From the NCBI GenBank assembly GCA_041653115.1, contig JBAZGA010000006.1:734-64733 (forward strand): a DNA stretch of 64,000 nucleotides. The letters are read 5' to 3'. The DNA is from Candidatus Omnitrophota bacterium (lineage in GTDB: Bacteria > Omnitrophota > Gorgyraeia > Gygaellales > Profunditerraquicolaceae). The notes below the pieces were generated by a model. That model saw nothing but the letters and a program-made list of their open reading frames with translations, made no database searches and was not told where the DNA came from. A program made the translations under genes and the position numbers. This document shows, piece after piece, positions 1-64,000 of the stretch; the first letter of the stretch is position 1, and each line of letters begins with the position of its first letter.

Positions 1-922
1 AGCTGCAGACCCGGCCTAAATCGTTCCGCTCTAAATCAACAATCATTACTAATTCTGCCTTGTCTTTGCTGCTCGTCAAGAGTTCTCTTTTAAGGCTGGT
101 ATCGCGTTTTTTGTTTGTGCTGCGGCCGCGCGTGCCTTTCATCGGCCGGGTAACCACTCTATCTTTGCTGACGCTTAAAAACCTCTCCGGTGAGGAGCTT
201 AAAATTTCAAAATCTCCGCCAGCAAAGTAAGCGCCGAAAGGCGCCGGGCTAATCCGGCGCAGGCGCCGGTAAATTCCTACCCCCGGCAAAGGGGTCTCGG
301 TTTCGAACCTCTGCGAGAGGTTTACCTGATAAATATCCCCGCGGCTGATATACTCTTTGGCCCTCTCTACTGCGGCAAGATAATCCTTTTTTTGAAAATT
401 AGATTTTAATTCACTTGCGCGGCTGTACAAATATTGTCCGGAATCACTGCTTTTATCTTGCACGGCCCGGCAAACCAACCGGGATAACTTTTTAAAATTG
501 CTTTCCGCCAAAACCTTTCCCAAACGGTAACCTTTCTCCGGAAAACCTATCGTACACAGGTAGAGCAACTTTTTTGCATGATCGATGATTACGGCGCTGT
601 TATAAAATCCGAAAACGCAATCCGGCATGCCGAGGTTGAAATCATAAGCCAAATAGCCTACTGCGCCGCCTAAAAAAGGCGGGCTGTTTCCGGAAAAAGA
701 AATATGATAGGATTTAAGGGCCGCCCTGATTTTTTTGAACGGCTCTTCGCCCCGGGTTTGTACCTTTAAGAACGGCTGAATGCCCAAAAACGAATACCTG
801 CCGTGCCCTTGAGAGTTCAGCGCTGAATCCAAGAAAAAACAATCTTTGTACCGGCTGAATAATTCAAAAATTCTGAAGGGGTCGGTTTTTAATTTATACG
901 ATTTCAAGATGCAGTATGCCAT
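1..922 (-). CDS. Chorismate-binding enzyme, aminodeoxychorismate synthase component I / anthranilate synthase component I family (PabB-like). The window holds the N-terminal ~307 codons; the gene continues past the window start.
   Basis: Hand translation of the minus strand from the ATG at 922 (an in-frame TAG lies immediately upstream): MAYCILKSYKLKTDPF...GDIYQVNLSQRF...PMKGTRGR...ELVMIVDLERNDLGRVCS. These are hallmark motifs of the PabB/TrpE chorismate-binding fold. The short N-terminal region before the YQVNLSQRF motif favours PabB over TrpE. The ORF track omits it because there is no stop inside the window. Confidence 0.7.
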   Translation of the reverse strand, partial: MAYCILKSYKLKTDPFRIFELFSRYKDCFFLDSALNSQGHGRYSFLGIQPFLKVQTRGEEPFKKIRAALKSYHISFSGNSPPFLGGAVGYLAYDFNLGMPDCVFGFYNSAVIIDHAKKLLYLCTIGFPEKGYRLGKVLAESNFKKLSRLVCRAVQDKSSDSGQYLYSRASELKSNFQKKDYLAAVERAKEYISRGDIYQVNLSQRFETETPLPGVGIYRRLRRISPAPFGAYFAGGDFEILSSSPERFLSVSKDRVVTRPMKGTRGRSTNKKRDTSLKRELLTSSKDKAELVMIVDLERNDLGRVCS

Positions 923-1715
923 CTATCCGAAAAGTGCGCTCTTCATTTCTTAAGCAACAAAATCCCACCAAATAACTGCGGCCGTTTTCCTGCTTGACCT
1001 CTTTGGGGATGACTTCCCTTTCGGAAACCTGAGCACCCGAAGAGGAGAGATATTTGATTTTTAATTTGACCTTTAAATCAATCGCTTCCTGTATTTCAGC
1101 GATTTTTTGCGCATCGGCGTTTTCCAGAAAGTGCGGGTCAATGGCAAAAAGATGGGAGAAGTTCTGGAAGTCATATACCCCTTTAGCTTCCAGCATCCTT
1201 TTTAGTTTATCGAATACCCCTAAGGTGAGCTCAACGTCCGAGAAAGCGCGGTGCTCCTGTTTTTTCTCTATGCCTAGCTTGTCCGCGACAAACCAGAGAG
1301 CGTAACGCTCTAACCCCGGCAAGATACGCCTGGCCATTTTCAGGATATCAAGCACAATAATATTCTTTACTGGCCCCTTGCCTAGAAGTTTTAATTCATT
1401 ATTCAGGAATTCCAGGTCAAAGCCGGCATTATATGAGCAGAGGCAGCTCCCCTGGATAAAATCCAAAAATTTAGGCATCACCTCTTTTATTTCCGGCGCG
1501 CCGGAGAGCATTTGCGCTGTAATCTTATTGACGGCAAAGGCAGCGTCGGAAATCGGCCGTTGAGGATTCACCAGAGCCTGAAAAGTAGCTAATTTTTCTC
1601 TGCCCTTAAACCTAAGCGCGGCAATTTCCACAATCCGGTCGCCTGATGCCGGCTCCAGGCCCGTAGTTTCCGTATCAAAAATCGTAAATTCAACTTCGTT
1701 AATGTCTTTGCGCAT
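894..1715 (-). CDS. DEDDh 3'-5' exonuclease (DnaQ/epsilon-like) with a C-terminal WYL-like domain
   Basis: The exonuclease motifs are all present: Exo I FDTETTG, Exo II YNAGFDLEFL and Exo III HRAFSDVE (H-x4-D). The C-terminal ~80 aa (KIKYLSSSG...YLVGFCCLRNEERTFRIDGIL) match the WYL-domain consensus (Y...YL..C...R.FR.DRI). Confidence 0.6.
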   Translation of the reverse strand: MRKDINEVEFTIFDTETTGLEPASGDRIVEIAALRFKGREKLATFQALVNPQRPISDAAFAVNKITAQMLSGAPEIKEVMPKFLDFIQGSCLCSYNAGFDLEFLNNELKLLGKGPVKNIIVLDILKMARRILPGLERYALWFVADKLGIEKKQEHRAFSDVELTLGVFDKLKRMLEAKGVYDFQNFSHLFAIDPHFLENADAQKIAEIQEAIDLKVKLKIKYLSSSGAQVSEREVIPKEVKQENGRSYLVGFCCLRNEERTFRIDGILHLEIV

Positions 1716-1725
1716 CTTTATCCGG

Positions 1726-2619
1726 TTATCTTCTTTTCACAATATACGCCGGTACAAGTCTTACCGGATGATACGAAAGTTTGACTCGTTTTAAATTTTC
1801 CAGGCCGGAATCATCCATAATGTTGATATACTTATAATCCTTGAGTTCCCGACAGAATTCACGGAAGATAAATTGCGCCAGGCCCTTAATGGATAAATCG
1901 GTTATTTCGTATAAAATGCAGAAGGTCTCCTGGTTTAACTTAAAGCCGAAAGTAAAGGCCTTGACCTTGCTGCCGATTTTGACTATCCTGCCCGTACATT
2001 TTAAATCGCGATAATTATCGAGTAATAACCTCAGCGCGCTGAGATTATCTTTAAGCATCCACTGGTAGAGGGCGTCTTTCTGGTTACTGCTGCGCTCCCT
2101 CGCCCAGAGATTGTATAACTCCAGGCAACCGCTCTTATCTTCTCCGCGATAAACTAGGTAAGCGAAATCATAATTTTTGCTAAAATAATTAAAGCCTGCC
2201 CGCTTAGATTTAAACTTATCCCCGCTTAATTCCGCCAGCTCTTGCCTTAAGCAAAGGTAGTCCGATGATTTATGCACGCATTCAAGGCCGAGCGCCTCAT
2301 AGAATTTCAAGCTCCCTTCTTCGACATTTTCAATGCGGGAAATTTCTTTATTTTGATTGAATTTATCTAAAATTTCAAATACTTCTTTTACGGCCCCGGC
2401 TTTTATTTTCTTTGCCAGGGGCGCGAGGTATAAAAAAGCGCCGATTTTATCTTTAAAGAACACGCAAAGGCTGCCCTCAATTATCGCCCATTTGATTTCA
2501 AAGAGCGCTTTCCAGATATAGATATTTTCAAAGGCATAAACCGATAGCTTGTGGCTGGCGAAATTCAGGTATTCAGAAAAAGTCCCTTTATCCCGCAGGG
2601 ATAAATCATGCAATTCCAT
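1726..2619 (-). CDS. DUF2156 family protein (MprF C-terminal / aminoacyl-phosphatidylglycerol synthase catalytic-domain fold, FemABX-like)
   Basis: The N-terminal pattern LSLRDKGTFSEYLNFASHKLSVYAFENIYIWKALFEIKWAIIEGSLCVF is the signature I associate with stand-alone DUF2156 proteins. Length is ~300 aa. This is recognition from memory, not a database search. Confidence 0.55.
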   Translation of the reverse strand: MELHDLSLRDKGTFSEYLNFASHKLSVYAFENIYIWKALFEIKWAIIEGSLCVFFKDKIGAFLYLAPLAKKIKAGAVKEVFEILDKFNQNKEISRIENVEEGSLKFYEALGLECVHKSSDYLCLRQELAELSGDKFKSKRAGFNYFSKNYDFAYLVYRGEDKSGCLELYNLWARERSSNQKDALYQWMLKDNLSALRLLLDNYRDLKCTGRIVKIGSKVKAFTFGFKLNQETFCILYEITDLSIKGLAQFIFREFCRELKDYKYINIMDDSGLENLKRVKLSYHPVRLVPAYIVKRR

Positions 2620-3115
2620 GGGGCAGATTCAACTCAACGACATCGAGGACTTGCGCGTATGCCTGGATAATCTGTGGGTTATTTTTCAAGAGCCTTAAAT
2701 ACGCCGGAGAATTCAATAAATCCGCCAGATAGAGGGTGTATTCTTTAAATTCCGGGGTATTGATTTTCTCCTGAACATAAGGGCAGTTTAAATCCACCGT
2801 CAGGAGCGCTTTTTTCTGGCGCAGCGAAAGAAGAAAAGGATAGAGCTGGCATTCAAAGGGCCGCGAATTATAAATCGCGCATTTATTGTCTGTTATAGAG
2901 AGAAAAGGGCAGAAAAAACCTTCGTTGCCCTCAATGACCTTCGGCATGATTCTTTTATCCATCGATAAAGAAACCGCGGCGATGCCTTTTTTATCCGCCA
3001 ATTCCACTATTTCTTCATCCAGCAAACAGGGCAGCCATACGGAGTTTGCTTCGCTAAAGCGGCAGCAGCCCCGGCACTTCAAACAGACATCTTCGGGCAC
3101 AAACTGTTTAATCAC
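2606..3115 (-). CDS. YkgJ-family CxxCxxCC putative zinc/iron-chelating protein
   Basis: A CLKCRGCC motif lies near the N-terminus, followed by conserved Cys, as in the UPF0153/CxxCxxCC family. Confidence 0.6.
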   Translation of the reverse strand: MIKQFVPEDVCLKCRGCCRFSEANSVWLPCLLDEEIVELADKKGIAAVSLSMDKRIMPKVIEGNEGFFCPFLSITDNKCAIYNSRPFECQLYPFLLSLRQKKALLTVDLNCPYVQEKINTPEFKEYTLYLADLLNSPAYLRLLKNNPQIIQAYAQVLDVVELNLPHGIA

Positions 3116-3432
3116 TTAACGATGCTCCCTAACCTTACTTTTTTCTCCGGGCTGATAATAGCGATGCCGGCTTCATCCGCGGCCGCCAAAATCATCCCCT
3201 GGCTTTCTACTCCCCGCAAAAGAGCGGGTTCTAAATTATCCACCAGCACAACCTGCTTGCCCACTAAATCTTCTTTTATGTAGGAGGTCTTGATACCTGC
3301 CACCACTTGTTTGGTTTTATCGCCCAAATCTACAGTAATGATATAAAGCCTGTCGGCATTGGGATGATCGTTAACCTCTTTTATTTCAGCGACTTTGAAC
3401 TCTAATTTCCTAAAATCTTCGATGCTGACCAT
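3112..3432 (-). CDS. Stand-alone tRNA-binding domain protein (CsaA / Trbp111 / Myf-domain OB fold)
   Basis: VNDHPNADRLYIITVDLGDKTKQVVAGIKTSY...GVESQGMILAA matches the tRNA-binding OB domain found in MetRS C-termini, PheT N-termini and CsaA. Confidence 0.7.
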   Translation of the reverse strand: MVSIEDFRKLEFKVAEIKEVNDHPNADRLYIITVDLGDKTKQVVAGIKTSYIKEDLVGKQVVLVDNLEPALLRGVESQGMILAAADEAGIAIISPEKKVRLGSIVK

Positions 3433-3579
3433 TATTGCCCCCTTTTGACGGCCACGCTATAATTTCAGCCGATTAATTTTATATATCATAACACGGCAAA
3501 TGCCAAAAAACAAGCTTAAATAAGCCGGCAATTGACTTTTCCGGGGTATATGCTAAACTCAAATAAAAGCCGATAGGCC

Positions 3580-5049
3580 ATGTTGAGCAAAACTAAAAAA
3601 TACTGGTTAATTCTATCTTTATTTATTCTTTTTCTCGGCGTCCGCTTGTATCATTTAGGTTACCATGATTTTTGGTATGACGAAATAAGAACCATTGAAT
3701 TCGCCAAAAATCTCTGGCGCAACGACCGGGATGCCCCGCTTTATTATTTATTGCTGCGCTTCTGGATAAAGTTTTTTGGCACATCGGAATTCATTGTCCG
3801 CCTGCCCTCGGCAATTCTCAATTTTTTATCCGTAGTTTTAACTTTCTTCCTGGGCAGGAAGCTTTTCAATTTAAGGGTGGGGCTATTCGCAGCGCTCTTG
3901 ATGGGTCTCTCCCCATTTCATCTCTGGTATGCCCAGGAAGCGCGCGATTATAATCTGGCGATATTGCTGGGGGTCCTCTCTGCTTATCTGTTTTATAAAG
4001 CGGACAGGAAAGGCTCATACGGATTATGGGCTTCTTTCGCCCTGGTATCTATAGCCGGGCTATACACCCATTATTTCTACGCCCTTTTAATCCTGGGGCA
4101 GGCGTTCTTCATTTTAAGAAGAAAAACGGGCTTGGGATTCAGGCGGATTGCCCCTTTTCTGGCGATTATCTTTGGCTTTGGCTTATACCTGCCGAGGCTA
4201 CTGAAGAAATTCAGCTTTAGCCAAAATGAAATCTGGATAGCCCCGCCTACGCTGAAATCAATAATTATTTCCCTGGAAAACTTCATTCTGGGCTACAACG
4301 GCTCTCGCGCGCTTTATCTCTGCGCGGATACCATCGCCGTGATACTTTTTATTACGGCCTTAAAAGGCTTATCCAAAAAAGAATTAAAGGAGCCTGTTTT
4401 AATGTGCGTATTTTTATTCTTTCTTCCGCTGGCTGCCGCTTTCTTTTTCTCCAGGCAGTTTTTCCCTGTATACGTGGACCGGCGACTGATTATCTTTACG
4501 CCATATCTTTACCTGCTTTTAGCCCTGGGGATTACCTGCCTGGGCAGACGTATAAGATGGGCGCTATTGAGTCTTTTGTTCTTTATTTTCTGCATTGCCG
4601 GCTACAACTATTTTCATGACCGGCTGTTTATGCCCTTTGAGCATCATCTTGGCGCATTTATCAAAAAGCCGTTTAAGCCGGCAGTTAAATTCTTGGAAGA
4701 TAACGCCCGCTCTGAAGACGCGCTCGCTTTTACGGATATCTCGGCTATGCCTTCCATAAAATTTTATGGCCGGGGGCAATTAAAAAACCCCTACTTCTTC
4801 TTTGACCCGCGCATCCCTGCCGATATCGCCTGGCATCGGCCTCGCTGGAAAAGTATTCCTTTGGAAAAAACAAAGTCGCTGCGGGTAAGAAAAATCTGGG
4901 TTGTTTACGCAAACTGGGCAAGGAATGACAAGTGGGACGCTAATACCCGGTCGGTAAAAAAATGGCTGGAGCGCCGCTATAAGCAGGAATTAACGAAAGA
5001 ATTTGATGGCTTATATATAGTTAGATACTTAAAAAAATGGGGTCCTTAA
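3580..5049 (+). CDS. GT-C fold membrane glycosyltransferase (family 39/83, ArnT/PMT-like)
   Basis: 489-aa polytopic membrane protein. Its N-terminus (RLYHLGYHDFWYDEIRTIEFAKNL) is typical of dolichyl-phosphate-mannose / undecaprenyl-phosphate-sugar transferases. Confidence 0.6.
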   Translation: MLSKTKKYWLILSLFILFLGVRLYHLGYHDFWYDEIRTIEFAKNLWRNDRDAPLYYLLLRFWIKFFGTSEFIVRLPSAILNFLSVVLTFFLGRKLFNLRVGLFAALLMGLSPFHLWYAQEARDYNLAILLGVLSAYLFYKADRKGSYGLWASFALVSIAGLYTHYFYALLILGQAFFILRRKTGLGFRRIAPFLAIIFGFGLYLPRLLKKFSFSQNEIWIAPPTLKSIIISLENFILGYNGSRALYLCADTIAVILFITALKGLSKKELKEPVLMCVFLFFLPLAAAFFFSRQFFPVYVDRRLIIFTPYLYLLLALGITCLGRRIRWALLSLLFFIFCIAGYNYFHDRLFMPFEHHLGAFIKKPFKPAVKFLEDNARSEDALAFTDISAMPSIKFYGRGQLKNPYFFFDPRIPADIAWHRPRWKSIPLEKTKSLRVRKIWVVYANWARNDKWDANTRSVKKWLERRYKQELTKEFDGLYIVRYLKKWGP

Positions 5050-5065
5050 AATTCCGCGGGGAAAA

Positions 5066-5144
5066 TGGCGGGCCCGACGAGATTTGAACTCGCGGTCTTC
5101 AGATCGACAATCTGACGTGCTAAACCAGGCTGCACCACGGGCCC
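5066..5144 (-). tRNA. tRNA-Asp (anticodon GTC)
   Basis: Hand-folded cloverleaf on the minus strand: acceptor GGGCCCG/CGGGCCC, anticodon stem TCAGA/TCTGA with loop TTGTCGA, T-loop TTCAAAT, discriminator G, and an encoded CCA. Confidence 0.85.
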
Positions 5145-5232
5145 ATTAAAGGGGTTAATTGTAACTTAAAAAACACCTTATTGCAATAAAATTCTCCAGC
5201 CCCTCGCTTATGAGAGTCTAATCAATAAAAGC

Positions 5233-5309
5233 TGGTGGGCGGTAGAGGAGTCGAACCCCTGACCTTGTGAATGTAAGTCACACGTTCTAACCAGCTGAAC
5301 TAACCGCCC
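5233..5309 (-). tRNA. tRNA-Val (anticodon TAC)
   Basis: On the minus strand: GGGCGGTTAGTTCAGCTGGTTAGAAC...TGTGA CTTACAT TCACA...GGTTCGACTCC...ACCGCCCACCA. The anticodon loop is CTTACAT. Confidence 0.85.
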
Positions 5310-5314
5310 GGAAA

Positions 5315-5752
5315 TTAGAATTTTCCTAAAAGCCCCAGAGTAAAAGCCATGACAAAAAGCGCTACGGTCTCGATAATCCCTAAAATCACGATATAATTAC
5401 CAAAGCCTTTGCCGGTTTCGCCCATCGCATCGCAGGCGCTGGCAGCGGCTTTACCCTGCCAATAAGCAGAAATCCCCATTGCCGCGCCGGCAAAAGCGCC
5501 TATCCCCCATAAATATAACCCCTTGTTGACGATATCCATCATCCGGTTCATCGTAATCATCCCGTAAACCGTCTGGGTAAGCGGCGCGCCGACAAAGGCA
5601 ACCAGCATAAAGGAAGCCGGCTTGTTCTGGGAAAAATTTTTCTTCCAGGCGCCAATCGCCGCCATCCCTGCCACTCCTGCGCCGGCAGCAGAGCCGACTG
5701 CGGCAAACGCCAAAGCCATAATTGCTCCGAAATCCTTGAATTGTTCCAGCAT
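5315..5752 (-). CDS. atpK: V-type ATPase subunit K (proteolipid c)
   Basis: 145-aa Gly/Ala-rich four-helix proteolipid with a conserved Glu in the last helix. It is the last gene of the V-ATPase operon. Confidence 0.8.
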   Translation of the reverse strand: MLEQFKDFGAIMALAFAAVGSAAGAGVAGMAAIGAWKKNFSQNKPASFMLVAFVGAPLTQTVYGMITMNRMMDIVNKGLYLWGIGAFAGAAMGISAYWQGKAAASACDAMGETGKGFGNYIVILGIIETVALFVMAFTLGLLGKF

Positions 5753-5762
5753 GATTTCCTCC

Positions 5763-7535
5763 TTAATCTTCGCTCAGCGGCTGATAGGGTGTCCCGCTCC
5801 AGGTAACATTGGCGTGGCCGCTGAATTCCAGGACATTAAGCCTGATCCCGTGCACGACTACCGCCAAAGGCCCAAGGATAAGGTTGAGGGCGTGACCCAG
5901 TAAAATAATCATCGCACCTAAAATCAGGGTAAAGAAATTTACTTTACCGTTGCCGAATACCATGGCATTGAAGGTATCGGCTACCGCCACAGTCGCCAGG
6001 CCGACGGCAAAAAGGCGCACGTAAGAAACTACGTCGGTAAAATTATTCATCAGGCTTAAGGCTACCGTGCCTAAGCCGCTGCCGATGGCTTTGAAAATAT
6101 TTTTTTGCGGCTTGCTGAAAAAGACGACCAGGGCAACGCCGATAGCGAATAACCAGATTACGAAGACGGGGAAGCTGTCGCCTAAAATCAGCGTATTTGC
6201 TAAAAAGAAAGCCGCCCAGAGCACGCCAATCCAGCCTAAGTCCGCTAACGCCTTAAGAGACGGCAGTTTTATGCTCATCCTCCAGAAATGCGCGATGCTT
6301 AAATGCAGCGCCCCCACAAAGAAACAAAAGCGCTGCGCGGTTTCGGCATTATTTAATCCCGGTAACAGCGGCCGGAACCCTGTTTTCGCCAGCCAGGCCT
6401 GACCGAAAAATGTGCCGCTCAAGAGCCCCCATATCATAGCGCAAAGGCTTAAGAGGTAAAAGAGAAAAAACGGCGCCTGGTCACTTATTTTTCTGCCTAA
6501 TTTCTTATGCAGCCAGAAGGTCAGGATAAAATAAACCAACCCGTAACCGGCATCGCCGATTAAAATCCCGAAGAAAAGGCTAAAAAATATCAGGAAAACC
6601 GGACTGATATCCAGCTCGCGGTAGCCGGGGATTATTTCCAAAAACCGGAAAACCGGATTGATTAACCTGACGAAACGGTTGCTGCGGATTAAAGTCGGGA
6701 CATTGTCATTTTCGCACGGCTGGCTTATCACAATACCCCATTGTTTAATCTTGGCCCGGGCCGATAATCTTTCTACGGCGTCAAAAGGAATATAGCCGCT
6801 GACATAGGAGAGTGTGCCGATATTAGCCATGCCGGCAATTGCCTGCTGGAATTTAAGCTCCTTTTCCATTTCCTTGCCCGCTTGAATCAACGCCGGCAGT
6901 AAATCCAAATGGCGGCGGATATCGAGATTTATCGCTTGCATAACCTTTTCTTCTTCCATAAGCCTGGCGCGCATTTCTGCCAATCCCTGCTTAGGCAAAG
7001 CTATTTCTCTAAACCGGCACTCAAACCTTACCAGCGATACGGTTGCGCAATAAATAAAGCCGTTGCGGCTAAAGAGCGGCTGGACAAAAACTTCCGCGGG
7101 AAAATCTTTTATTTGGCGCGCCGGTACCTGATACAACTTGACATAAATGCCCTTTTCCGCCAAGCGCTCTATTTCCTGCGGCGGAAAATCCCCCCAGCGC
7201 TCCCATTCACTGATCTGCTGCGCCAGGCTGCGCGCATAAGTTTCCAGGTGGTCGTATCTTTTCCAGAGGTCAACAATGTGCCGGGCCTGTATTTTACAGT
7301 CGCCGGGAGCCTGCCGAGGCGTTTCAGTTTTTTTATTTTTTTCCGCTGCCTGCTCTAAAACCGCCAGGCAATTCTTTAATAAGGCCGCTTCTTCCTGTAA
7401 AATATTTATGTCCCGGCTTTGCGGAGGGTTTTGGTGCTCGATATGCAAAAGCCCCATCCGGCGCAACTCATTTAAGGCCGCAGAGCTGTCTTTTTCTTGA
7501 AAAATAACCACCGCCTTTTTCATCGGTACGATCAT
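5763..7535 (-). CDS. atpI: V-type ATPase subunit I (a)
   Basis: 590 aa with a soluble N-terminal half and a polytopic C-terminal half. It sits between D and K in the operon. Confidence 0.8.
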   Translation of the reverse strand: MIVPMKKAVVIFQEKDSSAALNELRRMGLLHIEHQNPPQSRDINILQEEAALLKNCLAVLEQAAEKNKKTETPRQAPGDCKIQARHIVDLWKRYDHLETYARSLAQQISEWERWGDFPPQEIERLAEKGIYVKLYQVPARQIKDFPAEVFVQPLFSRNGFIYCATVSLVRFECRFREIALPKQGLAEMRARLMEEEKVMQAINLDIRRHLDLLPALIQAGKEMEKELKFQQAIAGMANIGTLSYVSGYIPFDAVERLSARAKIKQWGIVISQPCENDNVPTLIRSNRFVRLINPVFRFLEIIPGYRELDISPVFLIFFSLFFGILIGDAGYGLVYFILTFWLHKKLGRKISDQAPFFLFYLLSLCAMIWGLLSGTFFGQAWLAKTGFRPLLPGLNNAETAQRFCFFVGALHLSIAHFWRMSIKLPSLKALADLGWIGVLWAAFFLANTLILGDSFPVFVIWLFAIGVALVVFFSKPQKNIFKAIGSGLGTVALSLMNNFTDVVSYVRLFAVGLATVAVADTFNAMVFGNGKVNFFTLILGAMIILLGHALNLILGPLAVVVHGIRLNVLEFSGHANVTWSGTPYQPLSED

Positions 7536-7547
7536 AGATTCTCTCTC

Positions 7548-8198
7548 TTAGGCTGCGAGGGATGCTTCTGCGTATTCTTCATACTCTTCTATTTTCCTCT
7601 TGGCGATTTTACTGCGGCCGACGGCATTGCTCATCTGGTCGCCGATATATATCTTAATCAGCCGGATCGCCTCTTCTGCCTCGGGAATTTTCACTTTTTC
7701 GAAAAGGTTCACCCGCTGCGTGGTAATACGCAGTTCCTGCCTTAATATGGCTACGCCCTCTTCGATAGTCTCGATTTCTTTTTTCAGCGAAACCAGCTCC
7801 CTTAACGCTGCGGCGGCAAAATCAACCCAGAGTGGCAAAGAGAATAAATCATACTCTGCCTCAGGGAAATCAACTTTTTCAAAAACCGGCAGGCTGACGC
7901 CCGCGACATTTTTCTCACCCCTTACGACATTTAATGGCGAAACCCACTCCTTTAAACCGCCGATATTCTCTGTTAATAAACCCGCCCAAAGCTGAATCAC
8001 CTCTTCTTTCTTTTCTGCCAGGCGCTCCTTCTCTGACAGAAGATTAAGCTGCCCGGCAATCTCAAGCTGCAATTGCTGCTTCTTTAACTGCAGTGTCGGC
8101 AGGTATCTCTTATACTGGCTTAAGGCATCGCGCTGCCTTTTTAATTCGCCTTTAGTAAGCTTGATTTTAGACATTTCTTCACTTCCAGTATTTCTCAA
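7548..8198 (-). CDS. atpD: V-type ATPase subunit D
   Basis: 216-aa coiled-coil protein beginning [36 protein letters not shown], the typical subunit D N-terminus. Confidence 0.8.
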
Positions 8199-9468
8199 TT
8201 ATCGACTTTTTGATACCGGTTTCTTCGGGATTAAAACACTGCGCCAGAATTTCCCATCCTTTATCCAGCGCCTCCTCCAGGGGAAGATTAATTTCCAGCG
8301 GCATCATTTCCCGCTCAAAGAGTTTTCCGTAACGCAAAAGTTTTTTATCCCAACTGCTCATCTGGAAACCCATTGCCTGTTTTTCCACGGTCTCGCGGTA
8401 ATTGGCGAATAATTGAATCATCGTATCCATAATCGTCCGGTGGTCATCGCGGGTCTTGCCGTTTACCTGCTGTTTCAGCCGGCTCAAAGAGCCAAAGGGC
8501 TCAATCACTCTATTTTTTAAATAAAATTGGCCTTCGGTAATATAACCGGTATTATCCGGAACAGGGTGGGTGACGTCGTCTCCCGGCATAGTCGTAACCG
8601 CAAGAACTGTAATCGAGCCTGCGTCCTCAAAATCAACCGCCTTTTCATAGCGCGCTGCCAACTGGCTGTAAAGGTCTCCGGGGTAGCCGCGGTTTGAAGG
8701 GACCTGCTCCATGGTAATGGAGATTTCTTTGAGGGCGTCGCAGAAATTGGTCATATCGCTCAAAAGCACCAGTACTCTTTTCCCGTCCAAGGCAAAATTT
8801 TCCGCTACTGCCAGGCTGATATCCGGCACCAGCAAACACTCTACTGTCGGGTCGGCTGCCGTATGGATAAACATAACCGAACGCGAGAGCGCGCCGTGTT
8901 CTTCCAGCTTATCCCGGAAAAAAAGGTAATCGTCGTATTTTAAACCCATCCCCCCTAAAATAATAATATCGACTTCTGCCTGGGTGGCTATCCTGGCGAG
9001 CAATTCGTTGTAAGGCTCTCCGGCAATGGAAAAAATCGGCAGTTTCTGGGATTCTACAAGCGAATTAAAAACATCTATCATCGGAATGCCCGTGCGCACC
9101 ATTTTATTGGGGATAATCCTCTTTGCCGGGTTTACCGAAGGAGTGCCAATATCGATTAAATTATCCGAAAGCCGCGGCCCGTTATCAAGGGGCGAGCCGC
9201 TTCCGTTAAAAATACGGCCTAATAAATCATCTCCGCTGGCTACGCGCATCGGATGGCCGAGGAACCTGACCTTATCTCCCGTCGAGATACCTTTACTGCC
9301 GGCAAAAACCTGCAGAGAGACTTTCTTGCCGTCAATGCGGATTACCTGCGCTAAAGATGTACCGCGTCTGGTAGATACCTGCGCGATCTCCATATACCCG
9401 ATATTTTCCGCTTCCACGCTAATCAGGTCGCCGGCAATCTGGATAATATTAGTGTGCACCTTGCGCAT
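8179..9468 (-). CDS. atpB: V-type ATPase subunit B (regulatory)
   Basis: 429 aa with an A/B-family fold and no intact P-loop. It lies downstream of subunit A. Confidence 0.85.
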
Positions 9469-9470
9469 CT

Positions 9471-11216
9471 TTAACCTTCCTTCTGCGGCGCGGTTTTCTC
9501 TTTCAAAAGGAGAAATATTTCTTCTTCGGTTTTCTTAAATTCTGCGCTTTGCCAGGGGCAGGAGTTCCAGCCGCGGAAAAGCTGCCTTACTTGCTGGAAG
9601 AAACGCAGCGCTTCTTCTTTGCCCGTAAAAGAAAACTCTCTTTCCAGAATATTATGGATAAAACCAAAAATATAAGTCTGCCTTTCGCGTAAGGTCGCCT
9701 CATCTACCTTATCAAAAGCGTTCTGCTGTAAATAGACAAAATCAAAAAATTCACCCTTGAGGTAATCTATGTAATCGGCAAGCGAGGTGCCTTCTTCACC
9801 GATGACCTTCATCATCTGCCCCACCTCGTGGCTTTTGCGTAAAGCCAGGTGTCCGCGCCCTCCCTGCTTCTCATCGATAAAACTCTGGTATTTGCTCCAG
9901 CTGATTAAAGGATCGATTGCCGGGTAGCGCCTGGCATCTGAACGCTCGCGGGAGAGACCATGGAAAGCTCCCACGACCTTTAAGGTCGCCTGAGTTACCG
10001 GCTCCTCAAAGTTTCCGCCGGCAGGGCTGACTGCTCCGCCGATAGTCACAGAGCCGATACTGCCGTCATAAAGCTTAACCACGCCGGCGCGCTCATAAAA
10101 GGAGGCGATGCGCGACTCTAAATATGCCGGAAAGGCTTCTTCTCCGGGAATCTCTTCCAGTCTGCCGGACATCTCGCGCATTGCCTGCGCCCAGCGGGAC
10201 GTAGAATCGGCCAAAAGCAAAACCTGCAAACCCATCTGCCGGTAATATTCCGCCAGGGTAACCGCGGTGTAAACGCTCGACTCCCTTGCCGCCACAGGCA
10301 TAGAGCTGGTATTACAAATGATGATTGTCCTGTCCATCAGCGGTTTATTGGTGCGCGGGTCGGTTAACTTGGGAAAGGTCCTTAAGGTTTCCACCACTTC
10401 TCCGGCGCGTTCGCCGCAGGCGGCAATAATCACTACATCAACTTCGGCATGCCTGCTGACCAATTGCTGCAAAACTGTTTTCCCGGCGCCAAAGGGGCCG
10501 GGAATACAATAAGTCCCTCCGAGAGCAACGGGGAAAAGAGAATCTATTACCCGCATCTTGGTCACCAAAGGCTCTTCGGGCTTTAGTTTTTCCAGGTACG
10601 CGGAAATAGGGATTTTTACCGGCCAGGTTTGAGCGAGGTACGCCTCGCTGATATTGCCGTCGGAATCCTTGATTTTGGCAATCGGCTCTTTTAAATTGTA
10701 TTTGCCGGGGTTTGCGATAGAGATTATTTCCGCAACTCCCGGCAGAGAAAAGGGCGCCATAATATAATGCTTGAATATTTTTTCCGGAACAAAACCCAGT
10801 CTTTCTCCCGGCCGGACCTTATCGCCTTTTTTTAAGAGGGGCGTGAATTCCCAGGAGCTGTCTTCGGACAGGGCCTTAAGATAAACTCCCCGCTTAAGGA
10901 AAAAACCGTGCTGTTCGGCAAGCAAAGGAAGGGGGTTTTGCAGGCCGTCAAAAATCTGGCCCAATAGCCCCGGGCCTAATTCCACGGAGAGGAGCTCTCC
11001 GCTGAATTCCACCTGCTCTCCCACTTGCAAGCCGGTAGTATTTTCATAAACCTGCAGCTCCGCCGTATTCTGCCGGACGCGGATTACCTCCGACTTCAGG
11101 CGCTCATTACCGTGGATGATGTAAGCGACCTCATTCTGGATGACAAAGTTTTCAAAGCTTACCGCCACCATACTGGCGTTAATTTTACTAACAAGACCGG
11201 TTCTTTTATTAGGCAT
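9471..11216 (-). CDS. atpA: V-type ATPase catalytic subunit A
   Basis: 581 aa with Walker [10 protein letters not shown] and the non-homologous insert region typical of V/A-type A subunits. Confidence 0.9.
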
Positions 11217-11727
11217 ATTCTCTAATTATGGCGGCCTTATCCGCCTGGTTAATCTTTTCCCAGCGCTCTAAGATCAAGAGTTTCAGGGCATAAATAATCA
11301 GAAAATCCGCATCAAAATAATGCCCCAGAGAGAGCGTATCTAAAAATTCCCATCTTGTCTGATCTAAAATTCTTTCGCCCTCCAAGGGGGAAGGATTTCT
11401 CTGCGCCGCTACCGCGCGATGATAAATCGCTTCTCCCGCATATCCCTGCGCGCTCCTGAGATATTTTTCCGCGGGGACTTTTTTGCGCGCCGCCCTTAAT
11501 TTCACCAGCTCGTTCTTCAGCAATGTTTCAAAGCCGGAAAATCTCTCCAGAACCTCGTTTTTTTGCCGCGAGAAATCTCCTGAAGGCAAACTTTTTAATA
11601 CTTCCCGGTCTTTCTCCGGGATAAGGCCGGCGCATTTGCCCAGAAATACTTCAAAAGAAAAATGCGGCCTTGCCGAGAAATGCAGCATCGGTAAACTGGA
11701 AATTAAATATACGTAAAAGTCAGCCAC
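11209..11727 (-). CDS. Hypothetical protein at the E-A junction of the V-ATPase operon, the position held by the DUF2764 / C-F-surrogate gene in Chlamydia- and Bacteroidetes-type operons
   Basis: The call rests on operon position between subunits E and A. I do not recognise the sequence. At 172 aa it is shorter than the DUF2764 proteins I remember. Confidence 0.35.
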   Translation of the reverse strand: MADFYVYLISSLPMLHFSARPHFSFEVFLGKCAGLIPEKDREVLKSLPSGDFSRQKNEVLERFSGFETLLKNELVKLRAARKKVPAEKYLRSAQGYAGEAIYHRAVAAQRNPSPLEGERILDQTRWEFLDTLSLGHYFDADFLIIYALKLLILERWEKINQADKAAIIREYA

Positions 11728-11730
11728 GGC

Positions 11731-12336
11731 CTAAACTCCCAGGATGTCTTTTAGTTTCGGCTTGAGAAAATTCCCGATATACTCGGCAAGCGCCTTATCG
11801 CTAAAATCAAACTGCGATTTTCCTCCGTCGTAACTAATGACAAAACCGGCGCGGATGGCGTCTTGGGATTTAAGGGTGATTTTTTTCTTTGTCTCTTCTT
11901 TAAGCTTTGCCAAAAAGCCCTTTTCCAGGGTCTCTAAGTCATCTTTATTTAAGGAGACAATGATTTCCTCTTTGGCGGCGCTCGGGGCATTTTTAATCGC
12001 GCTGCTTAAAATCTTAGACAAACTCTCCGGAGTGAGCGCGTCTTGGACTTGCGCATTGATGAGTTTATCAAGCGTGGCATTAATTTCCTGCCGTAAAACC
12101 AGTAAAAGGTCCCTGCCCGCCTGTTGAAGCAGGCTTTTTTCTTTTTCCTGCATCAGGGAGATGTTTTCCTGCGCCTGCTTGAGGATTTTCTCCGCCTGGC
12201 TTTGCGCTTTTTCTAAAATCTCCTTTGCCCCGGCCTTGGCCTGCTCCTCTATTTTACTGGCCTTTTCTTCTGCCGCCAGAACCCCTTCCCGGTTTATTTT
12301 GTCTATTAACGCTTTAATATCTTCTGCCATAACCAA
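11731..12336 (-). CDS. atpE: V-type ATPase subunit E
   Basis: 201-aa Lys/Glu-rich long N-terminal helix plus a C-terminal globular domain. It is the first gene of the operon. Confidence 0.75.
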   Translation of the reverse strand: MVMAEDIKALIDKINREGVLAAEEKASKIEEQAKAGAKEILEKAQSQAEKILKQAQENISLMQEKEKSLLQQAGRDLLLVLRQEINATLDKLINAQVQDALTPESLSKILSSAIKNAPSAAKEEIIVSLNKDDLETLEKGFLAKLKEETKKKITLKSQDAIRAGFVISYDGGKSQFDFSDKALAEYIGNFLKPKLKDILGV

Positions 12337-12340
12337 CTCC

Positions 12341-13021
12341 TTAAATTAATAATCCGTCCAATGCCTTAAGCGGGTCCTCTGCTTTTAGTATCGGCCTGCC
12401 GACAACCAGAAAATCGCTGCCCGCGGCAATTGCCTGCCGAGCAGAAGCAGTTCTCTTCTGATCATCCGCCCCTTTAGAGAGAGGCCGGATACCCGGCGTA
12501 ACAATGATAAAATTCCTACCCAGCTTTCTCCTCAAAAGCCCGGCCTCTTCCACAGAGCAGACCACGCCGTCTAGCCCGGAGCGCTTAGCCATCCTGGCAA
12601 GGTAAAGGACTTCCGCAGGAAGGCTCCTTTGAATACCCAGGTCTTTTAAGAAATGACCGCAGATACTTGTCAATATAGTAACTCCCAATACTTTTGTTTT
12701 GCTGCCCTTGCAGGCGGTGGCTACCTCTTTAAGCGCGGTTGGACCTGCGAGGGTATGCACCGTGAACATCGCTACTTTTTGGCGCAATGCCTCTTTAGCG
12801 GCATTAGCCATGGTATTGGGGATATCGTTGAATTTTAAGTCTAAAAAAACCCGGGCGCCTTTTCCCCGGATAAATTTAATTATTTCCGGACCGCAGGCGG
12901 TAAAAAGCTGCAGGCCGACCTTAAAGATTTTGATTTCGGGATAAAGTTTGTTGACAAAATATTTCGCCTTTGCGAAATTATCTACATCCAAGGCGAGGAT
13001 GATTCTTGGGGCTTGTTTCAT
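12341..13021 (-). CDS. pyrF: Orotidine 5'-phosphate decarboxylase
   Basis: ILALDVD, FKVG and DLKFNDIPNT motifs. 226 aa. Confidence 0.85.
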   Translation of the reverse strand: MKQAPRIILALDVDNFAKAKYFVNKLYPEIKIFKVGLQLFTACGPEIIKFIRGKGARVFLDLKFNDIPNTMANAAKEALRQKVAMFTVHTLAGPTALKEVATACKGSKTKVLGVTILTSICGHFLKDLGIQRSLPAEVLYLARMAKRSGLDGVVCSVEEAGLLRRKLGRNFIIVTPGIRPLSKGADDQKRTASARQAIAAGSDFLVVGRPILKAEDPLKALDGLLI

Positions 13022-13953
13022 GTCTTGAGACCGCCGATAATGTTTTTCAGGTCCTTAATCTTACTTTCTGCCAAATATTCCTTTATGCCCTGGATAATTT
13101 CAACCGCCGCCCGGGGATTAATAAAATTGGCGGTGCCGACGCTGATTGCGCTTGCGCCGGCAAGAAAAAATTCCAGGGCGCTGGAAACATCTATTATACC
13201 ACCCATTCCGATGATCGGAATTTTAATTTTTTGATAAACCTCCCAAATCATTCTTACGGCAATTGGCCTGATTGCCGGGCCGCTTAACCCGCCAACCCCG
13301 CTGGCAATCTTAGGAATTCTTTTATCAACATCAATACTCATCCCGGTAAAGGTGTTAATCAAGCTAATGGCGTCGCTGCCGGCATCTTCCGCTGCCTGGG
13401 CGATTTCAGCGATATCCGTAACATTGGGGGATAACTTAGTAATTAATACCTTATTGGTAATCTTACGCACTGATTTTACTACTTCAAAAGTTACTTTCGG
13501 GTCCTGGGCAATCAATTGCCTGTCGCCTAAATTTTTGTGCGCGTGCCTTAGATTCGGGCAGGAGATATTTAACTCAATTGCCGAAACCGCGCTTACCTTA
13601 TTCAGCTTTCCGGCCAGGGTAATGAATTCCTGCGCATCCTCATCCGAGGCAATGCTGACAATGACCGGTATGCCGAGCTTTGTTAGGACGGGCATTTTCC
13701 CCTCTATAAATTTATCGATGCCGGGATTCTCCAGGCCGATAGAATTCAGCATCCCTGCCGGCGTCTCGCAGGTGCGCGGCGCGGGATTGCCTTGACGCGC
13801 TTTCAAGGTAATCGTCTTGGTCACGATGGCGCCGAGCTTCTTTAAATCAACCAGGCCACGGAACTCTTCGGCATATCCGAAAGTACCTGAAGCCACCATT
13901 ACCGGATTTTTTAATCTCAGGTTGCCGATATTAAGAGAAATATTTTTCTGCAT
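13018..13953 (-). CDS. pyrD: Dihydroorotate dehydrogenase catalytic subunit (class 1B)
   Basis: N-terminus LKNPVMVASGTFGYAEEF, a TIM-barrel DHOD. It is paired with a PyrK electron-transfer subunit. Confidence 0.85.
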   Translation of the reverse strand: MQKNISLNIGNLRLKNPVMVASGTFGYAEEFRGLVDLKKLGAIVTKTITLKARQGNPAPRTCETPAGMLNSIGLENPGIDKFIEGKMPVLTKLGIPVIVSIASDEDAQEFITLAGKLNKVSAVSAIELNISCPNLRHAHKNLGDRQLIAQDPKVTFEVVKSVRKITNKVLITKLSPNVTDIAEIAQAAEDAGSDAISLINTFTGMSIDVDKRIPKIASGVGGLSGPAIRPIAVRMIWEVYQKIKIPIIGMGGIIDVSSALEFFLAGASAISVGTANFINPRAAVEIIQGIKEYLAESKIKDLKNIIGGLKT

Positions 13954-13954
13954 T

Positions 13955-14314
13955 TTATTTTCCCAAAATCATATTCAAGGAAACAATTAACAAAAATATA
14001 CCGAACGCCTTTTTTAAGGCCTGGTCGGGAACATTCTGTATGAAATGCGCTCCGATAAACCCGCCCACAAAAAAACCGGCGCAGATTAATGCGGCTACGG
14101 ACAACTTCACGTTGCCTGACTGCCAATAACGTAACGCCGCCAATAACCCAATCGGCGGCACCATTGCCGCTAAAGTCGTCCCTTGTGCCTGATGCTGCGT
14201 AAAACCGGCTAAATATACCAAGGCGGGAATCATGATTGAGCCGCCGCCAATACCAAAAATTCCGGCAAATATTCCGGCAACAAGACCCAAGATCACATAT
14301 AATGTCTGGTTCAT
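13955..14314 (-). CDS. Half-size TSUP (TauE/SafE, DUF81) membrane protein
   Basis: 119 aa with three or four TM segments and the GIGGG motif. This is a single repeat unit of the 4-TM-anion-exporter family. Confidence 0.55.
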   Translation of the reverse strand: MNQTLYVILGLVAGIFAGIFGIGGGSIMIPALVYLAGFTQHQAQGTTLAAMVPPIGLLAALRYWQSGNVKLSVAALICAGFFVGGFIGAHFIQNVPDQALKKAFGIFLLIVSLNMILGK

Positions 14315-14330
14315 TTACCCCTCCTCTTTA

Positions 14331-15152
14331 TTACCAGATAATTTCTTCGCTATCAAACACCGGGCCTTCTTTGCAGACCCGCAGAAAACCTTTTTTTGTT
14401 TTGACAACGCAACCTAAACACGCGCCGATACCGCAGGCCATATGCTCTTCCAGGGAAATCTGCGCCGTAATTTTATATTTTTTCGCAATATTGCTTATTT
14501 CTTTTAACATCGGCCGCGGGCCGCAGGCGTAAATTGCCGTCCGTCCCCGAAGGAGAGGCTTTGCTACGCTTCGCACTCGTCCGTCTTCCGCCGCCCCTAA
14601 AAAACCTTTTAATAAATCTGTAACTTTGCCGCTAAGCCCTTCGGAGCCGTCATCAGTGGCTATTTTAACACCGCAGCCGATTTTTTTAAATTCTTTTTCA
14701 CAGAGAACCTGTTTCTTCGTCTTCGCCCCCAACAGAATAATCGGCTTGCCATGAACTAATTTTTCCGCCAGAAAAACTAAGGGGGCCACTCCCATGCCGC
14801 CTGCCACAATAACCGGCTGACGGCTGACGGCTGACGGCTGATAACTGAATCCGTTTCCCAAAGGCCCGATCACGTCCAGGTATTCCCCTCTTTTCTTTTC
14901 TGATAAAATTTCCGTAGCTTTACCTACTACCTCATACATAATTTCTACGCTTGCGCCGTTTATTCGATAAATGCTAAACGGCCGGCGCAAGAGCGGCTCG
15001 CAACTATCGCTTACCCGGATATTCACAAACTGGCCAGGCAGGGCAAGTTTGGCTATCCGCGCTGCTGAAAACGCTAAATAGAAATAATTCCCTTGAATCC
15101 TTTTGTTAAACTTGATTTTTGCTTTTATCTGGAACATCTTTTTTAAGGCCAT
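14331..15152 (-). CDS. pyrK: Dihydroorotate dehydrogenase electron-transfer subunit
   Basis: FAD/NAD-binding motifs RRPFSI, GPLGNGF and VAGGMGVAP, with a C-terminal 2Fe-2S Cys cluster CGIGACLGC. Confidence 0.8.
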   Translation of the reverse strand: MALKKMFQIKAKIKFNKRIQGNYFYLAFSAARIAKLALPGQFVNIRVSDSCEPLLRRPFSIYRINGASVEIMYEVVGKATEILSEKKRGEYLDVIGPLGNGFSYQPSAVSRQPVIVAGGMGVAPLVFLAEKLVHGKPIILLGAKTKKQVLCEKEFKKIGCGVKIATDDGSEGLSGKVTDLLKGFLGAAEDGRVRSVAKPLLRGRTAIYACGPRPMLKEISNIAKKYKITAQISLEEHMACGIGACLGCVVKTKKGFLRVCKEGPVFDSEEIIW

Positions 15153-15825
15153 TTGTTTTTTTGCTTAAATAAACAATTAGGCAGATGAATAATATGATCG
15201 TAATGGTTATTGCGGCCGCTTCCTTAAGATACCCTGTTAATCCTCTGTTTTTAATCTCTTCCCAAGACTCAAGCAAGATCGTAATCAATAAGACCGCTAA
15301 GATTGGGCCGATTTCTTTCCTGAGCCAGATTAATTTTAACGGCAAGTATTCGGTGATATCCTTTCGTAACAACATCGTTATTGAAGGAAAAACGCGGGGG
15401 ACCCGTTGCCGATAAGCCGGGTAATCCTTGGGGAACACTGCCTCTAATTTTTTCTCTTCTTTAAATATAAGCAGCAGGTAACGGATGATAAAGATTATTA
15501 GGAAGGCAGATAATGCCCACCATTTAAACAGCATCGCCACAATACCCACCCCGATTAAAAATATGCCCAAATACATCGGGTTGCGCACCAAGGCATAAGG
15601 CCCGCCCTGAATCAAAACATTGCCCCCTGCAGAATATTCTGCTTTATAGCCGCGCGCAGAAACCCTGAGGATTTGCCCCAAAAGAATAAAAGCGATACCG
15701 GATATCTCGGCAATTGTATCCAGAGAAAAAGGGGGCTCATTTCGTAAAAAAATTTTTGGAAAAAATGCGATTAATAAAAAGGAGCAAAAGATAATAACCC
15801 CGTTAATTTTCAGGCGCCTTTTCAT
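15106..15825 (-). CDS. ICMT/PEMT-family membrane methyltransferase
   Basis: Multi-TM protein with the GPYALVRNPMYLG motif of the isoprenylcysteine carboxyl methyltransferase / phospholipid methyltransferase family. Its 3' end overlaps the pyrK start by 47 nt. Confidence 0.6.
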   Translation of the reverse strand: MKRRLKINGVIIFCSFLLIAFFPKIFLRNEPPFSLDTIAEISGIAFILLGQILRVSARGYKAEYSAGGNVLIQGGPYALVRNPMYLGIFLIGVGIVAMLFKWWALSAFLIIFIIRYLLLIFKEEKKLEAVFPKDYPAYRQRVPRVFPSITMLLRKDITEYLPLKLIWLRKEIGPILAVLLITILLESWEEIKNRGLTGYLKEAAAITITIILFICLIVYLSKKTNGLKKDVPDKSKNQV

Positions 15826-15829
15826 GATT

Positions 15830-16648
15830 TCAATATTCCCGCTGGCACTTGGGGCAAAAATAAGTGCCCCGGCCGCCCAGTGAAATTCTCTTGATCAGAG
15901 TTTTACAGACCCGACACGGCTCTCCCTGCCGGTCGTAAACTTTGTGGTACTTGACATAGCTGCCGGCTGAACCGTTTAGCTGCACGTACTGGTCAACAGA
16001 AGACCCCCGGTGCTTAATCGCCTCGGTCAGCGTGTCTTTAATTTCCTGGAACAGGAGTCCTTTTTCTTTTTCAGAGAGAGACTCCGCCCTGCGCGCCGGA
16101 TGAATTTTGGCGCGAAAAAGCGCTTCTGCGGCATAAAGATTACCCACTCCGGAGATAAAAGTCTGGTCCATTAAAAGCGGCTTGATTTTAGCTTTTTTCT
16201 TGCTGAGCATGCGCTTGAACTCATCTAGGCTCAAGGCAAACGGCTCCGGGCCTAAGCCCCGGACAAATTTTAAAGAACGCCAATCATCGACCAGGCGCAA
16301 CTCCGCGAATAAGCGCTGGTCATTAAAATCAAGGAGCTTGCCGTCAGAGAACTGAAAGCTCACGCGGCTGACCCTGGCATTACCGGGATAGACAAGCTGG
16401 CCGGTCATCTTCAGATGAATGGCCAGGGATTTCCCCGATGATAACTCCAGAATTAATAGCTTCCCTTTTCGCAAAATATTTTTTATGGTGACGCCCTTCA
16501 GCCCTTTTAGAAAATCTTCTTTTTTCGGCTGGCGGATAACTTTGGGGTTATTTACGATTACGCCGGTAATCTTCTTGCCTAAAACCGCTTTTTCCAATTC
16601 TTTTTTGATAGTTTCTACTTCCGGTAATTCCGGCACCTTTGCCTCCAA
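15830..16648 (-). CDS. mutM: Formamidopyrimidine-DNA glycosylase
   Basis: N-terminal PELPEVET and a C-terminal zinc finger C..C...CPKCQ. Confidence 0.85.
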   Translation of the reverse strand: MEAKVPELPEVETIKKELEKAVLGKKITGVIVNNPKVIRQPKKEDFLKGLKGVTIKNILRKGKLLILELSSGKSLAIHLKMTGQLVYPGNARVSRVSFQFSDGKLLDFNDQRLFAELRLVDDWRSLKFVRGLGPEPFALSLDEFKRMLSKKKAKIKPLLMDQTFISGVGNLYAAEALFRAKIHPARRAESLSEKEKGLLFQEIKDTLTEAIKHRGSSVDQYVQLNGSAGSYVKYHKVYDRQGEPCRVCKTLIKRISLGGRGTYFCPKCQREY

Positions 16649-17050
16649 TTATAAGTCGCTAGTTACTATTTTTACCCACACCTCCCTGGAGCGCGGGCCG
16701 TCGCTTTCGCAAAAATAGATTCCCTGCCAGGTGCCAAAAGCTAATTGCCCGCCTTCAATAAAAACCGTCAACGATGAGCCGAAAAGCGAAGACTTGATAT
16801 GACTGTCGGCATTGCCTTCGCTGTGCGCGTAACCGGCATTTGCCGGCACCAGCTTATTTAAAGCGCTGACGATATCCCGTCTTACCGAGGGATCGGCATT
16901 TTCGTTGATAGTCAGACCAGCGGTAGTGTGCGGACAGAAGATAAAACAGACTCCCTGCGTAATTCTGCTTTTTGATATTATCGCCTGTACCTTATCCGTG
17001 ATATCAATTAACTCTATCCGGCTGCTGGTTTTTACGCTTATTCTTTCCAT
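16649..17050 (-). CDS. YjbQ/UPF0047 family protein (secondary thiamine-phosphate synthase-like)
   Basis: 133 aa with CPHTTAGLTINENADPSV and other motifs characteristic of the YjbQ family. Confidence 0.7.
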   Translation of the reverse strand: MERISVKTSSRIELIDITDKVQAIISKSRITQGVCFIFCPHTTAGLTINENADPSVRRDIVSALNKLVPANAGYAHSEGNADSHIKSSLFGSSLTVFIEGGQLAFGTWQGIYFCESDGPRSREVWVKIVTSDL

Positions 17051-17052
17051 GT

Positions 17053-20000
17053 TTATTGGTAAATTTTTTTACGGTGATAAAATTGTATAGGCCTAACGCC
17101 TAAAGTATGTTTTATCAGCGCCTCGATTCCCTTTACGCAGGCTTGGGCTCCGGGCAGAGTGGTTACTACCGGCACGCCAAAAGCCACGCTGGAAGAACGG
17201 ATCCTTACTTCATCTTGCCGGGGAATTTTTCCGGAAACCGTATTAATAATTAAATTAACCTGCCTTTCCCTGATTAAATCCAACAGATTCGGCCGGCCCT
17301 GGCTGACACGCTGGATAGTCCGCACAAAGACCTTATTTTCCTCTAAAAACTTCGCCGTCCCCACGGTTGAGACGATTTTAAAGCCCAGTTCTGTCAGGCG
17401 GCGGGCAGCCTTGACAATTAGCGGCTTCTTGTCTTTATCTTTTACGCTGATAAAAACCATCCCCTTGGTGGGCAGATTCTGATAAGCGGCCAGCTGGCTC
17501 TTCGCGTACGCCTTGCTATAGTCGGCATCAATACCCATGACTTCGCCGGTAGATTTCATTTCCGGACCCAGGCTGATATCTACCCCGGAAAATTTGACAA
17601 AAGGGAGGACCGACTCTTTGACGCAGATATACCGGGGATTGATCTCTCTGGTAAACCCCAGGTCCTTTAATTTTTCTCCGGCCATGACTTTTGCCGCGAG
17701 TTTAGCCAGGGGGATTCCGATCGCCTTGGAAACAAAGGGCACGGTGCGGCTTGCCCGGGGGTTAACTTCTAAAATATACACCGTGCCGTTCTTCACCGCA
17801 TACTGCACGTTCATCAGACCCGCGATCTTTAATTCCCGCGCCAGGTCATAGGTGATCTTACGGATTTTCTCCAGCGTCTCGCAGGAAAGCGTATGCGCCG
17901 GAAGCACCATCGCCGCATCCCCGGAATGTACGCCGGCTTCTTCAATATGCTCCAGTATCCCGCCGATGACAAAGGTCTCTCCGTCGCCGATCATATCCAC
18001 GTCCACTTCAATCGCATCCTCGATAAATTTATCTACCAGTACCGGATGCTCGGGCGAGGCCCAAACAGCGTGGCGCATATAATATTCCAGGGATTTGTCA
18101 TCGTAAACAATCTCCATTGCCCTCCCGCCTAAAACATAGGAGGGCCTGACTAATACCGGGTAGCCAATGGTCCGCGCTACCTTCTTTGCTTCCTCCGGAG
18201 TGATTGCGCTCCCGTTTGGCGGCTGGGTGAGACCCAACTTATCCACTAATTCAGCAAAGCGTTTCCTGTCTTCGGCGCGGTCAATCGCATCCGAAGAAGT
18301 GCCGAGGATATTCACCCCGGCTTTCTGAAGCGGCACTGCCAGGTTAAGAGGAGTCTGGCCTCCCAGCTGCACGATTACTCCCAGAGGATTCTCTTTATCA
18401 ATGATATTTAAAATATCCTCCTTGGTCAACGGCTCAAAATATAATTTATCCGACGTATCGTAATCGGTGGACACGGTTTCCGGGTTAGAATTGACCATGA
18501 TCGTCTCAAACCCGAGCTCTTTGAGGGCAAAGGCGGCGTGAACGCAGCAGTAATCAAACTCAATCCCCTGGCCAATACGGTTGGGACCGCCGCCTAAGAT
18601 GACAATTTTCTTTCTGGTATTTTTTCTCGTTTCATCTTCGGTAGCTGCTTTTCCGCGGATAGCGTAAGGCGTCTCGTATGTGGAATAGTAATAAGGAGTA
18701 AAAGCTTCGAATTCCGCAGCGCAGGTATCAACTAACTTATAAACCGGCTCAATGCCGCTTTTTTTGCGCAAAGCCCTGATTGCATCTTCGTTGGTTTTGG
18801 CAGCCCTGGAAATTTGCGCATCGCTAAAACCCAACTGCTTTGCCTCAAGTAAATTCTTCAGGTCAAGCTTGCTTTCAAATTCAACTATTTCTTTGAGGTT
18901 CTCTAAAAACCAGCGGTCGATCTTAGTTAATCCGTATAATTTATCCACGGAGTATTTTTCTTTAAATGCCTCGTAAAGATAAAAGAGCCGCTCGGCATTG
19001 GGGGTGCGCAGTTTCTCCTCCAGCTCCTCTTTATCCTTATACTTTATCCCCTCCAGCCCCGTTCTTTTCATCTCTAAGCCGCGGATGCCTTTTTGCAGCG
19101 CATCCTTAAAGGTGCGGCCGATCGCCATCACCTCGCCGACGGACTTCATCTGAATCGTCAGTGTCGGGTCGGCAGCGGGAAATTTTTCAAAAGCAAAACG
19201 CGGAATTTTAACTACGCAGTAGTCAATTGTCGGCTCAAACGAGGCAGGAGTTTCCTTGGTAATATCGTTAGGGATTTCATCCAGCGTATAGCCGACAGCC
19301 AGTTTGGCGGCGATTTTAGCGATAGGAAAACCGGTGGCATTGGAAGCCAGGGCAGAGGAGCGCGAAACCCGCGGGTTCATCTCAATAATCACCATCCTGC
19401 CGTCATCGGGATTAATCGCGAACTGGATATTGGAGCCGCCTGTTTCAACGCCGATTTCGCGGATACAGGCGATTGCCGCGTCGCGCATCCGCTGATACTC
19501 GACATCGCTCAGCGTCTGGGCCGGGGCTACCGTAATGGAATCGCCGGTATGCACTCCCATCGGGTCGAAATTTTCAATCGAGCAGATGATTACTACGTTA
19601 TCTTTCTTGTCGCGCATCACTTCCAGCTCAAATTCCTTCCACCCGATAACTGATTCTTCAATCAGGATTTCGGAAATCATGCTTGATTCCAGGCCGCGCA
19701 AGGCCAGTGTTTCAAACTCTTCGGCATTATAGGCCGTGCCTCCGCCGGTGCCGCCCAGAGTAAAGGAGGGGCGGATAATCGCCGGAAAACCGATGCGGCG
19801 GATTATTTTTCTTGCTTCTTGCATATTGTAAGCCAGGCCGCTTTTCGGCAAATCCAGGCCGATCTTCTGCATCGCCGCCTTAAAAAGCTTGCGGTCCTCG
19901 GCCTTTTTAATTGCCTTACGGTCAGCACCGATCATCCGGACTTTATATTTATTCAAAATGCCCTTATCCGCAAGCTGGATACTGACATTTAAGCCGGTTT

Positions 20001-20277
20001 GCCCGCCTAAGGTAGGAAGCAAAGCATCCGGCCGCTCTTTGGCAATAATTTTCTCTAAAATCTCCGGTATAATCGGCTCAATATAAGTCCGGTCAGCCAT
20101 CTGCGGGTCGGTCATAATCGTTGCCGGATTAGAATTGACCAGGATAACCTTGAAACCTTCCTCTTTCAGCGCCTTACAGGCCTGGGTGCCGGAGTAATCA
20201 AACTCGCAGGCCTGGCCGATGATAATCGGGCCGGAGCCGATAATCAGGATTTTTTTAATATCCTTCCGTCTGGGCAT
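17053..20277 (-). CDS. carB: Carbamoyl-phosphate synthase large subunit
   Basis: 1074 aa with duplicated ATP-grasp halves and an MGS-like C-terminal domain. Confidence 0.95.
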
Positions 20278-20278
20278 C

Positions 20279-21373
20279 TTAAGCTTTATCCATCAGTTTG
20301 GTGAATTTTTCAAATAAATAACCGGCATCGCGGGGGCCGGGTCCTGCCTCCGGGTGGTATTGCACGCTGAATAGTCTCAATTTTTTATTCTCCATCCCTT
20401 CAGGCGTATTGTCGTAGAGGTTTATATGCGTCATCTCGGTATTCTTTCGCGGAATGCTTTTGATATCCACGCAAAAACCGTGGTTCTGCGCGGTAATGGC
20501 GACCCTGCCGGTCTTTAAATCCTTAACCGGGTGATTCCCGCCGTGATGGCCGAATTTCAGTTTATATGTTTTCCCGCCCAGGGCCAGCCCGAGCATCTGA
20601 TGCCCAAGGCAAATCCCGAATATCGGCACCCTGCCGATTAATGCGCTGGTGGTCTTAATCACATAAGTGACTGCTGCCGGGTCGCCTGGGCCGTTAGACA
20701 ACAAAACGCCGTCGGGCCTTAGCTTAAGGATTGCTTCTGCGGGAGTCTCAGCCGGTAGAACGCGCACGCTGCATCCGGCAAGCGCAAGATTACGCAAGAT
20801 GTTAAATTTAATCCCGCAGTCTAAAGCCGCCACCTGATAACGCGCTTTCTTTTTTGCTGGTGCGGTATTCTTCCAGTCATAAGGCTCTTTGCAGCTAACT
20901 TCTTTGACCAGATCCCTGCCAAGCAATTTAGGCGCTGCTTTAAGCTTCTCCATCAGGCTTGCCAGGTCAAAATCCCTGGTAGAGATTACGCCTTGCATCG
21001 CGCCCTCTAAACGGATGTGCCGGGTGAGCGCGCGCGTATCAATACCCTGGATACCGACGATATTATTTTTCTTCAGGTAATCGCCCAGTTCCATATTGGA
21101 GCGCCAGTTTGAGCGGATGGCGCTTAATTCCTTAACTATAAAACCTTCAACCCAGGGCCTCGCCGATTCTACGTCCTGGTCATTGACGCCGTAATTACCG
21201 ATTAGAGGATAGGTCATGGTCACAATCTGGCCCTTGTAAGAGGGGTCGGTAATTATCTCCTGATAACCGGTGATAGAAGTATTAAAAACCACTTCGCCAA
21301 AAGCCTCGCCCTGGCTGCCAAAATTCTCTCCCCTAAAACTCGTTCCGTCTTCTAAAAGGAGTATCGCCTTCAT
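20279..21373 (-). CDS. carA: Carbamoyl-phosphate synthase small (glutaminase) subunit
   Basis: 364 aa with the class-I GATase triad region GICLGHQ. Confidence 0.9.
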
Positions 21374-21822
21374 CTTAATAATGCCTTTACTTCGGCCACT
21401 GCCTCATCCACAGTCTTTACCTTAATTAGCCCTGGGATATCCCAAGAGCCCAAGCTTATTACCGGTATCTTAAATTGTAAACAATAGGCAATTTCTGAAA
21501 GAGTCCCGGCTTCTCCGGGAAGTGCTACCACCACATCTGCGCTCTTGACCACCAAGACGTTTCTGGCTAAACCTAAGCCGGTGGGAAGCGCGATATCCAC
21601 GAATTCATTGGCGTCCTTTTTGTCGTAACTTGGTATAATACCTATAGTTAATCCGCCTTCCGCCTTAAAGCCAGAGCAAACCGCCTTCATCGTTCCACTC
21701 AAGCCGCCAGAAACAAGAATATTAACCACTTTAGCCAGTTTTTTACCTAAATCATGGGCAATTTGCTCCACTTCTTTCGTAGGATTATGCCCACCAATGA
21801 CACTGACTACCCTTTTACGCAT
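21370..21822 (-). CDS. LOG/TIGR00725-family Rossmann-fold protein (SLOG)
   Basis: The SGGLSGTMKAV and LPGEAGTLSEI motifs correspond to the GGxGxM and PGGxGTxxE signatures of the LOG family. Confidence 0.65.
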   Translation of the reverse strand: MRKRVVSVIGGHNPTKEVEQIAHDLGKKLAKVVNILVSGGLSGTMKAVCSGFKAEGGLTIGIIPSYDKKDANEFVDIALPTGLGLARNVLVVKSADVVVALPGEAGTLSEIAYCLQFKIPVISLGSWDIPGLIKVKTVDEAVAEVKALLR

Positions 21823-21921
21823 ATATTTTTCCTATCGAACAGCTATTTTGCGGGTGGCTTGGGTGTTTTCGAGCCACGTGATGCGGCGAGAAAATACCCA
21901 AGACAGGACCCGCAACATATC

Positions 21922-21950
21922 AAGCGCGCCTGGACAGAGTCGAACTTGTC
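21922..21950 (-). repeat. Partial direct duplicate of the tRNA-Arg 3' end (T-arm plus acceptor 3' strand), without a matching 5' half
   Basis: aagcgcgcctggacagagtcgaac occurs at 21922-21945 and again at 22069-22092 (24/24 identical, followed by t/-tgtc). No GCGCCTG 5' acceptor partner lies upstream of the first copy. Confidence 0.7.
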
Positions 21951-21970
21951 GCTCGCCTGTGCTCGCTCCT

Positions 21971-21996
21971 TAAGAGGGGGCATGCCCCCTCTTAAT
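21971..21996. repeat. Perfect 26-nt palindrome TTAAGAGGGGGCATGCCCCCTCTTAA, flanked by further C5/G5 hairpins (GTGGGGGA...TCCCCCAC and CTTACAG...CTGTAAG)
   Basis: Read directly from the sequence. It lies inside the 123-bp segment bracketed by the two tRNA-Arg 3'-end copies. Confidence 0.8.
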
Positions 21997-22071
21997 GTTC
22001 TCCCCCAAACGTGGGGGACATCTCTTTTCCCCCACACCCCCTTACAGTTCGCCTCTGTAAGAGTAATTAAG

Positions 22072-22143
22072 CGCGCCTGGACAGAGTCGAACTGTCACAC
22101 CTGGCTCCGGAGGCCAGTGCGCTATCCATTGCGCTACAGGCGC
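22072..22143 (-). tRNA. tRNA-Arg (anticodon CCG)
   Basis: Minus strand: GCGCCTG TA GCGC AATGGATA GCGC A CTGGC CTCCGGA GCCAG GTGT GACAG TTCGACT CTGTC CAGGCGC G. Anticodon loop CTCCGGA. CCA is not encoded. Confidence 0.8.
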
Positions 22144-22152
22144 ATCTATAAG

Positions 22153-22659
22153 TTATATCCGCTGTGTCCCCGGAGGGGACAGGCGCATTGCTGCTTTAAT
22201 TTCAGAAAGAACCAATTCTTTATTTTTAACTTTAAATTGCTGAATAGAAAACCGCTGGAAACTTTTGGCGCCTTTTTGCGCTAAAATATCCTGCATATAA
22301 TTAAGACAGCGATTATTGCCTGTACCGCTACCGTAGGTAGTAAATAAGACTATTTCTTTACCTGCTGCGCCAAGGCATTTATCCAGGTACGTATTCATTG
22401 CCGGCGCCGGCCCAAATGCCCAAACCGGCGTGCCAAAACAAATTAAATCATAAGCGCCTAAATCAAAATTCACGCTTTCAAGTTCGGCCCTGCTACGCGT
22501 AAAGGCACGGCGGCACTGTCCGAAAAAAGAGCCTGCTTCATCCGCCGCCTTTAATTCAATTTCTGTTACTCCGCCCTTCTGGCTTAAGTACCCGCAAAGG
22601 GTTTGCGCCACTTTTCGGGTATTCCCGCTAAAAGAATAGTAAATAACTATACTTTTCAT
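22153..22659 (-). CDS. Flavodoxin-like FMN protein
   Basis: The N-terminus IVIYYSFSGNTRKVAQ carries the flavodoxin phosphate-binding loop. 168 aa. Confidence 0.7.
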   Translation of the reverse strand: MKSIVIYYSFSGNTRKVAQTLCGYLSQKGGVTEIELKAADEAGSFFGQCRRAFTRSRAELESVNFDLGAYDLICFGTPVWAFGPAPAMNTYLDKCLGAAGKEIVLFTTYGSGTGNNRCLNYMQDILAQKGAKSFQRFSIQQFKVKNKELVLSEIKAAMRLSPPGTQRI

Positions 22660-22677
22660 GACGGCAAAATTTTATGT

Positions 22678-22968
22678 TTAATAGGCGGTCTCCGCCACTA
22701 TTTCGCAACCCACAATACTGCCTATCACCTTGCTATACTCTAAGTCCTCTATAAGCTGCTCAAAACCCCGCGTCTGTCCGCCATTGAAGCCATTTATAGT
22801 GATACTGGCAATATAAAGGGGCCTTTTTTTCAGGTATAAGAATATCCGGAAAAGTACAGCCTGATAATTCTGGAGCGATGCGTTGGTTATTTCTCCGTTT
22901 ATCACCAGCCGGTCGCCGTTAGCCTGTTTTTTAAAAGTGACGTTAGAATAATGAAAGTGTTTTAACAT
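22678..22968 (-). CDS. Hypothetical protein (96 aa)
   Basis: ORF only. It sits between the flavodoxin and the PHP-domain gene on the same strand, and I recognise no family. Confidence 0.35.
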   Translation of the reverse strand: MLKHFHYSNVTFKKQANGDRLVINGEITNASLQNYQAVLFRIFLYLKKRPLYIASITINGFNGGQTRGFEQLIEDLEYSKVIGSIVGCEIVAETAY

Positions 22969-22972
22969 AAAA

Positions 22973-24211
22973 CTAAAAAAGGCTGAGCTGCTTTTCGCCG
23001 TCTGAACTCTTTTCCGCTGGGCCGAAAAGAGAAATCACGCCGTATTCTCCGTCAAAGCCCGCCCGGATATTCACCTTTCCTTCGCGCATGCGCAAAACCC
23101 CTTCGGCAATGCGGGGGGAGAGGCCTTTAAGCAGCTCTTCCCTCGGCGCCCTCATCAGGATTTCAAACTCGCTGCCGAATTTGGCAATCGCGCTGCGGTA
23201 GTCTTTTTCTACGGCCAGAGAGCTTTTACCGATGCCCTTTGCTTCGGCAATAATTTCATCCAGGGGGATCAGGCTTTTGTATGGTATGGCATTGGCCGGC
23301 TTATAGCCCTCGGGCCTGTCTGCAAGCTGCTCCACGCGGTTCATTACGCCTACGGTAACGGGCTTGCCGCATTTGGGGCAGCGGCCGTGATTTTGCCTGG
23401 TTTCTTGAGGCGATAACCTCGCTTTACAGACCCGGTGTCCGTCAAAATGATATTTACCCTCTTCAGGAAAGAACTCAATGGTATATAAGAATCTTTTTTT
23501 ATCTTTAGTCATTAATACTTCTCTGATGGTTTGATAATTCAGTTCGCAATCAAACACATTCGCCTCGCGCCCGAGTTTTTGCGGCGAGTGGCTGTCGGAG
23601 TTACTCACCAAGGTGTATTTATCTAAAGCGGAGAGCCGCCAATTCATCGCCGGGTCGGAAGAAAGTCCGGTTTCCAGGGCGAAAATCTTCGGCGTCTGGC
23701 CTTCAAAACAATCCTGGATTTTATCGAAGCCGGACATGGAGCCGAAGAGAGAAAACCACGGCGTCCAGATGTGCCCGGGCACAACCATGCAATTCTCGTC
23801 GATGTCAAAAATAATCCGCGCCAGTTCCGCGGCATCCAGGCCTAAAATCGGCCTTCCGTCGCTGGCTAAATTTCCGTAACGGGCGAGCGTCTCATTGATT
23901 TTATCGGTAGTCTTAAAAGAGGGGCTCAAAACCATATTGTGTATGCGATAACCCCGGCCCTTTTTGGAATAAATGCTGCTGATTTCCGCGCTGAGAATAA
24001 AATAAACATCGCCGTATTTAAATAAGCCGTTCCCCAGGTCTTCTAAATTATGCTTTAACTCTTCCAGCCATAAATGGTGGGTAAAATCTCCGGTGCCGAT
24101 TAAGGTAATCCCTTTTAATTTTGCCCACTCGGCGATCTGTGCCACCTCCATATTCCTGCTGGTGGCGCGGGAATATTTAGAATGAATATGAAAATCCGCG
24201 ATAAATTCCAT
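22973..24211 (-). CDS. PHP-domain protein of the EndoQ / TIGR00375-like family (putative endonuclease for deaminated bases)
   Basis: N-terminal PHP motif MEFIADFHIHSKYSRATS and a C-terminal zinc ribbon C..C...CPKCG. Its length matches EndoQ. The most likely start is the Met 19 codons inside the ORF-track start, which abuts the upstream Mut7-C gene. Confidence 0.5.
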   Translation of the reverse strand: MEFIADFHIHSKYSRATSRNMEVAQIAEWAKLKGITLIGTGDFTHHLWLEELKHNLEDLGNGLFKYGDVYFILSAEISSIYSKKGRGYRIHNMVLSPSFKTTDKINETLARYGNLASDGRPILGLDAAELARIIFDIDENCMVVPGHIWTPWFSLFGSMSGFDKIQDCFEGQTPKIFALETGLSSDPAMNWRLSALDKYTLVSNSDSHSPQKLGREANVFDCELNYQTIREVLMTKDKKRFLYTIEFFPEEGKYHFDGHRVCKARLSPQETRQNHGRCPKCGKPVTVGVMNRVEQLADRPEGYKPANAIPYKSLIPLDEIIAEAKGIGKSSLAVEKDYRSAIAKFGSEFEILMRAPREELLKGLSPRIAEGVLRMREGKVNIRAGFDGEYGVISLFGPAEKSSDGEKQLSLF

Positions 24212-24213
24212 GG

Positions 24214-24663
24214 TTAAGCGATTTCCTCCAGTATCCGCGCAACATTCCCCCAATGCGTCCCCGGCCAATAAATCCGTTTACACTGCGGGCAGGCCAGAAA
24301 GGCCTCCTGCGTCTGGAAGACATATTCCGGGACCTTGTCTTTTGCTGCGGGCTTGCTGATTTCCGCTAATAACTCGTTACAAATTGTGCAGCGGTTAAAC
24401 ATCGTTTTTTTATCCGGTCTGATTTTCAAGGCCCTGGATATTTCCGGGATCTGTTCTCGGAGCCTTTCACTTTTTAACAATACAACCTTTATCCCGGAAG
24501 GCTTACTCAGGCGGTGGTTGCGGGTAATAATCACGCGGTCATCGCGCAGCGCCCGGATAATTAAAGAGCCCGGGTTGTCTTCTTTGGAATAAACAGTGTC
24601 CAGCCCTAAAATCCTCAGCCATTTGGCGAGCCTGCCCAATTCTTTAGTGAGGATGAGCTTCAT
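24214..24663 (-). CDS. Mut7-C (DUF82) PIN-like RNase-domain protein
   Basis: N-terminal PIN-like region and a C-terminal CTICN...CPQCKRIYWPGTHW zinc ribbon, characteristic of the Mut7-C family. Confidence 0.65.
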   Translation of the reverse strand: MKLILTKELGRLAKWLRILGLDTVYSKEDNPGSLIIRALRDDRVIITRNHRLSKPSGIKVVLLKSERLREQIPEISRALKIRPDKKTMFNRCTICNELLAEISKPAAKDKVPEYVFQTQEAFLACPQCKRIYWPGTHWGNVARILEEIA

Positions 24664-25927
24664 AAACTATTTTGCCGGCGAGGATAGTATATTCTACCAC
24701 GCCTTTTAATTTCCTGCCCAGAAAAGACGAGTTTTTTGATTTGGAAACCAGGCTTTCTTTCGTTACTACCCATTCCTTTTCCGGCGATACAATAATCAAA
24801 TCAGCGTCCTTGCCCGGGGTCAAAGCGCCCTTATCTATCCCCAGTATTCTTGACGGCTGAAAGGCTAATTTTTCCACTAATTCGGACCAGGTCAGCCGGT
24901 TGCCGGCGATTAGTTCGCTGATGCTTACTGCCAGCTCGGTTTCTAAACCGACAGTCCCGAATTCTGCGCGGTCGAATTCAATGTCCTTTTCGTTTTCCGT
25001 GTGCGGGGCGTGGTCCGAGGCAATCGCGTCAATGCTGCCGTTTTTCAAACCCTCTTTTATTGCCTCAACGTCGGCCTGAGTGCGCAGCGGCGGATTAATC
25101 TTAAAATTTGTATCAAAACCCAGGAGAGCTTCTTCGCTTAAAGTAAAATAATGCGGGCAGGTTTCCGCCGTAACCTTAACCCCCTTCTTCTTGGCGCAGG
25201 CAACGGCCTCAACCGATTCTTTGCAGCTGAGGTGCGCGATGTGTATGGATGTACCTGCTTTTTTCGCCAGGGCGATATCTCTTTGCACGCGCTTATATTC
25301 CGATTCTTTAGAGATGCCCCTTAAACCCAGGCGCGTGGAAATCGCCCCTAAATTAACTACGCCGTCACCTGCCAGGGATTTATCAATACTGTGGCAGATC
25401 ACCAAAATCTTATTTGCCTTGGCTTTTTTCAGGGCGCTGAAAAAGAGCGCTTCATTATCTACGGATGCGCCATCGTCAGAAATCGCGACCGCGCCTTTTT
25501 GCCTTAGTTTAGCAATATCGGCCAATTCTTTGCCCTGCCTGTCTTTAGTAATCGTGCCGGCGATAAAGACATTGGCATGGGCGCTTTTTTTAAGCAACGA
25601 GTTAAGTAAATCCGCGCTCTCAGCGCAATCAATGGCAGGGGTGGTATTCGGCATTGCCAAAAGCGAGGTCACGCCGCCTTTGAGTGCGGCAAGGGTAGCG
25701 CTGGCAATGGTCTCTTTATCTTCCCGGCCGGGTTCCCGCAAATGCGTGTGCATATCCACAATACCCGGCATGACAATCTTTCCCGCGGCATCAATAGTTT
25801 TATCTGCCGCAGCCTTCATCTCTTTAGCGACTCTGCCGACCTTGCCATCCTCCGCTAAAATGTCATATATACCATCCAGCTTATTTGCCGGGTCAATTAC
25901 CCGGCTGTTTCTAATCAACAGCTTCAT
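24644..25927 (-). CDS. pyrC: Dihydroorotase
   Basis: [10 protein letters not shown] metal-binding motif. 427 aa, multifunctional-complex type. Confidence 0.9.
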
Positions 25928-26864
25928 CTTTTAGTCCCTTTTCCTGCGCCTGGGCAACCAGGAACAACACCGCCATCCTTACGGCAATACCATTGGTTAC
26001 CTGCTCCAATATCACCGAATGCGCTCCGTCGGCAACGTCGCTGGAGATTTCAATCCCCCGGTTGAGCGGCCCGGGATGCATCACCAGGATATCCTTCTTT
26101 GCTTTTTCCAGCCGCTCGCCGGTAATGCCGAAATTCTTAAAATATTCCAATTGTTCGGGAAAGGCAGCTCCCGTGTCGCGCTCAAACTGCATGCGTAAAA
26201 CATTCACCGCATCAGCGTCTTTTAAAGCTTTATCGATATTGTCTGTTGCGCTGACACCCATCTGCTCAATCGCCGGCGGGATAAGCATCCTGGGCGCGCA
26301 GACAGTTACCCGGGCGCCTAATTTGGTCAATCCCCAGATGTTAGAACGCGCTACGCGCGAATGGGCGATATCGCCGACGATGCTGACGTTTAAGCCTTCT
26401 ATCCTGCCTAATCTTTCCTTGAGGGTAAAGATATCTAAAAGCGCCTGGGTAGGATGCTCGTGCCAGCCGTCTCCGGCATTGACCACGCTGATATCCACGT
26501 GCCGGGCAAGCATTGCCGAGGCTCCGGAATAGTTGTGCCTGACTACGATAATATCGGCTTTGAGCGCCTGGATATTCCTGCCGGTATCAATCAGGGTCTC
26601 TCCCTTCTTGACGCTGGAAGTCTCGGTGGCGATGTTAATCACGTCCGCAGAGAGCCTTTTGGCAGCCACTTCAAAAGAAACCCTGGTCCGGGTAGAAGGC
26701 TCGTAGAATAAATTGACCACGGTTTTCCCGCGCAGGGCGGGAACCTTTTTAATTTCCCGGGTAGAAACCTCTTTAAACGACTCTGCCGTCTCCAAAATCA
26801 GCCCGATTTCCTCCCGGCTTAAATCTTCCAGCCCCAATAAATCTTTTCTCTGCCAAGCGGCCAT
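25911..26864 (-). CDS. pyrB: Aspartate carbamoyltransferase catalytic subunit
   Basis: STRTR, HPTQ and HPGP motifs. 317 aa. Confidence 0.9.
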
Positions 26865-26866
26865 CG

Positions 26867-27446
<580 letters not shown>

Positions 27447-27488
27447 ACGTTATGTCTCTTTTTATCTTCCCTCATCTCTTTCCCCTTG

Positions 27489-27507
27489 CCGGCTTCTCAA
27501 GAGCCGG
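27489..27507 (-). promoter_or_regulatory. Candidate PyrR-binding (anti-antiterminator) hairpin CCGGCU-CUUGAGA-AGCCGG in the pyrR leader
   Basis: A stem-loop ~45 nt upstream of the terminator. The loop (UCUUGAGAAGCC) partially resembles the PyrR binding-loop consensus (ARUCCNGNGAGGYU). Confidence 0.4.
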
Positions 27508-27533
27508 TTTAAAGGTTACTGCTATTTTCAGTA

Positions 27534-27562
27534 AATATACCACCGAAAGCCTGCTTTGTCAA
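27534..27562 (-). promoter_or_regulatory. Sigma70-like promoter for the pyrR operon (-35 TTGACA at 27557-27562, 17-nt spacer, -10 TATATT at 27534-27539)
   Basis: Read on the minus strand. It would give a ~120-nt leader. Confidence 0.5.
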
Positions 27563-27575
27563 GGCAATATTTTCC

Positions 27576-27604
27576 TTGATTTTGGCATATTAGGAGGTTA
27601 TACT
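27576..27604 (+). promoter_or_regulatory. Sigma70-like promoter for the divergent pilin-like operon (-35 TTGATT, 17-nt spacer, -10 TATACT)
   Basis: Read from the sequence. A GGAGGGG Shine-Dalgarno follows at 27610-27616. Confidence 0.45.
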
Positions 27605-27631
27605 TTATTGGAGGGGCTGATTTTTACGTTT

Positions 27632-28054
27632 ATGCAGAAAAGTATGACAGTAATTGAGGTTATAACAATTATAATAATAGTAGGCTTGCTTGCGGTAATC
27701 GCCTTCTCTAAATCTGACGATTTTGTAGAAGGTTACCGGGGCAAAGAAGCCGAAGAAAACCTTGACTTGATCCATAATGCTGAAAAAAGATACGCTCTTG
27801 CCAATGCCGGCGCGTATTTTATCTGTGCTGCCGCAGGCGGCAGCCCAAGCTGCCGGGAGCAGATGAAGCAAAAAACAGGTTTGGGGCTGGAGATTACAGG
27901 TTCCCGCTTTAATTATACTATTACTACTACCAGTGCCAAGAGAACCGATTTTACTGCCACTGCCACCAGGAAAAATGACGGCCCTTGCGCCGGCAAAACT
28001 ATGAGCATCACCCAGGATGGCGGGGCAGTACAAAAAGGATGTAGCGTATGGTAG
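27632..28054 (+). CDS. Type IV pilin-like protein with a non-canonical leader (Ser at -1)
   Basis: MQKS|MTVIEVITIIIIVGLLAVIAF has a hydrophobic helix with Glu at +5, then KEAEENLDLIHNAEKRYA in the pilin alpha1-C region, and 4 Cys in the C-terminal half. Start chosen at ATG 27632, since the ORF-track extension to 27344 overlaps the pyrR leader. Confidence 0.55.
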   Translation: MQKSMTVIEVITIIIIVGLLAVIAFSKSDDFVEGYRGKEAEENLDLIHNAEKRYALANAGAYFICAAAGGSPSCREQMKQKTGLGLEITGSRFNYTITTTSAKRTDFTATATRKNDGPCAGKTMSITQDGGAVQKGCSVW

Positions 28055-29373
28055 CATTTGTTTTGGCGTTTACCCTGCTGATCTCTCTGGTTAACCCGGC
28101 TTATGCCCAATCCGGCTCTATCAAATACCTGCCGCGTAACGAGGATATGGACACAAAGATAAAAAGCTATGGCTCCTCTCCCCGCACATTAAGAGAAATT
28201 ACCTGCGGCGATGCAATGCAAGCTTATTTTAACCGGGCTTCCGAGTGTAGTTACTGCGTGCAGGATTTAAAACCCGCCTGCCCTGACTGTTGCTTAGTCT
28301 TGACCCCCAGTAAAAGAGCAATCAGGTGCACTACCGGGGAAGACACAAGGTATGAAGCTTATGACTCTGCAAATGTTGCTTTCGAGTCTACAAATTGCCC
28401 GGCGCTGAATTACCCGGTTTATACTCCCAACTGGGACAATATTTGCAGCGACTGGAATAAATTTACCGACCATTGGGATACCGGCGCTTCGATGTCCAGG
28501 CAAAACCTCGTCCAACAGCGGGGCTGCCCTGGCTATCTTGATACCTATCCCCGGGCAAGTTTTAATACGGGAGATTGCCGGGGAGATTCCTGCGAAAGAG
28601 ATGACCGAGATGCCCTGCCCAGCAATGCAGGCTGTGCTTCCCGGGTTCCCGCTCAAGTTACTTCACCTTATCAATCGCTTCCCTGTTTTAATATCAGCCC
28701 TAATACCGACCCTGACTATCCCTGGGAATATGAACCGACCTCGGGGTTCATAGGCGCTAAAAATAAGTGCCTGAATTATACTAATACCTGGAATGCTTAC
28801 ACCAATATCCGCGAATGCTGCCGCAGGGTAGTCTGTTCTAGCAAGAACCCGCAACAGCCGGGATATGACCAAAATTGCGATAATACCTCCTGTCTCGTGA
28901 GAATTAATTCCTTCCCAGCCTGCGATGCATATACTGCTCAAACCTGCATCGAGCTCTATGATTCTGCGATAGATACCTTGCTGCAGAGCGAAAAAAGCGC
29001 ACAAGTATGTTTTAAGGAAATCGACCCGAGCTTCGTCTATTCTTTTGTAGCGAAAAGCCGGGAGTCAGTCACGGTCATCTGGCAGCTGAGCACTAAGCCT
29101 GCTTTTATCCCTGACGCGCCTACCTATTTCTTTAGCAAAATCAAGGTCTTTGAAAGGGACAGCGGAGCGCTCGTCCACGACAGTATAATTCACCAAAAAA
29201 GCTTAGACGCGGTATATTCGGTATTTTGCGCCACGCACATATCCGGCGATGTTTTAGAGCCGGGTAAAGCCTATCTGGTAAAACCATATTACTTCCTCCC
29301 CAAAATCACTGGGAAAGATTTAAGTATAGATGTAAATAGTATCACCCTGATCTGGATAAGGATCAGGGAATAA
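28048..29373 (+). CDS. Cysteine-rich secreted protein (441 aa, ~24 Cys) with no recognisable family
   Basis: Signal peptide MVAFVLAFTLLISLVNPAYA|QSG. The N-terminal two-thirds are Cys-dense (CPDCC, ECCRRVVC). The C-terminal ~120 aa look beta-rich. The start overlaps the upstream stop (ATGGTAG). Confidence 0.6.
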   Translation: MVAFVLAFTLLISLVNPAYAQSGSIKYLPRNEDMDTKIKSYGSSPRTLREITCGDAMQAYFNRASECSYCVQDLKPACPDCCLVLTPSKRAIRCTTGEDTRYEAYDSANVAFESTNCPALNYPVYTPNWDNICSDWNKFTDHWDTGASMSRQNLVQQRGCPGYLDTYPRASFNTGDCRGDSCERDDRDALPSNAGCASRVPAQVTSPYQSLPCFNISPNTDPDYPWEYEPTSGFIGAKNKCLNYTNTWNAYTNIRECCRRVVCSSKNPQQPGYDQNCDNTSCLVRINSFPACDAYTAQTCIELYDSAIDTLLQSEKSAQVCFKEIDPSFVYSFVAKSRESVTVIWQLSTKPAFIPDAPTYFFSKIKVFERDSGALVHDSIIHQKSLDAVYSVFCATHISGDVLEPGKAYLVKPYYFLPKITGKDLSIDVNSITLIWIRIRE

Positions 29374-29397
29374 CTGGGAATAACGGAGGTGAGAAAA

Positions 29398-30201
29398 ATG
29401 AAAGGAAAGATACGCTTGGTATTACCGCCTCTGATTGTGCTGCTTCTGACAACTGGCCTAGCCTTCTCTGCCAACACACTCTGGGCGGCGGACACAGAAA
29501 CAGGAATGAGCGTAAGTATGCCGGCAACGCCTGTACCGGCGGTCACGGAAATCGTGGGCGGTGACAAAGCAACATTATCTCCAACCCGCTTTCCAGAATT
29601 CTACGATGCCTCCAGCGACAATCCCGCGTGCGATCAGAAGATAAGGGCATTAAACGGTCAGTGGCTCTGGACGCCCAGCCCGTATACGGGCAGAAGGCAT
29701 AGCAACGCACCGGCAAGTGACCCGGGGTTCACTGCTATATCAGGGCTGACTAAGGAGAAGTTTAAAATTCCCGCGCAATACAAAACCACTGCCAAGCTCT
29801 TGATTACCTGGACAGTGCGCGTATTAGGCGAGAAACCGAGCCCCTGGCCAATCTGGCCCAGCCTATGCAGTCCCTGGCACGGCACATCCTATCAGCGCTT
29901 CCGCGGCGGAGACGTAGAAACGCAGTTGTATGTCAAGGCGAGCAATAAATCAACCTGGGAAGCAACCGGGGCAAAGGCATTAATGACCGTGCCCGACGGC
30001 GGCACAGCGAGCATCACCCAGCCGCGCGATCCCACGCTGACCGGCAGCTATGTCTTAGAACCGGATACGTTTGGCGGGACATTCCCCGATGCCATAGACA
30101 TACAGATCAGGTGGCACAACTTGACGTCGCTAAACATCTATAGCCCGGCTAAGATGCGGAACTTGATTATCACCATGGTGCCGATTACTACGCAAGATTA
30201 A
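29398..30201 (+). CDS. Secreted hypothetical protein (~268 aa)
   Basis: A GGAGGTG Shine-Dalgarno lies 6 nt upstream of ATG 29398. Signal peptide MKGKIRLVLPPLIVLLLTTGLAFSA. No family recognised. Confidence 0.55.
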   Translation: MKGKIRLVLPPLIVLLLTTGLAFSANTLWAADTETGMSVSMPATPVPAVTEIVGGDKATLSPTRFPEFYDASSDNPACDQKIRALNGQWLWTPSPYTGRRHSNAPASDPGFTAISGLTKEKFKIPAQYKTTAKLLITWTVRVLGEKPSPWPIWPSLCSPWHGTSYQRFRGGDVETQLYVKASNKSTWEATGAKALMTVPDGGTASITQPRDPTLTGSYVLEPDTFGGTFPDAIDIQIRWHNLTSLNIYSPAKMRNLIITMVPITTQD

Positions 30202-30203
30202 AT

Positions 30204-31112
30204 ATGCAGGGAAGAAATCACGCCTCTAAAAGAGTGAGAGGGTTCACTCTTTTAGAGGTAGTCGTAAGCGCGTTCCTGATTGCTATCGGGATAGGGGTCC
30301 TGGTCAGGCTGGTTTCGGTTGGCCGCTTTTTCCTGTTGCGTGCAGAAAATAAATCCAAGGCAATGAGTGTCGCCTTGGTCAAAATGGAAGAATACCTGGC
30401 AAAATCCTATACCGGCTTAGAAAAAACAACATCTCCGGTCTCGGGTACCGATACCAAGAACAAGGTTGACTGGGTAGTCAATATCCGTAAAAAATACGAG
30501 GGTTCTTCCAAGGTAACCGGCCAAATTCCCATACCATATCAGCTTATTGAAGTAAATGCAACCTATAATGAAACCGATGCCGGCGGCAAGACCGAAACCA
30601 GGGCGGTGCGGCTGGAAAATATCATTCCTTATCCCCTGCTGCACAGTAAGACCATAGAGGTTATCGGGGATAAGACAATGAGAGTGCCCTATAAGTCCTA
30701 CCAAAAAATACCCGGATTAGAGACCAGCTTTAATTATGAGGTGCCAAAAAATTTTCTCGTAATCTATAATATCGCCATCAGGGTTGACGAACCCGGGAAT
30801 ATCCAAGCTCACCACACCATGCACACCGCCTGTTTTCTGCGCTTCCCCAACGGAGAGCTCAAGGGCCCTCTGCCGATAGAAACCGGCACGCCGATAATCA
30901 GTCAGCCTTTAATCAATAATGCCGTAGGAATGACCGATAGGGTTTACCTGGTAGGCCCTGGCTACATCGATTTCCCGCTGCCCCCGCTTCCTACCGGCCA
31001 AAAATATACTGTTGAGATAATGTGGTATAAAGATACCGAGCTCGCAGACGAAGGTAAGGTCAGTTTGCGGGAGGCGAACTTAACCGTGATTGCCATGGAA
31101 AATGCGGAATAA
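30204..31112 (+). CDS. Pseudopilin / minor pilin-like protein with a class III signal peptide
   Basis: MQGRNHASKRVRG|FTLLEVVVSAFLIAIGIGVLV shows Gly at -1, Phe at +1 and Glu at +5. 302 aa. Confidence 0.65.
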   Translation: MQGRNHASKRVRGFTLLEVVVSAFLIAIGIGVLVRLVSVGRFFLLRAENKSKAMSVALVKMEEYLAKSYTGLEKTTSPVSGTDTKNKVDWVVNIRKKYEGSSKVTGQIPIPYQLIEVNATYNETDAGGKTETRAVRLENIIPYPLLHSKTIEVIGDKTMRVPYKSYQKIPGLETSFNYEVPKNFLVIYNIAIRVDEPGNIQAHHTMHTACFLRFPNGELKGPLPIETGTPIISQPLINNAVGMTDRVYLVGPGYIDFPLPPLPTGQKYTVEIMWYKDTELADEGKVSLREANLTVIAMENAE

Positions 31113-31665
31113 GCTATCTAAGGGCTTAAGCCTGGTAGAATTAATTGTCGCCGTAATATTAGTAGGTACTCTCTTTATTACTTTAGGGACGGGTTATGCC
31201 TTTATTTACGGCCGGATTACAGCGAACCTGAAACTACAAAAGACGCTCCTGCAAATAGACTACACCCTGGAAAATATCCGGCTGCACTGCCTTAGCGCAA
31301 GTAAAGTCGCCGACGGTTCTTTATTCCCGGCGGGCACAACCAGCCAGAAATCCAGCTTACAATTCCAGGGAGAAAGCAATATTTACAATATCACGCCGGA
31401 TGATTTAAGCGATAACCTAGAATATACTTATAGCAAAGATAGCGAAGGGAACCTGGTGCTTTTAAGCGCGGCGATCCCCGGTGTTACTAGCTCTACAATT
31501 ACTATTATACCGAAAGAAGTCCTGGTGGATAAACAGTATGCGCCGCAGATAACCTTTCAGTATACCCAGGGCACAGAACCGAATTTCCTGAGCGTCACTA
31601 TCGATACGCCGCTGACCTCAAAAACCGAAGGCGTGAGGTTCTGGTTTACGGAAGTGGTAAAATGA
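31102..31665 (+). CDS. Pseudopilin / minor pilin-like protein with a class III signal peptide
   Basis: MRNKLSKG|LSLVELIVAVILVGTLF shows Gly at -1 and Glu at +5. The start could be 31090 or 31102. It overlaps the upstream stop. Confidence 0.6.
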   Translation: MRNKLSKGLSLVELIVAVILVGTLFITLGTGYAFIYGRITANLKLQKTLLQIDYTLENIRLHCLSASKVADGSLFPAGTTSQKSSLQFQGESNIYNITPDDLSDNLEYTYSKDSEGNLVLLSAAIPGVTSSTITIIPKEVLVDKQYAPQITFQYTQGTEPNFLSVTIDTPLTSKTEGVRFWFTEVVK

Positions 31666-32075
31666 TCTGGATAATCTCTTTAGTGCTGACAATTTTCTTT
31701 ATCTTGAGCGGGGTCTTTATCGGCTTTGCGCCTCCAGCACATAGCCTCGTAGAGAAGGATTTTTTAAATCGGGCTGGTTATTATGCGCGTCTGGAAGGCC
31801 TGCAATACGGCAATATCTGCTTAAGGGCAAAAACCATGGATCCGGCTGTTGCCAATGCTAACTCCCCGCAAAGGCGCCGAGTCATTCAAAGCGAGCTCTT
31901 TACCGCCGCTGTGCAAACTACAGAAACCCTGCAAAGAACAGTTTATAGCGACATTCAGGTCTTGCCTGGCGCGCCGGCTACTGTTAAAGCAACTGCCGAC
32001 TTAGTCCAGCCCAAAACCCCGCCCGCGCCCCAGCCGCAATCGCTGCTTTCTGCGCCTACGCAACCGGATAATTAA
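31662..32075 (+). CDS. Small N-terminally membrane-anchored protein, last gene of the pilin-like operon
   Basis: One N-terminal TM segment (IWIISLVLTIFFILSGVFIGF) and a Pro/Gln-rich C-terminus. Its start overlaps the upstream stop (ATGA). Confidence 0.45.
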   Translation: MIWIISLVLTIFFILSGVFIGFAPPAHSLVEKDFLNRAGYYARLEGLQYGNICLRAKTMDPAVANANSPQRRRVIQSELFTAAVQTTETLQRTVYSDIQVLPGAPATVKATADLVQPKTPPAPQPQSLLSAPTQPDN

Positions 32076-32086
32076 ACGATAACAGG

Positions 32087-32740
32087 TTAAATAATTAAGA
32101 CAAACTCTCCGCGCGGCCGATGTTTTTTAAAATATTCTCCGGCAAAAGCCGCGGGCATGCGGATAACCTCTTCAAATTTCTTGGTGAGTTCCCTGGCCAG
32201 GACAACCTCTTTATCCCCGAAAACCGCCCGGATATCCTCCAGTGCCGCAATCAGGCGGTGGCAGGACTCATAAAAGATAAGCGTATATTTCAATTTAGCC
32301 AGTTCTTGCAGGCGGTTACGCCGCGCTAAAGAGCGGTTAGGCAAAAAGCCCGCAAAGATAAATTTATGCGCCGGTTTACCCGATAAAACCAGGGCGTTAA
32401 GAAAAGCAGCGGGGCCGGGAATACAAGTTACCGGAATATTATTTCTTATGGCTAAGTTGATGAGGTGATAGCCGGGATCAAGAATGCCTGGAGTGCCGGC
32501 ATCCGAAACCAGGGCAATGGATTTGCCTTCCTTTAAAAGGCCTAAAAGAAATTCGCCTTTTTGCAGCCGGTTATGCTGAAAATAGCTGGTGGTAGGCGTC
32601 GCGATAGAGTAATGCCCAAGCAGGATTTTTGTGTGGCGGGTGTCTTCACAGGCGATGCAATCAACGCTGCGTAAAATTTCCAGGGCGCGCAGGGTGATGT
32701 CTTTCAGGTTACCGATGGGGGTAGCGACGATATAAAGCAT
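32087..32740 (-). CDS. rsmI: 16S rRNA (cytidine1402-2'-O)-methyltransferase
   Basis: Tetrapyrrole-methylase fold with N-terminus LYIVATPIGNLKDITLRALEIL...CEDTRHT. Confidence 0.8.
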   Translation of the reverse strand: MLYIVATPIGNLKDITLRALEILRSVDCIACEDTRHTKILLGHYSIATPTTSYFQHNRLQKGEFLLGLLKEGKSIALVSDAGTPGILDPGYHLINLAIRNNIPVTCIPGPAAFLNALVLSGKPAHKFIFAGFLPNRSLARRNRLQELAKLKYTLIFYESCHRLIAALEDIRAVFGDKEVVLARELTKKFEEVIRMPAAFAGEYFKKHRPRGEFVLII

Positions 32741-34578
32741 TATTCTACGGTCACTGACTTGGCAAGGTTGCGCGGCTGGTCCACGTCACAGCCGCGCTTT
32801 ACGGCGATGTGGTAAGCTAACAACTGTAAGGGAAGCGCCACGACCAGCGGTGAAAAAAATTCATCCACCCGGGGGACATAAATAATCTCCCGCGTCAATT
32901 CTTTAATTTTATCATCGCCTGCGCTGGCAATGGCAATGACTTTGCCGCGCCGCGAGCGGATTTCCTGGATATTAGAGAGCATTTTTTCATAGACTTTTGA
33001 TTCCGGCGCAATACAGACCACCGCGCGGTATTCGTCAATTAAAGCAATCGGCCCATGCTTCATCTCGCCGGCAGCATAACCTTCCGCCGGGATATAAGAA
33101 ATCTCTTTTAGCTTAAGCGCTCCCTCTAAAGCCGAAGGATAATTGATGTTCCGGCCTAAAAAGAGGAACGAGCCGAAATGAGAATACCGGCGCGACAAGG
33201 CCGCAATCGCTGCCTGGCCCTTTAAAATCTCCGCCTGGCATTTAGCGATGCCTTTTAACTCATTTAGGTAATGGGTAATTCGCGCCGGGGAAAGCGCCTT
33301 TCTGATCCCCGCCAAATAAAAAGCCAACAAATACAGCGCGATCAGCTGCGCGGTATACGCTTTGGTGGAAGCTACGCCGATTTCCGGCCCGGCATGCGTG
33401 TAAATTACTCCGTCGGATTCCCTGGTCAGCGTAGAACCCAGCACATTACATATCGAAAGTACCGGCGCGCCGAGCCTGCGCGCCTCTCTGACGCCGGCTA
33501 AGGTATCCGCCGTTTCTCCGGACTGGCTGATCGCAATCACCAGGCTATCCGCATCAATCAACAGCTTGCGGTAGCGGAATTCGCTGGACATCTCTATGGA
33601 GACGGGAATAGCGCAGAGCGATTCTATAATGTATTTGCCCACTAAGCCGGCATGATAAGCTGTGCCGCAGGCAACGATAGTAATATCCTTTATTGCCTTG
33701 AGCTTCTCTTCGGGTATATCCTGTTCCTCAAATAGGATCTGATTAGTCTCCTTGTGCAGCCTGGAGCTCAAAAGGCTCTCTGTATTCCCGGGCTGCTCAT
33801 TAATCTCCTTCAGCATAAAATGCTTATAGCCGTGTTTCTCTGCCTCGGCGATATCCCAATTAATGTGCACTGGTTTTTTAGGTAGCTCTTTGCCTGCCAA
33901 GTCGGTCACCTTGAAATCAGTTTTAGTCAGAACCGCGACTTCTCCTTCTTCCAAAAAAACCGCTTCTTTAGTATACGCCAAAACTGCCGGCACATCCGAG
34001 GCAAGGAAGTTTTCGCCTTTGCCTACGCCTATAATCAGGGGGCTGCCTGAGCGCGCGCCAATCAGCTTATCCGGCTCCCGCCGGGAAATTACTCCCACGG
34101 CAAAAGACCCTTCGAGCCTGGCCAAAGCTTTTCTTACCGCCTCTTCCAGGGGCAGCTTCTGGTAAAACTTCTCAATCAGGTGGACGATTACCTCTGTATC
34201 GGTCTGGCTGACAAAAGTATGGCCTTCTTTCAACAACTCTTTTTTGAGTTTGGCGTAATTTTCAATAATGCCGTTATGCACTAAAGCTATCTCTCCCTTA
34301 CAGTCTAAATGCGGGTGGGCATTAGGCCGGGTGGGCGCGCCGTGAGTAGCCCATCTGGTGTGGGCAATGCCTGCCGTGCCTGCAAGGGGTTTTTTCTTAA
34401 GCAGCTTTTCCAGGGCGCTGATTTTGCCGGGAGTCTTGCGTAGGGAAAGGGTATCGTTTTTTAACGGGACCAGGGCCATACCGCTGGAATCATAACCGCG
34501 GTACTCTAAGCGCTTCAGCCCCTCAAGAAGGATGCGCTGCGCCGGTTTTTCTCCGATATAACCGATTATACCACACAT
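32740..34578 (-). CDS. glmS: Glutamine--fructose-6-phosphate aminotransferase
   Basis: N-terminal nucleophile MCGIIGYIG and two SIS domains. 612 aa. Confidence 0.95.
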   Translation of the reverse strand: MCGIIGYIGEKPAQRILLEGLKRLEYRGYDSSGMALVPLKNDTLSLRKTPGKISALEKLLKKKPLAGTAGIAHTRWATHGAPTRPNAHPHLDCKGEIALVHNGIIENYAKLKKELLKEGHTFVSQTDTEVIVHLIEKFYQKLPLEEAVRKALARLEGSFAVGVISRREPDKLIGARSGSPLIIGVGKGENFLASDVPAVLAYTKEAVFLEEGEVAVLTKTDFKVTDLAGKELPKKPVHINWDIAEAEKHGYKHFMLKEINEQPGNTESLLSSRLHKETNQILFEEQDIPEEKLKAIKDITIVACGTAYHAGLVGKYIIESLCAIPVSIEMSSEFRYRKLLIDADSLVIAISQSGETADTLAGVREARRLGAPVLSICNVLGSTLTRESDGVIYTHAGPEIGVASTKAYTAQLIALYLLAFYLAGIRKALSPARITHYLNELKGIAKCQAEILKGQAAIAALSRRYSHFGSFLFLGRNINYPSALEGALKLKEISYIPAEGYAAGEMKHGPIALIDEYRAVVCIAPESKVYEKMLSNIQEIRSRRGKVIAIASAGDDKIKELTREIIYVPRVDEFFSPLVVALPLQLLAYHIAVKRGCDVDQPRNLAKSVTVE

Positions 34579-34610
34579 AAATTTCGATTAACTGTCAGGT
34601 AATAAATTTA

Positions 34611-34685
34611 CGTCCCCAACCGGATTTGAACCGGTGTCGAGAGCTTGAAAAGCTCTTGTCCTAGACCAGGCTAGACGATGGGGAC
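34611..34685 (-). tRNA. tRNA-Glu (anticodon TTC)
   Basis: Minus strand: GTCCCCA TC GTCTAGCCTGGTCTAGGAC A AGAGC TTTTCAA GCTCT...GGTTCAAATCC...TGGGGAC G. CCA is not encoded. Confidence 0.8.
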
Positions 34686-34689
34686 AAGA

Positions 34690-37119
34690 CTATTCTTCTT
34701 CCGCAATCACCGGGGCAATGCAGGAAACGCGGTCCTTATCTTGCAGCTTAATCAAACGCACGCCTTGGGCAGAACGGCCTGTTTCGCGGATGTCTTTTAC
34801 GGCGCAGCGCAGGAAAATCCCGTTTTGCGTAATTACCATTAACTCGTCTTTATCGCTGACTGATTTTAAATTTATTGCCTCGCCGTTTTTATCCGTAACC
34901 TTGATATTAATTACGCCTTTGCCGCCGCGCGAGGTCAGGCGGTATTCCTCTATCGTTGTGCGCTTGGCAAACCCCAGAGACGTCACCGTTAAAACCTCGG
35001 AACCTTTTTCCGCGACCACCATATCAATCACTTCGTCCTTCTTGGCCAAAGAAATACCGCGCACGCCTTTTGCTGCGCGGCCCATATCGCGCACCTTGGT
35101 TTCGGAAAACCTGACTGCCTTGCCCAGGCGCGTGCCGATTAACAATTCTTTCTTGCCGTCGGTAAGCTCAACCCCGATTAGCTGATCGTCTTTTTCTAAT
35201 GTGATGCCGATAATCCCGGCCTTACGGGGGTTGCCATAGGCGCCGAGTTTAGTCTTCTTAATAATGCCGTTTTTAGTGGCCATCACCAGATATTGATCCG
35301 AGGTAAACTCCTTGACCGGGATAGTGGAGCTGATTTTAGCGCCGGCTTCCATCTGGACCAAATTTATAATTGCCTTGCCTTTGGAAACCTTGCTTGCCTG
35401 CGGGATTTCATAGACCTTTAACCAGTGTACCTGGCCCTTATCGGTAAAAATCAATAGGTAGTCCTTGGTGGAAGCGACAAACAAGTGCTCAATAAAATCC
35501 TCTTCTTTCAGCTCGGCACCCATCACGCCCCTGCCGCCCCGCTTCTGCTTACGGTAGGCGCTCACCAGCAGGCGCTTGATGTAACCGCCGTGGCTGATCG
35601 TTACCACCACATCCTCGTCGGCAATCAGGTCTTCTACCTCCAGCTCTTCCACCTCTGCGACAATGTCGGTCCTGCGCTCATCCCCGTATTTTTTCTTCAG
35701 GCCTTCCAACTCCTCTTTAATAATCCCCTCGATCTTCTTTTCGGAGGCCAGAATCGCCCGGCAGAGCTCAATCTTTTTCAGGAGCTCCGCGTATTCGGCA
35801 TCCAGCTTGTCGCGCTCCAGCGCAGTCAGACGCTGTAATTGCATCTCTAAAATCGCCTGTGCCTGGAGAGCGGAAAGCCCGAATTCCTTCATCAGCCGTT
35901 CTTTGGCCTGCTCCGTATTTTTGGAAGTTTTAATCGTCTTAATAATCCGGTCGATAAATTTCAAGGCGATTTTTAGGCCCTCCAGGATATGCGCGCGCGC
36001 CAGGGCCTTTTCTAATTCAAATTGCGTGCGCCGGCGGATAATTTCCTTACGATGGGCAATATAATAATCGAGCATCTGGCGCAAATTCAAAACCCGCGGC
36101 CGGTTTTCTACCAGCGCCAGCATGATAATCCCGAAAGTCCCTTCTAATTGCGTGTGTTTAAAGAGCTGGTTTAAGATAATCTGCGGCTCGCTGTCGCGCT
36201 TCAACTCAACGACAATACGCATTCCGTCCTTGTCGGACTCGTCGCGGATATCGGAAATACCGTCGATCTTTTTCTCGTCCACGAGCCCGGCGATTGACTC
36301 AATCAACCCGGCTTTCTGCACCTGGTAAGGGATTTCGCTGATTACAATTAAATCCTTGCCGTTCTTTTGATGCTCCACGGTAGCCCTGGCGCGCGCAGTG
36401 ATCTTGCCTTTGGCGGCAGTATAGGTCCCTTTGATGCCGGCTTTGCCGCAAATCACGCCGCCCGTAGGAAAGTCCGGCCCCTTGATGTAATGCATCAGGT
36501 CTTTGAGCTCGGCAGCGGGGTTATCCAGAAGGTAAATAATCGCTTCCGCCACTTCATTTAAGTTGTGCGGCGGGATATTGGTCGCCATGCCTACGGCGAT
36601 GCCGCTTGAGCCGTTTACCAGAAGGTTGGGCAGGACCGCAGGCAATAAAAGCGGCTCTTTTAAAGAGGCATCAAAGTTCGGCCCAAACTCCACTGTATCT
36701 TTATCTATATCTCCGAGCATCTCATCGGAAATCGCGCTCAAGCGCGCCTCGGTGTAGCGCATCGCTGCCGGGGCGTCGCCGTCCACAGAGCCGAAATTAC
36801 CCTGGCCGTCAACCAGGGGATAGCGCAGGGAAAAATCCTGAGCCATGCGCACCAGGGTATCATATACCGCCACGTCACCGTGCGGATGGTATTTGCCCAA
36901 AACTTCTCCGACGATACGCGCGCATTTCTTATAGGGCTTATTGTGCTCCAGGGCCAATTCCCGCATCGCGTAAAGGATCCTCCTGTGCACGGGCTTTAAT
37001 CCATCGCGGATATCGGGAAGGGCGCGGCCGACAATTACGCTCATCGCGTAATTGAGGTAAGAATCCTTGACCTCGTCTTCGATATAAATCGGAATTATTT
37101 TTTCGTTCCTGGCATACAT
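34690..37119 (-). CDS. gyrA: DNA gyrase subunit A
   Basis: 809 aa with the active-site region AAMRYTE and a C-terminal beta-pinwheel. Confidence 0.95.
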
Positions 37120-37120
37120 G

Positions 37121-39861
<2,741 letters not shown>

Positions 39862-39867
39862 CTTTCA

Positions 39868-40959
39868 CTAACCCAGGCGCATCGGCAAGACGATATAAAT
39901 ATAGCCGTCAATACGAATCACCCCGGGCTTTTCGCTGTCCGTCAACTCGAATTCTATAACTTCCTGCGGCAGGCTCTTTAAAACATCGGCTAAATAGGCC
40001 GGGTTAAAACCAATAGCCATCTCTTTGCCGCGGTATTCTACGGATACCTCTTCGTGAGATTCTCCGATATCAGGTGTAGATTTAGAAACCACCAGTTTAT
40101 CCTTGAAGACCTCCAGCTTAATCGCCTGATAGTCCGGCGTAGAAAGCAAGGCTGCCCTTTTTACCGCCAATAAAAACTGCTCGCGGTCCAGCTTAACCTT
40201 ATTCTCGGAAGCCGGTGGCACAACCTGCCGATAGTCCGGGAATTCTCCTTCGATTAGACGGGAGATAATGATCACTCCTCCTAAATCAAATAACACCTGA
40301 TTCCCTCCCAACACCAGAGATAACACCCCTTCGTCTTTAAGGTTGCGGTTGAGTTCTTGGATTGTTTTAATCGGCACAATGATGCTGACTTCTTTATCAA
40401 CCTCCTGCTTGAGTTTCCTCTCTACAATTGCCAATCTTTTACCGTCTGTGGCCACAAAAGTAAGGTTGTTTTTGGTAATTTTAAAAAGTATGCCGTTTAA
40501 AATATACCTTGTTTCGTCGGAAGAAACCGCAAAAGAGGTGAGCGCCAGCGCTTCTTTAAGCAGCAACTGCTCCAACCTGATTACCTCTTTATCTTTAAAT
40601 TCGGGTAGTTTGGGGAACTCTTCGTGGGCTAATCCCATAATTTTAAACTGGCAGGTGTTGGTCTCGATTAGCAATAGGTTGTTTTTTTTGCTGTTTACTT
40701 CTATTGAATTGGCGGGCAACTCCCTGACAATATCGCCAAACTTTTTAGCCGGCACGGTAATTGCTCCAGCTTCTTTGGTTTCCACGGGTATTACACAGCT
40801 TATTCCTATATCTAAATCTGTGGCTGTCAGCCTGAGATTATTAGCCTGTGTTTCCATAAGGATATTAGATAATACCGGCAATGCTGCCTTTGTGGTAATT
40901 ATGTTCTGTACGGTTTGGATTCCGCTTAACAAAACTTCTTTTTCCACACTAAACCTCAT
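39868..40959 (-). CDS. dnaN: DNA polymerase III beta sliding clamp
   Basis: 363 aa with a three-domain clamp organisation. It lies next to dnaA. Confidence 0.9.
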   Translation of the reverse strand: MRFSVEKEVLLSGIQTVQNIITTKAALPVLSNILMETQANNLRLTATDLDIGISCVIPVETKEAGAITVPAKKFGDIVRELPANSIEVNSKKNNLLLIETNTCQFKIMGLAHEEFPKLPEFKDKEVIRLEQLLLKEALALTSFAVSSDETRYILNGILFKITKNNLTFVATDGKRLAIVERKLKQEVDKEVSIIVPIKTIQELNRNLKDEGVLSLVLGGNQVLFDLGGVIIISRLIEGEFPDYRQVVPPASENKVKLDREQFLLAVKRAALLSTPDYQAIKLEVFKDKLVVSKSTPDIGESHEEVSVEYRGKEMAIGFNPAYLADVLKSLPQEVIEFELTDSEKPGVIRIDGYIYIVLPMRLG

Positions 40960-41098
40960 TTTAACTCTCCTTTAATATTAATAAGTATATAATATATATC
41001 GTATTGGTAGTAATAGCTGTTTTGTTTCTGTTGAAAAGCCCGCAACCACCGCAATTTTAATAAATTAAAGAAAACATTCCCCGGGCATAACCCCTGAA

Positions 41099-42439
41099 TT
41101 ACTGTTTAATAATCTGGATAACCCGCTCAACCCTGTCTTTTAACCCGATATCTTTTATTAACCCTTCCTTAATCTTGTTATATGAGTGTAGTACCGTAGT
41201 GTGGTCTTTCCCCCCAAAAAAACCGCCTATCTCCGGCAAGGATAAATCCGTTAATTCCCGGCTCAAATACATTGCTACCTGCCGGGGTAAAACAACATGC
41301 TTATTGCGCCGCTTGGTTTTAAAATCCTGCAAAGAGATGCCGAATTCTTCAGCCACGCAGCGCTGGACGAAATCCACGGTAATCAGTTTCTTGGGTTCTT
41401 TCAAGAGGTCTTTTAACACTTCCCGTCCCAATTCCAGGGTTATTGGCTTTTCTTCCAATAAAGAATAAGCGATCGTGCGGATGAGCGCGCCCTCCAGCTC
41501 CCGGATATTAGTCTTAATCAGCTGGGCGATAAAAAATATGACTTCGTCCGGCACGGGAACAGATTCGCGTTCGATTTTCTTTTTTAAGATGGCTACGCGC
41601 GTCTCCAAGTCAGGCGGCTGGATATCTGTGGCCAGCCCCCAACTGAACCGTGAAACCAACCTGTCCTGCAGGTTGGCTATCTCTTTGGGCGGCCGGTCGG
41701 ATGAGATGATGATTTGTTTGTGGGCGTCATACAGGGTGTTGAAGGTGTGGAAGAACTCTTCCTGGGTTGATTCCTTGCCTGCAATAAACTGGATATCGTC
41801 GATAACCAGGATGTCTACTTTATTCCGGTATTTCTGCCGGAAGCCGGCGGTAGAATGGTGTTGGATGGCGTCGATTAATTCATTGGTAAACCGCTCCGAG
41901 GTTAGATAGCAGATTTTTGCCTGGGGCGAATTTTTGATCACCTGATGACAAATCGCCTGCATCAGGTGGGTTTTCCCCAAACCCACCCCTCCGTAGATAA
42001 GCAGGGGATTATAGGTCTTGGCAGGAGAGTCTGCTACTGCCAGGGAATAGGCATGGGCGTGCCGGTTGGAAGACCCGATGACAAAGTTCTCAAAGGTATA
42101 GCGGGAATTTAACCCTTGGCAAATCTGGGGTTCCCGCGCCAGCTTGACCGCCATTCTTTCGCTCTGTGTATTACTCAGGGCATCAGCTACGGCCTCTCCC
42201 ACCTCTAACTCGACCACGGTATCTTCCTGGCTCTGCCGCTTCAGCGCCTCGCGGATCAAGGGCAAGTAGTTTTTTTCAACCCAGTCCTTGAAAAATTTAT
42301 CCGGTGCCCGGAGAGTCAAGTGGCGGGCGTCATTTGCCTGGAGTTTTAAAGGCGCAATCCAGGTTTCAAAAGCCTCTTTACCTAAACGCTCCCTTAAATA
42401 CCCTGCGACCCTATCCCAGACAGTCTGCGTTCCTTGCAT
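41099..42439 (-). CDS. dnaA: Chromosomal replication initiator DnaA
   Basis: AAA+ Walker A GVGLGKTHL and a C-terminal DnaA-box-binding HTH. 446 aa. Confidence 0.95.
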   Translation of the reverse strand: MQGTQTVWDRVAGYLRERLGKEAFETWIAPLKLQANDARHLTLRAPDKFFKDWVEKNYLPLIREALKRQSQEDTVVELEVGEAVADALSNTQSERMAVKLAREPQICQGLNSRYTFENFVIGSSNRHAHAYSLAVADSPAKTYNPLLIYGGVGLGKTHLMQAICHQVIKNSPQAKICYLTSERFTNELIDAIQHHSTAGFRQKYRNKVDILVIDDIQFIAGKESTQEEFFHTFNTLYDAHKQIIISSDRPPKEIANLQDRLVSRFSWGLATDIQPPDLETRVAILKKKIERESVPVPDEVIFFIAQLIKTNIRELEGALIRTIAYSLLEEKPITLELGREVLKDLLKEPKKLITVDFVQRCVAEEFGISLQDFKTKRRNKHVVLPRQVAMYLSRELTDLSLPEIGGFFGGKDHTTVLHSYNKIKEGLIKDIGLKDRVERVIQIIKQ

Positions 42440-42689
42440 CGGCCTTGCTCCGTGCGGTTTTTATGCTATTCACAGTTTATTCACAACTTGTATAACTCTG
42501 TGGAAACATTATAGCAGAGAAAAAAGCGCTTGCAATAAAAAAGATAAGCGTGGATTATTATACAGTAGTTTGCCCGCGCGTCAATATAAAATTCAGACCG
42601 CCGCCACCTTTCTTTAAACTATATTGACTTCCCTCGATTTTATGTTATAATTAAAAAACTATTTCTATTTTAAGGAAGGACGCCGGGTA
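42440..42689. other. Candidate oriC / dnaA control region with two tandem DnaA boxes (CTATTCACA at 42466-42474, TTATTCACA at 42477-42485) and weaker box-like sites
   Basis: The boxes match TTATNCACA. The region sits between divergent dnaA and rpmH, where gene orientation switches, and is AT-rich (caataaaaaagataagc, caatataaaattc). Confidence 0.55.
42624..42651 (+). promoter_or_regulatory. Sigma70 promoter for rpmH (-35 TTGACT at 42624-42629, 16-nt spacer, -10 TATAAT at 42646-42651)
   Basis: Read from the sequence. The rpmH ATG lies ~40 nt downstream. Confidence 0.6.
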
Positions 42690-42827
42690 ATGAAAAAAAA
42701 TTTAAAGACGCCGACACACATTGTCGCAAAGCGCAGCCAAGGTTTCCGGAGCCGGATGAGCCGAAAGGCAGGCAGGAAAGTCTTGTCGCGCCGACGGAGA
42801 AAAGGAAGAAAGCGGCTCTCTATTTAA
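42690..42827 (+). CDS. rpmH: 50S ribosomal protein L34
   Basis: Hand translation: MKKNLKTPTHIVAKRSQGFRSRMSRKAGRKVLSRRRRKGRKRLSI. At 45 aa it falls below the ORF-track length cutoff. Confidence 0.9.
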   Translation: MKKNLKTPTHIVAKRSQGFRSRMSRKAGRKVLSRRRRKGRKRLSI

Positions 42828-43042
42828 TGTTAAAGAAGGTTTTGCTCAGCCTGATTAGCGCGTACCAAACCTATATCAGGGTTATGCTGCCGTCTTCTTG
42901 CCGGTTTTCGCCCAGCTGCTCGGATTATGCCAGGCAGGCAATTTTAAAGTACGGCGTTTATCGGGGTATTGCTAAGGCGGCAAGAAGATTATTCTGCTGC
43001 CACCCATTTTCCGGTAAATCCGGCTACGATCCCTTAATCTGA
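42827..43042 (+). CDS. yidD: Membrane protein insertion efficiency factor YidD
   Basis: LISAYQTYIRVMLPSSCRFSPSCSDYARQAI is the YidD signature. The start overlaps the rpmH stop. Confidence 0.85.
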   Translation: MLKKVLLSLISAYQTYIRVMLPSSCRFSPSCSDYARQAILKYGVYRGIAKAARRLFCCHPFSGKSGYDPLI

Positions 43043-43046
43043 CTTT

Positions 43047-44558
43047 ATGGAAAAACGTTTAATTATAGCGATCGCCTTATCTATGTTGGTGTTGTTGGCC
43101 TGGTCGGCTCTGGCCCCCAAGCCTCAGCCGGCATCCCCGGCCCTGCCCGCGTCACCAGCGGCCCCGTCGGAAAAGCGGCAAAGCGTACCCCTGCCGCAAG
43201 AGATTGAATGCGAACCCGCTCCCGAAGAGGTATTTTCCTACCAACGGGATAAAACTGAGCTCACTTTTATTGTGCCGCTGGCCGTGCTGAAAGAAGCCCG
43301 ATTTAAAGACTATCAGTCTTACCTCTTCCCCCTGAAGCAGGGGTTCTGGTTAGAGGATAAGGGCTTGGTCTTTCGTAAAGCAAGCGCTCCTCCCGGCGAA
43401 GTAATCTTTATCTATCAGGATAAAGAAAAAGAAATTATCAAGCGTTTTATTTTCTCTAACTCTAATTATAGCATGGAGTTAGAGATTGAAACCCGGAATC
43501 TCAGCGATTCTACAATCAGCCCGAGCTTACCCCTGGTATTGGGCGTATTGGATTTTTCCGGAGGGCAAAATCAAGCGCGCTTCCAAGACATTACCGCGGC
43601 ATTAAAAGATAAGACCCTGCATTTGAACGGCCGCAAAGACATGCAGTTGGAGGGAGTGCAATTCATCGGCATCCGCGACAGATACTTTTGCCTGATTGTC
43701 GAGCCCTCTGTAGAATCCCGGGCATTTATTCAAAAACTGAACTCTCACCAGGCAATCATCGGCTTAAATATAGAAAACCATTCGCTTGCGCCGGGTAGTA
43801 AAGATTTACAAAAATTTCATATCTATTTGGGACCCCAAGACTTGCAACTAATCAATCCAATTAAGTCCAGCTGGGCGCAAGTTGTACATTATGGCACCTT
43901 TGATTTCATTGCCCACCTGCTTTTACAGTTATTGAGGGTGGCATACCGCTTGGTCCACAACTGGGGCCTGGCGATTATAATTTTAAGCCTGGCCATTTAT
44001 TTCCTGCTCTACCCTTTTACCTTAAAACAGATGCGCTCAATGAAAGAGATGCAAGCCTTGCAGCCGCACATTGAAGAGCTGCGCAAGACCTATAAAGATA
44101 ATCCCCAGAAGATGAATAAAGAGATCATGGAGCTGTATCGAGAGCACAAAGTTAATCCTTTTGGCGGTTGCCTGCCCTTAATTTTACAGATGCCGATATT
44201 TTTTGCACTCTATCAAGCATTGTTGCGTTCGGTTTCTCTAAAAGGGGCGAGTTTTTTATGGATAAGGGATTTATCTGAACCTGACCGGTTATTCCTGCTT
44301 CCGGTTTCCTTACCGGTATTAGGCAACGAGATTAATCTTTTGCCAATAGTCATGGCCGTCGGGATGTTTCTACAGCAGAAGATGTCGCTCAAGAGCGCAG
44401 GCAGCGGCTCTGCCGAGCAGCAGCGTTTGATGATGATTATCCTGCCTTTGATGTTCGGCTTGATTTTTTATCATATGCCTGCGGGCTTAGTTTTATACTG
44501 GTTGGTCAATAGCGTGTTGATGTTAATTTCTCAATTTAAGACAAGCCGGGCAAGATGA
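43047..44558 (+). CDS. yidC: Membrane protein insertase YidC
   Basis: 503 aa with a periplasmic domain and a 5-TM core carrying the conserved LYPF and MPIFFALY motifs. Confidence 0.9.
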   Translation: MEKRLIIAIALSMLVLLAWSALAPKPQPASPALPASPAAPSEKRQSVPLPQEIECEPAPEEVFSYQRDKTELTFIVPLAVLKEARFKDYQSYLFPLKQGFWLEDKGLVFRKASAPPGEVIFIYQDKEKEIIKRFIFSNSNYSMELEIETRNLSDSTISPSLPLVLGVLDFSGGQNQARFQDITAALKDKTLHLNGRKDMQLEGVQFIGIRDRYFCLIVEPSVESRAFIQKLNSHQAIIGLNIENHSLAPGSKDLQKFHIYLGPQDLQLINPIKSSWAQVVHYGTFDFIAHLLLQLLRVAYRLVHNWGLAIIILSLAIYFLLYPFTLKQMRSMKEMQALQPHIEELRKTYKDNPQKMNKEIMELYREHKVNPFGGCLPLILQMPIFFALYQALLRSVSLKGASFLWIRDLSEPDRLFLLPVSLPVLGNEINLLPIVMAVGMFLQQKMSLKSAGSGSAEQQRLMMIILPLMFGLIFYHMPAGLVLYWLVNSVLMLISQFKTSRAR

Positions 44559-44755
44559 GCTATAAATCAAGTGTCGAAGTCGAAGCCAGGACCGTGGAAG
44601 AAGCAGTAAAGAAAGCGCTGCAAGAATTAAAATTACCCCGTAATAAAGTCAAAATCGAAGTGCTCTCCGAAGAAGAAAAAGGCCTTTTTGGGATGCCTGG
44701 CGCTAAACCGGCAAAAGTAAGAGTAAGCGTAATCAAGGGTAAAGAAAATACTTGA
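44555..44755 (+). CDS. jag: Jag N-terminal-domain protein (short, 66 aa)
   Basis: It sits in the Jag position after yidC. Only the Jag_N-like region is present. No KH or R3H domain. Confidence 0.55.
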   Translation: MSYKSSVEVEARTVEEAVKKALQELKLPRNKVKIEVLSEEEKGLFGMPGAKPAKVRVSVIKGKENT

Positions 44756-44838
44756 CAACGATTGCCCGTTTAATATAATAAATTTAATCTTTTTAGCCAT
44801 AGTTCCGCGTGAAACATATCGTAACTATATGATTTACA

Positions 44839-45663
44839 ATGGGTAAAATTATCGCAATTTGTAATCAGAAGGGCGGTACCGGTAAAACTACTTCCGCAGT
44901 TAACCTATCTGCTTATTTGGCTTTAGCCGGTAAAAAAATATTAGTGATTGATCTTGATCCTCAAGCAAATGCCACCAGCGGCTTAGGTATCAATAAACAC
45001 AATATTCAAAAGGGCACATATCATGTACTCTTAGAAGAATTGCAGATTAAAGAAATACTGCAGCCAACAGCCATCAATAATCTTTGGTTGGCTCCGGCCA
45101 ACCTAGACCTGACTGGCGCAGAGCTGGAATTAGTCAGTGTTTTAGGCAGAGAATATAGATTAAAAAAGGCTTTGGAAACGGAAAAAAACGATTTTGATTT
45201 TATTTTTGTGGATTCCCCGCCTTCTTTGGGCCTGTTAACCATTAATGGTTTGTGTGCTGCTGATGCGCTTTTAATCCCGGTGCAATGCGAATATTACGCC
45301 CTAGAAGGATTATCGCAACTCATTAATACGATTACACTTATAAAAGATAATCTTAATCCCAGCCTAGCAGTGCAGGGCGTTTTACTCACTATGGCGGATT
45401 TTCGCACTAACCTGACCAAGGAAGTCATTCAAGAAGTAAAAAACTACTTTAAAGACAAGGTGTATGATACGGTCATCCCCCGCAGTATCCGTTTGTCCGA
45501 GGCGCCGAGTTTTGGCCAGCCAGTAGTATTATATGATAAGGATTCAATTGGCGCACAAAAATATGCAGAATTAGCCGGCGAATTTTTAGGCTTACCTAAA
45601 GTCAGTTTGGACAATTCTCAGCATCAACAAGATGTAGAAGAGGCTAATTTAGGAGAAGGATAA
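44839..45663 (+). CDS. parA: Chromosome partitioning ATPase ParA/Soj
   Basis: Deviant Walker A KGGTGKTT. 274 aa. Confidence 0.9.
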   Translation: MGKIIAICNQKGGTGKTTSAVNLSAYLALAGKKILVIDLDPQANATSGLGINKHNIQKGTYHVLLEELQIKEILQPTAINNLWLAPANLDLTGAELELVSVLGREYRLKKALETEKNDFDFIFVDSPPSLGLLTINGLCAADALLIPVQCEYYALEGLSQLINTITLIKDNLNPSLAVQGVLLTMADFRTNLTKEVIQEVKNYFKDKVYDTVIPRSIRLSEAPSFGQPVVLYDKDSIGAQKYAELAGEFLGLPKVSLDNSQHQQDVEEANLGEG

Positions 45664-46517
45664 TGGAGAGAAAAGCATTAGGCAAAGGCATCACAGCGCT
45701 AATTCCGGAGAAAGAAACAGGAAAAGAAGAAAGAATTAGTTATGTACCCATTGGGCAAATTAAACCCAGCCCGTTTCAACCGCGCGAAGATTTTGACTTA
45801 GAGAGTATTGAAGAATTAGCCCAGTCAATTAAAGAAAAAGGGGTTATTCAACCCTTACTGGTAAGGCACCATGCCGCAGGCTACGAATTGATTGCTGGCG
45901 AAAGAAGGTTACGCGCTGCCAACCTATTGAAATTAAAGGAGATACCAATTATAATCAAAGACGTAGCCGATGAGGATGCCTTAGAATTAGCCTTAATCGA
46001 AAACCTGCAAAGACAAGGCCTGAACCCGATTGAAGAAGCGCACGCTTATCAGTATCTGATTGATAAATTTCAACTGACCCAAGAGAAAATCAGCGAGGTC
46101 CTGGGTAAGGCCAGAGTATCTGTTACGAATACTTTGCGTTTATTGAGGCTGCCTCAGGAAATCCAGGCGGAGCTCAAGAAGGGCAGGATTTCTTTTGCTC
46201 ATGGCCGGGCGCTTTTAGAAATTGAGGATGCAAACCAGCAGCGCCGCCTGGCCCAGGAGATAATTACGCACGGGCTGTCAGTGAGAGAATTAGAGAGTTT
46301 AATCAAAAGGCAGCGGCCAAGAGCAATCAAGCGCAGGATGGGTCAGTCCCAGCGCGAGCCCTATGTGGCGGTTTTAGAAGAGCAATTGCAGCATATTCTG
46401 GCGACCAAGGTCAGGATCAGCAAAAGAAAAAAACGCGGGCACATCCTGATTGAATTCTATTCCCAGGAGGACCTGGAAAGGATCGCGCATAAGCTTAAAG
46501 GAGGGGCAGAGCGATGA
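45663..46517 (+). CDS. parB: Chromosome partitioning protein ParB/Spo0J
   Basis: ParB box GERRLRAA and an HTH. 284 aa. Confidence 0.9.
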   Translation: MERKALGKGITALIPEKETGKEERISYVPIGQIKPSPFQPREDFDLESIEELAQSIKEKGVIQPLLVRHHAAGYELIAGERRLRAANLLKLKEIPIIIKDVADEDALELALIENLQRQGLNPIEEAHAYQYLIDKFQLTQEKISEVLGKARVSVTNTLRLLRLPQEIQAELKKGRISFAHGRALLEIEDANQQRRLAQEIITHGLSVRELESLIKRQRPRAIKRRMGQSQREPYVAVLEEQLQHILATKVRISKRKKRGHILIEFYSQEDLERIAHKLKGGAER

Positions 46518-47017
46518 GCCAGGCAGCGTTAATCCTCATTAAGCCCGACGGGCTGAAAAAATCTTTAACCGGCAATATCTTAACCCGGCTATCCGAGACC
46601 AAGCTGGAAATTGTCGCCGCCAAGATGGTGCGCGTAACCAAAGAGCTGGCTGAAGAGCATTATCAACACCTCAAAGACAAGCCCTTTTTTGCCGAGATTA
46701 TCAAATATCTCCGCGGGGAACTGCATGACCGGCGCAAAGTAATGGCGCTCATCTATTGGGGCAAAGACGCGATTAAGAAATGTCGGGAGCTCGCCGGCGC
46801 CACTAATCCGGAAGAGGCAGACCCCACCAGCATCCGCGGCTCTTACGGCAGGATTACTACTTCCGGCGTCTATGAAAATGTTATCCATGTGTCGGGCAAT
46901 GAGCCTGAGGCAGAGCGGGAAATCAAGCTCTGGTTCCGCCCCGACGAGATTATCGTGGACTTGTATCCCTCTAAAGAGATTATCGAAGAAAAAAGGAAAG
47001 CGAGAGTTTGGGCATGA
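46514..47017 (+). CDS. ndk: Nucleoside diphosphate kinase
   Basis: IKPDG, KPFF, LAGATNP and NVIHVSG (the active-site His region) align with Ndk. Confidence 0.7.
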   Translation: MSQAALILIKPDGLKKSLTGNILTRLSETKLEIVAAKMVRVTKELAEEHYQHLKDKPFFAEIIKYLRGELHDRRKVMALIYWGKDAIKKCRELAGATNPEEADPTSIRGSYGRITTSGVYENVIHVSGNEPEAEREIKLWFRPDEIIVDLYPSKEIIEEKRKARVWA

Positions 47018-47841
47018 TCAACAGTATGACCGGCTTTGGCAGCCGGGAGGCCGAGGTTAAGCCCTTAGGTAAAATTTGCGTGGAACTGAGGAGCACCAAC
47101 CATAAGTTCTTGGAAATAGTCCTGCATTTGCCGGAGGGGTTCCTTTCTTTGGAAGAGAGGATCAAGAAAGAAATCGAGAAAAAAGTCAAGCGCGGCAGGA
47201 TCGTCTGCGTCGTGAATATCTCATCCGCCGGCGCAAAAAGCGTTTTTGTGAACCAGCCGCTCTTGAAGAATTATATCGCGGCGCTAAAAAAAATCAAAGA
47301 GCAGTGCCGGATTAAAGACAGCGCCGCTCTCGATACTTTAATCCACTTGCCCGGCGTATTATCGTCGGTGGAAGAGAATATCCCCAAGGCAAAAATCTGG
47401 CCGCACATTAGAGAGGCGGCTAACCGCGCCCTGAATGATTTGGCTATGATGCGCCGCAAAGAAGGGGCGGCGCTGGCGGTTTGCCTGGCAGCGCAGGCGC
47501 GGGCATTAAGGGTGGAGCTGGAAGGAATTAAGGCGCGCTTCGGCAGGGTAATGAAGGAAAAAGCCGCTGCCCTCAAAAGCGACGAAGAGCGTGCAGCCTT
47601 CTTAAAGAACACGGATATTACCGAAGAGATAGAAAGAATGGCTTTTCATATCAGGAATTTTACCCGGCGGCTTAAAAGAAGCGGCCCTTTGGGCAAGGAG
47701 CTTGATTTTATTGCCCAGGAGATGCAGCGTGAGAGCAATACCATCGGCGCCAAATCCTGCGATGCCTTGATTTCCGGCCGGGTAGTGCAATTAAAGAGCC
47801 GGATTGAAAAAATCAGAGAACAGGTGCAGAACATAGAGTGA
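47008..47841 (+). CDS. yicC: YicC-family stress-induced protein
   Basis: The N-terminus MINSMTGFG is invariant in the YicC/TIGR00255 family. 277 aa. Confidence 0.8.
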   Translation: MGMINSMTGFGSREAEVKPLGKICVELRSTNHKFLEIVLHLPEGFLSLEERIKKEIEKKVKRGRIVCVVNISSAGAKSVFVNQPLLKNYIAALKKIKEQCRIKDSAALDTLIHLPGVLSSVEENIPKAKIWPHIREAANRALNDLAMMRRKEGAALAVCLAAQARALRVELEGIKARFGRVMKEKAAALKSDEERAAFLKNTDITEEIERMAFHIRNFTRRLKRSGPLGKELDFIAQEMQRESNTIGAKSCDALISGRVVQLKSRIEKIREQVQNIE

Positions 47842-48446
47842 AAGTTAAAGGGCTAATCTTTGTGATTTCCGGGCCTTCAGGCTCGGGCAAGACCACGCTT
47901 GCCAGCAACATCGTCAAGGACAAGACGCTAAGGAAAAAATTACGCAAGCCGGTTTCTTTTACGACCCGTTTCAGGAGGTCAAAGGAAAAAAACGGCAGGG
48001 ATTATTTTTTTATTAGCGAAAAGGAATTTCAAAAGCAGCGCCGCGGGAAAAAAATCCTTGAATGGACAAAGTATCTGGGATATTATTACGCGACGCCGAG
48101 GGATTTTATTGAGCGCGAGCTGAAAAAAGGCAGGCATATTATTTTATGTCTGGACTTAAAGGGCGCTTTAAAAGTAAAGCGGCTTTACTCCGGCAACACG
48201 ATAACATTTTTTATTATGCCGCCTTCTTTAAGGGAGTTGCACAAGAGGATAAAAAAGCGCTGCAAGCGCACCAAGCACGAAGAGGTGAGGCGGCGGCTCG
48301 GCCTTGCCCGCAGGGAAATACAGGCAGCCCGCCGATACGATTATTGTCTGGTCAACAAAAATTTAAGGGAAGTGACAGGGAGGCTGAAGAGGATTATTTT
48401 AAACAAGATCAGCAGGGAAGAGAAAGGTAAATTATGCCTTACTTAG
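47838..48446 (+). CDS. gmk: Guanylate kinase
   Basis: P-loop GPSGSGKTT. It follows yicC, the conserved yicC-gmk-rpoZ arrangement. Confidence 0.85.
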   Translation: MKVKGLIFVISGPSGSGKTTLASNIVKDKTLRKKLRKPVSFTTRFRRSKEKNGRDYFFISEKEFQKQRRGKKILEWTKYLGYYYATPRDFIERELKKGRHIILCLDLKGALKVKRLYSGNTITFFIMPPSLRELHKRIKKRCKRTKHEEVRRRLGLARREIQAARRYDYCLVNKNLREVTGRLKRIILNKISREEKGKLCLT

Positions 48447-48631
48447 CGCTGGAAAAACTTTTGGATAAGAGCGAGAAGTCCGTCTATAAACTGGTAATAT
48501 TGGCATCAAGAAGGGCGCTGGAGATCGCCGAAGGGCAACCCAAACTTGTGGCGGCTGACTCCTCGGTCAAGCCGTCTACAGTCGCCCTTTACGAGGTTGC
48601 CGAAGGCAAGGTGTACTATAAAAAACAATAA
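48434..48631 (+). CDS. rpoZ: RNA polymerase omega subunit
   Basis: The 65-aa sequence SVYKLVILASRRALEI is the omega signature. Confidence 0.85.
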   Translation: MPYLALEKLLDKSEKSVYKLVILASRRALEIAEGQPKLVAADSSVKPSTVALYEVAEGKVYYKKQ

Positions 48632-49157
48632 GCATGTCATTTTAGGCGTTAGCGCCAGCATTGCCATTTACAAGGCCTGCGAGATCATCCGGCGGCTTAA
48701 GGACGACGGTTTTTCAGTAAGCGTGGTTTTGACTGCGGAAGCAGAAGAGCTGGTTAAACCGGTGGTCTTTGCCTCTTTAAGCGGCAATCGAGTCTACCGG
48801 GGTTTATTTGCCGAGCCCGATGTCTGGGAGATAGAGCATATCTCGCTGGCAGATAAGGCGGACTTAGTCTTAATTGCTCCGGCTACGGCAAATATCATCG
48901 CTAAAATAGCCGCGGGCATCTGTGATGATTTATTGACCTGCGTGGTTTGCGCGACCAGGGCGCCGGTTCTAATTGCTCCGGCGATGAACGAGCATATGTA
49001 TCAGAATAAAATTACGCAGGGCAATGTCCGCAAACTCAAAACCTTAGGCTATAAATTTATCGGGCCGAGGCAGGGGAAACTGGCTTGCGGGAAAATCGGC
49101 GCCGGCTGCTTGGCAGAAGTAGAGACGATCATTAAGGAAGTAAAAAAGATTCTTTGA
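48597..49157 (+). CDS. coaC: Phosphopantothenoylcysteine decarboxylase-type flavoprotein, CoaC domain only with no CoaB domain. Start uncertain.
   Basis: HVILGVSASIAIYKA and PATANIIAKIAAGICDDLL match the flavoprotein/CoaC fold. There is no ATG in frame after the rpoZ stop. An in-frame TTG lies at 48597. The ORF-track start at 48546 overlaps rpoZ by 86 nt. Confidence 0.7.
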   Translation: MPKARCTIKNNKHVILGVSASIAIYKACEIIRRLKDDGFSVSVVLTAEAEELVKPVVFASLSGNRVYRGLFAEPDVWEIEHISLADKADLVLIAPATANIIAKIAAGICDDLLTCVVCATRAPVLIAPAMNEHMYQNKITQGNVRKLKTLGYKFIGPRQGKLACGKIGAGCLAEVETIIKEVKKIL

Positions 49158-49164
49158 AAGTTTT

Positions 49165-49239
49165 GGCGACGTAGCCAAGCGGCAAGGCAGCTCTCTGCAA
49201 AAGAGCTATACAGCGGTTCGAATCCGCTCGTCGCCTCCA
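49165..49239 (+). tRNA. tRNA-Cys (anticodon GCA)
   Basis: GGCGACG TA GCCAAGCGGCAAGGC A GCTCT CTGCAAA AGAGC...GGTTCGAATCC...CGTCGCC T CCA. Confidence 0.85.
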
Positions 49240-49240
49240 T

Positions 49241-49267
49241 TTAATTTTTCCGATAAGGAAAAATTAA
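49241..49267 (+). terminator. AT-rich perfect hairpin TTAATTTTTCC-GATAA-GGAAAAATTAA immediately after tRNA-Cys (possible processing site or terminator)
   Basis: An 11-bp perfect inverted repeat read from the sequence. No clean U-tract follows. Confidence 0.35.
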
Positions 49268-49355
49268 ATGGCACTCAAGCGAGCGTAGCGAGGCGACAAG
49301 CCGAGCAGCGAGCAGAGTGCATAGGTAGTTTTTGCGAGGGACTAAGTTCTTATAG

Positions 49356-49438
49356 GGGCAAGTGGTGGAATGGCATACACGAAGGACTTAAAATCCTTTG
49401 GCCGTAAGGTCGTGAGGGTCCGACTCCCTCCTTGCCCA
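49356..49438 (+). tRNA. tRNA-Leu (anticodon TAA) with a long variable arm and an atypical T-loop (TCCGACT)
   Basis: GGGCAAG TG GTG GAATGGCATA CAC G AAGGA CTTAAAA TCCTT TGGCCGTAAGGTCGTG GAGGG TCCGACT CCCTC CTTGCCC A. The D-arm and anticodon arm align with E. coli tRNA-Leu. Confidence 0.6.
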
Positions 49439-49514
49439 TGAAATTTTGCTGCGTAAAATTTCACCCCGAGCATTTGTGATAACATAAGTTTGAGCGAAGG
49501 GTAATAATATTTAA

Positions 49515-49591
49515 GGGCGCTTAGCTCAGTTGGATAGAGTACTTCCTTGACATGGAAGGGGTCACAGGTTCAAATCCTGTAGCGCCCACCA
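49515..49591 (+). tRNA. tRNA-Val (anticodon GAC)
   Basis: GGGCGCTTAGCTCAGTTGGATAGAGTA CTTCC TTGACAT GGAAG...GGTTCAAATCC...AGCGCCC A CCA. Confidence 0.85.
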
Positions 49592-49693
49592 GCTTTTGCG
49601 AAGCAAAAGCGCAGTCCCGGGCAAGAAGAGAGCGAAGCGGTATTTGTGAAGGGTCGGAAGAGATAATCTGACAATAGATGCAGGAGGAATTGA

Positions 49694-50771
49694 ATGGCGG
49701 AAAAAACACTGAATAATTTAGGACCGCTGCAAAAGCTGATTGATGATCCCCGGGTGTCGGAAATTATGGTCAACGGCCCGAAAAAGGTATTCGTTGAGCG
49801 GGACGGGAAAAAACAGCCTACCGATGTTACCTTTTCCAGCGAAGAAGCGGTGATGCAATTAATCGAGAGTATTTACCACCCCAGGGGCAAAAGAGTGGAC
49901 AAGGACGTGCCTTTTGCCGACGTCTGTCTGGAGGACGGAACGCGCGTCAACGCGATTATCCCGCCGATGTCCCGTTTCGGCGTATCGCTTACCCTGCGCA
50001 AATTTTCCAAAGAGGTAGCTACGCTGGATGATTTATTGCGCCTGGGTACGCTTAACCAGAAAGCCACTGAATTTTTAGTTGCCTGTATCAAGGGGAAAAT
50101 CAATATGGTTATTTCCGGAGGCACCGGCGTAGGCAAGACCACGCTCCTGCAGATTCTTTCCGGGGATTTTGCCGCCGAGGAGCGCGTGATTACGATCGAA
50201 GATGCCGCCGAGCTAAGGCTCGCCCAGGAAAACGTAATTTCCCTGGAGACGCGTACTCCGGATAGAGACGGTAAAGGAGGGGTGTCACTGAGGGATTTAA
50301 TCCGTAATGCCCTGCGTATGGCGCCTGACCGTTTGATAGTCGGAGAAGTCAGGGGCGCCGAAGCAATTGATATGATTCAGGCCATGGCGACCGGCCACAG
50401 CGGTACCATCGGTATTGTCCACGGCAACTCGCCGAAAGAGGTGATTGCGCTTAGAAACGATGATGCTGATGTCCGGCCTTGCCCTCCCGCTCTGGGAAGT
50501 GAGGAACCTGATTGCCTCGACCATTCATCTGGTATTGCATATTGAACGGATGCAGGACGGCAGCCGCAAGGTGACTTATATTACGGAGCTGCGCGGGGTA
50601 GACCGGGAAGCGATAGTCTTTAATGATTTGTTTGTCTTTCATCTTGATAAAATTGATGAACAGGGCCGGGTTGTCGGGGCGTTAAAACCGTCTATCAGGT
50701 ATTACCCCTTATTCTTCCAGAAATTACAGAAGATGCGCCTGGTTTCGGATAAAATTTTCGTGAACGAATAA
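49694..50771 (+). pseudogene. CpaF/TadA-type (type II/IV secretion family) assembly ATPase, interrupted by a frameshift at ~50447-50450
   Basis: ORF 49694-50545 carries Walker A GGTGVGKTT and ends ...SPKEVIA. ORF 50445-50771, one frame over, begins RLETMMLMSGLALPLWEVR. Together they match the CpaF consensus ...SPRDALSRLETMVLM with no gap, which implies a 2-nt loss in a GCGCGC run (the genome reads gcgc). Confidence 0.65.
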
Positions 50772-50772
50772 A

Positions 50773-52494
50773 ATGGATTTGACTACTTTAAGACACTCTT
50801 GTTCCCATGTCATGGCTCAGGCCGTAAAGGGCTTATGGCCGGAAGCGAAGTTAGGCATTGGCCCGGCTATCGAAGACGGTTTCTATTATGACTTTGAAAA
50901 AAAAGAGCCGTTTACCGACGAGGATTTGGCGAAAATAGAGCGTAAGATGCAGGAGATTATCGGGAAAGACGAGCCGTTTGTCCGGGAAGAGCTGAGCAAA
51001 AAAGAGGCGGCCGGGTTATTCAAGAAATTAAAAGAGCCTTTTAAGCTAGAATTGATTAATGCCCTGCCCGATGAGAAAGTGACGATTTATAAAACCGGCA
51101 AAGATTTTATTGATTTATGCCGCGGCCCGCACATCGAGTCAACCGGCAGAATCAAGGCCTTTAAATTATTATCCGTTGCCGGAGCTTATTGGCACGGCAT
51201 AGAGACAAACCCGATGCTGCAGAGAATCTACGGCACCTGTTTTGAAACGGAGAAGGAATTAGGGGATTACTTAAAGAATTTAGAAGAGGCAAAAGCGCGC
51301 GACCACCGCAAAGTAGGCCCGGCGCTGGGATTCTTTGACATCTATCACGAAGCAGCCGGAGCGGGCCTGGTATTTTATCACCCCAAGGGAGCGCTTTTGC
51401 GCAGCATTATCGAAGATTATGAAAGAAAGGAACACTTGAGGCGCGGTTATCAATTGGTGATTACGCCGCATATTATGCAGGCCGGGCTTTGGAAGACCTC
51501 CGGCCACTGGGATTATTACCGGGAGAACATGTATACTTTTCAAACCGAAAAAAAAGATTTCGTGCTCAAGCCGATGAATTGTCCGGGCCACATCCTGATT
51601 TATCAGTCTAAGACCAGGAGCTATAAGGATCTGCCTGTCCGCTACTTTGAATTAGGCACAGTCTACCGGCATGAAAAGGCGGGGGTCTTGCACGGCCTTT
51701 TACGCGTGCGCGGCTTTACCCAGGACGATGCCCATATTTTTTGTTTACCCGAACAGTTAAAGTCTGAGATCAAAGCGGTGATTGATTTTGTCTTTGATAC
51801 GATGCGCACTTTCGGGTTTAACGAAGCGGGGATTGAATTAAGCACGCGGCCGGAAAAATACATCGGCTCCGACGCAGATTGGCAGAACGCGACACAGGCC
51901 CTGGAAGAATCTTTGAAAGAAAAAGGCCTCAACTACGAGGTCAATGCCGGGGAAGGCGCTTTTTATGGTCCGAAAATCGACATCAAATTAAAAGATGCCT
52001 TAAAGAGGGAATGGCAATGCGCCACGATTCAATGCGACTTTGCTTTACCCAAAAGATTTAACTTGGCTTATGTTGATTCGGATGGCAAGGAAAAACAGCC
52101 GATTATGCTGCACCGGGTCCTTTTAGGCAGCGTTGAGCGCTTTGTCGGCGCTTTATTGGAGCATTATAAAGGAGCCCTGCCCTTGTGGCTTTCGCCGCTG
52201 CAAGTATTGATTATACCGATTAAAGATTCTGTGTTAGAATATAGCAAAAAGGTCAAGGCAGCCTTAGAAGAGATGGGGCTCAGAGTCGATTTAGATAGCC
52301 GTAACGAAACCCTGGATAAACGTATCCGCCAGGCAGAAATAGAAAAGGTTCCTTATGTCTTGGTTATCGGAGAGCGCGAAGCCGGCAATGCTGCCGTGGC
52401 GGTGAGAAAGAGAGGCCAGGGCGATAAGGGAAGCATTAAGCTGGAGGAATTTATAAAACAGATAAAACAGGAACTCGAAAACAAGGTTATATGA
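50773..52494 (+). CDS. thrS: Threonine--tRNA ligase (lacks the N-terminal TGS domain)
   Basis: It begins in the editing domain (HSCSHVMAQA) and has class II motifs. 573 aa. Confidence 0.9.
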   Translation: MDLTTLRHSCSHVMAQAVKGLWPEAKLGIGPAIEDGFYYDFEKKEPFTDEDLAKIERKMQEIIGKDEPFVREELSKKEAAGLFKKLKEPFKLELINALPDEKVTIYKTGKDFIDLCRGPHIESTGRIKAFKLLSVAGAYWHGIETNPMLQRIYGTCFETEKELGDYLKNLEEAKARDHRKVGPALGFFDIYHEAAGAGLVFYHPKGALLRSIIEDYERKEHLRRGYQLVITPHIMQAGLWKTSGHWDYYRENMYTFQTEKKDFVLKPMNCPGHILIYQSKTRSYKDLPVRYFELGTVYRHEKAGVLHGLLRVRGFTQDDAHIFCLPEQLKSEIKAVIDFVFDTMRTFGFNEAGIELSTRPEKYIGSDADWQNATQALEESLKEKGLNYEVNAGEGAFYGPKIDIKLKDALKREWQCATIQCDFALPKRFNLAYVDSDGKEKQPIMLHRVLLGSVERFVGALLEHYKGALPLWLSPLQVLIIPIKDSVLEYSKKVKAALEEMGLRVDLDSRNETLDKRIRQAEIEKVPYVLVIGEREAGNAAVAVRKRGQGDKGSIKLEEFIKQIKQELENKVI

Positions 52495-52525
52495 GGCAAG
52501 CTAAAAACCAAAGGAGGTGGTTGCG

Positions 52526-53032
52526 ATAAACAAGTTTATCCGGATTAATGAAAGAATTCGCGCGCCGCAGGTGCGCCTCATCGGCCCAGACGGCAACCAG
52601 TTGGGGATTATGGCGGTAGGCAGGGCCATGGAGTTAGCCAACCAGCACGATTTGGACCTGGTAGAAGTCGCTCCGAACGTCAGCCCGCCGGTCTGCCGGA
52701 TCATCGATTTCAGCAAGTTTAAATATGACCAGGAGAAAAAAGAGCGCGAGGCCAAGAAACATCAAAAACAGGGCCGCTTAAAAGAGATCCGCCTCAAGCC
52801 CAATATTGATCCGCATGATTACCAGACAAAACTAAAACAGGCAGTCGCCTTTTTAAATAAAAAAGATAAAGTAAAAATCAACCTCTTCTTCCGCGGCAGG
52901 CAAATGGAGCATCTGGACCTGGGGAGGAAAATCTTAGATAAATTTATTATCGATACGCAAAAAGAGGGGCAGATAGAAAAAGAACCGGCTTTAGAGGGCA
53001 GGGTTATTTCCATGGTAATTACTCCGAAATAA
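52526..53032 (+). CDS. infC: Translation initiation factor IF-3. The start is probably the non-canonical AUA at 52526.
   Basis: RINERIRAPQVRLIGPDGNQLGIM aligns with the IF3 N-terminus. The frame opens after TAA at 52502-52504. The only canonical start (GTG 52517) lies inside the AAGGAGGTG Shine-Dalgarno. ATA at 52526 is 7 nt downstream of it. Confidence 0.8.
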   Translation: MNKFIRINERIRAPQVRLIGPDGNQLGIMAVGRAMELANQHDLDLVEVAPNVSPPVCRIIDFSKFKYDQEKKEREAKKHQKQGRLKEIRLKPNIDPHDYQTKLKQAVAFLNKKDKVKINLFFRGRQMEHLDLGRKILDKFIIDTQKEGQIEKEPALEGRVISMVITPK

Positions 53033-53071
53033 ACCCCGCCGTTTTAACGGCTGATACCAAAGGAAGGGACA

Positions 53072-53272
53072 ATGGGAAAATTAAAGACTAAAAAAGGCGT
53101 GGCAAAGAGATTTAGGTTGACCAAAACAGGAAAAATTAAATATTCTCCCTGCGGCAAGAGCCATCTGGGTACGGGCAAGGAGCCCGAACGCCTGAGGCGC
53201 TTAAGGCGCGCCGGGATATTGGAAGCGGGCAAAGAGGTAAAATACCTGAAAAGAGTTTTACCGTACGGATAA
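53072..53272 (+). CDS. rpmI: 50S ribosomal protein L35
   Basis: [23 protein letters not shown], 66 aa. Confidence 0.9.
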
Positions 53273-53285
53273 GAAGGAGCGTTTT

Positions 53286-53636
53286 ATGGCGAAAATCAAA
53301 CACAGTGTAGCAACCAGGAAAAGGAAAAAGAAGGCGTTAAAACAGGCAAAAGGCTACTGGGGCGACCGCAGTAAGCAGTACCAGCAGGCGCGCCGCGCCC
53401 TGATGCACGCTTTAGTCTATGCCTACCGGGACAGGCGGATGAAGAAAAGGACTTTCCGGCAGCTCTGGGTAACGCGGATAAATGCCGCCTGCCGGGATTC
53501 CGGCATTACTTACAGTAAGTTTATCAACGGCCTAAAAAAGGCCAAGGTTAACCTGGATAGAAAAATCCTGGCTGACCTGGCAGTGAGGGACAACCAGGCG
53601 TTTAAGAAGTTGGTAGAAATAGCACGGGGCCGTTAA
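53286..53636 (+). CDS. rplT: 50S ribosomal protein L20
   Basis: 116 aa with [15 protein letters not shown]. Confidence 0.9.
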
Positions 53637-53650
53637 TCCCGGAGATAAAT

Positions 53651-54295
53651 ATGTATGTGATAATTGTAGGATGCGGCAGGGTTGGCTCGGAATTAGCCAA
53701 GCTTTTATCCAACGAAGGGCACAACGTCGTAGTTATTGACAAGAATCAAAGTTCCTTTGACCGCTTGGGCGAAACCTTTAACGGCCTGACCTTGGTGGGC
53801 AATGGTTTTGACCTGGAGTTATTAAAGCAGGCCGGCATTGAAAAAACAGATGCCTTCTGCTGCGTGACCAACGGGGACAACACGAATTTAATTTCTGCGC
53901 AAGTAGCAAAAAAAATATTTAAGGTCCCCAAAGTCATCGCCCGCATCTATGATCCCCAGCGCGCGCATATCTATGCCGCCTTGGGGCTGGATATCGTCAG
54001 CGGTACAATCCTCTTTGCCGCGATGCTGCGCGATAAAATTATTGAAAGCCGCTTTTCCAGCTACCTGATTGAGGCTAAGGACCTGGGCGTGATTGAAATT
54101 GAGGCTAAGAACAATCTTATCGGCAAAGCCATCGAGGAAATAAATATCCCCGGCGAATTTTTGGTCGCGGCGATTAAAAGGCTGGACGGGACAATTATCC
54201 CCGGGCCGCGGACGGTGTTAAAAGCCAAAGATATTTTAATGGGGGTAGTCAAAGTCGCGTCCTTAAAGAAAATAAAAGAGGAATTCGGGTTATAA
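53651..54295 (+). CDS. trkA: TrkA/KtrA-type K+ uptake regulatory subunit (RCK N+C)
   Basis: N-terminal Rossmann motif IIVGCGRVGSELAKLL. Confidence 0.75.
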   Translation: MYVIIVGCGRVGSELAKLLSNEGHNVVVIDKNQSSFDRLGETFNGLTLVGNGFDLELLKQAGIEKTDAFCCVTNGDNTNLISAQVAKKIFKVPKVIARIYDPQRAHIYAALGLDIVSGTILFAAMLRDKIIESRFSSYLIEAKDLGVIEIEAKNNLIGKAIEEINIPGEFLVAAIKRLDGTIIPGPRTVLKAKDILMGVVKVASLKKIKEEFGL

Positions 54296-54311
54296 TCTTA
54301 GGAGTGGACAG

Positions 54312-54974
54312 ATGTACATTGTAATTGTCGGTGCGGGTAAAGTGGGTTATTTTTTGGCTAAAAGGCTCTGCCAGAGCAAGCACAGCGTGAGTATCGTGGA
54401 AAAAGATAAGGCGCTCTGCGAAGAGGTAGCCAAGGGAATAGAAGCGTTGGTGATTAACGGCGACGGCTGCGAGCCGCGGATTTTAGAGGAGTCCGGCATT
54501 GCCCGCGCCGATGTCATCGCCGCGGTTACCGGCGACGATGAAGACAACCTGATTATCTGCCAATTAGCCAAAGAGAGATTTAATGTGCAGCGGACAGTGG
54601 GCAGGGTGAATAACCCCGATAACGAGCATACCTTTTCTGAATTAGGCGTAGATGTGCCGGTGGACTCCACCAAGATTATCGCCAAGATTATCGAAGAAGA
54701 AGTTTCCTTCTCGGATTTTGTCAACCTGATGAGCTTTAAGCGCGGCAAATTGAGCATCGTACGCGTGGACCTGCCCGCAGATTCGCCGGCGATCGATAAA
54801 AAAATTCAGGATATGCAATTGCCCCAGGATTCGGTGCTGGTTTCTATCCTCAGGGGCGAAGAGGTGATTGTGCCCAAGGGCAATACGGTTTTGCGGCCCG
54901 GGGACGACATCATCGCGATTACGCCTATCGGTAACGAGCCGCAATTATTAAATGCGCTGGTAGGCAAGTTATAA
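54312..54974 (+). CDS. trkA: Second TrkA/KtrA-type K+ uptake regulatory subunit
   Basis: N-terminal Rossmann motif IVIVGAGKVGYFLAKRL and a TrkA_C domain. Confidence 0.75.
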   Translation: MYIVIVGAGKVGYFLAKRLCQSKHSVSIVEKDKALCEEVAKGIEALVINGDGCEPRILEESGIARADVIAAVTGDDEDNLIICQLAKERFNVQRTVGRVNNPDNEHTFSELGVDVPVDSTKIIAKIIEEEVSFSDFVNLMSFKRGKLSIVRVDLPADSPAIDKKIQDMQLPQDSVLVSILRGEEVIVPKGNTVLRPGDDIIAITPIGNEPQLLNALVGKL

Positions 54975-55088
54975 AATGAAAATAAAGATCCCTTTCAATA
55001 TCGCCTTAGGCATAACTACCGAAGTCCTCTTCGCCTTAAGCATTATCTTGGCGGCATTTTTAATCTGTCTTGCTTTAATGCTGAAAAC

Positions 55089-56591
55089 ATGATCTTAAAA
55101 CCCCGCCTACAAGACATTAAAAACATTGGTTATTATTTAGGTAAGATTATTATCGGCCTCGGCCTGACTATGGTTGTGCCGGTTATCATCGGCCTGGTCT
55201 CGGGAGAGATAAACCCCGCCCTCGATTTTATCATCGGCCTGGAGACCGCCCTGGTCTTCGGGTTAATTTTGACCAAACTCTGCTTTACAGAAGAGGACCT
55301 GAACTGGATGCAGGGGATGATCGCGGTTTCTTTATCGTGGCTGGCGGCGATGCTTTTAGGCGCAATCCCTTTATATTTGAGCGGCCATTGGAAATCATAC
55401 CTGGATGCCTGTTTTGATGCGATGTCCGGATTTGCCACCACGGGGCTGATCTTAGTCCAGGACCTTGACCACCTTTCTTACACGCACAATTTCTGGCGGC
55501 ATCTGATTATGTTTATCGGAGGGCAGGGTATTGTTATTGTGGCGCTCTCCTTTTTTGTCAAGGGCCTTTCCGGGGCATTCAAAATGTATGTTGGCGAAGC
55601 GCGCGATGAAAGGATCCTGCCCAACGTTATCCATACCGCGCGGTTTATCTGGCTGGTAAGCATTACCTATTTTATTTTAGGCACCCTCGCCCTGGCTAGC
55701 GTGGGTATTTTTAGCGGGATGAAGCCGGTGAATGCCTTTTTCCACGGCGCCTGTGTCTTTATGGCGGCATTTGATACCGGCGGCTTTGCCCCGCAGTCGC
55801 AGAATATCCTTTACTACCATAGCCTGCCTTTTGAGATGATTACGATTGTGATCATGATTTTGGGCGCAATTAATTTTAAATTACACTATCACATCTGGAT
55901 GGGCCGGCGTAAGGAGCTATTTAAGAATATCGAGACGAGAACCCTCTTTATTACCGTAATGGTTACCTTTTTTATCGTCGCACTCGGCCTGACCCAGTTA
56001 AATACTTACCCCAAGGTAATGATGCTCTTGCGCAAAGGTTTTTATCAGCTTATCTCGGCGCACACCGGCACCGGGTATCAGACTGTCTATGCGGCGCAGT
56101 TTATGCGCGAATGGAGCAATTTGAGCCTGGTAGGCATAATTATCGCCATGGCGTTGGGCGGAGCGGTTTGCTCTACCACGGGCGCGATTAAGATGCTGCG
56201 TATCGGCGTCATTTTTAAGGCGCTCTTAGAAGATACCAAGAGGATAATTTTGCCGGAAAGAGCCGTGGTTGTTCAGAAATTCCACCACATTAAAGAGATA
56301 CTTTTAGAGGATAACCTGGTGAGGAGCGCTCTCTTGATTACCCTGGCTTATTTGTTATTTTACGTTTTAGGGGCGCTGATGGGAATGTTTTTTGGTTATC
56401 CGTTTTTGAATTCTTTATTTGAATCTACCTCGGCTGCGGCCAATGTCGGCTTATCTTGCGGGATTACGAAAACAACCATGCCGGCGGCGCTTAAACTGAC
56501 CTATATCTTCCAGATGTGGGCAGGCAGATTGGAGTTTATGTCGGTGTTTACCCTGATCGGGTTCTTTGTGGCGGCGATTAAAGGCAAATGA
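55089..56591 (+). CDS. trkH: TrkH/KtrB-family K+ transporter membrane subunit
   Basis: 500-aa polytopic protein with repeated M-P-M pore loops (GFATTG, GTGYQT). Confidence 0.8.
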   Translation: MILKPRLQDIKNIGYYLGKIIIGLGLTMVVPVIIGLVSGEINPALDFIIGLETALVFGLILTKLCFTEEDLNWMQGMIAVSLSWLAAMLLGAIPLYLSGHWKSYLDACFDAMSGFATTGLILVQDLDHLSYTHNFWRHLIMFIGGQGIVIVALSFFVKGLSGAFKMYVGEARDERILPNVIHTARFIWLVSITYFILGTLALASVGIFSGMKPVNAFFHGACVFMAAFDTGGFAPQSQNILYYHSLPFEMITIVIMILGAINFKLHYHIWMGRRKELFKNIETRTLFITVMVTFFIVALGLTQLNTYPKVMMLLRKGFYQLISAHTGTGYQTVYAAQFMREWSNLSLVGIIIAMALGGAVCSTTGAIKMLRIGVIFKALLEDTKRIILPERAVVVQKFHHIKEILLEDNLVRSALLITLAYLLFYVLGALMGMFFGYPFLNSLFESTSAAANVGLSCGITKTTMPAALKLTYIFQMWAGRLEFMSVFTLIGFFVAAIKGK

Positions 56592-57082
56592 TAAAGAAAG
56601 TTTGGAATTCATGTTTCCCCGTTATTAGTTTCTTGTTTTTTCTGGCGCTATCCGGCGTTTGTTTTGCCCAGGCTATTTCTTCCAGCGAGCTGATTAATGA
56701 CGCCGAATTCTATGACGGGAAAATTGTCGTCTATGCCGGCGAAGTTATCGGGGATGTCATGGTGCGCGGCGAATCCGCCTGGCTCAATATCAGCGACGGA
56801 GAAAATGCCATCGGCGTCTGGCTAAATAAAAATTTAGTCAAAGACATTCTTTATACCGGCAGTTATAAATCCCGCGGCGATTGGCTGGAGGTTACGGGAT
56901 TTTTTCAGCGCGCCTGCCCTGAGCACGGCGGAGATTTGGATATCCACGCCCAGGCCTTGCGTCAAATAAGCCCCGGACGGGCGACTTCGGAAAGACTCAA
57001 TCCGGGCAAGAGAAACCAGGCCCTGGCATTATTGGGAATATTATGTCTAGTATGGATATTGAGGCGGTTAAAAGAGAAGTAG
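56588..57082 (+). CDS. Exported hypothetical protein with an N-terminal signal peptide and a C-terminal TM anchor. Possibly an OB-fold.
   Basis: Signal peptide CFPVISFLFFLALSGVCFA|QA and a C-terminal ALALLGILCLVWIL. No family recognised with confidence. Confidence 0.4.
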   Translation: MIKKVWNSCFPVISFLFFLALSGVCFAQAISSSELINDAEFYDGKIVVYAGEVIGDVMVRGESAWLNISDGENAIGVWLNKNLVKDILYTGSYKSRGDWLEVTGFFQRACPEHGGDLDIHAQALRQISPGRATSERLNPGKRNQALALLGILCLVWILRRLKEK

Positions 57083-58065
57083 AGGCGGAGATAGGCAAAA
57101 CTGGTTCTGCTGAGGAGCTGGAAGCGCTGCGCCTGAAGTATTTGGGCAGAAAAGGGCTGATCGCCCGGCTGACCGGCTCGATTCCGGCTTTAGCGGCGCA
57201 AGAACGCGCTAAATTCGGCCAGCAGGTCAATATTTTAAAAAACCGGGTAATTTCCCTGATTGATGAGAAACAAAAGGCATTGGCGATTGAACCGGCAGAA
57301 TCCCTGCCCAGCGCAGTAGATATCAGTATGCCGGGGGTGAGGCGGGATATCGGCCGCCTGCACCCGATCACCCAGGTGATTGATGAAATCTGCGCGGTAT
57401 TTACGCGGATAGGATTTTCTGTGGTCGAGGGCCCGGAAATCGAGACCGAATACAATAATTTTACCGGATTGAATATTCCCCTGGAACACCCTTCCCGGGA
57501 CGTTTTTGATACATTTTATCTCAAAGATAAAAATAAATTGTTGTTGCGCAGCCACACCTCGCCGGTACAAATCCGCGCGATGAAATCGCGCAAACCGCCC
57601 TTGGCGATAGTCGTTCCCGGCCGGGTTTACCGTCCCGACGCCGTAGACGCCTCCCACTCTTTTATGTTCCACCAGATAGAGGGGTTTCTGGTTGACCGCG
57701 GGATAAAATTTTCCGATTTAAAAGGAGTATTGGAAGTCTTTGCCAAGAGCATCTTCGGAAGAGAGATTAAGATGCGCTTCCGGCCGCACTTTTTTCCTTT
57801 TACCGAGCCTTCTGCCGAGGTAGATATATCCTGCATTATCTGCGGCGGTAAAGGCTGTTCGGTTTGCGGCAGGAAAGGCTGGCTGGAAATATTAGGCAGC
57901 GGCATGATTCACCCCAACGTCTTTAAAAATGTCGGTTACGACCCTAAAAAATACGCCGGTTTTGCCTTTGGCATGGGCGTTGAGCGCATCGCCATGCTCA
58001 AATACGGCATTAACGATATCCGTTTATTTTTTGAAAACGACTTAAGATTTTTAAAACAGTTTTAA
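57052..58065 (+). CDS. pheS: Phenylalanine--tRNA ligase alpha subunit
   Basis: Class II motifs, FPFTEPS and GFAFGMGVERIAM. Start taken at MDIEA. Confidence 0.9.
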   Translation: MDIEAVKREVEAEIGKTGSAEELEALRLKYLGRKGLIARLTGSIPALAAQERAKFGQQVNILKNRVISLIDEKQKALAIEPAESLPSAVDISMPGVRRDIGRLHPITQVIDEICAVFTRIGFSVVEGPEIETEYNNFTGLNIPLEHPSRDVFDTFYLKDKNKLLLRSHTSPVQIRAMKSRKPPLAIVVPGRVYRPDAVDASHSFMFHQIEGFLVDRGIKFSDLKGVLEVFAKSIFGREIKMRFRPHFFPFTEPSAEVDISCIICGGKGCSVCGRKGWLEILGSGMIHPNVFKNVGYDPKKYAGFAFGMGVERIAMLKYGINDIRLFFENDLRFLKQF

Positions 58066-58069
58066 TCAG

Positions 58070-60106
58070 ATGAAAGTTACCTATAATTGGCTGAAAGATT
58101 TTGTCCAGATTAAGCTCTCCGCGCAAGAGCTCGCGGATAAGCTTACCATGGCGGGCCTGGAAGTAACCTCTTTGGAGGAACATCAGGGCGATTTTCTTTT
58201 CGAAATCGAAGTCACCTCCAACCGCCCGGATTGCCTGAGCGTGATTGGCCTGGCCAGGGAAGCAGCGGCAATTACGAATTCAAAAATTAAAATTCAAAAA
58301 TCAAAATCACAACTTAAAACCCAAAAATCAAAAAAAGAAAGCCAAATTTTAAAGATACAAATTGAAGATCCCAAAGACTGCCCGCTTTACACCGCAAAGA
58401 TTATCCGTAATCTGCGTGTCGGGCCGTCGCCGGATTGGCTGAAAAAAAGGCTGGAGTTGGTCGGTTGCCGCAGCGTGAATAATATCGTGGATATCACCAA
58501 TTACGTCCTCTTTGAAACCGGCGAGCCCCTGCATGCCTTTGATTTGGATAAATTAGGCCCGCAGGCGCTGATGGTCCGACGGGCTAGGCCCGGCGAAAAG
58601 ATTGTTGCCATAGACGGAGAACCTAGAGCGCTCGACCGCGAAATCTTGGTGATCGCCGATAAAGAAAAGCCGCTGGCGATTGCCGGCGTGATGGGCGGGA
58701 AAGAGAGCGAGGTTTCTTTTGCCAGCAAAAACGTTCTTTTAGAAGCGGCAATCTTTAATCCGGTGCTAATTCGCCGCTGCCGGCAGAAATTGGGCTTAGC
58801 CAGCGAGTCTAGCTATCGCTTTGAGCGGGGGATAGAACCGGAACGGGTAGAGTTTGCCTCTTGGCGGGCAGCACAATTAATCCAGGACCTGGCTCAGGGG
58901 ACCTGTGTTTTGGCCCAAGCCTCAGGGATAACCAGGAGCAGAAAGAAAAGCATCGCTTTAGCCGGTTCAGCTGTGCAGAAAATCCTCGGCGCCAAAATAG
59001 CTCCGGCAAAAATCAGCAACATTTTGCGCAGCCTTGGGTTCAGCGTCAAGAGAAGAGCGGGAAACAATTTTCTGGTTGAGGTCCCCTGCCACAGGCAGGA
59101 TACCAGGCTGGAAATAGACTTAATTGAAGAAATCGCCCGCATTTTCGGTTATGAGAACATCGCGAAAACTTTACCGAGAATTGTGCCGCAGGTAATGCCT
59201 GAGGCTAGGCGGGAGAAGGTGCGCTTCATAAAAAATATCCTCAGCGCTGCGGGCTTAAACGAAGTAATTACTTATAGCCTGATTGAGCGGGGCGCATTGC
59301 CCGGCCTTAGCCACGACTATAGCCCGATAGAAATTGCCAATCCCTTAAGCCGGGAGCAGGAGATCTTAAGGCCGACGCTGCTGGCGGGTTTAGTGAAAGC
59401 GGTGAGCTATAATCTTAACCAGAAACAGGAGTACGTGAATCTGTTTGAGATCGCTAAAGTTTTTTCCGCCAAAAGCGAGGCAGCGCCTGAAGAGGAGTTG
59501 ACGCTGGGGGTCGTGCTTTGCGGCACGCGCTCGTGGCTTGTTAACCAGGGCAGGCTCAAAGAAGAGGCAGGGCTTTTGGATTTAAAAGGAATGCTGGAAA
59601 CACTCTTTGGCTCGCTCGGCATCAAAGAATACGCCTTTGTTTTAACCGGCCCCGACGAAGCGGGTATTTATCTGGGCAAGGATAAGGCCGGAAGGCTGCT
59701 GCGGCTAAAAAAGGAGATTTTGGATAAATTTGAGATTAAGCATAAAGATGTCCTGGCGGCTGAACTTTCTTTGGATGCGCTGTTGGCCCGTGCCGAGTTA
59801 AAGAAGAAGTTTGCTGCCCTGCCGATGTATCCCGGCATTGCCAGGGATATCAGCCTGGTGGTGAAAGAGGAGGTTCCCGTCGGCAGCATCTTGACGGCGA
59901 TAAGAGAGAAGGCCGGCCCATTGCTCCAGGAAATACAGGTTACCGACCTTTACCGCGGCAGGCAGATTCCTCCCGGTTACAAAGGCCTGACCATTTCCTG
60001 CCTTTACCGCGCAGATGAGCGTACCTTAACCGAGGCAGAAGTTAATCCCCTGCATTCTGCGGCAGCCGAGGTTCTCAAAGAGCAATTCTCGGCCCAGTTT
60101 AGATAA
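58070..60106 (+). CDS. pheT: Phenylalanine--tRNA ligase beta subunit, lacking the N-terminal tRNA-binding (Myf/EMAP OB) domain
   Basis: 678 aa. B1 (MKVTYNWLKDFV...AGLEV) runs straight into the B3/B4 region (EVTSNRPDCLSVIGLAREAA). In E. coli PheT about 110 aa of OB domain sit between them. Confidence 0.9.
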   Translation: MKVTYNWLKDFVQIKLSAQELADKLTMAGLEVTSLEEHQGDFLFEIEVTSNRPDCLSVIGLAREAAAITNSKIKIQKSKSQLKTQKSKKESQILKIQIEDPKDCPLYTAKIIRNLRVGPSPDWLKKRLELVGCRSVNNIVDITNYVLFETGEPLHAFDLDKLGPQALMVRRARPGEKIVAIDGEPRALDREILVIADKEKPLAIAGVMGGKESEVSFASKNVLLEAAIFNPVLIRRCRQKLGLASESSYRFERGIEPERVEFASWRAAQLIQDLAQGTCVLAQASGITRSRKKSIALAGSAVQKILGAKIAPAKISNILRSLGFSVKRRAGNNFLVEVPCHRQDTRLEIDLIEEIARIFGYENIAKTLPRIVPQVMPEARREKVRFIKNILSAAGLNEVITYSLIERGALPGLSHDYSPIEIANPLSREQEILRPTLLAGLVKAVSYNLNQKQEYVNLFEIAKVFSAKSEAAPEEELTLGVVLCGTRSWLVNQGRLKEEAGLLDLKGMLETLFGSLGIKEYAFVLTGPDEAGIYLGKDKAGRLLRLKKEILDKFEIKHKDVLAAELSLDALLARAELKKKFAALPMYPGIARDISLVVKEEVPVGSILTAIREKAGPLLQEIQVTDLYRGRQIPPGYKGLTISCLYRADERTLTEAEVNPLHSAAAEVLKEQFSAQFR

Positions 60107-60109
60107 CGC

Positions 60110-60137
60110 TTGACTTAATTTTTAAATGTGCTATACT
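60110..60137 (+). promoter_or_regulatory. Sigma70-like promoter (-35 TTGACT at 60110-60115, 16-nt spacer, -10 TATACT at 60132-60137) ahead of a ~200-nt leader before rarA
   Basis: Read from the sequence. Confidence 0.5.
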
Positions 60138-60343
60138 TTTTTTGTAAAGAGAGTAGTTATTTGAAAATATCCCTGCCGTGCACGTTGGAAAGCGCGATAA
60201 TTGGTGAACCAACACCACCATAAAGGGAGCCTGATACTCCTTTGGGGCTTAGGCGTCAAAGGGAGGGCACCCACTTTTAGGCAAGACGGTTCAGCCTATT
60301 TGCTTCCAACGGCACAGTGCGGGGATTTTTTTTGCCCGCGCTC

Positions 60344-61657
60344 ATGGTTGATTTATTCGTTACCGATAAACCCGCAGATAATAAAGACCTTCCTTTAGCC
60401 GTACGCATGCGACCGGCCAACCTGGATGAATTTGTCGGCCAGGAGCATCTTTTAGGCAAAGGCAAGCTCCTGCGCCGGGCAATTACAGCTGACCGGATAA
60501 ACTCTTTAGTCCTCTACGGCCCTCCCGGCAGCGGTAAAACCTCTCTAGCCTGGTGTATCGCCAATACGACCAAGGCGCATTATGTCGCGATTAACGCCAC
60601 CACCTCCAATGTGGAGGAGTTAAGAAAAATTATTGCCTTGGCAAAGAGCCGAAAAGCCAATACCGGCAGGAAGACCCTCCTTTTTATCGACGAAATCCAC
60701 CGTTTTAACAAAGCCCAGCAGGACGTGCTTTTGCCCGACGTCGAAGACGGCAATCCGATTCTTATCGGCGCCACCGTGCATAATCCCTATTTCTCGCTGG
60801 TCGCCCCGCTTTTATCCCGCTCCCTGGTTTGCGAATTAAAAGCCCTGAAAGAAAAAGATATCTTAAGCATACTTAATGCCGCGCTGCACGATAAAGAGCG
60901 TGGCCTGGGAAACGTAAAGATTAAAATCGATAAAAAGGCCCTGGCATTTTTAGCCAAGACCTCTGAGGGCGACGCACGCCGCGCGCTGAATGCCTTGGAG
61001 GTCGGCGTCTTGACTACTCCTAAAACCAAAGAGGGCTGGATTAATTTTGATTTAGGAGTAGCCAGTGAGTCTATCCAGAAGAAGGCGGTAGTTTACGATA
61101 AAGACGAAGACGCGCATTATGATACGGCTTCGGCGTTTATCAAGTCTATGCGCGGCTCTGACCCGGACGCGGCTTTATACTGGATGGCCAAGATGCTTTA
61201 TGCCGGGGAAGACCCGCGTTTTATTGCCCGACGGGTTTGTATCCTGGCGGCGGAAGATGTGGGTAATGCCGACCCCCTGGCGCTGGTCTTAGCCAATGCC
61301 GCTTTACAAATTTCCGAATTTGTCGGCATGCCGGAGGCGCGCATTCCCCTGGCGCAGGCAGTAGTTTATGTTTCCTGCGCGCCCAAATCAAATGCCAGCT
61401 ACCTGGCGATTGAAAAAGCCACGCAGGATATTGAGAGCAAGAAAGTACAGGAGGTTCCCGACCACTTAAAAGACGCTACTTTAGACGCGGAAGGCTTGGG
61501 CCACGGCGAAGGTTACAAATACGCCCACGATTTTCCCGGACACTACGTCAAACAGAAATATACCCGCCGGAAAGTTAAATACTACGAGCCCACCGATATC
61601 GGCTATGAAGCCAAAATCAAACAGAGATTGGAAAAATTACGCGGCAGCAAAGAATAA
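60344..61657 (+). CDS. rarA: Recombination factor RarA/MgsA (AAA+ ATPase)
   Basis: [20 protein letters not shown] and Walker [10 protein letters not shown]. Start taken at ATG 60344. The ORF-track GTG at 60317 adds 9 non-homologous residues. Confidence 0.85.
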
Positions 61658-61910
61658 TTTTCTGCTAAACTGTTTAGCGGGCGCCGAGGCTCGTTTTCGC
61701 AGCACCGCTCCATTTTCCCCACCGAGAAAAATGTCGCTTCGAGTTTGCGCTCGCTCGCCCCTGCCTAGTATTAGCGCGGGCACCTTGGCCGCTCGCACAA
61801 ACTAGATGCTGCTCAAATCTCGCCTCGTCACCCGCTAGCCGATTATTTTCCCCAAAAATTCCCGTTAGATTTAGCCGGCCTTTTCGTCTATTAAAGAAGA
61901 GGAGGCGGAA

Positions 61911-62585
61911 GTGATTAAATTGTGGCCGGAAAGGGAGAGGCCGAGGGAAAAACTGTTTAGAAACGGCGAACATTCTTTAACCGATACCGAACTTATCGCC
62001 ATACTTCTTAGCAGCGGCACAAAAGGGCAGAGCGCCGTGGATTTAGCCAGGAAGATTATCGTTGAATTCGGAGGGTTTAATAATATGAGCCATACAGATA
62101 TCAGGAGCTGGAGGGTATTCAAGGGGTTAGGCCCGGCTAAAATTGCCCGGCTGAAGTCGGCCCTGGAAATCGGGAGGAGGTTCGGGGAAGAGAAAATAAA
62201 AGATAGCCGGCCGCAAATAAAATCTTCAAAAGAGGCCGCAGCCATCTTCCTGCCGAGGATGCGTGCTTTGAAAAAAGAAATCTTTAAGGCGCTGCTTTTA
62301 AACTCGCAGAACCGGATTATTGAAGTGATAGAGATAGAAGAGGGGACGGTAAACCAGGCCTACCCGATTATCAGGGAGATTTTTCAAAAGGCACTGCAGT
62401 ATTTTGCCGCTTCTCTGGTTTGCCTGCACAATCACCCCGCAGGAGATTCCCGCCCTAGCGCAGAAGATAAAAGATTTACGCAAGAGTTGGTTAATGCGGG
62501 CAATGTCCTGCAAATCAAAATCCTGGACCATATTATTATCGGCAGGAAGAGGTATTTCAGCTTTTTAGATAAAGGCCTGCTTTAA
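61911..62585 (+). CDS. radC: RadC-family JAB/MPN-domain protein
   Basis: ERPREKLFRNGEHSLTDTELIAILL and the HNHP JAMM motif. GTG start with an AAGAGGAGG Shine-Dalgarno. Confidence 0.8.
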   Translation: MIKLWPERERPREKLFRNGEHSLTDTELIAILLSSGTKGQSAVDLARKIIVEFGGFNNMSHTDIRSWRVFKGLGPAKIARLKSALEIGRRFGEEKIKDSRPQIKSSKEAAAIFLPRMRALKKEIFKALLLNSQNRIIEVIEIEEGTVNQAYPIIREIFQKALQYFAASLVCLHNHPAGDSRPSAEDKRFTQELVNAGNVLQIKILDHIIIGRKRYFSFLDKGLL

Positions 62586-62588
62586 TTT

Positions 62589-62840
62589 TTATTTGATGAA
62601 GAAGTCGAGGCGCTTTTTATAGACTTTGGCGATTTCTTTGAGCTGGATAATGTCCAGGCGGGACTGGCCGCTTTCTATTTTGGAGATATAGGACTGGGTA
62701 CGATTGAGTTTTTTGGCAACATCTTTTTGCTTGAGCTTTGCGAGCCTGCGGGCTTTCTTCAGTTGGCTGACCAGCCGGGCGTATGATTCCGTATAAATTG
62801 TCTTATCCATCCTTGACACTCCTGATAATATATGATACAC
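62589..62840 (-). CDS. XRE-family helix-turn-helix transcriptional regulator
   Basis: 83 aa with LKQKDVAKKLNRTQSYISKIESGQ, a Cro/C1-type HTH. Confidence 0.8.
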   Translation of the reverse strand: MYHILSGVSRMDKTIYTESYARLVSQLKKARRLAKLKQKDVAKKLNRTQSYISKIESGQSRLDIIQLKEIAKVYKKRLDFFIK

Positions 62841-62851
62841 TTTGTTATAGG

Positions 62852-62870
62852 ATATTCCAAAATGGAATAT
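62852..62870. promoter_or_regulatory. Perfect inverted repeat ATATTCCA-AAA-TGGAATAT, a candidate operator between the divergent XRE regulator and receiver genes
   Basis: 8-bp arms with a 3-nt spacer, read from the sequence. Confidence 0.45.
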
Positions 62871-62888
62871 TAAAAAGGACGGGTAGGC

Positions 62889-63299
62889 ATGGGGGGAGCG
62901 CTGGAGAGAGCGAAGATCTTAATTATTGATAAGGCCGATGATACCCGCGAGGCAATGGCCTATATATTTGAGAAAAAAGGCTTTCTTGTGGCAACCGCCA
63001 GGAGCGGGAAAGAGGCGCTGGCAATGGTGCCGCAAGAGAATCCGGACATCATTATTTTTAATATTATTTTCTCGGAGATAGACGCTTTTGAAACCGGCAG
63101 ACATTTGCGGGAGAACGCCGCGACGCGGGACATCCCGATTATTTTTCTCTCTGCCGGCAAGGATTTGCGCGGGCTGATCTATCGCCTCCCCCGTAAAAAA
63201 GTAAAATATATGGAGAAGCCATGTAAAATTATGGCGCTCATCAAGCAGGTCAACAAAATGGTTGCTCTTTCCGGGCACTCCCCGCCAGCCACGGCTTAA
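62889..63299 (+). CDS. Single-domain CheY-like receiver with Asn at the phospho-acceptor position (atypical or pseudo-receiver)
   Basis: Aligns with CheY: the T/S-A pair (LSAG) and the K-P (EKPC) are conserved, but the position equivalent to D57 is N (DIIIFNIIFS) and the acidic pocket reads IIDKADD. Confidence 0.6.
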   Translation: MGGALERAKILIIDKADDTREAMAYIFEKKGFLVATARSGKEALAMVPQENPDIIIFNIIFSEIDAFETGRHLRENAATRDIPIIFLSAGKDLRGLIYRLPRKKVKYMEKPCKIMALIKQVNKMVALSGHSPPATA

Positions 63300-63308
63300 C
63301 TGTAATAT

Positions 63309-63521
63309 ATGAGCAAGAGAAGGAATAAAAAGAGAGGTTCAAGAGCGGAGCTAATGGAGTGGTTGCGCTACCGCATAGAATTCTTAGAGATGGCCAAAGA
63401 GTATTATGCGCGTAACCCGATTTTAATCAAGAGCTTAAAAAAGGCGCATATTGGGTTAATTGAAAATGACATCGCCATACTCAAAAAAGGCTTAAATAAG
63501 ATAAGGCAAAACCCCCCTTAA
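63309..63521 (+). CDS. Hypothetical small basic protein (70 aa)
   Basis: ORF only, lying between the receiver and the pilin gene. Confidence 0.3.
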   Translation: MSKRRNKKRGSRAELMEWLRYRIEFLEMAKEYYARNPILIKSLKKAHIGLIENDIAILKKGLNKIRQNPP

Positions 63522-63566
63522 TTTTTTCTTGCCAGCTTAACTAAACTATGTTAAATTTACTTAAGA

Positions 63567-63980
63567 ATGACAAGATTAAAGAAAGCTTTTACCTTGCTGG
63601 AGTTAGTCATTGTCATCGTCGTAGTGGGAGTTCTCGCCACCCTCGGTTTGCAATCATATCAGGTGACAATAGAAAAGAGCAGGGGCGCTGAAGCTAAGGC
63701 CAATCTGGGTTTACTGCGTAAATTGCAATTTGGCTATTATTTAGAGTATAACAAATATAGCAGCGGAGGTATTATAACGGATCTTGGATTGCCTGCGGGG
63801 ATCGGGTATGACTGTAGCGCTAGCGGCGAAGAATACTATTTCAAATACAGATGCTCGACTACCGGGACATGTTATGCTTATAGATGTACTACCGGAGGCA
63901 AACCCCCTTCATCAAGCACGGGTTATGTGATATACTTGAGTACCGCCGGCGTCTGGAGCGGAACCGCGGGTTATTATTAA
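63567..63980 (+). CDS. Type IV pilin-like protein (Ala at -1)
   Basis: MTRLKKA|FTLLELVIVIVVVGVLATLG with Glu at +5, then EKSRGAEAKANLGLLRK, and 4 Cys in a Gly/Tyr/Thr-rich C-terminal region. Its architecture is similar to the 27632 gene. Confidence 0.65.
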   Translation: MTRLKKAFTLLELVIVIVVVGVLATLGLQSYQVTIEKSRGAEAKANLGLLRKLQFGYYLEYNKYSSGGIITDLGLPAGIGYDCSASGEEYYFKYRCSTTGTCYAYRCTTGGKPPSSSTGYVIYLSTAGVWSGTAGYY

Positions 63981-64000
63981 AGAGGAATCCGCTAAAATAG

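Follow-up and report, generated by a model that had tools for sequence, protein, structure and literature searches.

Integrative islands that target tRNA genes are reportedly accompanied by att-flanked, gene-less (CIME-like) derivatives, and the part of a tRNA gene reaching from the T-loop to the 3' end is said to be a known sublocation of integrase attB sites. Recombination through a shared host segment that leaves the gene intact is the established logic of integrase islands at tRNA genes as well as of the mitochondrial GIY-YIG/atp6 element; the GIY-YIG element of Allomyces mitochondria reportedly carries a replacement for the 3' end of atp6. Integration of the casposon and CRISPR type is said to produce long target duplications at tRNA 3' ends, and the attP(+) hairpin of CTX phage reportedly mimics dif. 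REP/BIME, ERIC and Correia elements are dispersed intergenic repeats of bacteria that are co-transcribed with their surroundings. Mobile repeats built of two hairpins are known from Allomyces mitochondria (Paquin et al. 2000, as cited in PMC3787672).

Our present results describe a small insert behind a tRNA-Arg gene. It belongs to a non-coding family of double-hairpin cassettes, called here family 1, whose copies are dispersed in Omnitrophota and in related metagenome contigs.

The window, i.e. the whole 64-kb stretch of DNA that was analysed, contains on its minus strand a flavodoxin-like gene, tRNA-Arg, the insert, a gene of the SLOG/LOG family (21822..21370), carA and carB, in this order. 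The tRNA gene, tRNA-Arg(CCG), extends from 22143 to 22072 and is recognized by both ARAGORN and Rfam (65.9 bits). Its last 22 nt, AGTTCGACTCTGTCCAGGCGCG (22093..22072), have an exact second copy at 21946..21925, and these are the only two occurrences of the 22-mer in the window. The exact direct repeat is 25 nt long when 3 nt of the trailer are counted; allowing one mismatch extends it to 28 nt (22066-22093 and 21919-21946, spacing 147). The second copy comes without the tRNA 5' half. Read along the minus strand, the tRNA is followed by a 13-nt trailer (22071..22059), ACAGAGGCGAACTGT, two G5/C5 hairpins, GGAGCGAGCACAGGCGAGCGAC and the second tail copy. Individual features are as follows:

22072..22143, minus strand: tRNA-Arg(CCG), intact, host gene of the cassette (ARAGORN; Rfam tRNA, 65.9 bits, full length)
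22066..22093, minus strand: left direct-repeat copy (X), composed of T-loop, 3' strand of the T-stem, 3' strand of the acceptor, discriminator and 6 nt of trailer (CTTAAT)
22059..22071, minus strand: tRNA trailer or spacer CTTAATTACTCTT, unconserved among relatives, whose spacers are 7-17 nt long and unrelated in sequence
22044..22058, minus strand: anti-T segment ACAGAGGCGAACTGT, reverse complement (14/15) of the T-arm, able to pair with either T-arm copy
22011..22041, minus strand: first G5 run and hairpin P2, in which GUGGGGG (22035..22029) pairs with CCCCCAC (22017..22011)
21996..22010, minus strand: linker GUUU-GGGGG-AGAACA, with a conserved third G5 run
21970..21995, minus strand: hairpin P3, the 26-nt perfect palindrome TTAAGAGGGGGCATGCCCCCTCTTAA, in which 98.6% of cells are paired and G-C/A-U pairs covary (50/25)
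21948..21969, minus strand: right-end motif GGAGCGAGCACAGGCGAGCGAC, conserved, family consensus GGAGYGA..GA(G/A)CGAC
21919..21946, minus strand: right direct-repeat copy (X'), 22 nt identical to the tRNA 3' end followed by CTTGAT, tRNA 5' half absent

The duplication could in principle be a chance repeat or a product of mis-assembly, and repeats in metagenomes carry a general risk of the latter. Two matches of the 22-mer were found in none of 100 shuffles of the window. An independent Logan assembly of run SRR18595300 contains the identical tRNA-insert-copy sequence in a single contig (L160; also L159), from which it follows that the duplication is neither chance nor mis-assembly. As the same architecture is moreover repeated at 24 other loci, the probability of this explanation is practically nil.

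When folded alone, the insert is predicted to form a closing helix and two hairpins with -58.1 kcal/mol (z = -4.3), a stability that none of the shuffled sequences reached. The palindrome occurs once in the window. The inverted copy of the tRNA T-arm at 22044-22058 (14 of 15 positions) escaped the sequence-only reading, on which our analysis is based. That reading had otherwise described the locus well: the tRNA 3' end is indeed duplicated 147 nt downstream with the 5' half missing from the second copy, the intervening segment, given as about 123 bp, measures 119-125 nt depending on where the repeat is delimited, and the hairpin-rich character with a 26-nt perfect palindrome was borne out. Its statement that the segment has no ORF needs rewording. 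Two mechanical ORFs overlap the region, 21843..22037 on the minus strand (64 aa) and 21754..22284 on the plus strand (176 aa); they run through the tRNA or antisense to it, and neither is supported as a gene.

Features of an intrinsic terminator (G+C-rich hairpin with U-tract) were absent from the minus strand within 21300-22800, which excludes the insert as an intrinsic terminator; only GUUU comes after P2, and AAGGAG after P3. The minus-strand scan for promoters and terminators near the insert likewise found nothing. As no promoter-like minus-strand site lies between the tRNA and LOG in the window, tRNA-Arg and LOG-carAB are probably co-transcribed.

To see the same locus in other organisms, species-representative genomes were scanned with the LOG protein, which gave 80 loci, almost all of them from Candidatus Omnitrophota (best identity 84%). 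At 75 of these loci, tRNA-Arg(CCG) is the immediate upstream neighbour of LOG and shares its strand. The gap between the two genes spans 4-1524 nt overall; in roughly a third of the 75 related genomes it is only 4-30 nt, hence the empty state is common. Family 1 is present at this locus in only 5 of 76 genomes, the window included, and the nearest LOG relatives of the five carriers have mostly small gaps (4-26 nt) or otherwise lack family 1. The orthologous site thus exists in both empty and occupied form. Together with the presence of the element at dozens of unrelated loci, the frequency of the short gap contradicts an early suggestion of a structured RNA or protein-binding site specific to LOG-carA-carB.

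In 16 relatives with larger gaps, the gap contains a copy of the tRNA 3' end, often 6-12 nt before the LOG start, which is exactly where the tRNA ends in empty loci. In four of these relatives, each a different species (L010, L060, L051 and L079), the slot is taken by an insert clearly homologous to that of the window. RNAalifold applied to these five sequences gave three helices: the closing helix, formed by anti-T and the T-loop/T-stem of the 3' copy, P2, and P3. Compensatory changes in the closing helix follow each host's own T-arm. At the position equivalent to the linker (21996..22010), relatives carry an inserted variable hairpin or nested mini-palindrome. Other relatives have, in the same slot and in the same anti-T...3'-copy frame, unrelated small inserts (families 2-4), and in L014 this frame encloses a GIY-YIG ORF of 91 aa. 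The ORFs present in larger gaps are acyl-CoA-ligase-like, of the GIY-YIG or 23S_rRNA_IVP type, or without known relationship.

The core of family 1 is about 100-130 nt long. Besides the G5/C5 hairpins P2 and P3, it contains two more G5 runs, which are unpaired, and the conserved right end GGAGYGA..GA(G/A)CGAC. A covariance model of the core was applied to the window, to the LOG loci and to metagenome contigs, the latter collected in one scan with the P3 pattern that yielded 75 contigs. In Omnitrophota genomes and metagenome contigs together it recognized 84 cores over their full length, and 78 of these are distinct. No further copies were found by the model in the 64-kb window (7 tRNAs) or in other LOG loci; two copies lie upstream of tRNA-Arg, in L014 and L045. 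Additional copies of the palindrome and the insert beyond the original locus, whose existence had been raised from the sequence, are thus plentiful. The concern that the palindrome might be a common intergenic motif is justified phylum-wide, the exact pattern having 75 hits in metagenome contigs.

P2 and P3 are 97% paired in the collected copies and rich in compensatory double changes, which are far above those of shuffled and slid-register controls; no control matches the two hairpins. Among the 78 distinct copies, P2 positions alternate between U-A and C-G (47/23) and between G-C and A-U (61/10). The metagenome contig L148 is identical to the Omnitrophota MAG locus L045, and L154 to L010; the source organisms of the metagenome contigs are presumably relatives of the present Omnitrophota bacterium.

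Family 1 is apparently undescribed. In Rfam 15 the element had no match, whether the search covered the whole window with the gathering threshold, the region with E values up to 10, or 18 related loci; the matches found were only tRNAs, 6S, 5S, a TPP riboswitch and group I introns, and the region gave otherwise chance-level scores. Literature searches on Omnitrophota repeats, on MITEs at tRNA T-loops and on GIY-YIG genes with tRNA duplications brought up nothing like family 1. Viral contigs were scanned with three patterns. The P3 pattern had no match in them, the P2-based patterns gave spurious G+C-rich hairpins (L082, L083), and one 180-kb viral contig (L081) contained a weak partial match of 39 bits without P3.

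According to their position, copies of family 1 fall into four classes. Class i, to which the window's copy belongs, includes 25 copies behind tRNA genes (20 called loci and five genomic ones) of nine isoacceptors: Gly-CCC, Gly-TCC, Thr-GGT, Thr-CGT, Arg-CCG, Arg-TCT, Lys-CTT, Gln-TTG and Trp-CCA. All 25 share one order, namely tRNA, spacer of 7-17 nt, anti-T, core, GA(G/A)CGAC and a copy of the 3' end of the same tRNA. The anti-T segment is present in every one of them. The direct repeat is at least 21 nt long in 22 of the 25, starts 21-31 nt from the tRNA 3' end, and in 14 of the 25 extends 1-25 nt into the local trailer.

The repeat from T-loop to tRNA 3' end, as well as the frequency of tRNA 3'-end copies at the tRNA-Arg/LOG locus of relatives, are reminiscent of a classical att scar. 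In such a case, a tyrosine-integrase island would have entered the T-loop region of tRNA-Arg and then decayed or been deleted to attL, attR and about 120 nt of junk. The tail repeat is indeed found at both borders (22-28 nt). The supposed junk is, on the other side, a conserved covarying module present at 84 places, and independent decay of islands would leave no such core. The same core stands behind 5S rRNA and at least nine tRNA species, and the repeat matches the particular gene in every case, so that the attP of one integrase is not sufficient and there is no single attB; the repeat extends into the local, non-conserved trailer; and neither an integrase ORF or fragment nor a larger, integrase-bearing occupied form was found in the larger inserts examined at the tRNA-Arg/LOG locus. 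The remnant of an excised integrase-borne island, one of the first interpretations of this locus, is therefore very improbable.

Class ii is located behind 5S rRNA genes (L104/L121, L144 and L158). Its flanks are antisense and sense copies of the 5S 3' end, the antisense copy being placed past an intrinsic-terminator-like hairpin. In class iii the core precedes tRNA genes at a fixed distance of 86-93 nt within a unit of about 290 nt, whose end, GTTTACTTG-N17-18-TATAGCGAACGAC, abuts directly on tRNA +1 and resembles a -35/-10 promoter. The motif GAGCGAC was considered as a promoter discriminator; this role suits only the class upstream of tRNAs and not the copy in the window. Class iv copies lie before protein genes; dnaK, infC, ndk, cysE and an HU-like gene are among these. 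Neither class iii nor class iv has a host-derived flank, and in both the left flank pairs with the upstream strand, forming a hairpin, and not with the right flank. This gives all classes a common plan, X, loop, anti-X, core and GA(G/A)CGAC, to which classes i and ii add a second X. In these two classes the flanks reproduce roughly the final 20-30 nt of the host gene, the direct copy covering about 21-35 nt.

The sequence of the closing helix differs from copy to copy while its pairing is kept. Where the two direct copies differ from each other (L094, L135, L152, L144 and L158), the inverted copy matches the functional gene. Unequal flanking copies were also noted as such at L086, L094, L135 and L152; they are possible evidence of transfer, but short-read chimeras across the shared core may give the same picture. 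Upstream of L130, L157 and L088, where tRNA-like 3' ends are present, no tmRNA was called by ARAGORN or Rfam; the one upstream of L130 is the 3' exon of a tRNA containing a group I intron.

Of the descriptions offered from the sequence, a MITE-like element targeting tRNA comes nearest. Family 1 is dispersed in 84 copies and shows presence/absence polymorphism, with empty sites both at the tRNA-Arg/LOG locus and in the Leu-Val tRNA spacer, which in the window (76 nt) lacks the class iii copy carried there by L107 and L133. The term does not fit in other respects: the termini are derived from the host, since the flanks copy the local gene and differ by site where an element would own conserved terminal inverted repeats, and sites other than tRNA genes are used as well. 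Across copies the flanking direct repeat varies from 9 to 48 nt, and it is thus not a target-site duplication of fixed length.

We propose that family 1 consists of dispersed double-hairpin cassettes that are not autonomous and are brought in and removed by recombination through a repeated host segment; for this reading, mobility and route included, we see about an even chance. The cassette would be mobile or recombining DNA, and its entry and exit would proceed by loop-in/loop-out recombination, either Campbell-type or homology-driven, through the repeated segment. Such a process would explain why the gene stays intact and a spare 3' end lies downstream of it. The logic would be that of islands targeting tRNA genes and of mobile ORFs in mitochondria, except that the cassette itself has no recombinase. 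Genes of stable RNAs are near-identical across species and would provide ready-made homology for transfer between genomes, so they could serve as a portable landing site. Loop-out would leave an empty-site junction in which the tRNA 3' end is directly joined to CTTGATATGTTGCGGG, and the circle or tandem junction arising by loop-out or loop-in would read ..GAGCGACA-AGTTCG..CGCGCTTAAT-TACTCTT. Once inserted, the cassette would probably be co-transcribed with the tRNA and adopt the three-helix fold, its inverted copy pairing with T-arm sequence; in this way it may affect the transcript.

Several observations are consistent with mobility. At the tRNA-Arg/LOG locus, genomes with and without the cassette are intermingled. 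Different cargos are found at tRNAs in a shared frame, namely families 2-4 and the GIY-YIG ORFs of L014, with a 3' copy, and of L124, where the ORF lies between a 22-nt 5' copy of tRNA-Tyr and the tRNA-Tyr gene itself. Tandem arrays and leftover flank units (L096, L108 and L127), together with smaller palindromes nested inside some cores, are typical of mobile repeats. Trailer bases included in the repeat, the variable start within the T-arm, and the occurrence of arrays and solo units suggest that loop-in/loop-out or slippage between repeats would fit better than target duplication at a staggered cut.

Other observations weaken the recombining-cassette reading. The 22-nt flanking repeat is short for recombination of the RecA type, only one copy of family 1 is present in the 64-kb window with its 7 tRNAs, and no nameable mechanism accounts for the inverted copy. 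No transposase, integrase or nuclease is linked to family 1 or encoded in the insert, the loci examined contained no related autonomous element with a transposase, and phmmer found no GIY-YIG ORF in the 64-kb window.

The inverted copy is central to another possibility, guided or mimicry insertion. Here the inverted copy would guide the insertion in a programmable manner or would pair with the direct copy and give a folded single-strand mimic of the target duplex, and an enzyme acting in trans would insert the cassette behind the stable-RNA gene that matches its flank. The inverted copy always matches the local gene, be it tRNAs with different T-arms or the 5S 3' end, and the changing closing-helix sequence with preserved pairing, as well as small, structure-prone GIY-YIG nuclease ORFs beside tRNAs with partial duplications, point in the same direction. 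Against this, family 1 has no enzyme linked to it, and the copies upstream of tRNAs or before protein genes lack a flank taken from the host. A precise guided cut is also hard to reconcile with a repeat of variable length, and the match of the inverted copy may simply be inherited along with the gene. We regard guided insertion as unlikely. The same low degree of belief applies to its fullest version, in which family 1 would be a protein-less parasite of stable-RNA genes, its flank acting as a programmable address for a trans-acting, structure-specific nuclease or recombinase (small GIY-YIG proteins being the candidate enzyme) or as a mimic of the target duplex. If this were true, the cassette could hop between tRNAs and 5S by changing about 15 nt.

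Copies of family 1 are strictly co-oriented with the neighbouring gene, without exception in roughly 70 copies whose neighbour is classifiable, and all 16 copies before protein genes end 2-19 nt upstream of the start codon. Both traits argue for a function or constraint at the level of transcript or promoter and not for random selfish insertion. The cassette may accordingly be a functional cis-acting RNA module maintained by the host, i.e. an element of processing, stability or insulation in tRNA trailers, tRNA leaders and 5' UTRs of mRNAs, whose inverted copy would tie up the spare T-arm or build a stem used in processing and which would spread by ordinary duplication. The core sequence shows strong conservation even where the LOG proteins of two genomes have no more than 69-83% identity. 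G-U pairs outnumber A-C mismatches 8 to 0 in the upstream-strand helix (45 distinct copies), G-U is the state of the four outer P2 pairs in 36-67 of 72 copies, and the co-transcription made likely in the window by the lack of a promoter-like minus-strand site between tRNA and LOG also agrees with such a role. In P2 and P3, on the contrary, G-U and A-C mismatches are equally frequent (10 versus 12) and carry no strand-specific signal; the copies associated with 5S are situated behind an intrinsic-terminator-like hairpin; most relatives do without the element at the tRNA-Arg/LOG locus; no Rfam family matches; and the unpaired spare acceptor strand is predicted to compete with the true tRNA 3' end in the read-through transcript, which would be a cost. 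Maintenance as an RNA module is in our opinion possible, with a lower probability than the recombining cassette. One does not preclude the other: REP and Correia elements show that a mobile repeat and an RNA module can coexist in one element.

How does family 1 compare with the systems mentioned at the beginning? With tRNA/tmRNA integrative islands and their CIME-like derivatives it shares insertion at the 3' part of the tRNA gene, which stays intact, and the displaced 3' copy from the T-loop onwards as a direct repeat. It differs from them in the lack of integrase, a cargo of about 120 nt, the use of many tRNAs and 5S with gene-specific repeats, an extra inverted copy of the target, and copies without any tRNA flank. 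Double-hairpin elements and GC clusters of mitochondria are likewise small, G+C-rich, intergenic two-hairpin repeats in an A+T-richer genome, polymorphic in presence and absence, and mobile endonuclease ORFs likewise have the 3' end of a host gene duplicated next to a GIY-YIG ORF (cf. L014 and L124). Unlike the mitochondrial elements, family 1 is located on a bacterial chromosome, keeps a strict orientation and has host-derived flanks, one inverted and one direct.

REP/BIME, ERIC and Correia elements are similar as short, structured, multi-copy intergenic repeats inside transcripts that can influence processing or stability. Family 1 has, as judged by eye, neither a head of the GTAG type nor an alternating arrangement, fixed terminal inverted repeats or a TA-type duplication, and it is specifically associated with the 3' ends of stable-RNA genes. 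Integron attC sites and the CTX-phage attP(+) resemble it at the sequence level in their imperfect hairpin of 60-150 nt whose stem reproduces the target duplex. The attC boxes RYYYAAC/GTTRRRY have a possible counterpart in the ..TCGAAC/GTTCGA.. of tRNA-linked copies, with one deviation per box; the stems of 5S-linked copies lack such boxes and are unrelated to them. In contrast to integron attC, family 1 shows no link to IntI or Xer and has no cassette ORFs, and its neighbours are tRNA, rRNA and housekeeping genes and not gene cassettes next to intI/attI. Casposon and CRISPR-type integration shares with it a long duplication that includes the tRNA 3' end; it differs by the repeat of 9-48 nt in place of a fixed 14-15 nt and by the absence of Cas1 and of conserved terminal inverted repeats.

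The locus advises caution with "island scars" that are called automatically at tRNA genes, and a near-identical repeat of about 100 nt beside tRNAs may give rise to chimeras in metagenome assemblies. It also offers a possible handle on the processing of tRNA-mRNA co-transcripts, an arginine tRNA being here directly upstream of the carbamoyl-phosphate synthetase genes. If our reading is true, a small DNA/RNA module is widespread in a phylum that is little known and for the most part uncultivated, and this module lands on the most conserved genes, those of tRNAs and 5S rRNA, without breaking them. We know of no textbook mechanism for the constant pairing of a forward with a backward copy of the host-gene tail, and this trait would then point to an unrecognised way of inserting or stabilising DNA.

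Among the family-1 elements, dispersed double-hairpin cassettes whose core carries the G5/C5 hairpins P2 and P3 and the right end GGAGYGA..GA(G/A)CGAC, the copies termed class iii are located upstream of tRNA genes within units of about 290 nt. Class-iii loci (L-numbers denote loci from genomes of relatives or from metagenomic and viral contigs) conserve the arrangement GTTTACTTG-N17-18-TATAGCGAACGAC, for example in L114, L118, L140 and L141. This arrangement stops exactly at tRNA position +1 in 13 of 17 loci, which suggests that transcription of the tRNAs concerned yields no 5' leader. The motif GAACGAC is also found before the left hairpin in many units. Three tRNA genes directly downstream of class-iii copies harbor group I introns, and ARAGORN made no call for these intron-split tRNAs:

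L110 803-1017, group I intron in an initiator-tRNA-like gene
L125 1324-1524, group I intron in an initiator-tRNA-like gene
L130 533-734, group I intron in a tRNA gene

The Cys-Leu-Val tRNA cluster of the window (49165-49591) has a Leu-Val spacer of 76 nt, and the Leu-Val spacer of L107 and L133 holds a class-iii family-1 copy (271-330 nt). An element of about 70 nt (..GGCACTCAAGCGAGCGTAGCGAGGCGACAAGCCGAGCAGCGAGC..), present in the Cys-Leu spacer of the window, is common to L107 and missing from L133.

The family-1 copy of the window itself lies between tRNA-Arg(CCG) and LOG-carA-carB, together with a spare tRNA end, i.e. the second 3' copy of this tRNA. The gene is duplicated at its 5' end too (22136-22188, minus strand). 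Features of the window considered here are:

22188..22179 and 22145..22136, minus strand, two copies of ATGCGCCTGT, consisting of 2 nt of leader and the first 8 nt of tRNA-Arg
21844-21919, minus strand, second conserved structure, located past the spare tRNA end and before LOG begins: long hairpin TTGCGGGTCCTGTCTTGG...CCAAGCCACCCGCAA
60167-60329, plus strand, 6S RNA gene, scoring 58.6 bits with Rfam, which exceeds the gathering score

Both ATGCGCCTGT copies flank a hairpin, GTCCCCTCCGGGGAC, situated 5' of tRNA-Arg. A similar mini-element, GCGCCTGyCCC..GGGGACACrGCGGATA, precedes tRNA-Arg in L019, L044, L064 and L073, and a different, tRNA-minihelix-like upstream element occurs in L003, L029, L055, L057 and L072. 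The hairpin at 21844-21919 shares its base with L022, L054 and L095, where the apex is far larger (155-213 nt); it may represent a further palindromic insertion or else a leader of LOG-carAB.

Tiny insertions are nested in L102, L104/L121, L135, L052 and L057, as well as in L089, L090, L096 and L152. Copies of the palindrome GCCTGCCTGCCGGYAGGCAGG lie in family-1 cores, in T-loops belonging to spare tRNA ends, and in other places, and the 15-nt insert AGTTTTAATTCCCCC interrupts hairpin P2. The covariance model of the core also matched, weakly (39 bits), a 180-kb IMG/VR viral contig (L081 3195-3307), in which a P2-like hairpin and AAGGAGCGAGCG are present, P3 is absent and no tRNA lies nearby.

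Several ORFs adjoin tRNA genes or a spare tRNA end. Stand-alone GIY-YIG ORFs (PF01541) of about 85-95 aa lie next to tRNA genes on their strand in five loci, and one ORF past a spare tRNA end encodes a four-helix-bundle 23S_rRNA_IVP protein, a type usually at home in intervening sequences within rRNA:

L014 5589-5861, GIY-YIG, between tRNA-Arg and a partial 3' copy of tRNA-Arg
L124 6380-6694, GIY-YIG, between tRNA-Tyr and its 22-nt 5' copy
L115 1726-2016, GIY-YIG, adjoining a tRNA gene
L146 2657-2917, GIY-YIG, adjoining a tRNA gene
L099 2302-2574, GIY-YIG, adjoining a tRNA gene
L079 3573-3947, 23S_rRNA_IVP, directly past a family-1 element and spare tRNA end

A search for GIY-YIG ORFs in the 64-kb window found none. 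The tRNA-adjacent GIY-YIG proteins are possible candidates for a nuclease acting on the cassettes in trans.

What the first reader, a model, noticed from the sequence alone, without database searches (positions are those of the whole stretch)
27563..32075. Plus-strand island encoding a pilin-like fibre operon with no assembly machinery, inserted in the minus-strand array beside the pyr operon
Six tightly coupled plus-strand genes share one sigma70-like promoter: a PilA-like pilin, a 441-aa Cys-rich secreted protein, a 268-aa secreted protein, two pseudopilins with textbook class III leaders (RG|FTLLE and KG|LSLVE), and a small membrane-anchored protein. Stop and start codons overlap at ATGGTAG and ATGA. 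The island interrupts an otherwise uninterrupted minus-strand region. No prepilin peptidase, platform protein, secretin or intact ATPase is nearby. The only ATPase, a frameshifted CpaF-like gene, lies 17 kb away. The arrangement resembles a minor-pilin plus tip-adhesin module (PilVWX-PilY1-like) but uses unrelated, unrecognisable large subunits. It could be a new adhesive fibre or pseudopilus for surface or host attachment.
Basis: partly seen in the sequence, partly recalled or inferred. Interest (0 to 1): 0.75.

Follow-up and report, generated by a model that had tools for sequence, protein, structure and literature searches.

The report
Omnitrophota pilus-tip gene cassette
Six tightly packed genes in an uncultured Omnitrophota bacterium encode four pilin-like proteins and two secreted proteins with TNF/C1q-type "knob" folds, a conserved phylum-specific kit that most likely builds the sticky tip of a type IV pilus whose motor is encoded elsewhere.

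Summary
Six co-directional, overlapping or nearly abutting genes lie at 27632-32075 (+). Three (g1, g4, g5) have short basic leaders, G/A/S at -1, Glu+5 and a hydrophobic helix. g2 (441 aa, 24 Cys) and g3 (about 267-270 aa) carry Sec signal peptides. g6 is a leaderless protein with an N-terminal membrane helix.

The set is not a chance grouping or a foreign island. The same six genes, in the same order, occur in 12 distinct Omnitrophota cassettes in at least five genomic contexts. GC and GC3 match the flanks. Three relatives carry it at this pyrR/rsmI site.

Missing machinery in cis is not unusual. Type IVa pili are reported as near-universal in the phylum, and two relatives have PilB/PilC or PilM within 1.4-8 kb. 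A fourth prepilin at 63567-63980 is homologous to the pilin that directly follows the cassette in two relatives.

Best reading: a new variant of the minor-pilin priming/tip module, with TNF-like proteins in the PilY1 role. All function is inferred.

The parts
27576..27604 (+). Sigma-70-like promoter candidate (TTGATT-17-TATACT) in the divergent pyrR/g1 intergenic region
   Evidence: 9 of 12 matches. The number of such sites in the region is not above the shuffle expectation. A stronger divergent site (TTGACA-17-TATATT, minus strand, 27562-27534) probably serves pyrR.
27632..28054 (+). g1: small type IV prepilin (140 aa; leader MQKS, mature MTVIE...; four Cys in the mature part). Proposed H-type or adapter minor pilin.
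   Evidence: weak PilA, GspG and ComP_DUS hits; nine orthologues whose called ORF reaches the leader all have Glu5; the -1 residue is G, A or S.
28048..29373 (+). g2: Sec-exported 441-aa Cys-rich protein. It has a conserved N-terminal [ILV]x[YF][LI]Px[ND] motif just after the signal peptide, a variable Cys-rich middle, and a C-terminal TNF/C1q-like jelly roll (about residues 320-441).
29389..30201 (+). g3: Sec-exported 267-270-aa protein with a TNF/C1q-like jelly-roll fold (probable start ATG 29398)
30204..31112 (+). g4: 302-aa prepilin (RG|FTLLE) with a PilV/GspI-like N-terminal module and a roughly 180-aa C-terminal extension of unknown fold
   Evidence: N_methyl 25.9 bits, above the cut-off; 8 of 9 orthologues hit TIGR02523 PilV (best E 3.8e-7), below the curated cut-off; weak hhalign hint (probability 15%) that the C-terminus resembles g3.
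31090..31665 (+). g5: 191-aa prepilin (KG|LSLVE; probable start ATG 31102). Proposed J-type position.
   Evidence: sub-threshold N_methyl and GFxxxE hits; the leader, Glu5 and the C-terminal ...EG(I/V)RFWF motif are conserved in orthologues.
31662..32075 (+). g6: 137-aa leaderless protein with an N-terminal membrane helix, a conserved following helix and a short variable C-terminal region. No Glu5.
   Evidence: all 12 copies start directly with a hydrophobic stretch (11 of them M(I/V)xI(I/V)...). The conserved stretch is P24...D33...R55; no family hit.
63567..63980 (+). Fourth prepilin (137 aa, MTRLKKA|FTLLE). Candidate partner or major pilin of the cassette. It sits 31.5 kb downstream and follows a response-regulator gene.
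   Evidence: N_methyl 24.0 bits, above the cut-off; 32-39% identical over its full length (E about 1e-15) to the pilin immediately downstream of the cassette in L016 and L019.

Best explanation
The six genes form a conserved, Omnitrophota-specific accessory module of the type IV filament superfamily. It most likely builds the priming and tip complex of a type IV pilus.

**Shown**
- Three genes encode class III prepilins, and g6 is a leaderless protein with an N-terminal membrane helix.
- Two genes encode Sec-exported proteins with TNF/C1q-type jelly-roll domains.
- All six are translationally coupled or nearly so, and are strictly co-inherited in a fixed order.

**Inferred**
1. g1, g4 and g5 are cleaved by a prepilin peptidase encoded elsewhere.
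2. Together with g6 they form a four-subunit minor-pilin complex. The gene order g1-[g2-g3]-g4-g5-g6 mirrors the canonical H-I-J-K order. g4 is I-like by weak sequence hits. g6 is K-like only in lacking Glu5.
3. This complex primes polymerisation of a major pilin, for which the 63567-63980 gene is a candidate. Polymerisation would run on PilB/PilC/PilMNOPQ-type machinery encoded outside the window.
4. g2 and g3 reach the periplasm through Sec and fold there, g2 with many disulfides.
5. They then dock on the minor-pilin complex and are carried out at the pilus tip. g2 may dock through its conserved N-terminal aromatic motif, as TcpF and CofJ dock on TcpB and CofB.
6. At the tip they serve as receptor-binding or lectin-like heads, taking the role that PilY1/PilC plays in classical type IVa pili.

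Given the proposed host-dependent lifestyle of the phylum, the likely use is attachment to surfaces or host or prey cells.
For: - **Prepilin features** are conserved in every orthologue whose called ORF reaches the leader.
- **Coupling:** junctions range from a 23-nt overlap to a 15-nt gap, and all six genes share one strand.
- **Co-conservation:** 12 distinct cassettes keep identical gene order in at least five genomic contexts. This includes the most distant g3 homologues.
- **Folds:** g3 and the g2 C-terminus are TNF/C1q jelly rolls. Their best structural matches are trimeric lectins and fibre, spore or phage tip knobs: PLTL, Pgp3, BclA/F-ENA tip, Bdellovibrio Bd2734, phage tail fibres and the lambda tail tip.
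- **g4** N-terminus hits PilV, GspI and XpsI in 8 of 9 members.
- **g2** N-terminal motif with an invariant aromatic residue lies next to the signal-peptide cleavage site in 11 of 11 copies. This parallels the TcpF/CofJ signal (PMC9565799).
- **Linkage to pilus genes in relatives:** PilB-like ATPase, PilC-like platform, two pilins and DsbA lie about 4.4-8 kb upstream in L014. PilM lies 1.4 kb downstream in L017. An extra pilin directly follows the cassette in L016 and L019, and its homologue is in this window.
- **Literature:** type IVa pili are reported in nearly all Omnitrophota (PMC10066038). The concept of four core minor pilins capped by a non-pilin tip protein, with variant sets in other phyla, comes from PMC10191384 and bioRxiv 10.64898/2026.02.12.705559.
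Against: - No experimental or expression data exist for any member.
- No machinery gene lies on this contig, so dependence on a type IVa or T2SS-like machine is assumed.
- g4 and g5 C-terminal domains and g6 match no solved minor pilin by sequence, and I could not model them.
- g6 has no cleavable leader, unlike GspK or PilX.
- The H-I-J-K mapping rests on gene order, gene count and sub-threshold hits.
- Tip location of g2 and g3, as opposed to release, cannot be told from sequence.
- The g2 model is poor for residues 77-291.
Confidence: 0.6

Rival explanations
1. Secretion module. The four pilin-like proteins form a short pseudopilus or pilus tip whose job is to export g2 and g3 as soluble, released factors (TNF-like lectins or toxins). 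This would resemble TcpF/CofJ export by type IVb pili, or substrate export by a T2SS, rather than display of adhesins.
For: - g2 and g3 have Sec signal peptides and no membrane anchor.
- The best structural matches include soluble secreted trimers: Photorhabdus PLTL lectin and Chlamydia Pgp3.
- g1 weakly hits GspG.
- TcpF and CofJ set a precedent for operon-encoded cargo recognised through an N-terminal motif.
Against: - Nothing distinguishes release from tip retention.
- Leaders are short, of the type IVa or T2SS kind, not type IVb.
- No GspC/D/L/M genes are linked to the cassette in any of the contexts examined.
- The strictly conserved C-terminal strand of g2 (...IRIRE) and the 1:1 co-inheritance fit a stable structural complex at least as well.
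Confidence: 0.2
2. Competence-pilus module. The cassette primes a DNA-uptake pilus, with g2 or g3 acting as a tip DNA receptor. By my recollection this would resemble ComZ within the Thermus pilA operon, or ComP.
For: - g1 and the 63567 pilin give weak ComP_DUS hits (E 0.0017 and 1e-4).
- g4 and g5 orthologues give weak ComGE, ComGD and ComGF hits.
Against: - All these hits are below the curated cut-offs and are driven mainly by the shared pilin N-terminus or general small-pilin fold.
- As far as I know, TNF/C1q jelly rolls are not DNA binders.
- No comEA, comEC or dprA gene lies adjacent in any context examined.
Confidence: 0.07
3. Autonomous new fibre. The six proteins assemble on their own, or with an unknown non-type-IV machinery, into a new kind of surface filament.
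For: No machinery lies in cis in most contexts.
Against: - Class III leaders with conserved Glu5 imply a prepilin peptidase and an ATPase-and-platform machine.
- Machinery or further pilin genes lie nearby in L014, L016, L017 and L019.
- Type IVa pili are reported as near-universal in the phylum.
Confidence: 0.03

Closest known systems
Type IVa pilus minor-pilin operon with PilY1/PilC (P. aeruginosa fimU-pilVWXY1E; Neisseria pilHIJK plus PilC; Myxococcus minor-pilin/PilY1 clusters)
   Same: - Four pilin-like genes sit in one operon together with a large non-pilin, Sec-exported protein.
- The operon is separate from the assembly machinery.
- g4 gives PilV-like hits.
- The proposed role is priming assembly and presenting a tip adhesin (PMC10191384).
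   Different: - There is no PilY1/PilC match in Pfam or NCBIfam. Where it can be modelled, the g2 C-terminus is a jelly roll, whereas PilY1's C-terminal domain is, to my knowledge, a beta-propeller.
- There are two non-pilin partners, both TNF/C1q-type jelly rolls, placed between the first and second pilin genes.
- The last pilin-like protein has no leader at all.
- No member passes the curated PilV, PilW or PilX thresholds.
T2SS GspH-I-J-K pseudopilus tip complex
   Same: - Same number and order of pilin-like genes.
- One member lacks Glu5.
- g4 gives GspI/XpsI-like hits, and g1 weakly hits GspG.
   Different: - No GspC, D, E, F, L or M genes are linked.
- The Glu5-less member (g6) is the smallest rather than the largest, and it is leaderless.
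- Two secreted proteins are embedded in the operon.
Type IVb pilus TcpB-TcpF and CofB-CofJ systems
   Same: A Sec-dependent soluble protein is encoded in the pilin operon. In those systems it binds a trimeric minor pilin at the pilus tip through a short N-terminal motif with a key aromatic residue (PMC9565799, PMC6048534). g2 has such a conserved motif directly after its signal peptide. TNF-like folds also imply three-fold symmetry.
   Different: - Leaders here are short, which I take as type IVa or T2SS-like; type IVb leaders are typically longer.
- There are four pilin-like genes rather than one minor pilin.
- No sequence similarity to TcpB, CofB, TcpF or CofJ turned up in the family and PDB searches.
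Trimeric TNF/C1q-like tip domains of fibres: Bdellovibrio MAT fibre Bd2734, BclA and the F-ENA tip fibrillum, phage tail-fibre knobs, Photorhabdus PLTL and Burkholderia BC2L-C N-terminal lectins
   Different: In those systems, as I understand them, the knob is fused to its own coiled-coil or collagen-like stalk, or is free. Here the knob proteins are separate polypeptides encoded among pilin genes. Sequence identity is only 7-13%.

Membership tests
Type IV (class III signal) prepilins: g1, g4, g5 | Short basic leader ending in a small residue (Gly, sometimes Ala or Ser) at -1 | tested here: met
   leaders are 4-19 aa. The -1 residue is G, A or S in every copy of g1, g4 and g5 whose called ORF reaches the leader, except L017 g5, which reads T at -1 (KKT|FTLAE).
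Type IV (class III signal) prepilins: g1, g4, g5 | Glu at +5 followed by a hydrophobic helix of about 20 residues | tested here: met
   Glu5 is invariant in 9 of 9 (g1), 11 of 11 (g4) and 11 of 11 (g5) orthologues whose called ORF reaches the leader.
Type IV (class III signal) prepilins: g1, g4, g5 | Pfam N_methyl (PF07963) at or above its gathering score | tested here: inconclusive
   g4 scores 25.9 bits (cut-off 21.2), g5 scores 17.1 (below), g1 has no hit. g1 has S at -1 and M at +1.
Type IV (class III signal) prepilins: g1, g4, g5 | Cleavage and N-methylation by a PilD-type peptidase | not testable with these tools
   No peptidase gene lies in the window. This needs biochemistry or the rest of the genome.
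Core minor-pilin set H-I-J-K (GspHIJK / FimU-PilVWX) | Four pilin-like genes in one operon, one of them lacking Glu5 | tested here: met
   g1, g4, g5 and g6. g6 lacks Glu5 in 12 of 12 copies. g6 also lacks any leader, which is atypical.
Core minor-pilin set H-I-J-K (GspHIJK / FimU-PilVWX) | Sequence membership in the curated PilV/GspI, PilW/GspJ, PilX/GspK or FimU/GspH models | tested here: not met
   the best hit is PilV at E 3.8e-7, well below its 52-bit cut-off. g5 and g6 have no specific hits. The PDB profile search matches only the N-terminal helix.
Core minor-pilin set H-I-J-K (GspHIJK / FimU-PilVWX) | Formation of an I-J-K-type tip complex | not testable with these tools
   Needs multimer structure prediction or biochemistry.
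PilY1/PilC tip adhesins | C-terminal PilY1/PilC beta-propeller domain (feature recalled from my own knowledge) | tested here: not met
   no Pfam or NCBIfam hit for g2 or g3. Modelled domains are jelly rolls.
TNF/C1q-like jelly-roll superfamily | Jelly-roll beta-sandwich that superposes on TNF/C1q-family structures | tested here: met
TNF/C1q-like jelly-roll superfamily | Trimer formation (homo- or heterotrimer) | not testable with these tools
   Only monomer models were possible.
TNF/C1q-like jelly-roll superfamily | Sequence match to the Pfam TNF or C1q families | tested here: not met
   no hit. A profile search of 1.84 billion proteins finds only the g3 family itself.
Type IVb TcpB/TcpF-like secretion pair | Operon-encoded Sec-dependent protein with a conserved N-terminal aromatic motif next to the signal-peptide cleavage site | tested here: met
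   the g2 motif [ILV]x[YF][LI]Px[ND] is present in 11 of 11 full-length copies. This is an analogy only; binding was not tested.
Type IVb TcpB/TcpF-like secretion pair | Type IVb pilin features: a long leader and a single large minor pilin (criterion recalled from my own knowledge) | tested here: not met
   leaders are 4-19 aa and there are four pilin-like genes.
Tad/Flp (type IVc) pilus | Flp-type short pilins and linked tadBC/rcpA genes alongside the CpaF ATPase (criteria recalled from my own knowledge) | tested here: not met
   The pilins are 140-302 aa with GFTLLE-type motifs. The cpaF gene is frameshifted, lies 17.6 kb away, and has no tad neighbours.

The most novel reading that the evidence does not exclude
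The jelly-roll domains of g2 and g3, with either a third one in the uncharacterised C-terminal extension of g4 or a second g3 copy, assemble into a heterotrimeric C1q-like head. That head is tethered to the pilus tip through g4's pilin helix. It would be a previously undescribed way of mounting a TNF/C1q-type receptor-binding knob on a type IV pilus, used by ultra-small Omnitrophota to recognise host or prey cells.

Points in its favour: strict 1:1:1 co-inheritance, duplication of g3 in some lineages, and a weak g4-g3 profile match. None of these excludes the idea and none demonstrates it.
Probability: 0.15. Interest if true: 0.8.

Novelty: new variant of a known kind. Interest (0 to 1): 0.55.

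Why it matters
Omnitrophota are widespread, uncultured, mostly ultra-small bacteria thought to depend on hosts or prey. Type IV pili are among the few candidate attachment organelles reported for them, and what those pili bind is unknown.

This cassette gives a concrete, conserved candidate for the pilus tip and adhesin. It has a fold class (TNF/C1q knob) that other systems use for receptor or glycan recognition at fibre tips.

It also adds a variant to the emerging picture that different lineages swap the non-pilin cap of the core minor-pilin complex. PilY1 in Proteobacteria and the beta-solenoid PilX subunits reported for cyanobacteria are examples.

The g2 and g3 families are currently unannotated hypothetical proteins with no Pfam family, so naming them would improve annotation of the genomes that carry them.

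Tried and rejected
- **g2 sequence searches.** Single-sequence and alignment searches found only 3-4 database homologues. Most homologues came from contig scans instead. As a result the g2 structure had a 4-sequence alignment, and its middle 200 residues are unmodelled.
- **Profile-profile comparisons.** g4, g5 and g2 C-terminal domains against g3 gave nothing significant. Even g2-C against g3, which share a fold, gave nothing. The fold of the g4 C-terminus therefore stays unknown.
- **PDB profile searches.** g4 and g5 matched only the pilin N-terminal helix.
- **AFDB.** The AFDB Foldseek library was unavailable.
- **Contig end.** I tried to recover the 3 kb of contig beyond the window through the 63567 pilin and its neighbour. 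Both look-ups failed.
- **Horizontal transfer rejected.** GC and GC3 lie within the flank range, and the cassette is syntenic in relatives.
- **CpaF as the cognate ATPase rejected.** It belongs to the wrong pilus class, is unlinked and is frameshifted.
- **Shared promoter not accepted as evidence.** The site count equals the shuffle expectation.
- **No RNA elements.** Rfam found no riboswitch or RNA element in the cassette or its leader.

Full report
**Source and setting.** The 441-aa protein is identical to a hypothetical protein of a Candidatus Omnitrophota MAG on a 67-kb contig. The window spans the chromosomal origin region. On the minus strand it carries dnaA (41099-42439), dnaN, gyrB, gyrA, glmS, rsmI, pyrR-pyrB-pyrC, carAB and a V-type ATPase operon. 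On the plus strand from 43 kb it carries yidC, parA and parB. Cumulative GC skew reaches its minimum near 43 kb. The long minus-strand run is therefore leading-strand gene orientation left of the origin, and the six plus-strand genes are a head-on exception within it. A second exception lies at 3580-5049.

**Observation.**
- g4 passes the Pfam N_methyl gathering score. g5 is just below it. g1 has only weak PilA, GspG and ComP_DUS hits. g2, g3 and g6 match nothing in Pfam or NCBIfam.
- The promoter-like site exists but is weak, and such sites are no commoner here than in shuffled sequence.
- None of the larger window ORFs that I scanned is a prepilin peptidase, platform protein, secretin or intact pilus ATPase.
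- The ATPase 17.6 kb downstream is a CpaF/TadA-type gene broken by a 1-nt frameshift near 50450. The joined ORFs match CpaF at E 2.6e-90 over residues 8-344. It belongs to the Tad class, which uses Flp-type pilins, so it is not the expected partner.

**Is the grouping real?** Yes. Contig scans and look-ups recovered the same six genes, in the same order and with similar sizes, in 12 distinct cassettes.
- The size ranges are about 124-149, 413-534, 233-297, 265-363, 178-206 and 95-137 aa.
- Three relatives carry the cassette at this locus. L003 has it directly between pyrR and rsmI. L013 has a 1994-aa gene inserted after pyrR. L005, on a short contig, shows only rsmI downstream.
- Other relatives carry it in at least four unrelated housekeeping contexts.
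- g3 is duplicated in L006-L008 and L019.
- Even the most distant g3 homologues found (E about 1e-31) sit in the full cassette.
- Every family member that carries a source name is Omnitrophota, apart from one 5-kb contig binned as Nitrospiraceae.
- GC and GC3 of the six genes fall within the range of the flanking housekeeping genes.

So this is a vertically inherited, occasionally relocated, phylum-specific module, not a recent insertion.

**The pilin-like genes.**
- Across the cassettes, every copy of g1, g4 and g5 whose called ORF reaches the leader has a 4-19-residue basic leader, Glu at +5 and a hydrophobic helix. The -1 residue is G, A or S, with one T (L017 g5).
- The N-terminal 110 or so residues of g4 hit the PilV model in 8 of 9 orthologues (best E 3.8e-7), and also GspI and XpsI. 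All hits are below the curated cut-offs. The remaining 180 or so residues of g4 have no detectable relatives.
- g5 gives only generic pilin hits.
- g6 starts directly with a hydrophobic stretch in all 12 copies, with no leader and no Glu5. A conserved helix and a short variable region follow, a pilin-like outline.
- Four pilin-like genes, one lacking Glu5, in the order g1-[g2-g3]-g4-g5-g6 mirror the H-I-J-K order of core minor pilins in type IVa pili and T2SS (PMC10191384). This mapping is an inference.
- A fourth true prepilin lies at 63567-63980 (N_methyl 24 bits). It is 32-39% identical over its full length to the pilin that immediately follows the cassette in L016 and L019. That makes it a candidate fibre-forming partner.

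**The two secreted proteins.**
- g3 modelled well with a 24-sequence alignment (pLDDT 82.8, pTM 0.73).
- Foldseek agrees: probability 1.0 to the PLTL and BC2L-C N-terminal lectins, plus hits to phage lambda and T1 tail-tip complexes.
- To my knowledge these reference domains are obligate trimers that act as receptor- or glycan-binding heads.
- g2 has 24-37 cysteines in full-length copies. Its middle varies, but its ends are conserved: [ILV]x[YF][LI]Px[ND] within a few residues of the predicted signal-peptide cleavage site in 11 of 11 full-length copies, and a terminal ...RIRE-like strand.
- The g3 family has only 154 representatives among 1.84 billion proteins, with no weaker relatives beyond it.

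**Machinery.** Minor-pilin operons commonly sit apart from the pilus machinery (my knowledge of P. aeruginosa and related systems).
- Type IVa pilus genes are reported in 135 of 141 Velamenicoccia genomes and in most members of the other Omnitrophota classes (PMC10066038).
- In L014 a PilB-like ATPase, a PilC-like platform protein, two pilins and a DsbA lie about 4.4-8 kb upstream of the cassette.
- In L017 a PilM gene lies 1.4 kb downstream.

"No assembly machinery nearby" is true of this window but is not evidence for an orphan system.

**Mechanism.** The best-supported reading is a minor-pilin priming and tip module that works with type IV filament machinery encoded elsewhere. Two TNF/C1q-like, Sec-exported proteins would take the place of PilY1/PilC. 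The conserved N-terminal aromatic motif of g2 recalls the way TcpF and CofJ hook onto the trimeric minor pilins TcpB and CofB (PMC9565799, PMC6048534). That is an analogy, not a tested interaction. Sequence cannot tell whether g2 and g3 stay on the tip as adhesins or are released as cargo, so I keep release as the main rival. A competence role and an autonomous fibre are less likely.

**Novelty.** The components belong to known kinds: type IV pilins and TNF/C1q jelly rolls. The combination does not match anything I found. That combination is an H-I-J-K-like set with two separate jelly-roll proteins embedded, a leaderless fourth member, and restriction to one candidate phylum. A full-text search for "minor pilin" together with "TNF-like" returned no paper. 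I rate it a new variant of a known kind. Interest is moderate. It offers a testable candidate for the host- or surface-binding tip of Omnitrophota pili, but every functional step is inferred.

Noticed in passing
window 49694-50771 (+): A CpaF/TadA-type pilus ATPase is split into two ORFs by a 1-nt frameshift near 50447-50452. The joined ORFs match CpaF structures at E 2.6e-90. It stands alone between a tRNA cluster and thrS, with no tadBC or rcpA neighbours. It could be a MAG assembly error or a real pseudogene.
   Followed up: partly
window 62889-63980 (+): A stand-alone response-regulator receiver gene (62889-63299) is followed by a fourth type IV prepilin (63567-63980). In two relatives (L016, L019) the homologous pilin lies directly after the six-gene cassette.
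   Followed up: partly
window 27590-27631 (+): Directly upstream of the g1 start codon and in the same frame, the sequence reads ...GG YTLLEGLIFTF, which resembles a second prepilin cleavage site (G|YTLLE). It has no nearby start codon and overlaps the promoter-like -10 element. It may be a relic of an older N-terminus or a coincidence.
   Followed up: no
window 39868-44558; GC-skew minimum near 43 kb: Replication-origin region: dnaA and dnaN on the minus strand, yidC, parA and parB on the plus strand, and a switch in gene orientation and GC skew near 43 kb.
   Followed up: yes
L013 1951-7935 (-): In a relative with the same pyrR...rsmI synteny, a 1994-aa protein (only a faint Pfam HEAT_2 hit) is inserted divergently between pyrR and the cassette. 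A 2026 preprint reports that giant Omnitrophota proteins are often flanked by T2SS or type IV pilus genes.
   Followed up: no
L006 3897-5474, L008 7256-8807, L019 10001-11715: The TNF-like g3 gene is tandemly duplicated in some lineages, giving seven-gene cassettes.
   Followed up: partly
window 5315-12336 (-): A V/A-type ATPase operon (subunits K/c, I, D, B, A, a DUF2764 protein and E) sits next to pyrF and pyrD.
   Followed up: no
window 22973-24268 (-): A 431-aa ORF between a flavodoxin-like gene and a Mut7-C RNase gene has no Pfam hit at E <= 0.01.
   Followed up: no
window 60167-60329 (+): A 6S RNA gene (Rfam RF00013, 58.6 bits) follows pheT. Seven tRNA genes are found elsewhere in the window.
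   Followed up: no
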